Below, piece after piece: positions 1 through 32,000 of a DNA stretch of 32,000 nucleotides. Position 1 is the first letter of the stretch. Each line of letters begins with the position of its first letter. The position numbers were made by a program, and so were the translations under genes. The stretch covers positions 1,050,001 through 1,082,000 of the forward strand of contig NZ_CP064923.1 in NCBI RefSeq assembly GCF_018336915.1, written 5' to 3'. Source of the stretch: Acaryochloris marina S15. Its GTDB lineage: Bacteria; Cyanobacteriota; Cyanobacteriia; Thermosynechococcales; Thermosynechococcaceae. Below the pieces are notes generated by a model. That model was not told where the DNA came from, ran no database searches, and worked only from the letters and a program-made list of their open reading frames with translations.

Positions 1-1
1 T

Positions 2-226
2 TTAGAAGTGGATCAACGCCAATGTCCTGGGTGCCACCAGGGAGAAGTTGTACTTGAGGTGCAACGGTATTCTGAAAATAAAAAAGGGGAAGGTAAACAA
101 TCTCCGGTCTTGCTCGGGATGTTATCCCATCGGCAAACCAGACAGTTGACAGAAGCGATCTCCACCTCACAAAAGTCTGATCCCACAATCGATACGAACG
201 AACCGGATGCTAGTCAAGAGGGCTAG
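2..226 (+). CDS. possible 3' end of a gene entering from the left window edge (unassigned)
   Basis: The reading frame is open from the first bases of the window to TAG at 224-226. It contains a CPGC motif, I recognise no family, and it ends 26 nt before the next gene. Confidence 0.25.
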   Translation, partial: LEVDQRQCPGCHQGEVVLEVQRYSENKKGEGKQSPVLLGMLSHRQTRQLTEAISTSQKSDPTIDTNEPDASQEG

Positions 227-252
227 ATGTTAATCCAGACAACGGGGAAGTA

Positions 253-1554
253 ATGGAATATTCCTTAGGAGTTGACTTTGGCACATCAGGGACCCGAGCA
301 ATTGTCATTGATCAACAGAACCAAGTCCTGGCAGAAGCTAGTTGTACGTTTCCGGGGCTATCCCCAAAGGAGCGTATAGACTGCTGGCAACATGCCCTAT
401 GGGAATTAATCGGTGAGATCCCGGCAGACGTGCGATCGCATCTACAAGCCATCGCCATTAACGGTACTTCCTCCACCATTTTGCTCTGCGATGAGAACGG
501 CATTCCTCTCTATCCACCGCAGATGTATAACGACACCTGCGATCCAGCTAGTTTAGAACTGCTCACCAGCTTGGCTCCTGCGGGTCATCCTGTACTCAGT
601 GCTAGTTCTAGCTTGGCAAAACTGCTGGGTATGAGCCGCACCGTGGATATGACCTCAGTTCGCTATCTGATGCATCAGGCTGATTGGTTAGCCTTCTTAT
701 TGCATGGCCGCCCAGGACTCAGTGATGATCACAATAGTTTGAAACTAGGATACGATCCTGCGATGACCGTTGCTTGCTGTCCGCAGGACATAGGCCGCAT
801 CGCAGCGTATCCCGACTGGTTCCACCAGCCACCCCTCAGCCAGCTTCTGCCTTTGCTGCCTCAAGTCATCAGACCCGGCGCACCCATTGGCCCCATTCAA
901 CCTCGCCTTGCCCGTCAGTTTGGCATCCCCTCGGAGTGTCAAATTTGTGCAGGCACCACAGATAGCGTTGCCGCCTTTATTGCCAGCGGAGCGACTCAAC
1001 CAGGGATGGCCGTCACGTCCCTTGGCTCTACCCTTGTCCTCAAGCTATTGAGTCCTACCCGGATCGATCTGGCCAACTACGGCATCTATAGTCATCGCCT
1101 CGGAGATTACTGGCTTGTAGGCGGTGCATCCAATACGGGTGGAGCTGTACTTCAATCTTTTTTCTCCACCCCAGAACTCATTGAACTCAGCCAGCACATT
1201 GACCCCAGCCAGCCTAGTCCCTTGAACTACTACCCACTGCTTAAGCCTGGAGAACGATTTCCCATTAATGATCCCCTTCTGGAGCCACAGCTCACCCCTC
1301 GCCCAGAGGATCCTGTGGAGTTTTTGCAGGGTCTACTAGACAGCATGGCTCGCATCGAAGCCCAGGGATATCATCTATTAGAAACTCATGGCGCGTCTCC
1401 CTTGAAGGCAGTTTATACTGCTGGCGGGGGTGCCCAAAACACGGTCTGGCAAACTATTCGTCAACGCCATCTTCAGGTCCCTTGTTATGCCGCTCAGCAT
1501 CAACAAGCCGCCTATGGCACTGCCCTGCTTGCTGCCCATGGATCGCCCCTATGA
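253..1554 (+). CDS. FGGY-family carbohydrate kinase (xylulokinase/ribulokinase-like)
   Basis: 433 aa. N-terminal LGVDFGTSGTRAIVID (actin-fold ATPase phosphate-1 motif), GTTDSVAAFIASG, and C-terminal YTAGGGAQNTVW, all typical of FGGY kinases. Confidence 0.88.
   Translation: MEYSLGVDFGTSGTRAIVIDQQNQVLAEASCTFPGLSPKERIDCWQHALWELIGEIPADVRSHLQAIAINGTSSTILLCDENGIPLYPPQMYNDTCDPASLELLTSLAPAGHPVLSASSSLAKLLGMSRTVDMTSVRYLMHQADWLAFLLHGRPGLSDDHNSLKLGYDPAMTVACCPQDIGRIAAYPDWFHQPPLSQLLPLLPQVIRPGAPIGPIQPRLARQFGIPSECQICAGTTDSVAAFIASGATQPGMAVTSLGSTLVLKLLSPTRIDLANYGIYSHRLGDYWLVGGASNTGGAVLQSFFSTPELIELSQHIDPSQPSPLNYYPLLKPGERFPINDPLLEPQLTPRPEDPVEFLQGLLDSMARIEAQGYHLLETHGASPLKAVYTAGGGAQNTVWQTIRQRHLQVPCYAAQHQQAAYGTALLAAHGSPL
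432..439. repeat. HIP1 octamer GCGATCGC (representative copy)
   Basis: Exact copies found by eye start at 432, 2164, 4037, 9024, 10500, 12483, 13692, 15060, 22922, 23421, 25874, 30191 and 31773. HIP1 over-representation is a known cyanobacterial genome signature. Confidence 0.9.
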
Positions 1555-2393
1555 TTTCCCCTTTGCCCACCCTGGATTATCAATCGGCTGATGCACCACA
1601 ACAGTTTGCCCAGTCTCTCCAACAATCTGGGTTTGCCGTTCTTCGCCACAGTCCGATTACTGATTCCTTAGTAGAGCGCATATATCAAGACTGGCAGACT
1701 TTTTTCAATCGTGAAGAGAAAGCTCAATATACCTTTGACCCGAAAATTCAATCGGGCTACTTTCCATTTCAGACGGAGCAAGCCAAGGGCCATACCACCC
1801 CAGACCTGAAAGAGTTCTTTCATATCTATGAAAGCCATCCTCTCCCCCAGGGCATGAGTGATGCCACTTGGGACTTATTTAACCAACTCCGGCACTTGGC
1901 AACAGAGCTACTGGAGTGGGTAGAAATCCAGGCTCCACCCAACATTCGCTCTGGCTTTACAGAACCCTTAAGTGCCATGATCACTGAGAGTAAGGAAATA
2001 CTGTTTCGCCTGCTGCACTATCCACCTTTACCCGATGACATTCCTCCAGGAGCTGTTCGCGCTGCTGCCCATGAAGATATCAACCTGATCACGCTGCTGC
2101 CAGCTGCAACGGCGATGGGTTTAGAGCTGTTGGATGCAGAGGGTCAGTGGCAATCCGTAGTGTGCGATCGCGGCGATATTGTCGTCAATGTCGGCGATAT
2201 GCTGCAGCTGGCAAGCCAAGGCTTTTACCGCTCAGCCACCCACCGCGTCGTCAATCCTGACGGTCCAGCTCGGCATCAGTCCCGGTTATCCATGCCCCTG
2301 TTTCTCCATCCTCGACCAGAGGTGGTACTTGCAGAAGGCAAAACAGCCCGACAGTACCTGCAAGAACGACTACGGGAAATCGGCCTAGTTTAA
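1551..2393 (+). CDS. 2-oxoglutarate/Fe(II)-dependent oxygenase (isopenicillin-N-synthase-like family)
   Basis: The facial triad is visible: HEDINLITLL (H-x-D), THRVVNP (distal His) and RLSMPLFLHP (R-x-S for 2OG binding). I prefer the ATG at 1551, which overlaps the upstream stop as ATGA. The 1482 start in the ORF track would overlap the kinase by 73 nt. Confidence 0.82.
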   Translation: MISPLPTLDYQSADAPQQFAQSLQQSGFAVLRHSPITDSLVERIYQDWQTFFNREEKAQYTFDPKIQSGYFPFQTEQAKGHTTPDLKEFFHIYESHPLPQGMSDATWDLFNQLRHLATELLEWVEIQAPPNIRSGFTEPLSAMITESKEILFRLLHYPPLPDDIPPGAVRAAAHEDINLITLLPAATAMGLELLDAEGQWQSVVCDRGDIVVNVGDMLQLASQGFYRSATHRVVNPDGPARHQSRLSMPLFLHPRPEVVLAEGKTARQYLQERLREIGLV

Positions 2394-2431
2394 GGACATC
2401 ACACCTATTAATTGTGAGGATTGCATACCTA

Positions 2432-3898
2432 TTAATTCGGTGGAGCGATACGGGTGGCAAAATTTTGCGATCGTGTTGGTGATAACTGGCGTGCCTTCAA
2501 AATCGCTGCGGTCAAAAAGACATAGGCTAGAACCCCCACCGTCATCAGTGCTAAAACAGCCGCCAATTCTCCAAAGTTCCGAGCCAAACTCCCTGACGCA
2601 TTCCAAAAGGCATGAATCCCAGAAGACACCAGATAGCCAATTCCTAGGATCTGCCATCGCTGGGCTGGCTTGAGAATACTTAGCCCAATAAAATAGCCAA
2701 AAATACCGCTGTAGGCCATATGACCAGCCACCGATCCTAAGATTCTGGGAATCAAAAGCTGAACTGCAGCTAAGGCCCCAGCAAACTCATTCGAAGACGA
2801 TTGCGCAACCTGCTGGGCAATACCGGGGACATATTGTCCTAAGGTCTCCAGCAATGTAAATCCAAGGGCCGACGCTGCGCCAATCAAAATGCCATCCAAG
2901 GGCTCCCAAACCCCAACTTTTTGGCGACTCGGGGGGCGTAATTGCGATCCCAAATAGAAGAATCCAAAAATAGGCAGGGCCTTGAGCAACTCCTCCATTA
3001 AACCTGCGCCAAAGAAGTGACTAATCAGTTGGGAAATAAAATCAGGAGACGCATCTTGAACATTTCCGGGCAAAATTCCCCGAAAGACCAGAATAAACAG
3101 ACTCAAGATCGGCGTTACCAGGATCACCATTGTGAACAGGGTACTGAGGAACAACACCCACCAGGGCTTGGCTTTACCGCACAATCGATAAATGAAATAA
3201 AACCCGCCACCCCCTAGATACAAGGCCAAGAGCAAATTAAAGATAGGTGGGTTGCTCGCAAAGATAAATAGCAACACCACCATCATTACAGTGAGAATGC
3301 CAGGGATTAAATACCCCTTACCCAAGAGATCTTTGCGCGCTGAAACGATGGGAAACAGCTGACTTACAGTCACCTGGTTAGAGACAGCCCCCGGTGTTGG
3401 CTGAGTGGGATATACCGGTGGTTGAGGGGGATAAGACGGCTGGGGTGGGTTAGAAGGGGGATAAGACGGCTGTGTAGATATAGGAGCAGGAGAGCCCGTT
3501 GCGGCGAACTGATCTAAGAGCTGGGTGGCTCGATGCTCAAATAGGAATTCAGGGCCGTTGTGGCTCAACATCACCCGATCACCCACATTCAAGGTTTGAC
3601 ACCCCTGAATTCGTTGACCATTCACATAGGTGCCATTCGCACTATTGAGATCGCAAACTTGCCAAATCGGAGCACCTTGAGGCGTCCGAGAGCCCGTCGG
3701 TTTAACGATCGCATGACGGCGTGAAACTCCACCAAAAAGATTGGAATCAATGATCACTTGGCAGTCTGCCGTTCGCCCGATCGCCGTTTCCCCCGTTTCA
3801 GATAGGGAATAACAGGACTGAGCTACGTCAGCATTAGACTGAGCCGAAATAAGTCTGAGTAAACCACTCTGCCGATCGTTCACCATAGGTTGGTCCAC
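2432..3898 (-). CDS. FHA domain fused to a PrsW-family intramembrane protease domain
   Basis: 488 aa. The N-terminal FHA domain has canonical residues (IGRTADC, VSRRHAIV, NSANGTYVNGQ). A Pro-rich linker follows (QPSYPPSNPPQPSYPPQPPVYPTQPTP). The C-terminal multi-TM domain carries MEELLKALP (EExxK), AGHMAYSG and GIHAFWNASG, which are PrsW hallmarks. Confidence 0.8.
   Translation of the reverse strand: MDQPMVNDRQSGLLRLISAQSNADVAQSCYSLSETGETAIGRTADCQVIIDSNLFGGVSRRHAIVKPTGSRTPQGAPIWQVCDLNSANGTYVNGQRIQGCQTLNVGDRVMLSHNGPEFLFEHRATQLLDQFAATGSPAPISTQPSYPPSNPPQPSYPPQPPVYPTQPTPGAVSNQVTVSQLFPIVSARKDLLGKGYLIPGILTVMMVVLLFIFASNPPIFNLLLALYLGGGGFYFIYRLCGKAKPWWVLFLSTLFTMVILVTPILSLFILVFRGILPGNVQDASPDFISQLISHFFGAGLMEELLKALPIFGFFYLGSQLRPPSRQKVGVWEPLDGILIGAASALGFTLLETLGQYVPGIAQQVAQSSSNEFAGALAAVQLLIPRILGSVAGHMAYSGIFGYFIGLSILKPAQRWQILGIGYLVSSGIHAFWNASGSLARNFGELAAVLALMTVGVLAYVFLTAAILKARQLSPTRSQNFATRIAPPN
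3426..3472 (-). repeat. 17-nt direct repeat (GGGGGATAAGACGGCTG on + strand) at 3426-3442 and 3456-3472, 30-nt period
   Basis: Both copies encode QPSYPP inside the Pro-rich linker of the FHA-PrsW protein. This looks like a small in-frame duplication. Confidence 0.8.
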
Positions 3899-4206
3899 TG
3901 CTGATTAATTCTCATGTTGGCGCTTAAGGTATTGCTGTCTTGGACTAGGAGCCTGTCTTATTTCTTAGCAGGATTAGGATATTGCTGCAATCCTAAGAAT
4001 GCCCTCTATTCAGCCATCTATAGCCTGTAGCAGACTGCGATCGCGGTGATGATTGTCACGGCAGCACGGGTATGCTGAGGAGAAGGTAAGGATTGAAAGA
4101 GTCCTTAAAACAATTGGTACCTTATCCTGCTGTAGGCAAGATCCTGACTATTAATAAGGAAGATTGCTTCTGCACTTGATTCAGACTTTATGAGCTGGCG
4201 GCATCC

Positions 4207-4719
4207 ATGAGTGAATTAACACTCCAATGGTCAGAATTCGGCCAAACCAAAATCCAAGTTTTACGGGATCAACAACCCAGCAAACAGCTGGGCAAAATTC
4301 GCCTAGGTCGTGACCCCGCCCTGTGCGACATCGTTTTTCAAGAGCGTTCCGTTTCTGGGCTACATGTAGAAATTTTCTTTCAACCCCAAGCTCAACAGTT
4401 TTTTATTCGCAACCTGCGCCAACAAAATCCCCCCCTGGTAGATGGCACCTTGCTTAAACAAGGAGACTTACCCGTGCGAGCCGGGAGTCGGATTAAGCTC
4501 GGACGGGTAGAGCTTCAAATCACAGCTATGACCATTACGCCTCCTGCAGCGCCACCCGCTTTCCCCAAAAGTGGTCCCCCTTCAACGGCAGCTTATGGGT
4601 TGCAATGTCCCCAATGTCACCACGTCGCTGCCTATAGTAATGATGCGATCAAACAGGACTGTCCCATGTGTGGCCATTCCATGGCCACATCCAACACCGT
4701 TTTTATCGGCAAACCATAG
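4207..4719 (+). CDS. FHA-domain protein with C-terminal zinc-ribbon
   Basis: 170 aa. FHA residues: LGRDPALCDIVF, SVSGLHVEIFF and NPPLVDG (the usual NG[TV] is degenerate). After a Pro/Ala linker comes CPQCHH-x17-CPMCGH, a four-Cys ribbon. Confidence 0.72.
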   Translation: MSELTLQWSEFGQTKIQVLRDQQPSKQLGKIRLGRDPALCDIVFQERSVSGLHVEIFFQPQAQQFFIRNLRQQNPPLVDGTLLKQGDLPVRAGSRIKLGRVELQITAMTITPPAAPPAFPKSGPPSTAAYGLQCPQCHHVAAYSNDAIKQDCPMCGHSMATSNTVFIGKP

Positions 4720-4731
4720 GGGCGGTGAAGC

Positions 4732-6690
4732 ATGAGCACCATTCCTGGGCAAGTACGGTTGAACTGGCAAGATCCAGTTACGGGTGAACAACGAACCCCG
4801 CTTTTAACCTGTCCGATTGCCTTTGGCCGCGAATTCGCGCAGATGCCTGCAGAACTCAACCATCAGCGGGTGGCTCGAATCGTCCTCAATAGCAGCCAAG
4901 TCTCTCGTTATCACACCGTCATTGAATGGGTCCAAGGCCATATTCGCGTCACCGACCAAAACAGTAGTAACGGCACCTGGGTCAACGGCGTACTCCAACC
5001 CAGCTGCAACGTCAGCAATGGGGACCTCCTCAAAATTGGTCCCTACGAAATTACCTTGATGTTTACCCTGGACGGTACGGGCTTACCCACCGCCGAAGCC
5101 AGTGAGCAATCCATTATCCAGGTCCCCGAGCCAGATTCTCCCGTTCCGGCTGCGCCTGTTGCAGCTGCGCCCGTCAACGTTTTACCCCCTGCCTTCCAAG
5201 CCAATCAGGTCGTCGTTCAAGATCTATATGCCACCCAGCTCCCCGTAGAAGAGATCGACTACTTAGCCGTGGGCGCAGGGTTAGGCAGCTTCATCTGGGT
5301 AAATTTTCTGCGAATTTCGGGTGCAGCGCCCCAGCAAATTCGGGCCCTCGGTATCGAAGAGCGCCCCTATGCTCGTTACCAACGGCTCTGCCTCAACTCC
5401 CAAATCCCCCCCCATGAACGTCTAAGGTCCAACTCGGATTCCTGTCCTGACAACATCTGGGGATGGCCGGGCTATGCCTTACGAGAAGCTTGGCATGAGT
5501 TTAATAAAGGTAAACTCAATCCTGCATTGCAATACTTGTGGCAGGTCTTTGCTGAACCCACTTTTATCCAAACCTATACCCCCAGGGCAGGCAATGTATT
5601 CGCCTCCATTGATCGGGAAGCAGTTCGGATTGGCTGGCCCCAAATGTATCGGTTTGGGCGAGTCCGAGCCATTCGGAAGACCAACGATGGCCGCTATGCC
5701 ATTGCCTATTCTCCTGGTCGCAAACAAACAGCCTTTGTTGTTGCTCGTCATGTCCATCTGGCCACCGGTTATCCCGTTTTACAATTTTTACCCGATCTCA
5801 AAGCCTATCGAGAACAAACCCGAGACTTTAAATCCGTTGTCAATGCCTACGAAGACCATAACCATGTTTATGAAACCCTAGAACGCCAGGGAGGAACGGT
5901 CGTTCTGCGGGGACGGGGAATTGTCGCCTCTCGCATTATTCAAAGGCTCCACGAGGCTCGTCAGCGCAATGCCAATATTTCGATTTTGCACTTAATGCGA
6001 TCCCCTAAACCCAAAGGCAACCGATTTCGTAAAGCTCAAAGATCCGTTGACAATCATTTTGAATTCCAGCCCTTTAATTGGCCTAAAGCCTGTTGGGGAG
6101 GTACGTTGCGAGAAGAGCTAGAACAAGCTACCCCTGACCAACGCACCAATTTCCTAGCGGATTGGGGGGGCACCACCACGGCAGATCGCCAGGACTGGAA
6201 AGACTTGGTCCAGACAGGACTCGATCAGGGATGGTATCAAATCACCTTTGGTGAAGTCACCCGAGTCGTGCCCAATGCCCAATCTCGCCCCACGACCTAT
6301 ATCCAAGAAAAAGGACCCCGGGGTGAAATCCAGCTGGAGGCTGACTTCATCATTGATGCCACAGGTCTAGATAGCAAAGTCAAAGCCAGTCCGCTACTCA
6401 ATGATTTGGTCACCCACTATAATTTACCCTTGAACCCAGCAGGACGCTTGGCTGTCACCAATGACTTTGAACTCCTAGAAATGCGCAACCAAAATGGTCG
6501 CATGTATGGGGCAGGTGCCATTACATTCGGGGGACCCTATGCTGCAGTGGACAGCTTTTTAGGATTACAGTACACCGCCCTACAAGCCCTTGATGGCTTA
6601 GTTGCAGCCCGTGCCCCCAATCTCCGTCGGCTCAATGGTATCAGCTCATTTTTACAATGGCTGAAATGGGCTCAGAACAAAACTCCTTAA
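4732..6690 (+). CDS. FHA domain fused to a two-dinucleotide-binding-domain (FAD/NAD(P)H) flavoprotein-like oxidoreductase
   Basis: 652 aa. FHA residues: FGREF, VSRYHTVIEW, NSSNGTWVNG. After a Pro/Ala linker: YLAVGAGLGSF (nt 5272-5289, a GxGxxG-like variant), HLATGYP (ATG motif), VVLRGRGIVASRIIQRL (GxGxxA), IIDATGLD and MYGAGAITFG. The gene starts 12 nt after the upstream gene. Confidence 0.72.
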   Translation: MSTIPGQVRLNWQDPVTGEQRTPLLTCPIAFGREFAQMPAELNHQRVARIVLNSSQVSRYHTVIEWVQGHIRVTDQNSSNGTWVNGVLQPSCNVSNGDLLKIGPYEITLMFTLDGTGLPTAEASEQSIIQVPEPDSPVPAAPVAAAPVNVLPPAFQANQVVVQDLYATQLPVEEIDYLAVGAGLGSFIWVNFLRISGAAPQQIRALGIEERPYARYQRLCLNSQIPPHERLRSNSDSCPDNIWGWPGYALREAWHEFNKGKLNPALQYLWQVFAEPTFIQTYTPRAGNVFASIDREAVRIGWPQMYRFGRVRAIRKTNDGRYAIAYSPGRKQTAFVVARHVHLATGYPVLQFLPDLKAYREQTRDFKSVVNAYEDHNHVYETLERQGGTVVLRGRGIVASRIIQRLHEARQRNANISILHLMRSPKPKGNRFRKAQRSVDNHFEFQPFNWPKACWGGTLREELEQATPDQRTNFLADWGGTTTADRQDWKDLVQTGLDQGWYQITFGEVTRVVPNAQSRPTTYIQEKGPRGEIQLEADFIIDATGLDSKVKASPLLNDLVTHYNLPLNPAGRLAVTNDFELLEMRNQNGRMYGAGAITFGGPYAAVDSFLGLQYTALQALDGLVAARAPNLRRLNGISSFLQWLKWAQNKTP

Positions 6691-6702
6691 CGATTTCCAA
6701 CC

Positions 6703-7131
6703 ATGACCCCCACTCTGCTCGGACGCTGGCAAACCCGTATTCTACTCATGGAAACCGTGGGCCTTGTCATTACCCTTTTATTTTGCAGCGGTTTTTTCGG
6801 CAATCCTGAAGGCTCTGGTTATTTTTGGTTGCTACAATATATCGTTATCTTTGGTTTAGGCTGGGACTACCTTTACATCCAGATCCAGAACTTCCGCTGG
6901 GACCAAGATTGGCCAGCAGCACTGCAATGGATAGCAGCGTTATGGGAAGGACTGTTTATTATTTTGCTCAGCGATGTTGCTGAAATTAAATTACCAGGCA
7001 CAGATGTCTGGCACTTGGGCTGGTTTATTGTTCACTACAGCTTTGTCTGGATAGCCGTCTTTATTACCTCACAAAGTTTGATGCGCCTCATTTTCCCCCG
7101 TTGGCGTTTCCGTGGGGGTCAATGGTTATAA
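6703..7131 (+). CDS. small Trp-rich integral membrane protein (about 4 TM), unknown function
   Basis: 142 aa with hydrophobic segments and many Trp residues. It starts 12 nt after the FHA-flavoprotein stop, so it is probably co-transcribed. Confidence 0.6.
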   Translation: MTPTLLGRWQTRILLMETVGLVITLLFCSGFFGNPEGSGYFWLLQYIVIFGLGWDYLYIQIQNFRWDQDWPAALQWIAALWEGLFIILLSDVAEIKLPGTDVWHLGWFIVHYSFVWIAVFITSQSLMRLIFPRWRFRGGQWL

Positions 7132-7942
7132 GGCTGTAGCCGCTGATCAACACCCAGCTTTAGCGTTCAATAATCGCCTGCTCGAGTTCCGCTCTACCCT
7201 TGGATATTGGATACACTTTTGCTCAAGAGCATTTTTTATTCCTGCAGATATTTTTATTTATCCCCAGAAAATTACCCTTCAGATTTACCTATCATTTTGA
7301 CTAATGGCAAAAGCTCTAAACCCAATACTCAATCTCAGTTTATGGGCTAGACATCTCACCTATTTTGGGCAGTGGATGAGCTGAGATTTACGACAGCAGT
7401 TTTAATCGGCTTTCTTGGAACTATACATAATAGTCGGTAGCATCTGAACTACAGATAATCATTAGTTCCTCGATGGACAGTATATCGCACCTCGACATAC
7501 TCCTAAATAATCAAATACCCGTCAACACTTATCCATTCAGATTAGGTCGATGTACGTGACAGACTATAGAGTTTATTACTATTTTGTTAATACAGAAATT
7601 TCACTCTTCATTCTTCAACAGTGGGATTTTAAGCTTATAGAGGCAAAGGATTACAGACTTAGAGATTGATAAAATCCTATGTCATCCGAAGAATAGAGTT
7701 TTCCTGATTTTCCATCCAAAATATCATTTATTTTCCTCATAAAACTCACCAAGACTGCTATTCTCACACTCTTCCTAAATTTTTTAGTACTCATTACCGC
7801 ATCTCATTCAAGTAAATGGGAAAACTGTGGATTGGGTCTAAACAACCTTTTGCGATTCCCTTTATGCTTTATTGATGACAAGAAGCAGCATATATTATGC
7901 TTGTCTCAACAGGTGATATTGCAGAATAGGATTGATAAACTC

Positions 7943-8335
7943 ATGGCTAAAAAGCAAAAACAAGGTAAGACGCCTTTAAGTGGACAAGCCTTGGTTGAGA
8001 AGGTCAAACAACTCGAAGACCTAAGTCGTGAAGAAAAAGCGAAAGAATGCGGTTACTTTACCCTGAATGAGGATGGGTCAGAACGCATCAGCATGATGAA
8101 ATTCCTCAATGCTTTGATCGATGCTGAAGGCGTAGAATTAGATGGCAAAAGCCAAAATGGCAATGGTCGAGGCGGTCGCAACGCCAGCTACCGAATCAGC
8201 GTTCAATCCAATGGGAATTTGCTGATTGGGGCTGCCTATACCAAACAGATGGAATTGGCTCCTGGCGATGAGTTTGAAATTTCTCTTGGACGAAAGCATA
8301 TCCATTTAAAACAGATTACTGAAGATGAAGAATAG
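7943..8335 (+). CDS. cyanobacterial AbrB-like (cyAbrB, CalA/CalB-type) transcriptional regulator
   Basis: 130 aa from the ATG at 7943 (MAKKQKQGK...). The C-terminal SpoVT/AbrB-like swapped-hairpin region reads RISVQSNGNLLIGAAYTKQMELAPGDEFEISLGRKHIHLKQ. Size and C-terminal placement of the AbrB domain match the cyanobacterial clade. The 7832 start in the ORF track is a non-ATG extension. Confidence 0.78.
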   Translation: MAKKQKQGKTPLSGQALVEKVKQLEDLSREEKAKECGYFTLNEDGSERISMMKFLNALIDAEGVELDGKSQNGNGRGGRNASYRISVQSNGNLLIGAAYTKQMELAPGDEFEISLGRKHIHLKQITEDEE

Positions 8336-8519
8336 GACCTAATTGCTCAAATCTATTTCAGAGTTACGGCAATTAGACTTGTACTTATTTTCAAGACTGC
8401 ACCAGCACCATTGATGTGCGCTTAGCTATTTATCTTTATCAAGGCGTCTTTTACTTCGAGATCAGCGACCGCTTAAGAGACGCTGGTAGGATAATGGGAT
8501 TAATTAAGCCAATAGCCCA

Positions 8520-9416
8520 ATGGTGCTAAAGCAAGATCGATATTGGAAATGGTTGTCACGAGGAGTCACCTATGTACTCCTGGGTGTCATTGCCTTGGCC
8601 ATGTTACTACCGCTGTTATGGCTGGTCAGTACAGCATTCAAAGGCCAGGAAGACAATATTTTCCCGGTTGCAGCGTCAAGAGATGTATCTTTATCCCCCC
8701 TGGAGAATATTGTTTTCTTCTTAAAGCAGTTATTCCCAGTCCACCCCACGTGGCATAACTTTGTCTCTGTTTGGCAACAACAGCCCTTTGGTCAGTATTT
8801 TCTCAATAGCCTATTCGTTTCATCTCTCACCGTCACCCTCAATGTGTTGTTCAGCTCTCTTGCCGCTTACCCCCTGGCTAGACTGGATTTTAAGGGTAAG
8901 GATTTGATTTTTGCGGTGGTTGTCTCCACAATTATGATTCCTTTTCAAATTGTGATGATCCCGCTTTACGTCCTGGCCGTTGAGTTAGGGCTCAAAAATA
9001 CCTATCTGGGTGTGATCTTTCCTGCGATCGCATCTGCGTTTGGCATCTTTCTGCTCCGGCAGGCCTTCCAAGGCGTCCCCAAAGAATTAGAAGAAGCTGC
9101 CCGCATCGATGGCTGTACAGAGCTAGGAATTTGGTGGCATATTATGCTGCCATCGGTCAGACCAGCCCTGGTTACCCTGGCGATCTTTGTTTTTATTGGC
9201 TCTTGGGGAGAATTCTTATGGCCATTGATCATTCTGGATCAGCCCGAGTATTACACCCTTCCCCTCGCAGTCTCCAATCTTTTTAGTGCATTTGGGCTGA
9301 ATTGGCGACTAATCGCCGCTGGCTCAGTTATTTCAGTTGCCCCAGTCTTATTGTTTTTCCTGATTATGCAACGGTATATCGTCCCTTCTGAAGCTGGGAG
9401 CGGCTTGAAGGGGTAG
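8520..9416 (+). CDS. carbohydrate-type ABC transporter permease (MalG/binding-protein-dependent family)
   Basis: 298 aa, about 6 TM. EAA loop: EEAARIDGCTELGIWWHIMLPSVRPAL. No partner permease, ATPase or binding protein is adjacent. Confidence 0.88.
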   Translation: MVLKQDRYWKWLSRGVTYVLLGVIALAMLLPLLWLVSTAFKGQEDNIFPVAASRDVSLSPLENIVFFLKQLFPVHPTWHNFVSVWQQQPFGQYFLNSLFVSSLTVTLNVLFSSLAAYPLARLDFKGKDLIFAVVVSTIMIPFQIVMIPLYVLAVELGLKNTYLGVIFPAIASAFGIFLLRQAFQGVPKELEEAARIDGCTELGIWWHIMLPSVRPALVTLAIFVFIGSWGEFLWPLIILDQPEYYTLPLAVSNLFSAFGLNWRLIAAGSVISVAPVLLFFLIMQRYIVPSEAGSGLKG

Positions 9417-9508
9417 CGCCAACCCATCCCTCTTTCATACTTCTGCTTTGCAGAAATCTTCACAACATCTACAGTTCCTGTTACCCTCTGGGCATGCTTT
9501 CATAACAG

Positions 9509-9730
9509 ATGAAGATATTCCTTGAAGGATCAACGCAGATGAACCTCTCTCTCCTTCAGTCCAGCCTGAATTTGTTCAACCACAACCTCTGGATTGCTCA
9601 ACAATTTGAAGATAATCTCGGTTCTTCTTTCCAATCTATGTGGGATAACTTTATCCAATCGGGACAGGTGTGGGCTCTGATCATCGGTTTTATTGTTGGC
9701 TACGTGTTTCGCAGCATTACATCCTACTAA
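9509..9730 (+). CDS. small hypothetical protein with C-terminal TM helix
   Basis: 73 aa (or 63 aa from MNLSLL at 9539). C-terminal VWALIIGFIVGYVF. It ends 37 nt before argH. No family recognised. Confidence 0.35.
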   Translation: MKIFLEGSTQMNLSLLQSSLNLFNHNLWIAQQFEDNLGSSFQSMWDNFIQSGQVWALIIGFIVGYVFRSITSY

Positions 9731-9766
9731 AGCCCACTGAACCTCTGTTACTTCGGACTTCATACA

Positions 9767-11203
9767 TTGGCATCCTCTTCCACACCTCCCGCGAATGGTT
9801 ACGACTCCCCTGACTCTAAAGTTTGGAGTCAACGGTTTGAATCTGCCTTAAATCCTGTGATTGCAGCTTTTAATGCCAGCATTCATTTCGATATTGCCTT
9901 AGTTGAATATGATCTAACCGGGTCACAAGCTCATGTTCAAATGTTGGCTCACACAGACATTATTTCCCAAGGGGAAGCCGATGCCATTGATCAAGGATTA
10001 GAGGCCATTCGCCAAGAATATCGTCAAGGCCAATTTCAACCAGGCATTGATGCCGAAGATGTCCACTTTGCTGTCGAAAACCGCTTAATTGAACTGATTG
10101 GAGACACTGGCAAAAAACTCCATACGGGGCGTTCTCGAAATGACCAAGTTGGCACCGATATTCGCCTCTATCTGCATGATCAAATTCTGCAAATTCAGAC
10201 GTTGATTCGGACCTGGCAACAAGCACTCGTTAGCTTAGCCGCAGATCATGTACAAACGCTCATTCCTGGATATACCCATTTACAACGGGCTCAACCCGTC
10301 AGCCTAGCCCATCACTTGCTGGCCTACTTTGAGATGGCTGAACGAGATTGGCAGCGTCTCAGTGAAATTGATCAGCGAGTGAATGTTTCTCCTTTAGGTT
10401 CGGGGGCTCTAGCCGGAACCCCTTTCCCCATCGACCGCCAATACACCGCCGACAAGCTAGGGTTTGTCGATCTCTATCGCAATAGTTTGGATGGCGTCAG
10501 CGATCGCGATTTTGCCATTGAGTTTCTCTGCGCTGCCAGTCTAATCATGGTGCATCTCAGCCGCTTATCCGAAGAAGTTATCTTTTGGGCCTCGGAAGAG
10601 TTTGGATTCATAAAACTAAAGGATAGCTGTGCCACAGGCTCCAGCATTATGCCCCAAAAGAAGAATCCTGATGTTCCCGAATTAGTTCGGGGCAAATCAG
10701 GGCGTGTCTTTGGGCATTTGCAGAGCTTACTGGTTGTGATGAAAGGACTGCCCTTGGCCTACAACAAGGATTTGCAAGAAGATAAAGAAGCCATTTTTGA
10801 TGGTGTGACCACCATTAAAGCTTGTTTAGAAGCAATGACTATTTTGGTGGCCGAAGGACTAGAATTTCAAACCCCACGCCTGGAATCTGCGGTGGGTGAA
10901 GATTTTTCCAATGCTACAGATGTCGCAGACTATTTGTCAAAAAAAGGGGTGCCTTTTCGGGAAGCTTACAATATCGTTGGCGCTGTGGTGAAAGCTTGCC
11001 TCTCCCAAGGAAAACTACTGAAAGACTTAACAATAGAGGAATGGCAGCAGTTTCACCCCCAATTCGCAAACGATATTTATGCAGCGATTTCACCGCGACA
11101 AGTCGTTGCAGTTCGAAATAGCTTTGGTGGCACAGGATTTACTCAGGTGCAAAACGCATTAGAACATGCCCAATCTCTTCTACAAGTATCAAAGCAGTCT
11201 TGA
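9767..11203 (+). CDS. argH: argininosuccinate lyase
   Basis: Fumarate-lyase signature [11 protein letters not shown], plus TGRSRNDQV and YTHLQRAQP. The start is a TTG at 9767, so its exact position is uncertain. Confidence 0.95.
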
Positions 11204-11257
11204 TCTAATCGCAAAGCTCAGTTTTTAGCCACGAGCCACTATCAGAAATCACTCTCT

Positions 11258-11566
11258 TTAGCGAACATCAAAAGGGGTAGACCCTTTCCAAGGAATTTGC
11301 TTAATTGCTGCCAAAGCATCGCTAACCGCTGCTGTAATTTCATCCTGATGATCCCGTTGAGCTCGCTCATACTGGAGAGCCACCCCTTCTTGACTAGACG
11401 CATAGAGAGGAGGCAAGTGATTGAGGGCATGGGCTGCCACCTCAATCCGGTTGATCTGTTGAGCCTCTTCTAAGGACCAATCACAAGTTTGCTGATCGAT
11501 TGCTTCATCAACCAGAATTTCCATAATGTTTTTGTAGCTATTGGCTATGTCATAGCTGGGTACCAT
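11258..11566 (-). CDS. ComFB-family protein (late competence development protein ComFB-like)
   Basis: 102 aa. The motif block IEVAAHALNHLPPLYASS, followed by a helical C-terminus, matches my memory of the ComFB family. Confidence 0.65.
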   Translation of the reverse strand: MVPSYDIANSYKNIMEILVDEAIDQQTCDWSLEEAQQINRIEVAAHALNHLPPLYASSQEGVALQYERAQRDHQDEITAAVSDALAAIKQIPWKGSTPFDVR

Positions 11567-11732
11567 AGCAACTCAAAGGGTAAAGGACAACAAGTTTGTG
11601 CACTTAATCTAGGAATATCAAGTTTTAGGCATGTTCGCTTCCGCAAAAATGCGTAAAATCAACGCAGTACTATAACTATTCTCCATCACAATGAGGCCCT
11701 CAACGTGATGATACTGCGCGGATTCTATATCC

Positions 11733-12275
11733 ATGTCCTCTAATATTGTTAAAATTCTGTCTGCTCAAGAATTGCGCCGTACAATTACGCGATTAGCATC
11801 AGAAGTGATTGAACGGGTAGGCACTCTCGATCAGCTAGTACTGCTTGGTATCCCCACACGGGGGGTTCCTTTAGCCAGTGCCTTAGCCCAGCAAATAGAG
11901 CTATTAGAGAATATCAAAGTCCCGGTTGGTAGCCTAGATATTACCTTCTACCGCGATGATTTAGACCAAATTACTGTCAGAACTCCTGGGAAAACTGACT
12001 TACCCACAGACCTCTCTCAGAAAACCGTTCTACTGGTTGATGATGTCATTTACAGTGGTCGAACGATACGAGCCGCCCTCAATGCCGTTCATGACTATGG
12101 CCGACCCACCCTGACTCAATTGCTTGTACTGATTGATCGGGGCCATCGAGAGCTGCCGATTCACCCTGACTTTACAGGCAAGGTATTGCCCACTGCACGA
12201 GAAGAACTGGTTAACGTCTATCTAGATGTTACGGATCAGCGTGATGGCGTTGAATTAGTTACCCGAGATCATTAA
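11733..12275 (+). CDS. pyrR: bifunctional pyrimidine operon regulator / uracil phosphoribosyltransferase PyrR
   Basis: 180 aa. PRPP-binding loop [18 protein letters not shown], plus [14 protein letters not shown] and [11 protein letters not shown], all typical of PyrR. Confidence 0.9.
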
Positions 12276-12376
12276 TCTTGAACGCCTCTTGGTATGGGTT
12301 CTGCAGCGACTCGCACCCTTAAGTTCGGGAACCCGTACAGCTAAAAGATTGAATTTGGCCAATCACCTCAGATAGA

Positions 12377-12403
12377 TTAGCACTCGGGAGTCGAGAGTGC
12401 TAA
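12377..12403. promoter_or_regulatory. CIRCE operator (HrcA binding site)
   Basis: Exact TTAGCACTC-N9-GAGTGCTAA, 37 nt upstream of the groES start codon. Confidence 0.92.
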
Positions 12404-12439
12404 ATCCCAGTAATCATTATCCAGTTTGGAGGAGCCAGT

Positions 12440-12751
12440 ATGGCAGCTATTTCCTTAAGCGTCTCTACAGTTAAGCCTTTAGGCGATCGCGTATTCGTTA
12501 AAGTCAGTGCTGCAGAAGAGCAGACTGCGGGTGGCATTATCTTGCCCGATGCGGCTAAAGAGAAGCCTCAAGTCGGCGAAATCACTGCTGTTGGCCCAGG
12601 CAAGCGGGGTGATGACGGTTCTCGCCAAGCCTTGGATGTAAAAGAAGGCGACAAAGTTCTGTATTCCAAGTATGCCGGTACAGACGTCAAGCTCGGCGGT
12701 GAAGAGTTTGTATTGCTCTCTGAGAAAGATATTTTGGCGATTGTCAACTAA
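12440..12751 (+). CDS. groES: co-chaperonin GroES
   Basis: 103 aa. [11 protein letters not shown]...GGIILPD...GEITAVGPG...[15 protein letters not shown] Shine-Dalgarno sequence lies upstream. Confidence 0.97.
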
Positions 12752-12777
12752 ACGTAACACCGTTACTTGACTCGTTC

Positions 12778-12796
12778 TGCCCATATTAAATGGGCA
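12778..12796 (+). other. intercistronic hairpin between groES and groEL
   Basis: TGCCCAT-ATTAA-ATGGGCA followed by ATTTTATTTTA. This could be a partial terminator or an RNA stability element. Its function is not established. Confidence 0.3.
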
Positions 12797-12850
12797 ATTT
12801 TATTTTATCGAACTTCGCTGTTACTCCTTTAAGTTTGAGGTTGAGCTTCC

Positions 12851-14482
12851 ATGGCTAAACGCATTATTTATAACGAGAATGCCCGTCGCGCCCTTGAAAA
12901 AGGGATGGACATTCTATGTGAATCTGTAGCGGTGACATTAGGCCCAAAAGGTCGCAATGTTGTTCTAGAGAAGAAATTTGGTGCCCCCCAGATCGTCAAT
13001 GACGGCGTCACCATCGCGAAAGAAATTGAGCTTGAAGACAACATTGAGAACACAGGTGTTGCCCTAATTCGTCAGGCTGCGTCCAAAACCAACGATGCAG
13101 CTGGAGATGGTACAACAACGGCTACTGTTCTAGCTCATGCCATGGTCAAAGAAGGGATGCGTAACGTCGTAGCTGGCGCTAACGCTATTTCTCTTAAGCG
13201 TGGAATTGAAAAAGCGTCTGGCTTTCTCGTGGAGAAAATCGCTGAGAACGCCCGCCCTGTTGAAGATTCCAAGGCAATTGCACAAGTCGCTACTATTTCC
13301 GCTGGCAACGACGATGAAGTCGGTGAAATGATTTCTAGCGCCATGGATAAAGTGGGCAAGGAAGGCGTCATTTCTTTGGAAGAAGGCAAATCCATGACCA
13401 CCGAACTGGAGGTCACCGAAGGGATGCGCTTTGAGAAAGGCTATATTTCTCCTTACTTTGCCACTGATACAGAGCGAATGGAGGCCGTTCTTGACGAGCC
13501 TTATATTCTACTGACCGACAAGAAAATTACCCTTGTGCAGGATTTAGTGCCTGTGCTTGAGCAAGCAGCTCGGGCGGGTAAGCCTTTGTTGGTAATTGCT
13601 GAGGATATTGAGAAAGAAGCCTTGGCTACCCTCGTCGTCAACCGTTTACGCGGCGTTTTGAATGTAGCAGCTGTGAAAGCACCGGGTTTCGGCGATCGCC
13701 GTAAAGCCATGCTGGAAGACATTGCTGTCTTGACCGGTGGTCAAGTGATTACTGAAGATGCTGGCCTCAAACTAGAAGCTGCCAAGCTAGAAATGATGGG
13801 ACAAGCTCGTCGAATCACCATCACTAAGGACACTACAACTTTAGTGGCTGAAGGGAATGAAACCGATGTTCAAGCTCGCTGTGAGCAGATTCGTCGTCAA
13901 ATGGATGAGACTGAGTCTTCCTACGATAAAGAGAAGCTACAAGAGCGCTTGGCTAAATTAGCCGGTGGTGTTGCTGTCATTAAAGTGGGTGCTGCAACCG
14001 AAACTGAAATGAAGGATCGGAAGCTTCGCCTAGAAGATGCCATCAACTCTACTAAAGCAGCTGTTGAAGAAGGGATTGTGCCCGGTGGCGGTACCACCTT
14101 GGCTCACCTAGGTCCTCAGCTCGCAAGTTGGGCAGCGGATAACCTGACTGGTGAAGAGCTTATTGGAGCCACTATCGTAGAGCGTGCCTTAACAGCCCCT
14201 TTAAAGCGCATTGCTGAAAATGCAGGTCAAAATGGTGCCGTTATCGCTGAGCGAGTTCGCGAGAAAGAGTTCAATGTTGGTTTCGACGCTTCAGTAAATG
14301 AGTTCACAGATATGTTTGCCGCTGGCATTGTCGACCCTGCAAAGGTGACCCGGTCAGCACTGCAAAATGCCGCTTCTATTGCTGGTATGGTTCTCACTAC
14401 TGAGTGCATTATTTCTGATAAGCCTGAGCCGAAGGACAATGCTCCCGCTGGCGCTGGCATGGGCGGAGACTTTGACTACTAA
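12851..14482 (+). CDS. groL: chaperonin GroEL (Cpn60)
   Basis: 543 aa. [26 protein letters not shown] and a C-terminal GGMGGDFDY tail. Confidence 0.98.
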
Positions 14483-14497
14483 GGTCCAAGCCTAATA

Positions 14498-14539
14498 GAT
14501 CAAAAAAGAGGGCGGTAAACACCGCCCTCTTTTTTGATC
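14498..14539. terminator. bidirectional intrinsic terminator
   Basis: GATCAAAAAAGAGGGCGGT-AAAC-ACCGCCCTCTTTTTTGATC. The perfect GC-rich stem is flanked by an A-run and a T-run, so it reads as hairpin plus U-tract on both strands. It sits between convergent groEL and the 14556-15164 gene. Confidence 0.85.
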
Positions 14540-14555
14540 TTGACTACTGGTTGAG

Positions 14556-15164
14556 TTATTGAAAGTAAAAGGCCAAAAAAATGTGAAACCCAAGCATGAC
14601 AGTAAACATGCTGACCAGGATGATGTGGGTTGATAACCAGATCGAACGCAGTTTGCGAATGAGGGGCCCCTTGGAGACTGTTGGCAAGCGCTTGGCCAAA
14701 CCCTGCCAGCTTTGAGGGACCAACCCGAAATATTTCTGTGAGGACTCTAGAATCCCCGTTTCTGCAACCACGCCCATTAAGGCAGATAGGGCTACTCCAA
14801 AGAAAACCCAGAGAAATATTGCATTAAAATTATCGCCAATCGCTCCGCCCGTATGGAGTAAAACGGTGGCGACTAGGGCTACACCGACAAAAATATGCAA
14901 GCTGCGCCACAACAGAATAGAGCCCGGTACCGCAATTTTCCACCGCCGCCCTCGCTTGCGCAACGCTAGCATCAGTTCAAAGAAGACTAGAGCCAGAACA
15001 ATAAACCCGGTGATCAGCTTATACAGATCAGTTTGCAGAATGATCAGGGTATTGAAGTTGCGATCGCGCAGCAACGGAATATACACCCCACTCAAGGCAA
15101 AAGGGGTCAAAATGGCTGCTACAACCAATGTCAGAATAATCAGAGTGGAAAATTTGGGCTTCAT
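14556..15164 (-). CDS. integral membrane protein with two H-x13-H pairs (predicted di-heme cytochrome-b-like)
   Basis: 202 aa, about 5 TM. One helix reads H90-IFVGVALVATVLL-H104 and another reads H180-IILVSMFTVMLGF-H194. This is the bis-His spacing seen in cytochrome b and ferric-reductase-type helices. The CDS call is firmer than the cofactor prediction. Confidence 0.6.
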   Translation of the reverse strand: MKPKFSTLIILTLVVAAILTPFALSGVYIPLLRDRNFNTLIILQTDLYKLITGFIVLALVFFELMLALRKRGRRWKIAVPGSILLWRSLHIFVGVALVATVLLHTGGAIGDNFNAIFLWVFFGVALSALMGVVAETGILESSQKYFGLVPQSWQGLAKRLPTVSKGPLIRKLRSIWLSTHIILVSMFTVMLGFHIFLAFYFQ

Positions 15165-15304
15165 AGCTCAAAAAAGATGATAGGAATTCGAACCATCAGT
15201 TCGTCCCACGACTTTTGAAAAAATGCTCTAGGAGATTGACTGATGGCGCAATCCCCTTCCCCCACAGAGTGTTATAAACAATTACATTGGCTTAGAGCCA
15301 AAAT

Positions 15305-15958
15305 CTAGGCACCATCCAAGGGAATGTTGATCATGATGCCACCCATGACGTCATCCATCTTGAAGACCTTATCGGGATACCGTTCTTTGTGGATGGGATG
15401 GGTGTTATGACAAGTGACACACGCTTCAGCTACTGCCTTGTCTGGATAGAGGGCAGAGAAATATTTCTTACCTCCCACTTCTTGGAACTCCTTGAAAGGT
15501 TCTCCAGTTTTCTCAACTTCCTGGATTGCTTTTTTCTCAAAGTCATTTTTAGGACCTTGAGCGTCGTTAATATACCAAGTTGAAATTAGGTTGTAGGTAA
15601 AAGCAGTATCTGATTCGGATGCAATTTCAGACCCGAGACGAAACATTTGAGCAGGCAAGGGAATACCATTACTGGTTTCCCAACCTTCGGTAGCTTCTAT
15701 ATCCAGAACGCCTTTATCCTTCGCATTCCCCTCCAATTTCTTGGCTCGGTTAACGACATGCTTGGTATAGGCTGTCCGGTCAGAGGCTAAAGCAGTATGG
15801 ATGTAATCGGCAACCAATTCGGGTTTTACACCACCCGTTGCCTGAGATTCCGCACCTCCACTACAGGCCACAGCTGTGAAACAAATCGCCGCAGCTAAAG
15901 CAAAGAAAGCAAAGGTTCTTGTGCGCAATTGGCGCACCCATTTTCGGGTCAAGTTCAT
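15305..15958 (-). CDS. Tll0287-like (DUF3365-type) c-type heme lipoprotein
   Basis: 217 aa. Signal peptide with lipobox-like AVAC (Cys32). A single CVTCH (aa 180-184) near the C-terminus is followed by MDDVMGGIMINIPL, which matches my memory of the DUF3365/Tll0287 PAS-like heme family. A strong AGGAG Shine-Dalgarno sequence lies upstream. Confidence 0.62.
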   Translation of the reverse strand: MNLTRKWVRQLRTRTFAFFALAAAICFTAVACSGGAESQATGGVKPELVADYIHTALASDRTAYTKHVVNRAKKLEGNAKDKGVLDIEATEGWETSNGIPLPAQMFRLGSEIASESDTAFTYNLISTWYINDAQGPKNDFEKKAIQEVEKTGEPFKEFQEVGGKKYFSALYPDKAVAEACVTCHNTHPIHKERYPDKVFKMDDVMGGIMINIPLDGA

Positions 15959-16009
15959 CTTGTGTCTCCTCTCAATGACATAAATCTGATTCGTTAGATA
16001 GGGACTGGA

Positions 16010-16792
16010 TTACTTCGAAGTGGCATTACCCGACCGTTGGGTTTCTAGAGTACGCACCATCTTCAGGGTGTCCAGGGATAAGGTGGGCGGTCGGGCAAAG
16101 TTCGATTCCACTAAGTCATCGTCAAACATGCTGTTGTAGGCAAATTCCATGCCATGGCAATTCATACAGACTTCCTTCACCATGCGATCTCGGGGCAGTA
16201 ACGTATAGGTATTGTTGTGGTTGACCATCACCGTCCCCGACTCCGATGTTTGTCGCGGCAGATGGCATGTGGCACAAGTGGTTGAAACCGTTGAAGGACG
16301 GGGGAGTACCCCCTCTTCTTGCAGCAACTGAGCATGCCGGGAGTTTTTGTAATTCAGCGAGTGGTTGTCTTTATGGCACGTCAGACAAGAATCGACCGAG
16401 GCCGGTAGAGTTTTGACAGAATGAGCATCATGGCAAGCATTACAGTTCATTTGCTTATCATGGACAGCCGCCTGCATCGGCAGGTGAGCCAAAGCTGGTG
16501 TTAGGGCAGGTTGCCCTTCCAGTAGACGAATGCCATGCTTACCCAGCAAAAAGGTATCCACCTGTCCCTCATGGCAGGAGCGACAGCTTTCATGGGTCGG
16601 TTGCTGAATCACCTGCTTAGCGGACTGAGGTTGGTGACAGCTCGAACAGTTCACCTCAGCTAAGGCATGGGCACTTTTTGACCAGCTTTGATTAATGGCT
16701 TGGAGCTGAGCGTTGTCAACTGCAGCAACGGGGGCCGTCAAGCCACTCCATAGCAGTAGCGCTAGCAACCCTCCCAGGACGACCTGCTTCAT
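16010..16792 (-). CDS. secreted hexaheme c-type cytochrome
   Basis: 260 aa. Signal peptide MKQVVLGGLLALLLWSGLTAPVAA. Six CXXCH motifs: CSSCH, CRSCH, CNACH, CLTCH, CATCH, CMNCH. Many extra His residues are available as distal ligands. Confidence 0.85.
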   Translation of the reverse strand: MKQVVLGGLLALLLWSGLTAPVAAVDNAQLQAINQSWSKSAHALAEVNCSSCHQPQSAKQVIQQPTHESCRSCHEGQVDTFLLGKHGIRLLEGQPALTPALAHLPMQAAVHDKQMNCNACHDAHSVKTLPASVDSCLTCHKDNHSLNYKNSRHAQLLQEEGVLPRPSTVSTTCATCHLPRQTSESGTVMVNHNNTYTLLPRDRMVKEVCMNCHGMEFAYNSMFDDDLVESNFARPPTLSLDTLKMVRTLETQRSGNATSK

Positions 16793-17487
16793 GCTCGCCC
16801 TCCCACAAACTCTTTCCCCAAATCCGGTTGAGGAGGGGTTTTAAGTTCAGGCTTAAAGCTACGTTCGGGTAACGCAGGTTTGGGCAACATGTCCGCCTGG
16901 CCCATATTTTGGCGCAAGAACCCCGTTGAGATGGTGCGGTGGTCATGGTAATTGTGGCAACCGGCTGTCCAGCATCCATCAGGAGAGAAGTCTTTATGAC
17001 TCGCCAGTTCCCCTTGGATAATGCCTTCATGGCAAATCATGCAAAGATCAGGCTTCAGATGTACCCCCCGATCAAACATATGCACATGTTCGTTATGGCA
17101 AGTCGTGCAGGTTAGAACCTCTAATTTCTCTAATTCAGCAGCCCAGCGCAGATCACGGAACTTCTTGGGTCCATGGGCATCCGTTGCCATTTCCGCCTCA
17201 TGACAGCGCATACAGGTTTCATTCGTCACGGGTTTAAAACCTTCATGGCATGAAGCACAAGAGGCTTCAAACAGGATGTGGCCATTAGAGGTTACACCCG
17301 GTAAAAAGATTGTCTTGTGGTCTAGGGCAAAAGCTGCCCCTAACCACCCCATTAAGATTAAACACAGCAAAATTACGGTATTTCTGACATTGAATAGAGT
17401 CGAAAAGCTGAAAAAAGATTTTTGCGTCTTGGCCACTACAACTGCCCTAGAGAATTTAGACCAACAGAATGGCAATAATGACCGCAA
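16789..17487 (-). CDS. membrane-anchored pentaheme c-type cytochrome (cytochrome c3 / class III-like)
   Basis: Four CXXCH motifs (CASCH, CMRCH, CTTCH, CMICH) plus CWTAGCH (CX4CH, nt 16954-16974). N-terminal TM helix VILLCLILMGWLGAAFAL. The stop overlaps the next start as ATGA (16789-16792). The start is uncertain: the TTG at 17487 overlaps the globin 3' end by 32 nt, while an in-frame GTG at 17436 lies about 20 nt after the globin stop. Confidence 0.8.
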   Translation of the reverse strand: MRSLLPFCWSKFSRAVVVAKTQKSFFSFSTLFNVRNTVILLCLILMGWLGAAFALDHKTIFLPGVTSNGHILFEASCASCHEGFKPVTNETCMRCHEAEMATDAHGPKKFRDLRWAAELEKLEVLTCTTCHNEHVHMFDRGVHLKPDLCMICHEGIIQGELASHKDFSPDGCWTAGCHNYHDHRTISTGFLRQNMGQADMLPKPALPERSFKPELKTPPQPDLGKEFVGGRA

Positions 17488-18499
17488 TAATGCCGCCGCC
17501 CGCCAGACCTAATAGCAATCCTGTTGGGCGATCACTCTCCACAACTTCACTGACTTCACTAGAAATAAGGCTGGGCTGTGCAGGTTGAGCAGAATTGAGA
17601 TCTAACGCTGCTTCCGAGTAATCAGCACCATCCAACATAATCGTGGAGATGGCTCCATAGGCATCAATCCAAGCCTGTTTGACGTCATCCGTCCAGGCAG
17701 ATCCGAGAAATTGTTCAAAGGTTTTGAGGAGGGTATTGCCGACCAACGGATAATGCTCGGGCAAGGCCCCATATTGGACATGTCGGGCCCCTAGCCCTTG
17801 CAGGGCATCTCCCAACACCTCTGGCTTGCGCAGGTTTTCCACAACCAAAACCAGGGATTGTAGGAGCTTTTTGCTTTGTTGTTTGATGTCCGTGTTCGCA
17901 AATAAAGGTTTGGCAGCGGGATAATCCGTGAATAAGTTGTCGTAGAAGCGATCGGCAAACTCAGTAGCGACTGGCTTCACTTGGGCAAAGCTATTTTCCA
18001 GAAGTTCAACTTGCAGCGGAGAACCTGAATCAGCAGGTGGCGTGGCAGCTTCTGGATCGAGTTGCACTTCTGCTTCTGAATAATCTGCACCGTCCAGCAT
18101 GATCGTGGTGATAGCACCATAGGCATCTACCCAGGCGGATTGAACCTCCTCAGTCCATGCGTCCCCCAGATATTGTTCAAAGGTCTTGAGCAAGGTTGAC
18201 CCCACCAATGGGTAATGCTCAGGTAAGGCCCCATATTTCACATGTCGGGCTCCCAGACCTTTGAGGGCGTTACTCAAAGCATCCGGTTTACGTAGATTTT
18301 CAATAACCAACACCAAGGATTGCAAGAGCTTACCGCCTTGTTTCTCCATATCGGTCCCCTCAAAGAGGGGTTGAGCCGCTGGATAGTCTGTGAATAAATT
18401 GTGATAAAAGCTTGAAACAAATTCATTAGCTTGAGGTTTAACTTTCTCAAAGCTGCTTTCAAGCAGTTCGACTTGTAAGGCCATAGATGTACCTATCAA
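17456..18499 (-). CDS. tandem (double) Hmp-like globin with C-terminal transmembrane anchor
   Basis: 347 aa. Two globin domains (aa 8-143 and 162-297) each carry FY(H/D)NLFTDYPAA.PLF and LGARHV(K/Q)YGALPEHYPLVG...AW(V/I)DAYGAI. These align well with my memory of the flavohemoglobin globin domain (FYDRMF...PELKEIF; AQKH...KPEQYNIVGEHLL...AWGKAYGVL). There is no signal peptide. C-terminal TM: GLLLGLAGGGIIAVIIAILLV. Confidence 0.85.
   Translation of the reverse strand: MIGTSMALQVELLESSFEKVKPQANEFVSSFYHNLFTDYPAAQPLFEGTDMEKQGGKLLQSLVLVIENLRKPDALSNALKGLGARHVKYGALPEHYPLVGSTLLKTFEQYLGDAWTEEVQSAWVDAYGAITTIMLDGADYSEAEVQLDPEAATPPADSGSPLQVELLENSFAQVKPVATEFADRFYDNLFTDYPAAKPLFANTDIKQQSKKLLQSLVLVVENLRKPEVLGDALQGLGARHVQYGALPEHYPLVGNTLLKTFEQFLGSAWTDDVKQAWIDAYGAISTIMLDGADYSEAALDLNSAQPAQPSLISSEVSEVVESDRPTGLLLGLAGGGIIAVIIAILLV
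17609..18478 (-). repeat. intragenic tandem duplication, period 462 nt (154 codons), two copies (17609-18016 and 18071-18478)
   Basis: By hand alignment the two encoded globin domains are identical at 103 of 136 positions. DNA similarity is also visible, for example 18203 versus 17741. Confidence 0.85.
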
Positions 18500-18955
18500 A
18501 AATGTAAAGTTCAGGCACTAGAGGAAAATACAAAAAATTGTCTTCTAGATTTATTTTGGGCCCTCAGTTGAGCACTTAGAAACTGAATAATCTGAAGCGA
18601 ACATTCTCACAAAAAAGAAGAAGTTCAACATAGAAGCTCTAAGCCAAACAAAGACTCTTGATCATAGTTTGCAAGTGTGAATTAACTCAATCAGAGGTCT
18701 TCTCACCCTAAAGACATCATGAATTAAAGATGATATTAGCTTCCTACGGTCGCTATCTCAATTTATGCTCAAAAACTATCAATATCGCTTTATCTGTGAT
18801 CTTCAAGAATAATGAGTCTCAGGCTATAACATTAACTTTCAGGCATTCATAAACAAAATTTACCTGCTATTGCAAAATATGCATTCTAAGTTAAAAAATA
18901 ATGATTCCTTAGGTCGTATCAATTAATACAATTAAAGCTTTTTAACAGCTAAAAT

Positions 18956-18974
18956 ATGCATTGAATCAATGCAT
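18956..18974. promoter_or_regulatory. perfect 9-1-9 palindrome ATGCATTGA-A-TCAATGCAT within a cluster of ATGCAT motifs
   Basis: The palindrome was verified by reverse-complementing. Other ATGCAT copies lie at 18879-18884 and 18978-18983, with GTGCAT at 18990-18995. AAAATATGCATT is repeated at 18874-18885 and 18951-18962. Its role is unproven: it may be an operator for the globin operon, or a terminator hairpin of the upstream ccs-pentapeptide unit. Confidence 0.4.
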
Positions 18975-19044
18975 TTAATGCATACCAAAGTGCATATTTC
19001 AAGAACTTCACAGATGGTTTCTGTTAATCGTATAAAAAGCTACA

Positions 19045-19971
19045 TTAACTAGGGATATTTAACGCACCTCGTTTTCGAAGTAGTTGCTTTTGCTCACTTG
19101 TTAAACCGTGGGCATCGGTGAAGATAGCACCTGACACAATGCTGTTAGAGAAATCTACCTTGTGCAGTTGAGTCTTTTCTAGATTGGCATCCCGAAAATC
19201 TGTATTGGTGACGATGGCACCGGTTAAATCAGCCTGTTCCAAATTAGCGCTATACAGGGAGGCCTGCTCAAGATGGGTTGCACTCATACAGCCCCGGATC
19301 AAGGACACATGATCTAAACTGGCCTCCTGCAATTGTGCTTCCTTGAGATTGGCTTGATCAAAGTTGCTACCGATTAGATCAGCCCCCTTAAAATCAGCCT
19401 GTTTCAAATCGGATTTCACAAACTGAGAACGCTCCAAGCGGGCATGGGCAAAGATGGCTTCTGGAAACTGGGCCTGACTCAGATTGGCATCATTGAGCTT
19501 AGCCCGACTGAAGTTAGCACCCTTAAAGTCACTCTGGGATAAATCCGCCTTGATCAAAATGGCATCTCGAAAAGAGGCATAGTGGCCTTTTGCCTCTGCC
19601 AAATCGACTGCCTCTAATATGGCTGTAGCTACATTCGCCTGATCCAAACAAGCACCATGGAGCTTTAACTTCACCCCATGAATTCCCATCAAATTAGCCG
19701 AGTCCAGCCGGGCGGATGTGAGTTGGGCCTCGGTGAGTAGGGCGTCTTGTAAGCTAATTCCTGTAAGGATCGAAAAGATCAGGATGGCTTCAGTAAAATC
19801 GGCTCGATTGCAGGACGCTCCGGATAAATTAGCCACGCGCAAATAGGCTTGCGGAAAGTGGCCTTCATCCAGGCAGCACCCTTGTAAATTGATATTACTG
19901 AGCTCTGCCCCCTGCAAAGAAATACCTTGTTGGACTTTTGTTTGTACCTCTTCAGGTGTGAGAACGGCCAT
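19045..19971 (-). CDS. pentapeptide-repeat protein
   Basis: About 308 aa from the ATG at 19971. It is almost entirely A(D/N)LxX-type repeats (ANLSGASCNRADFTEA..., ADLSQSDFKGANFSRAKLNDANLSQAQF...). The gene lies 47 nt (5 nt if the TTG at 20013 is used) downstream of ccsA on the same strand. Confidence 0.9.
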   Translation of the reverse strand: MAVLTPEEVQTKVQQGISLQGAELSNINLQGCCLDEGHFPQAYLRVANLSGASCNRADFTEAILIFSILTGISLQDALLTEAQLTSARLDSANLMGIHGVKLKLHGACLDQANVATAILEAVDLAEAKGHYASFRDAILIKADLSQSDFKGANFSRAKLNDANLSQAQFPEAIFAHARLERSQFVKSDLKQADFKGADLIGSNFDQANLKEAQLQEASLDHVSLIRGCMSATHLEQASLYSANLEQADLTGAIVTNTDFRDANLEKTQLHKVDFSNSIVSGAIFTDAHGLTSEQKQLLRKRGALNIPS

Positions 19972-20018
19972 CGCTTTATTTCCCCATAGGTATGTATAAG
20001 TGGGGCTGCCCAATCCAG

Positions 20019-21719
20019 CTATGCATCAACCGTCTGCACCTCAGGTACTGGAATAGAGGCATCAGTATGATGTTGAGAACGATAGCGAAGAATCGTTGCT
20101 AGAACGAACAAGGTATCTAAGCCAACAATGCTGGCAATCAGCAGTTCAGAGCCACCTGTGCCAAACCCATAGCTATGTAGTCCGGTTCCCAAGACAAAAT
20201 TGACCCCATACCAAGCCATCAGCACAGCATTAAAGGCCAAAACACTCGCAACACTCATGCCAAAATAACCTAACCAACCGGCCAACCGGCCATGCACAGG
20301 AGCTAAATAGCAGAGCAAAGCAATTAAAGCCCAAGTCTCTTTCGGATCCCAGCCCCAAAACCGTCCCCAGGAAAAATGGGCCCAGATACCGCCCAAAATA
20401 ATGCCCGTGGTGAGCAGCAAAATACCCACTTGAATCACCCGGGTATTGAGGCGAGATAAGGAGATTGCCATGGTCGTGCCTTCAGGTCGCCGCCAATACT
20501 GAATGAGCGTTAGATGCCCCAGTCCCATTGCCAAAGCGAAGCTGGCATAGCTGAGGGTAATTGTGGGCACATGGATACTCAACCAGAAGTTATCTCGGAG
20601 GACAGGCACTAAGGGAGCAATACTGGGATCTAGCACCGCAGGTAAACTATCCGCCAGCAATAGACAAACGACTGCTAGGGGAGCTGCCGCCAATAAGTAG
20701 GAGCGGGCTCGGGTCTGTAGTTCAAAACAAAAGGCTAAGGCAGCAATTCCAAATCCAACCCACACCACTGACTCATACATATTGGTGACGGGAGGACGGC
20801 CCGCAATTTGCATGCGCAGACCGAAACCAAAGGCCTGAACCAAGATGCCTCCAAGAAACGTTCCCATACCGCTCCAATAGAAATCGAAGTTCGGAATGAG
20901 TTGGCTGATGAGGAGTATGAGAAATGCTATCCCATATAGTTTCCAAGCTTTACCAAAGGGATGGAAGTGATTGAAAAACACTTCCCGGTGCAGGGTTGCT
21001 TGATCTGGGTAAATCCCAGAACTCAAGTCTGCTAAGGACCGTTGCAATGAAGTTGCAGGCTCCTCCAAAGCACTTAAATCATCACCATTGCCTTGATATT
21101 GCTGGTTGAGTTGCTCAAACTGGGCTTGAATGTGGGTCGCTATCTCAGAAGAATACAGCTGCTGCGCCTCCGCAACCCCTACCCAAGTGCCTTTGATATC
21201 TCGCGGATGGGGAACGAGGGGCAACGTTTGATTACCCACCGTATCCAACATTAAATTCAGTCGATCTTCGAGGGTGAAAGCTTCACGTTCATCCCTTGTC
21301 AGTGGCTGTTCTTGCAGCTGCTTGGTATGCGCTTGTTGCAAGATACGGGCCAAGTCAGAATTGACTAGAGTAGAGAAACTAAAATGCTTTTGCTCTACGG
21401 GCAATCCTATTTCGGCTTTGAGGGGACGATAGTTGACCAAAATAAAGGGTTCATCATTCCAATCCCGACTGTTCTGCCAGAGAGACCAATAGATTTGAGG
21501 GGCATCTAAAACCTCACCACTCAATAGCTGATAGCGCTCTGAACCATGAAGCGTCTCTACTGTTTCTCTGGCCACTGTATCTAACGGCTTCTTTCGCCCA
21601 TCCAGCTGAACAGCCATCGTATCAACCGCCGTTTGGGTAGTCGGCTGCCATTGACTAATAGGGGTGACCATCAACGCACAAGCGAGACAAAGTCCCCATA
21701 AAAATTTCAATTGATTCAT
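20019..21719 (-). CDS. ccsA: long-form cytochrome c biogenesis protein CcsA/ResC (System II heme handling)
   Basis: 566 aa. WWD domain WGRFWGWDPKETWAL (nt 20331-20369) is flanked by conserved His residues (SIHVPT, GLGH, APVHGR). A roughly 230-aa extra soluble region follows the N-terminal signal/TM. The start overlaps the ccsB stop (TAATG at 21717-21721). Confidence 0.85.
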   Translation of the reverse strand: MNQLKFLWGLCLACALMVTPISQWQPTTQTAVDTMAVQLDGRKKPLDTVARETVETLHGSERYQLLSGEVLDAPQIYWSLWQNSRDWNDEPFILVNYRPLKAEIGLPVEQKHFSFSTLVNSDLARILQQAHTKQLQEQPLTRDEREAFTLEDRLNLMLDTVGNQTLPLVPHPRDIKGTWVGVAEAQQLYSSEIATHIQAQFEQLNQQYQGNGDDLSALEEPATSLQRSLADLSSGIYPDQATLHREVFFNHFHPFGKAWKLYGIAFLILLISQLIPNFDFYWSGMGTFLGGILVQAFGFGLRMQIAGRPPVTNMYESVVWVGFGIAALAFCFELQTRARSYLLAAAPLAVVCLLLADSLPAVLDPSIAPLVPVLRDNFWLSIHVPTITLSYASFALAMGLGHLTLIQYWRRPEGTTMAISLSRLNTRVIQVGILLLTTGIILGGIWAHFSWGRFWGWDPKETWALIALLCYLAPVHGRLAGWLGYFGMSVASVLAFNAVLMAWYGVNFVLGTGLHSYGFGTGGSELLIASIVGLDTLFVLATILRYRSQHHTDASIPVPEVQTVDA

Positions 21720-23488
21720 TATCCATCCTGAGTCGCAAGTGAAATGGGTGCTGGATCAGCCACAACTGGCTGAGCAGAGTCTTCCGGTATGGCTGTAGGG
21801 AAGGGTTTTGCCCGCTTTTTCCACAGGGTGGGGCCATAGAACATGACGCCAATGCCCACTACCGTTAATAAGGCACCACTCCAAGTCAACGCGGTCACCC
21901 ATATCGGTTCGCGTTTAATTTGCAGAGTGGACTGGTTCAAATCCCCAGGATTCCATGAGGCTTGAGCAATTTTCCACCCTTGGTACCAGGTGGGGTGGTT
22001 CATCCAGACCGAGCGTTGTTGGGTTTCTCCCCCCTCTAAATTTTCGAGGCGAATCTGACTGGTCCACATGGCCACCGATTCGCTGCCTTCATTCCGCTCA
22101 ACGATAAAGTCATCCAAACTAATCCCGAAGGGTAAAGCCATCATCCGGGGACCAAACGCTGTCATCAATGCATGGGAACCATCTGTAATCAGCGCTGATT
22201 CTCCCCAGGGTAGCCACTGCCGATGCCCATCTGCAGTCGCAACCTGCAACGCCGGAACCCCCTCTACCCCAGGTGGAGCCGAGAAACGCTCTTGAATCAT
22301 CTCAGCATGGGGAAGCCAGTCTGCCAGGGCGATTTGAAAATCTGCCCAGCCGGGTTGAATGATTTGATCCATGGCCAAGGGGCCTGAGGAAAATTCTTGG
22401 GAAGACCGAGCTGCATAATAGAGCTGTTGATTAGCCACAACGACCCGAAAATAGTCCGTGGCAGAGGGAGGTGGCACTTGATAGCTCAAGCTCAGATCAA
22501 ATTGCTCAGCATCTCCCACTAAGATGGGGTCTAATCCCGTTTGGGCAAACACATACCAGTGTTCTCGGTGATCCGCCTGGACTAGTTCCACTTCAACGGC
22601 TGGATTACGCCAGTCCTGGGACGCAGTGATGGGCTGATTGTGATCATCCAACCGAAAGTCTGGCCAGGCATTGACTAGATGTATCGTTGCATCATCTAAA
22701 CTCCCATCATGACGATGCAACTCATCAATGGCAAAGGTGGTATTTATTTCTCCCAACTGTATCTGTAGGGTTCCAGATGGCCTGGATTGAGCTTGAGTGG
22801 GATCTGCTAAAAGCTGTTGGAGGTTGCTCTTATCTGCAGCTTGCCAAAGCTCCAGTTGGGCAGGCCCCAAATCAATTCTGTCAGCAGCGGGGGATAGCCA
22901 TTGTTCGAAGGTTTGGCCCATGCGATCGCTACTTAATACCAAGCGTATTGCTGGCTCATCCTGGGCATCACCTTCTCGGTACTCAACTGTTTCGATCGAA
23001 TTCTCGTTGTAGTCCAACAACGTCAGCCCAACAAATTGAGTGGGAGAAATAACTCGCTCAGGCGTTACCATCACCGCCGCCTGTTGCACTTGACCTTGGT
23101 CATCCATCACTTCCAGTAACTCACCCTCAACCCTCACCAGATGGTTAGCAGGCTGATCCGTGCGGACTAGTAATAGTCCTTCCACACCGAGATGAATCAC
23201 TGCCGCAGATCCCGCAATCAGCACAATCAGCCCTAAGTGGGTGAGGGCAAAACCGACTTTCCGGGCTCCTCGCCAGGGATAGCGGGACAGGGTAGAGATG
23301 CCCAAATTGACTGCCAGCAGGAACATCAAGGCTCCAAACCAGGGACTTTTATAAATTTGCTGTTGAACCACAAGGGAGCCAACTTTGCTCTCATAGAACG
23401 TGGCCCAAACCAAGATACTTGCGATCGCAACTAATACGGGTACAGCTAACTTAATTGAACCCAAAAAGCGGATAAATTTTGAGACCAT
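21719..23488 (-). CDS. ccsB: cytochrome c biogenesis protein CcsB/ResB (Ccs1-like)
   Basis: 589 aa from the ATG at 23488 (MVSKFIRFLGSIKLAVPVLV...). ResB-type N-terminal TM pair includes ALTHLGLIVLIAG. A large soluble domain and a C-terminal TM (VTALTWSGALLTVVGIGVMFY) follow. Confidence 0.85.
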   Translation of the reverse strand: MVSKFIRFLGSIKLAVPVLVAIASILVWATFYESKVGSLVVQQQIYKSPWFGALMFLLAVNLGISTLSRYPWRGARKVGFALTHLGLIVLIAGSAAVIHLGVEGLLLVRTDQPANHLVRVEGELLEVMDDQGQVQQAAVMVTPERVISPTQFVGLTLLDYNENSIETVEYREGDAQDEPAIRLVLSSDRMGQTFEQWLSPAADRIDLGPAQLELWQAADKSNLQQLLADPTQAQSRPSGTLQIQLGEINTTFAIDELHRHDGSLDDATIHLVNAWPDFRLDDHNQPITASQDWRNPAVEVELVQADHREHWYVFAQTGLDPILVGDAEQFDLSLSYQVPPPSATDYFRVVVANQQLYYAARSSQEFSSGPLAMDQIIQPGWADFQIALADWLPHAEMIQERFSAPPGVEGVPALQVATADGHRQWLPWGESALITDGSHALMTAFGPRMMALPFGISLDDFIVERNEGSESVAMWTSQIRLENLEGGETQQRSVWMNHPTWYQGWKIAQASWNPGDLNQSTLQIKREPIWVTALTWSGALLTVVGIGVMFYGPTLWKKRAKPFPTAIPEDSAQPVVADPAPISLATQDG

Positions 23489-23630
23489 GCAAACTTCAGC
23501 CAATAGGGAACCTGACCCTATTTAGTCTGAATCGACTGGCCTAAATTGTAGTGAATCTATCAAAGTTATCGATCGACAAGGGTCATAAATGCGTTAATTG
23601 CATTTACGGCATGAATAAAATGCATCCCTG

Positions 23631-23647
23631 CCCCTCAAAAAGAGGGG
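23631..23647 (-). terminator. short GC hairpin CCCCTC-AAAAA-GAGGGG downstream of the 23728-24222 gene
   Basis: A 6-bp GC-rich stem lies about 80 nt after the stop. There is no clear U-tract. Confidence 0.3.
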
Positions 23648-23727
23648 TTGTCCCTATCAGCTGATTCTGACCACAACCGAATGAACGTAAATTTAGAAAA
23701 CCTTGGAGTGGAGAAAGTTAACGTAGC

Positions 23728-24222
23728 TTAGGGCTCATCCACAGTGACGGTATAGCGAAATTGTTGCCCTCTTTCAAAAGCACCCACCCAAATTGAATAC
23801 TTTCCTGCAGGAAGTTGATCCGCAATCCAACCCGCATCTTTCCCTTGAGCCGAGTCATCCAGGCAATAGAGGCGATTTTTGGGTCCTTTAATCAGTAGGG
23901 TTGTGTCTCGTCTGCTATTGACTTGCAAACGTAGCTTGTTCACCTTTTTCGTCAAAACCAGCACATGATCTGGACTAGGAGAGCCATACCCCAAGCACAT
24001 ATTTCTCTGCATATCTCGCTCCCCCACAACTCGATGAAGCGCAATGGCTCCTTTTGCATAGCCTTTTACAGTTTTGGAACTGAATCCAGGCGATAAACTG
24101 AGACTGGCAAAATTAGCCGGATTGGCATTCACAACAGGCCCCTTACCGCCCATCCCCACCATCAGCAGCAACGCTGTCATGGGAATCTGCCATCGGTCCC
24201 ACCCTTTTCTACGATTATTCAT
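23728..24222 (-). CDS. secreted hypothetical protein
   Basis: 164 aa from the ATG at 24222 (a GTG at 24243 is possible). Signal-like MTALLLMVGMG...VVNANP. Two Cys residues (CLGYG, YCLDD). The C-terminal WVGAFERGQQFRYTVTV suggests a beta-sandwich. No family assigned. Confidence 0.5.
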   Translation of the reverse strand: MNNRRKGWDRWQIPMTALLLMVGMGGKGPVVNANPANFASLSLSPGFSSKTVKGYAKGAIALHRVVGERDMQRNMCLGYGSPSPDHVLVLTKKVNKLRLQVNSRRDTTLLIKGPKNRLYCLDDSAQGKDAGWIADQLPAGKYSIWVGAFERGQQFRYTVTVDEP

Positions 24223-24432
24223 AACTTGCACCTCAACGCCCACATCAAGGGCGTCATTTGAGTTGGGTAGACGTGCACACTTTGGGAAAGTTGCTCTCTA
24301 TCTCAAGCGTGCCCAGATAGCCCCCTTATTCTGTGCGTTAAGTTTATAAATCGTCAGAATCTCCAGACTTTTTTTAGAGTGATCGCAAGGTCTAACTCAA
24401 GCCCATTCTGAACGCAATCATTACGCAAAACC

Positions 24433-24768
24433 TTATGCTGACAGGCTACCTGAACTGAGGGGAATCAGTACCCCTTCTGTTGTTAATCCCAGTTGGATAG
24501 ACTCTTGAGAGCGAATCGCTCTGCCCGTTAAAGCACAACGGGTGTCTGCCTGAGCGATAGCGGGAAATGATGCAGAGATTTGTGACAGTTCAACGGTAGG
24601 GGTAAAGTCCCCCGATTTTTGCTGAACATAATTCCAAAGAATATCGCGAATTAGCGCTTGATAGCCCTGATGGCCAGAGAGGTTTTTAAGTTTATCCTTC
24701 AATTCTCGCTCCAACCGAATACTGGTGACTTGCATCTCAGTGGTAGGGACGGAATGAGTGATAGACAT
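24433..24768 (-). CDS. ribbon-helix-helix (CopG/BrnA-like) DNA-binding protein
   Basis: 111 aa. N-terminal TSIRLERELKDKLKNLSGHQGYQALIRDILWNYV fits a beta-strand/helix/helix RHH pattern. The C-terminal half is unassigned. Confidence 0.55.
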   Translation of the reverse strand: MSITHSVPTTEMQVTSIRLERELKDKLKNLSGHQGYQALIRDILWNYVQQKSGDFTPTVELSQISASFPAIAQADTRCALTGRAIRSQESIQLGLTTEGVLIPLSSGSLSA

Positions 24769-24809
24769 TTACAGTTCCTCTAAATAAACTAAACAACGTA
24801 GACAAATTG

Positions 24810-24825
24810 TACTACGATTGTAGTA
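24810..24825. promoter_or_regulatory. inverted repeat TACTAC-GATT-GTAGTA upstream of the RHH gene
   Basis: A 6-4-6 palindrome lies 42-57 nt upstream of the RHH start codon. It is a candidate autoregulatory operator, but this is inference only. Confidence 0.3.
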
Positions 24826-24973
24826 TATTTGACCTGATTACCGCATTAGGCTACAAGTGAATGTCAAAAGCGTCTATATGCTGAGTTTAATCCAGTCAAG
24901 ATTTTAGAACTAGTTCTTAATAATAGTCAGTTTTCAGGGAGTTAGGTCATCAATTTAGCGGGGGCTGTGGGAC

Positions 24974-25399
24974 ATGTTGAAATTTAACTATGGCAAGCAA
25001 GGCACTATTTTAGAATCCGTCGCTGATCCGATTGAAGACGTTATCAATCGGCGTGTTGTCTTAGCCATGCGATCTGCCCAACCTATCCATATGGAACCTA
25101 GCTTTGTATCCCTGATTGTGCCTTCTGAGATTCCTGAAGTCAGAGCTTTGGCCTTTGAACTTACTCAAGGGCATTGTGATGCCGTCTCTTTAAGCACCCA
25201 GGAGTCTCTCTCAGACTCATCTCCAGAATCGGTAGTACCGTCAGACTTCATCAGCCACGATATTGAAGTTATTATGCGCGGGGTTTGGTTGACCCACCAT
25301 CCTGATGCCGAAGAAGGTATATTTTTTACATCCCTAACCACTGAAATCGAAGAGCAAATTGAAGAACTGTGGACCTACCAACCCGTTACCTCATCCTAG
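24974..25399 (+). CDS. hypothetical acidic protein
   Basis: 141-aa ORF with no competing frame and no recognised motif. Confidence 0.45.
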   Translation: MLKFNYGKQGTILESVADPIEDVINRRVVLAMRSAQPIHMEPSFVSLIVPSEIPEVRALAFELTQGHCDAVSLSTQESLSDSSPESVVPSDFISHDIEVIMRGVWLTHHPDAEEGIFFTSLTTEIEEQIEELWTYQPVTSS

Positions 25400-25474
25400 C
25401 CCCCACTGCAGATTGACTTTTAAGGGGCCAATTCTGGGTAGAGTAGATATGCTGAACCAACGTTTGAGAACTTT

Positions 25475-26065
25475 ATGTCCATTGAAATGTTACGAACGCT
25501 AGTATGGACAGATTGCCGACTGGCGCTCGTCTTTTTAGTGTTTTTCCCCTTAGGTTTATTGGTGTGGGCCATTATTGAAAATGCCCAACCCATTAGCCGG
25601 CTTTTGGTCATCTACTGGCGAGTCGCCAGTTTATTGCTCATCACCATGTATTTGATGATGGCCCAAGTCCCCCTCAGCTTTGTGACACTCTTTCTCGCTC
25701 TGCTTCTGGTTCCAGTCAGTCTCTGGTTTTGGGTGGATCTTAATGAAGAAATCGATGATCGTCGTGGCAAGTTAAAACTAGCCTTGACCTCGTGGCGATG
25801 GGCTACGTCTCTTTTTTGCCTTATTTCTGCTGCAGCATTAGTCCCCTCTCTAGGGTGTGCGGGGTCTAAAACTGCGATCGCAGCGGATCAATGTCAGGTT
25901 TGGTTAGAACCTGCCTATGGGGTTGCATCGATGGTTCATGCTAGCTCTGGTGTCAGTCGGATTAACATCTTAGCCACCCTCTCATTGATTCTCTATGGAT
26001 TTTACTTCGGCTATTTTTTGCTATTCCGCTTATCGAAGCAAGGCCGTTCAGCCACAGGTTACTAA
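25475..26065 (+). CDS. multi-pass membrane protein, conserved hypothetical
   Basis: 196 aa with about 5 hydrophobic helices. N-terminal LVWTDCRLALVFLVFFPLGLLVW. Confidence 0.6.
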   Translation: MSIEMLRTLVWTDCRLALVFLVFFPLGLLVWAIIENAQPISRLLVIYWRVASLLLITMYLMMAQVPLSFVTLFLALLLVPVSLWFWVDLNEEIDDRRGKLKLALTSWRWATSLFCLISAAALVPSLGCAGSKTAIAADQCQVWLEPAYGVASMVHASSGVSRINILATLSLILYGFYFGYFLLFRLSKQGRSATGY

Positions 26066-26097
26066 TCGATTCATTACATTCTTAAGCACGTTGAGCC

Positions 26098-26391
26098 ATG
26101 GCAATCGGGGATAGGTTAGAGCAATATACCCTTCAATGTCCTCAAGAAGTATTGATTGTTAAAGCGGAGGTTGCAGGTGAACCGGATGAGATCGCTATTT
26201 TTAGGGGTTTTTCTAGTTCACTGATGCGACCGACAGCTTTTGATGTCGATACTCCTATCTTGCCTGAGGATGCCACCATTCTCTCCATTGACCGGTTACA
26301 AGGCCCTTACGATCCAGCCCATCCACAATATTTACAGCAGGGGCTTTCATGGGAAGACTTTCTGCCTCACTTAACTCAATTGGGTTTGTAG
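26098..26391 (+). CDS. small hypothetical protein
   Basis: 97-aa ORF, 32 nt after the previous gene. No family recognised. Confidence 0.45.
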   Translation: MAIGDRLEQYTLQCPQEVLIVKAEVAGEPDEIAIFRGFSSSLMRPTAFDVDTPILPEDATILSIDRLQGPYDPAHPQYLQQGLSWEDFLPHLTQLGL

Positions 26392-26647
26392 ACTCAGATT
26401 GCTCTTTATTACAACCTTCTTCAAATGCCAATGTTACAAAATTTGGCATCGATATTCTCATGGCTATATCCAGCCGAGGAAAACTACTGCGAATCAAGAC
26501 CTCATCAGGTCTGTCTTAGATCAGAAAAACTCAACGTATCAATCACTCGGTAACCCACACCTCTTCACTGGTACAAGATGATTAGTGAGTTTGATAGGCT
26601 GTAAGAATATCAAGAATGTATCAAGGAACTGTTGAAAGCAAACGACA

Positions 26648-27232
26648 ATGGATAATTCTTTAGCAACCCTCTATTTGACACTTTTCTTGGTCTTACTCTG
26701 CTTCGCAGGGTGGTTTGTGTTTCGCCAAGTTTTAAGAACACGCAAGAATGAACTCACCATTTCCAAGCTAGAAAGCAAATTCAAAAAAGATATCGGTACG
26801 GTCGAAGAATATTTCGAGCTAGGTAGTATCTATTTGCAGAAAAAGCTTTTCGTCCAAGCTGTGACCCAACTCAAAAAGGCGCTGAAGGCCGCTGAAGATG
26901 AGGTTGGCACCTTTCCTTCAGAAGAAGACGATGCTGAAGTTTCAGAAAGCAATCCGACCATCGAACCCTTAGCTCCGTTATATAACGCTCTAGGCTATGC
27001 CTACTTCGGCCAAGAACAATTTGATTTAGCCATTCGAAATTATAAAGAAGCCCTGAAGTGTAAAACGGATTACCTAGTGGCAATGAACAATCTGGCCCAT
27101 GCCTATGAGCGGAAAAAGCTTATGCGCCAGGCATTAGATACCTATGATGAGGTATTATCCCGAGATCCAAAGAACGATACAGCTAAGCGCCGATCTAGAT
27201 CGCTCCGCAAGCAAGTTACGGTTTCAGGGTAA
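26648..27232 (+). CDS. membrane-anchored TPR-repeat protein (Ycf37-like)
   Basis: 194 aa. N-terminal TM LYLTLFLVLLCFAGWFVF is followed by TPR-like repeats (YFELGSIYLQKKLFVQAVTQLKKAL; YNALGYAYFGQEQFDLAIRNYKEAL; MNNLAHAYERKKLMRQALDTYDEVL). The architecture matches Ycf37, but I am not certain of the orthology. Confidence 0.7.
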   Translation: MDNSLATLYLTLFLVLLCFAGWFVFRQVLRTRKNELTISKLESKFKKDIGTVEEYFELGSIYLQKKLFVQAVTQLKKALKAAEDEVGTFPSEEDDAEVSESNPTIEPLAPLYNALGYAYFGQEQFDLAIRNYKEALKCKTDYLVAMNNLAHAYERKKLMRQALDTYDEVLSRDPKNDTAKRRSRSLRKQVTVSG

Positions 27233-27237
27233 GTCAA

Positions 27238-27498
27238 ATGCCAGATTCCCTAATGTATGGCGATGATGATATGTACGTTGTGCTGGAAACCAACCAGCCA
27301 GAAAAGTTTCTAACGGCAGCAGAACTGGTCGTCAAGCTAGAGTCTGTTTTATCGACACAGCAGGACGACCTTCCTCCAGATCTTCAAGGGATGTCAACCA
27401 TTCCAGAACAAGCCAAACATCTGGCCTCAACTGCTTGTGAGCTAGATCTAGGACCTGGTGAATTTTTGCAATGGTATGTTGTGCGCCTAGAAAAGTAA
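27238..27498 (+). CDS. CRR7-like (DUF3571) small protein, putative NDH-1 assembly factor homolog
   Basis: 86 aa. The pattern MYVVLE...FLT..EL...L......LPPDL........CELDLGPGEFLQWYVVRLEK matches my memory of plant CRR7 (ending ...QWYQVRLE). The gene starts 5 nt after the TPR gene. Confidence 0.5.
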   Translation: MPDSLMYGDDDMYVVLETNQPEKFLTAAELVVKLESVLSTQQDDLPPDLQGMSTIPEQAKHLASTACELDLGPGEFLQWYVVRLEK

Positions 27499-27544
27499 AC
27501 AAATTATCGAGCAGAAATACGTATTTCTGCTCGATAATTTGTTT
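27497..27544. terminator. 48-nt perfect palindrome, probable bidirectional terminator
   Basis: AAACAAATTATCGAGCAGAAATAC|GTATTTCTGCTCGATAATTTGTTT. The two halves are exact reverse complements. It overlaps the stop of the CRR7-like gene and lies between convergent genes. Confidence 0.7.
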
Positions 27545-27598
27545 AAGCAGTTCAAATTAAGTGTTAATTCTGAACCGATTGACTTGAGATGGTATTCA

Positions 27599-28201
27599 CT
27601 ATAATTTTTGGCTAATAGAACCGCGCTGAGCACGGTGCATCGCCCGTAGTACTGCGGCTGGATCGACCAGCTTGCCTTGATATTTGAGGGTCCAATGAAG
27701 GTGGGGGCCCGTAGTACGTCCGGTCATTCCAACCCGACCAATGCGTTGACCAGCTTTTACGGTTTGTCCTTGTCGAATACGTAATCCACCATCGACGATG
27801 TATGGCCCTCTGCTATCTCTGGCAACATAGCCTTTCATGTGGCAATAGACATGAATCCAAGACCCAGACTGGACGCGAACAGAAGTGCCACAAGCTGTCT
27901 TGCCTGAAACTCTGATCACTCGCCCAGACCACCAGTTGCGAATGTAGCTCCCATTGGGAGCTGCAAAATCGAGGCCTGTATGAAATTCGGTTGAATAGCC
28001 TCCTGTCGGAGACGAACGATAGCCAAACGGAGAGGTATATCCCTGAAAATTCTCCACCGGGAAGGAGCCATTGCGCCAGATAGAGGTACCTACTGCAACT
28101 TGAGGCGGCTGATTACCTATAGCCTTTGGCCCTATAGCTGCTACCACATTTAATCCAACGACACTTGCACCAACGGCAGATAACCAGCGGTTGCGTTTCA
28201 T
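27599..28201 (-). CDS. M23-family (LytM-type) metallopeptidase
   Basis: HTGLDFAAPNGSYI (HxxxD) and GMTGRTTGPHLHWTL (HxH). Signal peptide from the ATG at 28201 (MKRNRWLSAVGASVVGLNVVAA). The TTG at 28219 is an alternative start. Confidence 0.88.
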   Translation of the reverse strand: MKRNRWLSAVGASVVGLNVVAAIGPKAIGNQPPQVAVGTSIWRNGSFPVENFQGYTSPFGYRSSPTGGYSTEFHTGLDFAAPNGSYIRNWWSGRVIRVSGKTACGTSVRVQSGSWIHVYCHMKGYVARDSRGPYIVDGGLRIRQGQTVKAGQRIGRVGMTGRTTGPHLHWTLKYQGKLVDPAAVLRAMHRAQRGSISQKL

Positions 28202-28561
28202 TGCGGAACTCCTTTGCAAATGACCCCAACTTGCCCAACCGGCAACGGTCTAATCACGAATAACAATAAAGAAAACATGAACTCCCTTATAGCGTCATGC
28301 CTAGCGTCTGTCAATGTCTTTGAGCCAAACTGCTGACCAAATGACACAATTACAACCCTTTTTGGATGACTTTGAGCCCGACCTTCGATCTAATGACTAC
28401 TCCAGTAAGTGCCCAGTTCCGTCTGATCTCAAGATTGACTCAGGATACACTTCTTCTTGGAGAATATTGCAACCCTACTGATTCAATCTTATAGAAGTCC
28501 TAAGGCTGTGAAATAGCAGGCCTTTTGTGAAGGAAAAGACGGGCAAGGTTAGACTGAAGCA

Positions 28562-30322
28562 ATGGCTAAGACAACCGGTAAGTATTCTCGACTACACAAG
28601 TTAGTTCAATATCTTCAACCCCATTGGCGCAGCGTCTTTTTGGGCATTTTGGCGCTGTTCATTGTCAACAGTTTAGGAACCTACTTACCGCTGCTCATCC
28701 GCAATGCCATTGATGACTTAGAGATCGCCTTTAGTTTTGGTCCCATCCTCCACAACATTTTAGTCATCGCTGGCCTAGCCTCAATCATGTGGTGTTTCCG
28801 CATGGCCTCTCGGATTTTGTTATTTGGGACAGGCCGACAAGTCGAATTCGATCTCAAACAGCGAATTTTTGAGCACCTACTGTCTTTAGAGCCTTCTTAC
28901 TTCGCCGAGAATACCGCAGGTGACCTGATTAATCGTGCCACTAGCGATGTGGATAATATTCGTCGTTTAGTAGGCTTTGCGGTCCTTAGCTTGGCCAACA
29001 CCTTATTTGCCTATGCCCTACGATTGCCAGTCATGCTGGCCATCGATCCGGTATTGAGTCTAACTGCTATCGCAGTGTATCCCCTCATAATGCTGTTAGT
29101 TCAATTCTTTAGCCATCGTCTACGCAGTGAGCAATTAGCCGTGCAGCAGGCTCTCTCCAATATGAGTGAGCTGGTCCAGGAAGATATGAGTGGCATCTCT
29201 TTAATTAAAATTTATGCCCAAGAAACCAATGAACAGTCAGAATTTCAACATCTGAATCAAGCGTTATTAACTGCCAATCTGAAGCTAGCCAAGACCCGGA
29301 ATATTCTGTTCCCTGTTTTGGGGGGAATGGCGAGTATTAGCCTACTAGTGCTGCTGGCTTTTGGGAGTCGTTCAATTCCGTCCGGTGGTATTAGTGTCGG
29401 TGATTTTGTAGCCTTGCTGCTATATGTTGAGCAACTCATTTTCCCCACAGCCCTTTTAGGGTTCACCATTACTGCCTATCAACGGGGTGAAGTCAGTATT
29501 GATCGCATTGAAACCATTCTGGGGGTAGAACCTCACATTCAAAATACAGACCAATCCCAACGATTAGAGCAAGAGAAAGTTCAAGGCAAATTAATTGCAG
29601 AAAATCTCACTTTTACCTACCCAGGTGCTGCCGTCCCTTCGTTAAAACAGGTCTGTTTCCAAATTCAACCAGGAGAAACAGTTGCGATTGTGGGCCCCGT
29701 TGGCTCGGGAAAATCAACACTGGCTAACGCTTTACCCCGTTTATTAGACATTTCGTCAGGGCAACTCTTCGTTGATGGCCATGATGTGACCCAAGTGCAT
29801 CTGCGCGACCTTAGAAATGCTATTGCCTATGTGCCCCAAGATAGTTTCCTATTCAGTACGAGTCTCAAAAATAATATTCGCTATGGCAATCCCCTCAGCG
29901 ATGCATCAGACGTGGAATATGTGGCCAAGCAAGCTCAAATCCATGATGAGGTGTTGAACTTTCCCCAGCGATATAAAACCATTGTGGGAGAGCGGGGTAT
30001 TACGCTATCTGGAGGGCAACGTCAGCGTACAGCACTATCACGAGCGTTATTAGTGGATGCCCCTATCCTCATTTTGGATGATGCCTTGTCCAGTGTGGAT
30101 AATCAAACGGCCACTGAAATCCTGAATAACTTATCAAGCGACACTCAGCGAAAGACCGTTGTGTTTATTTCTCATCAATTATCAGCAGCTGCGATCGCAG
30201 ATCAGATCTTTGTGATGGATCAAGGCGAAATTGTCCAAATAGGAACTCACACTCATCTCGTCCAAAAGCCAGGGCTCTACCAAACCTTATGGAATAAGCA
30301 AAAACTAGAAGAACAACTGTAG
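28562..30322 (+). CDS. ABC exporter, fused permease/ATPase (MsbA/MdlB-like half transporter)
   Basis: 586 aa. N-terminal 6-TM domain. Walker A GPVGSGKST, signature LSGGQRQR, Walker B ILILDDALS, H-loop ISHQL. Confidence 0.9.
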   Translation: MAKTTGKYSRLHKLVQYLQPHWRSVFLGILALFIVNSLGTYLPLLIRNAIDDLEIAFSFGPILHNILVIAGLASIMWCFRMASRILLFGTGRQVEFDLKQRIFEHLLSLEPSYFAENTAGDLINRATSDVDNIRRLVGFAVLSLANTLFAYALRLPVMLAIDPVLSLTAIAVYPLIMLLVQFFSHRLRSEQLAVQQALSNMSELVQEDMSGISLIKIYAQETNEQSEFQHLNQALLTANLKLAKTRNILFPVLGGMASISLLVLLAFGSRSIPSGGISVGDFVALLLYVEQLIFPTALLGFTITAYQRGEVSIDRIETILGVEPHIQNTDQSQRLEQEKVQGKLIAENLTFTYPGAAVPSLKQVCFQIQPGETVAIVGPVGSGKSTLANALPRLLDISSGQLFVDGHDVTQVHLRDLRNAIAYVPQDSFLFSTSLKNNIRYGNPLSDASDVEYVAKQAQIHDEVLNFPQRYKTIVGERGITLSGGQRQRTALSRALLVDAPILILDDALSSVDNQTATEILNNLSSDTQRKTVVFISHQLSAAAIADQIFVMDQGEIVQIGTHTHLVQKPGLYQTLWNKQKLEEQL

Positions 30323-30376
30323 TAGGTTTTTTGAGCAGACGCTGGGCTCATGCCAGATAAACCAAGGTAATCAGGG

Positions 30377-30946
30377 TTAACGCGCTTTCCCCTTCGACAG
30401 AGATTGTTCTGATTTCAATTTGATTAATTGCTTAAGGGTGGGAATGGGAAATAGCTGCGCCACTTGTTTATAAGGAGCCGTGATGCCATCTGGCCCCACA
30501 ACATAGTGGATATTATCTTCATAGACACTATCAACCACCACACCGGCTTGATACGCCAAGGGATACCATTGCTCAAACTGGCGGTCAATTAATACCAGGG
30601 TGTTTTGAGCATTCACTCGATAGGCTTTCCCCACATACCCTGCGGTGTCATAAAAGATCTGATGGATATGTTGATCTAGCTTGACTTCATTTGGAATTTG
30701 CGGTCGGTAGAACGCTTTAATTTCTTCTTCAACGTCCAGTTCTTGTAGACGAGTATGTAAACCCTGCTTATCGTCAGAAAAATAAGCCTCCCGAGCTTGC
30801 CCATCCTGCAAGAACTTGAGAATAATCCCAACAGGAACTCCCTGAACCGTCAGGGAAGGCCCCACAACAATAGTAGTCAGGACAGCGATCACAACTAGCC
30901 CTGCTCCCAGCTTGAGAAGAGTCGCTCGGATGGTTTTCTTAGCCAT
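30377..30946 (-). CDS. membrane-anchored hypothetical protein
   Basis: 189 aa. N-terminal TM LKLGAGLVVIAVLTTIVVG followed by a soluble domain. No family recognised. Confidence 0.5.
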   Translation of the reverse strand: MAKKTIRATLLKLGAGLVVIAVLTTIVVGPSLTVQGVPVGIILKFLQDGQAREAYFSDDKQGLHTRLQELDVEEEIKAFYRPQIPNEVKLDQHIHQIFYDTAGYVGKAYRVNAQNTLVLIDRQFEQWYPLAYQAGVVVDSVYEDNIHYVVGPDGITAPYKQVAQLFPIPTLKQLIKLKSEQSLSKGKAR

Positions 30947-31030
30947 ACCCTTAGTCTAGCGATTTAGTCTCAAATTGTTGGTATCTTAGATGCTCAGGCA
31001 GCACGTTTTTTTAGATATCTACAAGCGGAG

Positions 31031-31056
31031 TTGGAGGGCATGGAATTGCCCTCCAA
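31031..31056 (-). terminator. hairpin just downstream of tpiA
   Basis: TTGGAGGGCA-TGGAAT-TGCCCTCCAA, a 10-bp stem 8 nt after the tpiA stop. There is no clear U-tract. Confidence 0.4.
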
Positions 31057-31063
31057 AACTTAA

Positions 31064-31792
31064 TCATGACTGATAATTAACGACTCGTGCGAAACCGTCT
31101 CCCGCTAGACTAGCACCACCAACTAGGGCACCGTCTATCTCTGGCTGGGCCATGATCTCATCCACATTATCTGGCTTAACAGACCCACCATATTGAATGG
31201 TGACATCGGGGTTTGTTAAACGAGAGCGGATCAAACCAATCACCCGATTCGCTTCACTACTTTCACAGGTATCCCCTGTACCAATGGCCCAAATGGGTTC
31301 GTAGGCAATAATCAAGTTCTTTTGATCGACACCCACCAGACCTTTTTCAAGCTGTTCAAAGATAACGGCTTCCGTCTCATTGGCATCTCGCTGAGCCTTT
31401 GATTCACCCACACATAGAATGGGAGTGAGACGATGACCTTGAGCAGCCTTGAGTCGCTGATTAACGGTGGCATCCGTTTCACCAAAGAACTGGCGACGTT
31501 CACTGTGGCCAACGACGACATATCGCACCCCAGTTTCTAGCAGCATTGGCCCGGAGATTTCGCCGGTAAAAGCGCCTGTGTCTTCCCAGTGGATATTTTG
31601 CGCCCCGACTTGCACCCGACTGCCATGTAAGTTTTTGGAGAGGGCTGTCAGTGTGGTGAAAGGTGCACAGAGAATCACATCTCGATCTTCAGGGGTATCT
31701 TGTAGCAGGGGAAGAAAGGCTTGCAAAAACTCCAGGGCTTCTGCCTGGGTTTTGTGCATTTTCCAGTTGCCTGCGATCGCAATTTTTCGCAC
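31064..31792 (-). CDS. tpiA: triosephosphate isomerase
   Basis: 242 aa. [38 protein letters not shown] start. Confidence 0.95.
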
Positions 31793-32000
31793 GGTAGTTT
31801 TATCTAAGTTCCGATTAAAGTTAATGCACTATTAAGTGTAAGGGCTTGGGTGACGCATTACTAGGACTGAGAAATAGAACCCTTGCCCGGCTGATTGTGG
31901 ACGATTGCGCTATCTAATATCCTTAGCCATCATTCTCACGGCATGAAACAAATACGTTCAGTCTATATCTTCAACAGCAGTTGGCACAGGTTACTGCTCC

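Follow-up and report, generated by a model that had tools for sequence, protein, structure and literature searches.

Cyanobacteria and Chloroflexota share a conserved and so far undescribed three-gene unit that encodes a small FHA-zinc-ribbon protein (FHA-Zn), an enzyme whose 652-amino-acid form in Acaryochloris marina S15 joins an N-terminal FHA domain to a flavoenzyme-like region (the NMO-like domain), and a Trp-rich membrane protein (TM145). The A. marina unit lies in the 32,000-nucleotide stretch of DNA that was analyzed as a whole (the window), where it faces a fourth gene that encodes an FHA domain fused to a PrsW-type protease (FHA-PrsW; Table 1). The original prediction had treated these four genes as one phospho-Thr-gated membrane module, not previously described, that links regulated intramembrane proteolysis to a redox enzyme. 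On balance, we consider it probable that the conserved entity is instead a three-part unit of FHA-fused enzyme, TM145 partner and FHA-Zn adaptor, and that FHA-PrsW is separate. A literature search that included the MBIC11017 locus tags AM1_4519-4522 returned no study or description of the operon genes, and the claim of novelty stands for the trio. It does not extend to FHA-PrsW, whose domain architecture has already been listed as a probable signaling peptidase (Zhang et al., 2012; PMC3482391).

Table 1. Genes, domains and intergenic region of the A. marina S15 locus (positions in the window).
Feature	Position	Strand	Basis or content
FHA-PrsW protein, 488 aa	2432..3898	(-)	N-terminal FHA, Pro-rich linker, polytopic PrsW-type intramembrane protease
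PrsW protease domain, residues 244-461	2516..3169	(-)	Pfam; E302-E303-x-x-K306, G-H393-MAYSG, H429-A-x-W-N433
FHA of PrsW protein, residues 39-111	3566..3784	(-)	Pfam envelope; G41-R42, S59-R-R-H62, N88-G-T90
Divergent intergenic region, 308 bp	3899..4206	.	Length from ORF ends
FHA-Zn, 170 aa	4207..4719	(+)	FHA, Pro-rich linker, C-terminal CPxC...CPxC zinc ribbon
FHA of FHA-Zn, residues 31-99	4297..4503	(+)	Pfam
Zinc ribbon of FHA-Zn, residues about 131-158	4597..4680	(+)	CPQC-x14-CPMC
FHA-NMO-like protein, 652 aa	4732..6690	(+)	FHA, low-complexity linker, two-Rossmann flavoenzyme-like domain
FHA of 652-aa protein, residues 34-103	4831..5040	(+)	Pfam
NMO-like domain, residues 160-652	5209..6687	(+)	Motifs and AlphaFold/Foldseek fold
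TM145, 142 aa	6703..7131	(+)	Trp-rich membrane protein, unannotated family

All four open reading frames (ORFs) of the original prediction were reproduced at the same coordinates, with spacers of exactly 308, 12, and 12 nt. Both promoters, that of the PrsW side and that of the operon side, presumably lie within the divergent region; a promoter scan called no consensus sigma-70-type promoter there, and the promoter and terminator scans gave the same counts as shuffled controls. Rfam likewise recognized no family in this region, and the whole window was empty for Rfam and tRNA. That the window encodes no Ser/Thr kinase or PP2C phosphatase was borne out by a Pfam scan of 36 ORFs, comprising all those of at least 110 amino acids other than 22687-23052, 31467-31835, and 11733-12275. 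These three are all too short for a kinase, and the first two overlap longer ORFs. The FGGY kinase and 2OG-Fe(II) oxygenase genes beside PrsW, as well as the AbrB-like gene downstream, were rejected as members of the unit, their synteny being confined to Acaryochloris. A role in defense is also unlikely for the operon, given the absence of any match in the PADLOC defense-system library and its vertical conservation throughout the phylum.

Relatives of the 652-aa protein are encoded in at least 544 species-level genome stretches, and identity across cyanobacteria is 64-70%. Locus counts for the operon were drawn from the best 80 loci of a genome scan. Of these, 77 cyanobacterial loci extend upstream of the enzyme gene, and in every one of the 77 its immediate upstream neighbor is FHA-Zn, an arrangement far beyond chance. 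Wherever a non-heterocystous locus extends past the enzyme gene, TM145 adjoins that gene. Many Nostocales loci have a co-directional TM145 downstream of the enzyme gene, and Halotia carries a second, paralogous copy of the trio. The trio is also present in Chloroflexota or unassigned contigs, and FHA-Zn is again directly upstream of the enzyme gene in loci L081, L082, L165, L166, and L167. The pair of enzyme and TM145 persists without FHA and FHA-Zn, the stop and start codons of the two genes overlapping. Among 67 full-length representatives of the enzyme, 28 have no N-terminal extension, 22 have one FHA domain, 6 have two, 10 bear an unrecognized extension and 1 is a kinase fusion. The small protein of L167 bears two FHA domains and its enzyme none; FHA can therefore be supplied in trans. 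The synteny of all four genes, which the original prediction proposed as a check, consequently holds in part: the plus-strand trio is widely conserved, but among the best 80 loci FHA-PrsW adjoins it in four lineages only.

Profile searches place only the N-terminus of the 652-aa protein. Its sole Pfam match is FHA, Pyr_redox and other Pfam models being without a match; neither Pfam nor NCBIfam has a model that matches its last 490 residues, and PDB sequence searches returned FHA domains only. The predicted flavoprotein is nevertheless supported, albeit not as a Pyr_redox-type enzyme, by an FAD-type motif (GAGLGS), an NADPH-type motif (R-GRGIVAS-R, followed by HLMRSP) and a FATGY-like motif (IIDATGLD). 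The corresponding GxGxG, GxGxxA, and ATG residues are invariant in 63 sequences with identity down to 36%. The third motif reads DATGL and not (L/F)ATGY, and the set is compatible with class B membership without being diagnostic of it. Family-specific invariant loops (RLRSNSDSCPDNIWGWP, QPFNWPKACWGG, and WGGTTTADR) and a C-terminal S-x-x-QW-x-x-W...P motif, conserved through the final residue, complete the family signature. An AlphaFold model built from the 63-sequence alignment, which includes Chloroflexota and paralogues, reached a pLDDT of 88.6 and a pTM of 0.87; it replaced a first model of the full-length protein with 23 close orthologues (pLDDT 60.7), whose fold matches had low TM-scores. 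Every one of the top 39 Foldseek matches of the final model is an N-hydroxylating monooxygenase (E 4e-18 to 8e-16; TM-score on target 0.65-0.74), among them SidA, PvdA, KtzI, DfoA, DesB, and lysine 6-monooxygenase. Alignment to IucD with hhalign (probability 40%, E 3e-4) covers only the stretch from FATGY to the C-terminus and sets IIDATGLD on the VIFATGY motif of IucD. The Lys/Orn oxygenase profile PF13434 gave no match to the window protein even at an E-value of 1, and matched 2 of the 63 relatives weakly (best E 0.0019). The modeled fold thus points to a remote structural kinship with the class B N-hydroxylating monooxygenases. A pyridine-nucleotide disulfide oxidoreductase was rejected: there is no Pyr_redox match, a single Cys (C61 of the domain) is nearly invariant while a second is not conserved, and dihydrolipoamide dehydrogenase fits the model with a TM-score of only 0.49. 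Cofactor use and catalysis would follow from the motifs and the fold, at 12-14% identity to known enzymes.

TM145 contains 12 Trp in 142 residues (8.5%) and three to four hydrophobic helices. It matches no Pfam or NCBIfam model and nothing significant in a PDB sequence search, and none of its 682 homologues carries a Pfam domain among the matches listed. Nineteen positions are invariant, namely M1, P3, G7, R8, Q10, R12, G20, G51, D55, and Y58 in the first half and Q62, W66, D69, W70, E82, H111, Y112, R135, and G138 in the remainder. The gene lies directly 3' of the enzyme gene, often overlapping it, in both cyanobacteria and Chloroflexota, FHA-less versions included. TM145 is thus a likely dedicated membrane partner of the NMO-like enzyme, and the two may form a complex, as judged purely from gene order.

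The three FHA calls of the original prediction were all confirmed by profile (PF00498), with E-values of 2e-14 for the PrsW protein, 3.9e-11 for FHA-Zn and 2.6e-12 for the 652-aa protein (54.2, 43.7, and 47.4 bits, respectively; gathering cut-off 20.7). As had been claimed, the G-R and S-x-x-H residues occur in all three domains (IGR/SRRH, LGR/SGLH, and FGR/SRYH), and N-G-T is kept in two, those of the PrsW and 652-aa proteins; FHA-Zn has N-P-P there, and N-P in place of N-G is common to its orthologues. The phospho-Thr-binding residues listed for the PrsW protein in Table 1 are invariant in its orthologue alignment. A recent duplication was rejected as the origin of the operon's two FHA domains (BLASTP E 0.023). 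Slr1951, a Synechocystis FHA structure (3hx1), was set aside as an orthologue, since it is a weak generic FHA match to the 652-aa protein (E 0.0012); it is absent from the PDB matches of FHA-Zn and FHA-PrsW. The zinc ribbon of FHA-Zn yields profile matches below cut-off (TIGR02605, E 0.0025), and its CPxC motif is kept in orthologues including those of Chloroflexota, with conservation of the second knuckle extending across phyla. We propose that FHA-Zn is an adaptor or regulatory subunit.

A connection to Ser/Thr kinases emerges from other genomes. In Picosynechococcus, L052, Vasconcelosia and an Anaerolineales genome, the unit has a Hanks kinase gene as its immediate neighbor; the Pkinase gene comes right after the unit in L081, L052, and L005 and right before it in L082. 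In P0166, Pkinase and the enzyme domain are fused in a single protein. The kinases adjoining the unit differ in their sensor domains (DUF4189, TPR, SH3), and consequently there is no single conserved kinase partner. Kinase adjacency and the P0166 fusion suggest that the operon would be under phospho-Thr control. They lend weight to the phosphorylation side of the predicted module, whereas its premise that the four genes form one conserved system did not survive.

From these observations we envisage an NADPH/FAD-dependent enzyme of class B fold, bearing an N-terminal FHA domain, with TM145 as its obligate membrane partner. Tight or overlapping translation would keep the two in fixed proportion, and TM145 could anchor the enzyme to the membrane and contribute to the substrate site. 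FHA-Zn would serve as the regulatory adaptor of this flavoenzyme complex. Phospho-Thr marks would be made by a Hanks-type Ser/Thr kinase whose gene presumably lies elsewhere in the Acaryochloris genome, and the operon's two FHA domains might dock on them, thereby recruiting or switching the complex. FHA-PrsW would be a separate phospho-Thr-gated signaling protease that may share kinase input with the operon. Our best guess for the substrate is a component of the membrane or envelope that offers a nucleophilic amine or thiol.

The place of the protease is the main point at which this scheme departs from the original prediction. The PrsW call itself was upheld: PF13367 matches the 488-aa protein at E 1.1e-36 (126.7 bits; cut-off 23.5), the catalytic motifs are intact, five orthologues of 52-83% identity all keep E302, E303, K306, H393, H429, and N433, and there are four or more hydrophobic helices. 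The B. subtilis-type PrsW equivalog model (NCBIfam NF033739) scores 21.3 bits against a cut-off of 225, and these profile scores place the protein in the same superfamily as B. subtilis PrsW but not among its orthologues. FHA-PrsW is a separate, widespread cyanobacterial gene and a lineage-specific neighbor outside the conserved core. In the best 80 operon loci, its place as the divergent neighbor is confined to Acaryochloris, Lyngbya confervoides, Vasconcelosia and one Thermosynechococcaceae MAG, and an orthologue adjoins the operon only in L001, L003-L006, L010, and L085. It is unlikely, in our estimation, that the four genes make up a single system with phospho-Thr-gated PrsW proteolysis that either operates on the flavoenzyme complex or is under its control, for instance through cleavage of TM145, FHA-Zn or a shared membrane regulator. 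Such a system would explain why the divergent arrangement is kept in four lineages whose divergence (65-69% identity) matches that between Acaryochloris and Nostocales, though their outer flanking genes differ, and why the catalytic motifs are intact; the Vasconcelosia kinase even makes a five-gene cluster, and 14 Nostocales loci hold a gene for an Rce1-like intramembrane protease inside the operon, directly after the enzyme gene. Rce1-like and PrsW proteases belong to one superfamily. However, when FHA-PrsW was the bait, only 1 of the best 80 metagenomic loci, an Acaryochloris-like one, contained the operon; about half of the 79 without it have CHAT-FHA and PP2C genes as neighbors instead. 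No PrsW lies within 8 kb in the Nostocales, Picosynechococcus, Aphanothece, Phormidium, or Oculatellaceae loci among the best 80, the Chloroflexota units examined contain no protease, and the 308-bp region, with blocks kept within Acaryochloris, shows no motif common to other lineages. For the three-gene unit that we prefer, a protease link is possible in view of the 14 Nostocales loci. Because the PrsW arrangement is kept in four lineages and an Rce1-like gene sits in the Nostocales operon, the protease may be no bystander.

Two further readings concern the enzyme. The flavoprotein could be an NAD(P)H:acceptor reductase that passes electrons to its membrane partner or to quinone, the pair forming a kinase-regulated redox couple in which a TM145 dimer might bind a cofactor via its single invariant His. 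The two-dinucleotide-binding fold is common to reductases, dihydrolipoamide dehydrogenase is among the fold matches, the enzyme and TM145 genes are tightly coupled, and the invariant residues of TM145 that lie in or close to its helices include His, Glu, Asp, and Arg. We nonetheless judge this decidedly improbable: reductase-type structures match worse than the monooxygenases, a redox-active Cys pair is not conserved in the wider family, and TM145, with one invariant His, has no match to a known heme or quinone protein. Less plausible again is a catalytically dead NMO-like domain in a unit that is solely a membrane signaling or assembly platform, a reading to which we give very little credence. 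It could account for the lack of recognition by any known enzyme-family profile and for the low model confidence (pLDDT 56-62) of the most conserved family-specific loops, as would be expected of interaction surfaces. Pseudoenzymes usually lose their dinucleotide-binding motifs, yet here all of these are invariant across the 63 sequences from two phyla, and the pairs of enzyme and TM145 that lack both FHA and kinase make a purely signaling role unlikely.

Hanks kinases and FHA proteins abound in cyanobacteria, yet to our knowledge hardly any pathway has been traced in full from kinase to effector. The three-gene unit now defines a concrete, very widely conserved effector unit in these organisms; two of its three components come from families without annotation, and one has a clear enzyme fold. 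It is present in the genetically tractable Picosynechococcus PCC 7002/7003 and in Nostocales, and with a kinase gene immediately downstream in Picosynechococcus, the chain from kinase through FHA to enzyme is directly testable. More tentatively, and as a possibility that we would not yet call probable, the trio may be a membrane oxygenase complex under Ser/Thr kinase control, nearly phylum-wide in cyanobacteria and shared with Chloroflexota, which together with PrsW/Rce1-type proteases and, in Nostocales, a GDSL hydrolase would constitute a new pathway in which kinase signals lead to a chemical change in a component of the membrane or envelope. If the enzyme does modify such a molecule, cyanobacterial physiology would gain a new reaction, and FHA-regulated enzymes a new type.

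SidA, PvdA, KtzI, DfoA/DesB, and IucD share the three-domain, two-Rossmann fold of the NMO-like domain, at the TM-scores given above, and the domain has FAD-type GxGxG, NADPH-type GxGxxA, and a DATGL motif that resembles FATGY in the same order as such N-hydroxylating monooxygenases; the IucD C-terminus aligns with the C-terminal QW motif. In contrast, the NMO-like domain is only 12-14% identical to them, lacks a PF13434 match, is about 50-70 residues longer and has invariant loops (SNSDSCPDNIWGWP, QPFNWPKACWGG, and GGTTTADR) without counterpart in those enzymes. Unlike them, it is fused to FHA, accompanied by a dedicated membrane protein and encoded outside a siderophore cluster, and it is conserved phylum-wide where they are patchy. 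The only well-known fusion of a flavin monooxygenase to FHA that we can name is plant zeaxanthin epoxidase, which acts at the photosynthetic membrane. That enzyme is of class A, with a single Rossmann domain of PF01494 type and a C-terminal FHA, whereas here the enzyme is of class B fold with FHA at its N-terminus, and the adaptor and the membrane subunit are proteins of their own; we know of no sequence relation between the two. FHA-PrsW shares the PrsW-protease domain and the EExxK, H, and HxxxN motifs with the site-1 protease PrsW of Bacillus subtilis, but falls far under the equivalog cut-off and has no anti-sigma or sigma-factor gene nearby. A parallel in regulation lies with the actinobacterial modules GarA/OdhI, EmbR-PknH, Rv1747-PknF, and FhaA/FhaB, which also join an FHA domain with canonical phospho-Thr residues to an effector and which kinase genes often adjoin, as they do this unit; the best PDB sequence matches of all three FHA domains are proteins of these kinase-FHA modules. 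The phyla differ, and here no single cognate kinase is conserved. The effector is a flavoenzyme with its membrane partner, in place of the metabolic inhibitor, transcription factor or ABC transporter of the actinobacterial modules.

All four open reading frames (ORFs) that the original prediction had assigned to this Acaryochloris marina locus lie exactly where it placed them, separated in order by 308, 12 and 12 nt, and its description of the locus was confirmed in full. Each of the three FHA domains has a Pfam match above threshold (E 2e-14 in the 488-aa protein, 3.9e-11 in the 170-aa protein and 2.6e-12 in the 652-aa protein); G-R and S-x-x-H are retained in all three, and N-G-T in two. The minus-strand protein, FHA-PrsW, carries the Pfam PrsW-protease domain (E 1.1e-36), the 170-aa protein, FHA-Zn, has at its C-terminus the motif of the anticipated zinc ribbon (CPQC-x14-CPMC), and the Trp-rich membrane protein, TM145, holds 12 Trp among its 142 residues and 3-4 hydrophobic helices. 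The flavoprotein call was likewise borne out, the predicted structure of the C-terminal domain of the 652-aa protein (identical to WP_212664735) having a fold of the class B monooxygenase type. No kinase or PP2C phosphatase was encountered in Pfam scans of 36 window ORFs, from which three ORFs of at least 110 aa, each too short for a kinase, were left out. The counterparts in MBIC11017 are AM1_4520 to AM1_4522.

Positions of features in the window and in compared loci
Sequence	Feature	Position	Strand	Size or match
Window	FGGY-kinase ORF	253-1554		
Window	2OG-Fe(II) oxygenase ORF	1482-2393		
Window	FHA-PrsW	2432-3898	-	488 aa
Window	Intergenic region with conserved blocks	3899-4206		
Window	FHA-Zn	4207-4719	+	170 aa
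Window	FHA-NMO-like enzyme	4732-6690	+	652 aa
Window	TM145	6703-7131	+	142 aa
Window	AT-rich stretch	7132-7831		700 bp
Window	Cyanobacterial AbrB-like regulator gene	7832-8335		PF14250, E 1.5e-35
Window	Haem-related gene run	14556-23503	-	
L018	TM145	6919-7350		
L167	Small protein, two FHA domains and zinc ribbon	5219-5968		
L167	Enzyme	6001-7623		
L123	Example, FHA-PrsW/CHAT-FHA/PP2C neighbourhood	5475-6122		
L139	Example, same neighbourhood	9503-11083		
L104	Example, same neighbourhood	11320-13608		

Residues 160-652 of the enzyme, here termed the NMO-like domain after the N-hydroxylating monooxygenases (NMOs), have no sequence match in Pfam, NCBIfam or the PDB. Their identity is 64-70% among Nostocales, Picosynechococcus, Crinalium, Chamaesiphon and further cyanobacteria. 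The family is narrow, since just 431 relatives came out of 1.84 billion cluster representatives searched exhaustively. The domain has cofactor-type motifs; its invariant elements include GAGLGS following the first strand, R-GRGIVAS-R with HLMRSP behind it, and IIDATGLD, together with the family-specific stretches RLRSNSDSCPDNIWGWP, QPFNWPKACWGG and WGGTTTADR. The helical C-terminus (SxxQWxxW...P) is kept to the last residue; the domain also has a loop, SNSDSCPDNIWGWP. A first structure model, built from close orthologues, was poor and was replaced by a second (pLDDT 88.6, pTM 0.87), for which the alignment of 63 sequences took in Chloroflexota and paralogues. The 39 best PDB fold matches of this model are all N-hydroxylating flavin monooxygenases (E 4e-18 to 8e-16, TM 0.65-0.74, identity 12-14%), including SidA, PvdA, KtzI and DfoA, with DesB and lysine 6-monooxygenase lower in the list. 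Profile comparison with E. coli IucD placed IIDATGLD on VIFATGY and aligned the C-termini (E 3e-4, probability 40%), and the Lys/Orn oxygenase Pfam model matched weakly in two of the 63 relatives. We conclude that residues 160-652 are a predicted flavoenzyme with the fold of class B monooxygenases, related only very distantly to the siderophore N-hydroxylases and standing outside their family. A Pyr_redox-type disulfide reductase identity was rejected: no Cys pair is conserved in the 63-sequence alignment, and dihydrolipoamide dehydrogenase reaches a TM of only 0.49 against the model. Model confidence is lowest (pLDDT 56-62) in those two family-specific loops that are most conserved, which is consistent with a putative novel active-site or partner interface.

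Homologues of TM145 number 682 and are about 140-150 residues long, with no Pfam domain among the matches listed and nothing significant in the PDB. Nineteen residues are invariant across two phyla; among the conserved features are M-T-P-x-L-x-G-R-x-Q-T-R at the N-terminus, W-D-x-D-W, a Glu in helix three, H-Y in helix four and a terminal R-F-x-G-G. Two of the three core components are without family annotation, and a literature search, locus tags included, returned nothing on these components.

The plus-strand trio is a conserved unit. At least 544 stretches in a genome scan encode a relative of the NMO-like enzyme and, among the best 80 of these, the gene immediately 5' of it on the same strand is FHA-Zn in every one of the 77 loci with upstream sequence. 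Gene order is tight at the other end also, TM145 lying immediately 3' of the enzyme gene in Acaryochloris, Lyngbya confervoides, Vasconcelosia, a Thermosynechococcaceae MAG, Picosynechococcus PCC 7003 (L081) and the Picosynechococcus-like contig L052 (CALRTB020000017.1). The label of the last is that of a Sphingobacterium thalpophilum MAG, yet the cyanobacterial unit is encoded on it beside a kinase almost identical to the Picosynechococcus one, and it is therefore probably mis-binned. In many Nostocales, TM145 is found 0.9-3.2 kb further along the same strand, behind a GDSL/SGNH hydrolase gene (30 loci), and in 14 Nostocales loci an Rce1-like (PF02517) intramembrane protease gene stands directly 3' of the enzyme gene. 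The operon expanded by these genes between enzyme and TM145, all on one strand, is seen in L007, L008, L009, L014, L019, L020, L022, L030, L036, L038, L040, L047, L060 and others. TM145 was not found within 8 kb in many Nostoc loci, though Nostoc genomes encode it; in Anabaena sp. UHCC 0204 (L018) it is on the opposite strand and precedes FHA-Zn, a local rearrangement in which it still adjoins the unit. Halotia branconii has a second, paralogous copy of the trio, which is also present in an Anaerolineales genome (in the order kinase, FHA-Zn, FHA-enzyme, TM145) and on two further contigs.

An enzyme without FHA domain is still paired with TM145, their stop and start codons overlapping, where the FHA-Zn gene is absent. 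Because the pair persists without them, enzyme and TM145 form the core of the unit, and the FHA domain and FHA-Zn are a proposed regulatory layer in about half of the enzyme family. Of 67 full-length representatives, 28 lack an N-terminal extension, 22 carry one FHA domain and 6 carry two, 10 have an unrecognised extension and 1 is a kinase fusion. In locus L167, two FHA domains are carried by the small zinc-ribbon protein and none by the enzyme, in effect a domain transfer between the two neighbouring genes; this swap implies that FHA-Zn and the enzyme function jointly. A Ser/Thr kinase (Pkinase) gene directly follows TM145 in Picosynechococcus (Pkinase-DUF4189), L052 and Vasconcelosia (Pkinase-TPR), and precedes FHA-Zn in Anaerolineales; in protein P0166 the kinase domain is fused to the NMO-like domain itself. 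The unit appears to take input from various kinases, since those adjoining it carry differing sensor domains.

FHA-PrsW fusions were earlier listed as probable signalling peptidases (PMC3482391). The catalytic-type motifs EExxK, GHMAYSG and HAxWN are invariant among orthologues of the window's protein, whose score is far below the cut-off of the B. subtilis PrsW equivalog. Its gene adjoins the operon, in divergent orientation, in Acaryochloris and just three further lineages; FHA-PrsW, trio and kinase form a five-gene cluster in Vasconcelosia. With FHA-PrsW as bait, 80 metagenomic loci with full-length orthologues (46-67% identity) were recovered, and only the Acaryochloris-like one holds the operon. 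FHA-PrsW thus belongs to the cyanobacterial phospho-Thr network in its own right, and its adjacency to the operon is lineage-restricted. About 40 of the 80 loci continue, convergently, with an unknown 215-aa protein and a CHAT-FHA protein, and about 30 also have a 762-aa Zn-ribbon-PP2C phosphatase, a second recurrent FHA/phosphatase neighbourhood (L087-L164).

Several features elsewhere in the window were also recorded. Between FHA-PrsW and FHA-Zn, blocks such as TTATTTCTTAGCAGGAT...ATTGCTGCAATC (with an inverted repeat) and GTCCTTAAAACAATTGGTACCTTATC are kept among Acaryochloris strains with a protein identity of only about 87%; none is common to other lineages or matches an Rfam family. The AT-rich stretch (GC 0.39) is without long ORFs, and the AbrB-like gene 3' of it is syntenic with the operon within Acaryochloris only. 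The FGGY-kinase and 2OG-Fe(II) oxygenase ORFs overlap by 73 nt as listed, and the start codon of the oxygenase probably lies further downstream. The haem-related run looks like a dedicated cytochrome/globin cluster, encoding a Tll0287-like protein, two multihaem cytochromes c, a two-globin-domain protein, a pentapeptide-repeat protein and CcsA-like and ResB-like cytochrome c assembly proteins.

Taken as a whole, we lean modestly towards a membrane flavoenzyme-TM145 complex under phospho-Thr/FHA control. The enzyme would bind FAD and NADPH, and TM145 would hold it at the membrane and, as its invariant polar residues suggest, may contribute to substrate handling beyond mere anchoring. The FHA domains of enzyme and FHA-Zn would dock on phospho-Thr sites made by a Hanks kinase, and this docking may recruit or switch the complex. 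Candidate phospho-Thr ligands are the kinase itself, the Pro-rich linkers and three almost invariant residues of TM145, Thr2, Thr4 and Thr11. By analogy with class B enzymes, the substrate could be a soft nucleophile, an amine or thiol, and the membrane partner and the Nostocales GDSL hydrolase point to a membrane or envelope molecule as the putative target.

The original prediction instead integrated all four genes, linking regulated intramembrane proteolysis to a redox enzyme. Its plus-strand trio is conserved, but FHA-PrsW is mostly found apart from it, and we consider the integrated model unlikely. A looser functional tie between unit and intramembrane proteases is kept open by the in-operon Rce1-like protease of Nostocales, which belongs to the same superfamily as PrsW. 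That the enzyme is a reductase handing electrons to TM145 would accommodate the tight coupling of the two genes, and we think it improbable given that reductase-type structures match the model clearly less well; a dead-enzyme scaffold, for a domain carrying invariant cofactor-type motifs, seems very improbable indeed. For the favoured flavoenzyme-TM145 complex, FHA effectors under Hanks kinases are of a known kind, whereas the enzyme and partner family at its core are new.

Follow-up and report, generated by a model that had tools for sequence, protein, structure and literature searches.

Eight consecutive minus-strand genes in a 32-kb stretch of the Acaryochloris marina S15 genome (the whole stretch analyzed, hereafter the window) raise the question of whether they form one functional unit and, if so, what it does. 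All eight open reading frames (8/8) described in an earlier note on this DNA were found where it had placed them (Table 1). The heme sites counted by motif (5+6+1 c-type, 2 globin and 2 putative b-type) are as that note stated, including the two globin domains and the two H-x13-H pairs. Profile matches were obtained for PF05140, PF01578 and PF00042 as well as the Tll0287-like PF11845. The claim that all eight genes are connected to heme stands for seven of them and falls for the pentapeptide-repeat protein (PRP), which has no demonstrable heme link. A literature search for the cluster found no description, in agreement with the note's remark that no such composition had been described.

Table 1. 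Positions of genes and putative control elements in the window
Feature	Position	Strand	Remarks
Mem, 202 aa, 5-TM, four-His, putative di-heme cytochrome b	14556..15164	-	no Pfam hit; putative distant DUF4405 relative
Tll0287-like (sCache_heme) mono-heme c lipoprotein	15305..15958	-	PF11845, 76.5 bits; one CXXCH
MHC6, putative C-terminal half of split undecaheme	16010..16792	-	6 CXXCH; own Sec signal peptide
MHC5, putative N-terminal half of split undecaheme	16789..17487	-	4 CXXCH + CX4CH; N-terminal signal or anchor
Tail-anchored tandem double globin, ORF 347 aa	17456..18499	-	PF00042, two stretches
NtcA-type box GTATTAATTGATAC (putative)	18916..18929	-	TAACTT -10-like hexamer 22 nt downstream
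Perfect palindrome ATGCATTGA-T-TCAATGCAT	18956..18974		PRP-globin spacer
PRP, 322 aa	19045..20013	-	PF00805, 179 bits; no signal peptide
Long-form CcsA, 566 aa	20019..21719	-	PF01578, 105.6 bits; WWD domain + conserved His
CcsB/ResB-like cytochrome c biogenesis protein, 594 aa	21719..23503	-	PF05140, 57.8 bits

Conservation of the gene cluster

The five genes for globin, MHC5, MHC6, the Tll0287-like protein and Mem are strictly colinear in 80 of 80 related cyanobacterial species loci, colinearity being judged wherever the contig was long enough. Co-conservation, named beforehand as the test on which the proposed island could fall, was thus found throughout, and the conservation of this five-gene core is far beyond chance. 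Relatives of the module are encoded in up to 219 species genomes, and the hexaheme and Mem families are of the same size (502 and 505 hits, respectively). The cyanobacterial carriers are mostly benthic or mat-forming. The earlier view that multiheme cytochromes c are uncommon in cyanobacteria needs correction, as relatives of MHC5 and MHC6 are not rare in benthic and marine species.

The remaining three genes form a ccsB-ccsA-PRP unit, with ccsB first and a 1-nt overlap between the ccsB stop and the ccsA start; a spacer of 545 nt lies between this unit and the globin operon. The CcsB/CcsA pair lies within 10 kb of the core in most cyanobacterial loci (for CcsB, in 49/80), despite rearrangements that change its position and orientation between species. 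The pair resembles CcsBA, which serves Helicobacter and Bacteroides as the holocytochrome c synthase of System II. In the fused Helicobacter hepaticus CcsBA (7S9Y), the N-terminal residues 11-139 are matched by the N-terminus of CcsB, and CcsA aligns almost over its full length (residues 33-545 with 405-929), sharing the WWD domain and the His ligands of IHV, VHGR and LHSY. In contrast to the fused protein, the window pair is split in two genes and tied to one specific substrate cytochrome set, and its CcsA differs from the standard protein in scoring under the NCBIfam equivalog cutoff (TIGR03144, 152.6 vs 187.6). The profile scores and the co-occurrence show a divergent CcsB/CcsA pair linked to the heme module, in support of the dedicated pair that had been proposed. 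A related PRP occurs within 10 kb in about 40 of the 80 loci, at variable position and orientation, and its membership of the heme system is uncertain.

Heme proteins on the two sides of the membrane

MHC5 and MHC6 overlap through ATGA. A fused 427-aa homolog at locus L081 carries 11 motifs and has 41% identity to MHC5 (over residues 7-189 of the fusion) and 44% to MHC6, which rules out the two proteins as independent cytochromes. By this homology each makes up one half of an 11-heme protein that other phyla have in fused form. The fifth MHC5 motif is the CX4CH C172-WTAG-C177-H178, and the probable start is GTG 17436, since it gives the modal length of 215 aa and abolishes the overlap with the globin gene. 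Beyond the motifs, five His in MHC5 and six in MHC6 are invariant, together matching the 11 hemes, and all 11 appear to be bis-His.

The AF2 model of MHC6 (pLDDT 91.9) matches hydroxylamine oxidoreductase (HAO) structures with a Foldseek probability of 1.00 (Brocadia HAO 6T5E, Kustc0457/8 6H5L and NeHAO 4N4N). In an HMM alignment, five MHC6 heme motifs follow Kustc0458 motifs 2, 3, 5, 6 and 7 in order, whereas the heme 4 motif falls in an insertion missing from MHC6. As modeled, MHC6 is therefore an HAO-like fold without the catalytic heme 4 motif. The HAO/octaheme cytochrome c family acts on NH2OH, NO and nitrite (family definition, PMC8042395). MHC6 shares its fold and motif order, but has six hemes instead of eight and lacks the motif of the five-coordinate catalytic heme. 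Each MHC6 heme has a candidate distal His, no Tyr cross-link can be assigned, and in other phyla its counterpart shares one polypeptide with a c3-like pentaheme N-terminal half.

The Tll0287-like gene always adjoins the undecaheme gene, outside cyanobacteria too. Its lipobox Cys32, C180xxC183H184, M105 and M205 are invariant. The protein shares the PF11845 domain, a covalent c heme and an extracytoplasmic location with Tll0287 (PDB 5B82) and Geobacter GSU0582/GSU0935. It has no other Cys; Cys/His ligation as in Tll0287 is excluded because none is free as an axial ligand. It also differs from these sCache_heme proteins in lacking a signaling output domain. Its sequence is too divergent for a PDB match, and none was found by searches that included profiles. 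Some sCache_heme domains act as NO sensors (bioRxiv 10.64898/2026.02.01.703092).

In the globin, two flavohemoglobin/Vgb-type domains are followed by an acidic linker of low complexity and, at the C-terminus, a TM helix. Its start is probably ATG 18484, because orthologs open with MALxVELL and the public gene call is 342 aa. The closest solved structures are Methylacidiphilum HGbI (3S1I), Vitreoscilla hemoglobin and flavohemoglobins. Among 142 globin domains, PheB9-TyrB10, GlnE7 and LeuE11 are conserved at a level of at least 95%, and judged by these residues the TyrB10/GlnE7 pocket is of the flavohemoglobin, NO-dioxygenase type. Orthologs have one to three globin domains, and nearly all keep the hydrophobic C-terminal tail. 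The protein has no signal peptide, and the earlier reading of a globin held by a C-terminal anchor only is supported.

Mem contains H90/H104 and H180/H194, each pair an H-x13-H, which are invariant in homologs down to 26% identity. PF14358 is matched by 11 of 13 Mem family members, whereas the window Mem falls below threshold (E=0.071, 14.1 bits vs 26.7); a profile search from Mem reaches DUF4405 proteins and reductase fusions. Experimentally, DUF4405 binds heme b (PMC11334425). These weak but consistent hits suggest that Mem is a putative, divergent four-His cytochrome b distantly related to the DUF4405 type, which makes the proposed transmembrane di-heme electron link plausible. The four His on two TM helices and the 13-residue spacing are shared with the DUF4405/MsrQ/PepSY-like/NOX ferric-reductase-type cytochromes b, but Mem has five predicted TM helices, not six, and is partnered by a c-type undecaheme and a globin instead of by flavinylated proteins, MsrP or O2. 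AF2 modeled Mem poorly (pLDDT 68), and structure comparison gave no match.

In other phyla, the Mem domain stands at the C-terminal end of fusion proteins with Pyr_redox_2, Rubredoxin_C and Fer2_BFD, a cytoplasmic NAD(P)H-flavin/[2Fe-2S] reductase that recalls the flavin modules of NOX-type cytochromes. Such fusions occur in Polyangium, Crenothrix, an Opitutaceae MAG and others, where they adjoin undecaheme and Tll genes; in Crenothrix an H-NOX domain is joined as well. The suggestion that membrane electron transport takes the place of a flavoreductase domain was therefore apt. On the positive-inside rule and the N-terminal position of the fused reductase, the N-terminus of Mem is predicted to lie inside, which would place H90/H180 close to the cytoplasm and H104/H194 close to the outer side. 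The fused relatives favor a route by which electrons leave the cytoplasm over one that brings them in to the globin.

Genomic contexts and upstream elements

Relatives were also found in Myxococcota, Verrucomicrobiota, Gammaproteobacteria and Acidobacteriota. Five of 11 non-cyanobacterial contexts place the module amid NasT-like ANTAR regulators, nrtABC(D), an NIR_SIR nitrite reductase and a Mo nitrate reductase, and NsrR-type regulators are present in such nas-operon contexts too; no nitrate-assimilation genes are nearby in the other six. A globin is encoded in 6/11 contexts, and one more has the H-NOX fusion. Among cyanobacteria, a ResA-like thioredoxin gene follows Mem in about 50 loci, a gene for a Tat/lipobox Rieske protein adjoins the cluster in about 29, and the heme/iron lipoprotein ChaN is present in 13. 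A TonB-dependent receptor is encoded near locus L086, and L081-type clusters have a class I cytochrome c gene after Mem. The cyanobacterial clusters encode no cytoplasmic reductase, no locus examined has an outer-membrane porin-cytochrome component, and none of the conserved genes codes for an output domain of the kinase, GGDEF, MCP or DNA-binding kind.

The putative NtcA box upstream of the globin gene, an element of a short, palindromic type, lies about 430 nt from the start codon in Acaryochloris and is kept in the three other Acaryochloris loci. The five NtcA-type sites of the 32-kb window are not significant by themselves (2.8 expected). Across cyanobacteria, 47/65 loci have GTAN8TAC in the 500 nt that precede the globin, compared with 4.5 expected from dinucleotide shuffles (maximum 10), and 29/65 have it together with a correctly spaced TAN3T (0.5 expected). 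These sites reach a density of 1.80 per kb there; for the other intergenic gaps the value is 0.43 per kb. The perfect palindrome in the spacer could be the terminator of the upstream unit or an operator.

Candidate functions

We tentatively favor, at somewhat less than even odds, a transmembrane chain of hemes that is under nitrogen control and deals with NO or related N-oxides. The cluster would be one functional unit, a heme-only path for electrons that crosses the cytoplasmic (or thylakoid) membrane and is served by System II maturation proteins of its own. The outer face would hold the all-bis-His undecaheme and the sCache_heme lipoprotein, the membrane the di-heme cytochrome b Mem, and the cytoplasmic face the tail-anchored globin. 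As part of the nitrate-assimilation regulon (under NtcA in cyanobacteria), the unit would dispose of or salvage NO and related N-oxides leaking from nitrate and nitrite reduction. Mem would be a redox hub reduced from the cytoplasm, by the fused reductase in many other phyla and presumably by ferredoxin or another unlinked donor in cyanobacteria, where a donor is assumed because the clusters encode no reductase. It may feed two arms: the tethered globin, which takes up a single electron in each cycle of NO dioxygenation (NO + O2 -> nitrate, re-assimilable), and the periplasmic undecaheme with sCache_heme, acting reductively on a periplasmic N-oxide. With apparent bis-His ligation at all 11 hemes and the catalytic heme of HAO missing from MHC6, no catalytic site for such chemistry is evident there, and the Tll0287-like heme is the sole candidate. 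Eleven periplasmic hemes also seem excessive for detoxification, which counts against that role. The NO-related role raised earlier nevertheless gains independent support from the globin pocket, the nitrate-assimilation contexts, the H-NOX fusion and the NtcA-type boxes.

A precedent for a globin NO-detoxification unit within a nas operon is Bjgb-Flp-NasC of Bradyrhizobium, in which nitrate-assimilation genes are grouped with those for a single-domain globin of the flavohemoglobin type and for a distinct flavoprotein that donates electrons (PMC4724949). Non-cyanobacterial homologs of the module likewise lie in nas operons with NasT-like regulators. However, the Bradyrhizobium components are all cytoplasmic and include no membrane cytochrome b, multiheme cytochrome c or sCache_heme, whereas the window cluster has no flavoprotein and its globin is tandem and tail-anchored. 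The Hmc, Tmc and Qrc complexes of sulfate reducers also combine a periplasmic multiheme cytochrome c, a membrane cytochrome b and a cytoplasmic redox protein, but apart from generic c3 motifs the sequences showed no kinship, and on the cytoplasmic side a globin or flavoprotein takes the place of their HdrD-like Fe-S protein.

A rival model along the lines of the earlier note runs the chain the other way: periplasmic or lumenal cytochromes, fed from a periplasmic donor (cytochrome c6, quinol, a Rieske protein like PetC3 or some oxidizable substrate), would reduce the tethered globin through Mem, which replaces the flavohemoglobin flavoreductase domain in NO dioxygenation or O2 reduction. The missing cytoplasmic reductase, the near-universal globin tether, the adjoining Rieske and class I cytochrome c genes and the NO-dioxygenase pocket all fit such inward flow. 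We nevertheless consider it doubtful, as the reductase fusions fix outward flow to the undecaheme/Tll arm, whose reversal in cyanobacteria is less parsimonious, and 11 hemes with dedicated maturation are a heavy cost for one electron when cytoplasmic ferredoxin or FNR could reduce the globin. Electron export unrelated to nitrogen, in which an outward conduit of the NOX or MsrQ kind would supply an 11-heme wire across the periplasm, mat-dwelling cyanobacteria would thereby reduce oxidants inside or outside the periplasm (Fe(III), Mn oxides, ROS or sulfur species, for instance) and the globin would be an O2 gate, accords with the long bis-His wire, the DUF4405 likeness and reductase fusions, the benthic carriers, and the ChaN and TonB-dependent receptor genes. 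It is unlikely in view of the NtcA-box enrichment, the recurrence of the module within nas operons that also carry NasT- and NsrR-type regulators, and the likeness of the MHC6 fold to the N-oxide enzymes HAO and NrfA. The lack of any porin-cytochrome component, with a regulatory signal that points to nitrogen, likewise speaks against the extracellular electron transfer once suggested.

That the globin, H-NOX and sCache_heme sense gas or redox state while the cytochromes relay the signal is quite improbable: all three are classic sensor modules, some sCache_heme domains sense NO and H-NOX is joined to the reductase in Crenothrix, but output domains are missing, twelve c hemes with a dedicated maturation system are implausible for signaling, and the NAD(P)H oxidoreductase fusions indicate bulk electron flow. 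A housekeeping ccsBA lying by chance beside unrelated heme genes could account for the 545-nt spacer and the variable placement of the pair, yet is hardly credible, being effectively refuted by the synteny of the core, by its conservation across phyla, by the persistent proximity of CcsB/CcsA, and by a CcsA of the epsilonproteobacterial CcsBA type that scores below the equivalog cutoff.

The cluster encodes an undescribed, yet widely conserved heme-protein chain predicted to cross the cell membrane, and the comparative evidence probably links it to nitrate assimilation and, more tentatively, to the handling of nitric oxide.

Gene content, conservation and recurrent neighbors

The eight minus-strand genes between 14556 and 23503, which the earlier note had described from the sequence as a heme-protein island, are present exactly as it gave them, and Pfam places seven of them, all but the gene of the membrane protein Mem. 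The profiles it had proposed for a search (Globin, Cytochrom_C_asm, ResB, cytochrome c3-type and Tll0287-like) were all matched in the expected open reading frames.

Features of the heme-protein island and of its predicted promoter (window positions)
Feature	Position	Strand	Content
ResB-like protein (CcsB)	21719-23503	minus	Pfam ResB
CcsA-like protein, 566 aa	20019-21719	minus	Pfam Cytochrom_C_asm
Pentapeptide-repeat protein (PRP)	19045-20013	minus	Pfam pentapeptide repeats
Predicted NtcA-type box	18916-18929		GTAN8TAC, with TAACTT ~22 nt downstream as TAN3T -10 element
Double globin	17456-18499	minus	two Pfam Globin domains
MHC5 (pentaheme cytochrome c), 232-aa ORF	16789-17487	minus	cytochrome c3-type motifs; four CXXCH and one CX4CH
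MHC6 (hexaheme cytochrome c), 260-aa ORF	16010-16792	minus	cytochrome c3-type motifs; six CXXCH
Tll (Tll0287-like lipoprotein)	15305-15958	minus	Pfam Tll0287-like; one CXXCH
Mem, 202 aa	14556-15164	minus	without Pfam match; two H-x13-H pairs

The island is flanked by unrelated housekeeping genes, including groESL, a pyrR-like gene, argH and tpiA, and an NCBI protein of Acaryochloris marina matches its MHC6 at 100% identity. A plasmid origin was rejected, since megablast against PLSDB returned nothing and the orthologous locus of strain MBIC11017 (L002) is chromosomal. The globin likely starts at ATG 18484 and MHC5 likely at GTG 17436, which yields 215 aa, the modal length of the orthologs; the longest MHC5 ORF, from TTG 17487, runs over the globin stop, and public gene calling shortens MHC5 to 133 aa (2603-3004 in the related context L088).

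Several other genes of the window were recorded. Two small minus-strand ORFs of 171 and 111 aa (23728-24768), upstream of ccsB and without a Pfam match, are conserved solely in the closest Acaryochloris loci, L001 and L002. Three adjoining FHA-domain genes at 2432-6690, a PrsW-family intramembrane protease-FHA fusion (minus) and two FHA/YscD-like genes (plus), look like a possible cluster for Ser/Thr-phosphorylation signaling. A cyAbrB-type regulator (PF14250, 7832-8335) falls where the GC content of the window is lowest (0.39, 7001-8000).

When one genome per GTDB species was scanned with the hexaheme protein as query, a relative was found to be encoded in 219 species genomes, and the best 80 of these 219 are all cyanobacterial, with Acaryochloris, Pleurocapsales/Xenococcaceae, Moorena, Coleofasciculus, Lyngbya, Spirulina, Halomicronema and Phormidesmis among the carriers. 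The earlier note had named a lack of co-conservation as grounds for refuting its reading; the order globin-MHC5-MHC6-Tll-Mem is kept in 80 of 80 loci, contig extent permitting. The ResB/CcsA pair lies within 10 kb of these five genes in most of the 80 loci, on either side and in either orientation. In a collection of 5.8 billion proteins the hexaheme and Mem families are of nearly equal size (502 and 505 matches). The five genes very probably encode one conserved transmembrane heme electron-transfer unit, hereafter the module. No description of it was found in the full-text literature searched, and its proteins are publicly annotated as "hypothetical protein" or "cytochrome c3 family protein."

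Unbiased clustering of all ORFs in the 80 loci revealed three more recurrent neighbors, none of them present in the window. In ~50 loci (L005-L080; e.g., L059:12669-13148) the gene directly after Mem, on its strand, encodes a membrane-anchored thioredoxin (WCTTC). This protein corresponds to the arm of System II that reduces thiols, and is probably a ResA/CcsX-like partner of the module's CcsB/CcsA. In ~29 loci CcsA is adjoined by a small Tat/lipobox Rieske [2Fe-2S] protein (e.g., L054:3384-3857), and a ChaN heme-binding lipoprotein occurs in 13 (e.g., L037:13234-14127). In ~12 loci a second, soluble globin with a conserved C-terminal extension (GELTFYEWLDLYGESS...) was also observed directly after Mem (e.g., L007:12259-12807, L013:12306-12842).

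The maturation pair itself has both domains of a System II synthase. CcsA residues 33-545 align with the CcsA part of CcsBA (7S9Y), a fusion protein of Helicobacter hepaticus, the WWD motif (WGRFWGWDPKETW) is present, and three histidines align with the conserved ligands of 7S9Y; the N-terminus of the ResB-like protein aligns with that of CcsBA. As a standard protein the pair is not recognized: CcsA scores 152.6 against TIGR03144, under the cutoff of 187.6, and the ResB-like protein has no NCBIfam match. These low scores and the CcsBA alignments together argue for a divergent, split CcsBA travelling with the module. Because all cyanobacteria need cytochromes f, c6 and c550, the pair would be additional to a standard ccsB/ccsA pair.

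Properties of the heme proteins

MHC5 and MHC6 correspond to the two halves of a longer cytochrome. In a fused 427-aa homolog (L081), which carries 11 heme motifs including the CX4CH, the first 189 residues are 41% identical to MHC5 and the rest 44% identical to MHC6. At least 1,443 proteins belong to the fused undecaheme family, with Polyangium, Crenothrix, Opitutaceae, Thermoanaerobaculia and Gammaproteobacteria among the source names. In the window the two genes overlap by ATGA and MHC6 has a separate signal peptide, consistent with a gene split. When 114 fused proteins were aligned with the concatenated window pair, exactly 11 histidines outside the heme motifs were invariant, of which five fall within MHC5 and six within MHC6. 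The match between 11 such histidines and 11 hemes suggests that all 11 hemes of the undecaheme are probably bis-histidine coordinated.

The AF2 model of MHC6 (pLDDT 91.9) has hydroxylamine oxidoreductases (HAO) as its sole significant structural matches: Brocadia HAO (6T5E), Kuenenia Kustc0457/8 (6H5L) and Nitrosomonas HAO (4N4N), at Foldseek probability 1.00, E 2.4e-5 to 8.9e-4 and TMq 0.49. A profile match to 6H5L (E 1.4e-6) pairs MHC6 motifs 1-5 with Kustc0458 motifs 2, 3, 5, 6 and 7, whereas motif 4 of Kustc0458 (CDMCH) sits in an insertion that has no Cys counterpart in MHC6. Members of the HAO/octaheme family have eight CX2-4CH motifs, and their heme 4 is the five-coordinate catalytic heme (PMC8042395). 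MHC6 shares the fold and the order of heme motifs with this family, but it has six motifs rather than eight, and its six invariant non-motif histidines match its six hemes, so that a five-coordinate heme 4 is not found. Since the counterpart of motif 4 is missing and heme 4 is catalytic in the family, MHC6 as modeled is the electron-transfer skeleton of HAO without its active site. MHC5 gave weak motif-level matches only against the PDB.

Other assignments of the cytochromes were rejected. A quinol dehydrogenase of the NapC/NirT/NrfH type is not supported, as MHC5 has no PF03264 match and TIGR03153 reaches just 17.7 bits, on MHC6; scores for NapC/NirT, NrfA and DmsE/MtrA all fall far under the NCBIfam cutoffs. 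The UniRef label "nitrite reductase (cytochrome; ammonia-forming)" on fused homologs is likewise unsupported, as these have neither a CXXCK motif nor an open heme.

Mem has five predicted transmembrane helices, with H90 and H104 on the third and H180 and H194 on the fifth, and none of these four histidines varies in homologs down to 26% identity. When 1.84 billion representative proteins were searched with a profile, two kinds of relatives emerged: stand-alone proteins matching DUF4405 (PF14358, up to 39.3 bits), and many proteins of ~650 aa in which a Mem-like C-terminus is joined to a reductase, either Pyr_redox_2 + Rubredoxin_C + Fer2_BFD or cNMP + BFD + FNR-like. The most distant relatives come from metagenomes only. 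PF14358 is matched by 11 of the 13 Mem family members, the window protein itself scoring 14.1 bits (E = 0.071), under the gathering score of 26.7. DUF4405, which is related to MsrQ and PepSY-like cytochromes, has been purified, binds heme b and has four central histidines, heme binding having been shown only for an Oscillospiraceae member (PMC11334425). On these sequence grounds, we infer that Mem is a putative four-histidine transmembrane cytochrome b with two b hemes. Its N-terminus is expected to be cytoplasmic, both from the positive-inside rule and because cytoplasmic reductases are fused to the N-terminal side of the domain, and one histidine pair would then lie near each membrane face. 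The AF2 model of Mem has a pLDDT of 67.9, and Foldseek against the PDB found nothing below E = 4.

The globin matches PF00042 with 129.9 bits over two domains, each with the globin fold, the proximal HisF8 and a G-x-R-H-x-x-Y-G motif. Its best PDB matches are HGbI, Vgb and flavohemoglobins, so that the nearest solved structures are single-domain globins and flavohemoglobins. A flavohemoglobin (Hmp) identity was rejected because FAD_binding_6 and NAD_binding_1 domains are missing and NF009805 gives 149 bits against a cutoff of 432. Across 142 aligned domains from related loci, the pocket residues F31-Y32, Q54 and L58 show at least 95% conservation; we take them, from the sequences of Vgb and Hmp, to be positions B9, B10, E7 and E11, and PheB9-TyrB10, GlnE7, LeuE11 and HisF8 are kept in both window domains. 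A TyrB10/GlnE7 (LeuE11) distal pocket is typical of NO-dioxygenating globins. Depending on the species, the gene encodes one, two or three tandem domains, nearly always followed by an acidic low-complexity linker and a terminal transmembrane helix.

Tll scores 76.5 bits against PF11845 (cutoff 24.1), and its C180xxC183H184 is invariant, as in sCache_heme proteins. The lipobox Cys32, M105 and M205 are invariant as well. Tll0287 itself has Cys/His axial heme ligation; this is excluded for the window protein because Cys32 is its sole conserved Cys besides those of the CXXCH. No match to solved structures was obtained for Tll with the single sequence or with a 13-sequence profile.

Predicted NtcA control and nitrate-assimilation contexts

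In 47 of 65 loci the 500 nt upstream of the globin contain the NtcA consensus GTAN8TAC, compared with a mean of 4.5 and a maximum of 10 in dinucleotide-preserving shuffles. When the box also had to be followed, 20-24 nt farther along the coding strand, by a TAN3T element, 29 of the 65 loci qualified against 0.5 expected. The density of GTAN8TAC upstream of the globin is 1.80 per kb, as opposed to 0.43 per kb in the remaining intergenic gaps of these loci. One such box is present in the window and conserved in the other Acaryochloris loci, and NtcA-type control of the globin operon is predicted from these motifs. Upstream of the globin there is no enrichment of FNR/CRP-type TTGAN6TCAA boxes, and simple sigma-70 and terminator scans performed no better than shuffles.

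The PRP-globin spacer (18500-19044) is 545 nt long and AT-rich (GC ~0.40). It contains a perfect palindrome, ATGCATTGA-T-TCAATGCAT, at 18956-18974, several more ATGCAT copies and a second GTAN8TAC site (19030-19043) touching the PRP stop. The predicted promoter implies a leader of ~385 nt; an Rfam gathering scan of the window, this spacer included, gave no match to a structured RNA.

Relatives outside cyanobacteria were inspected in 11 gene contexts. In nine of them a Tll0287-like gene comes after the undecaheme gene; in Crenothrix (L085) the Tll gene lies ~3 kb upstream instead, and one contig (L082) begins at the Tll gene. A Mem gene or a reductase-Mem fusion directly adjoins the undecaheme/Tll genes in the inspected contexts. 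In 5 of the 11 (L081, L087, L090 and two JGI contigs) the module lies within a nitrate-assimilation cluster. L081 holds glnA, a NasT-like response regulator with an ANTAR domain, globin, undecaheme, Tll, Mem, a cytochrome c, a ferredoxin, a NIR_SIR/Rieske nitrite reductase and a Mo nitrate reductase. The Opitutaceae locus L087 reads nrtABCD, reductase-Mem, undecaheme, Tll, globin, nitrite reductase, a CysJ-like protein, nitrate reductase and an Rrf2 regulator, and L090 reads NasT-like regulator, globin, reductase-Mem, undecaheme, Tll and nrtABC. As heme partner on the cytoplasmic side, 6 of the 11 contexts have a globin and one more has an H-NOX domain, at the N-terminus of the Crenothrix reductase-Mem fusion; globin and H-NOX domains both bind NO and O2. 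A link of the module to nitrogen-oxide or nitrate-assimilation physiology is, on balance, somewhat favored.

Two of these loci hold further genes. In L085 (Crenothrix polyspora, 336-8959) a dense set of heme/NO-related genes lies beside the H-NOX-reductase-Mem gene: a PNPOx_N-truncated-globin fusion, two ferredoxin-reductase-like genes (one with an FHA domain) and a separate Tll0287-like gene. In L081 (3161-3931) the genes just before the globin encode a metallo-beta-lactamase/ODP-family (di-iron-type) protein and a STAS protein, which may represent an additional component that reacts with NO or O2.

Direction of electron flow and possible function

The module could operate as a heme-only chain comprising the globin on the cytoplasmic side, two b hemes carried by Mem, the eleven c hemes of the undecaheme and that of Tll. 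Its own System II proteins would mature this chain, which would be expressed together with nitrate assimilation and would act on NO or related N-oxides. Mem would be reduced from the cytoplasm and pass electrons outward, a direction implied by its reductase-fused relatives. Cyanobacterial nitrate and nitrite reductases depend on ferredoxin, whereas heterotrophs use NAD(P)H flavoproteins there, and ferredoxin may therefore be the donor to Mem in cyanobacteria. For each NO-dioxygenase cycle the tethered globin would take one electron from the Mem heme on the cytoplasmic side, and the nitrate so produced could be re-assimilated. Since the undecaheme shows no open heme, the Tll heme is the only candidate site for periplasmic substrate chemistry. 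As a whole, this mechanism is offered tentatively. Although the observations of the earlier note are borne out, its interpretation is upheld only in part: it had electrons running the opposite way, from the periplasm to the globin. Such a flow has in its favor that cyanobacteria lack the reductase seen in relatives, as well as the Rieske and cytochrome c genes found near the module, but in view of the reductase fusions we consider it less likely than outward flow.

A more elaborate reading adds catalysis in trans. The undecaheme would be an HAO-type scaffold minus its catalytic heme, and the open-coordination c heme of the sCache_heme lipoprotein would supply the active site, Tll docking at the invariant G93-L97-T-P99-A102-P105-M106 loop that would replace the heme 4 segment. 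A DUF4405-type cytochrome b would power this complex across the membrane, and the tethered cytoplasmic globin would use the same hub to convert NO to assimilable nitrate; both arms together would form a two-compartment NO/NH2OH salvage loop in nitrate-assimilating bacteria and cyanobacteria. Taken whole, as a new N-oxide-processing complex, it is quite improbable. We see the module as a variant of two known kinds of system: transmembrane heme conduits, and NO detoxification by a globin whose reductase is a separate protein. Functionally, its nearest precedent is Bjgb-Flp-NasC (PMC4724949); structurally, its closest relatives are the HAO family for MHC6, DUF4405/MsrQ/NOX-type cytochromes b for Mem, sCache_heme for Tll and CcsBA for the maturation pair.

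The genes, the predicted NtcA box and fused single-polypeptide homologs suited to biochemistry are now identified for direct testing. If the proposed chain is correct, many marine and benthic cyanobacteria, in up to 219 species-level genomes and including Acaryochloris, Pleurocapsales, Moorena, Coleofasciculus, Lyngbya and Spirulina, as well as members of at least four other phyla, would possess an unrecognized nitrate-linked transmembrane heme chain. A DUF4405-type cytochrome b and stand-alone sCache_heme proteins would gain a physiological partner, and the globin would be a natural case of reduction at a membrane cytochrome, not by a flavoreductase. Cyanobacterial electron transport, from which multiheme cytochromes c are normally left out, would acquire an extra component, one relevant to the question of how phototrophs growing on nitrate escape NO toxicity and prevent NO/N2O release.
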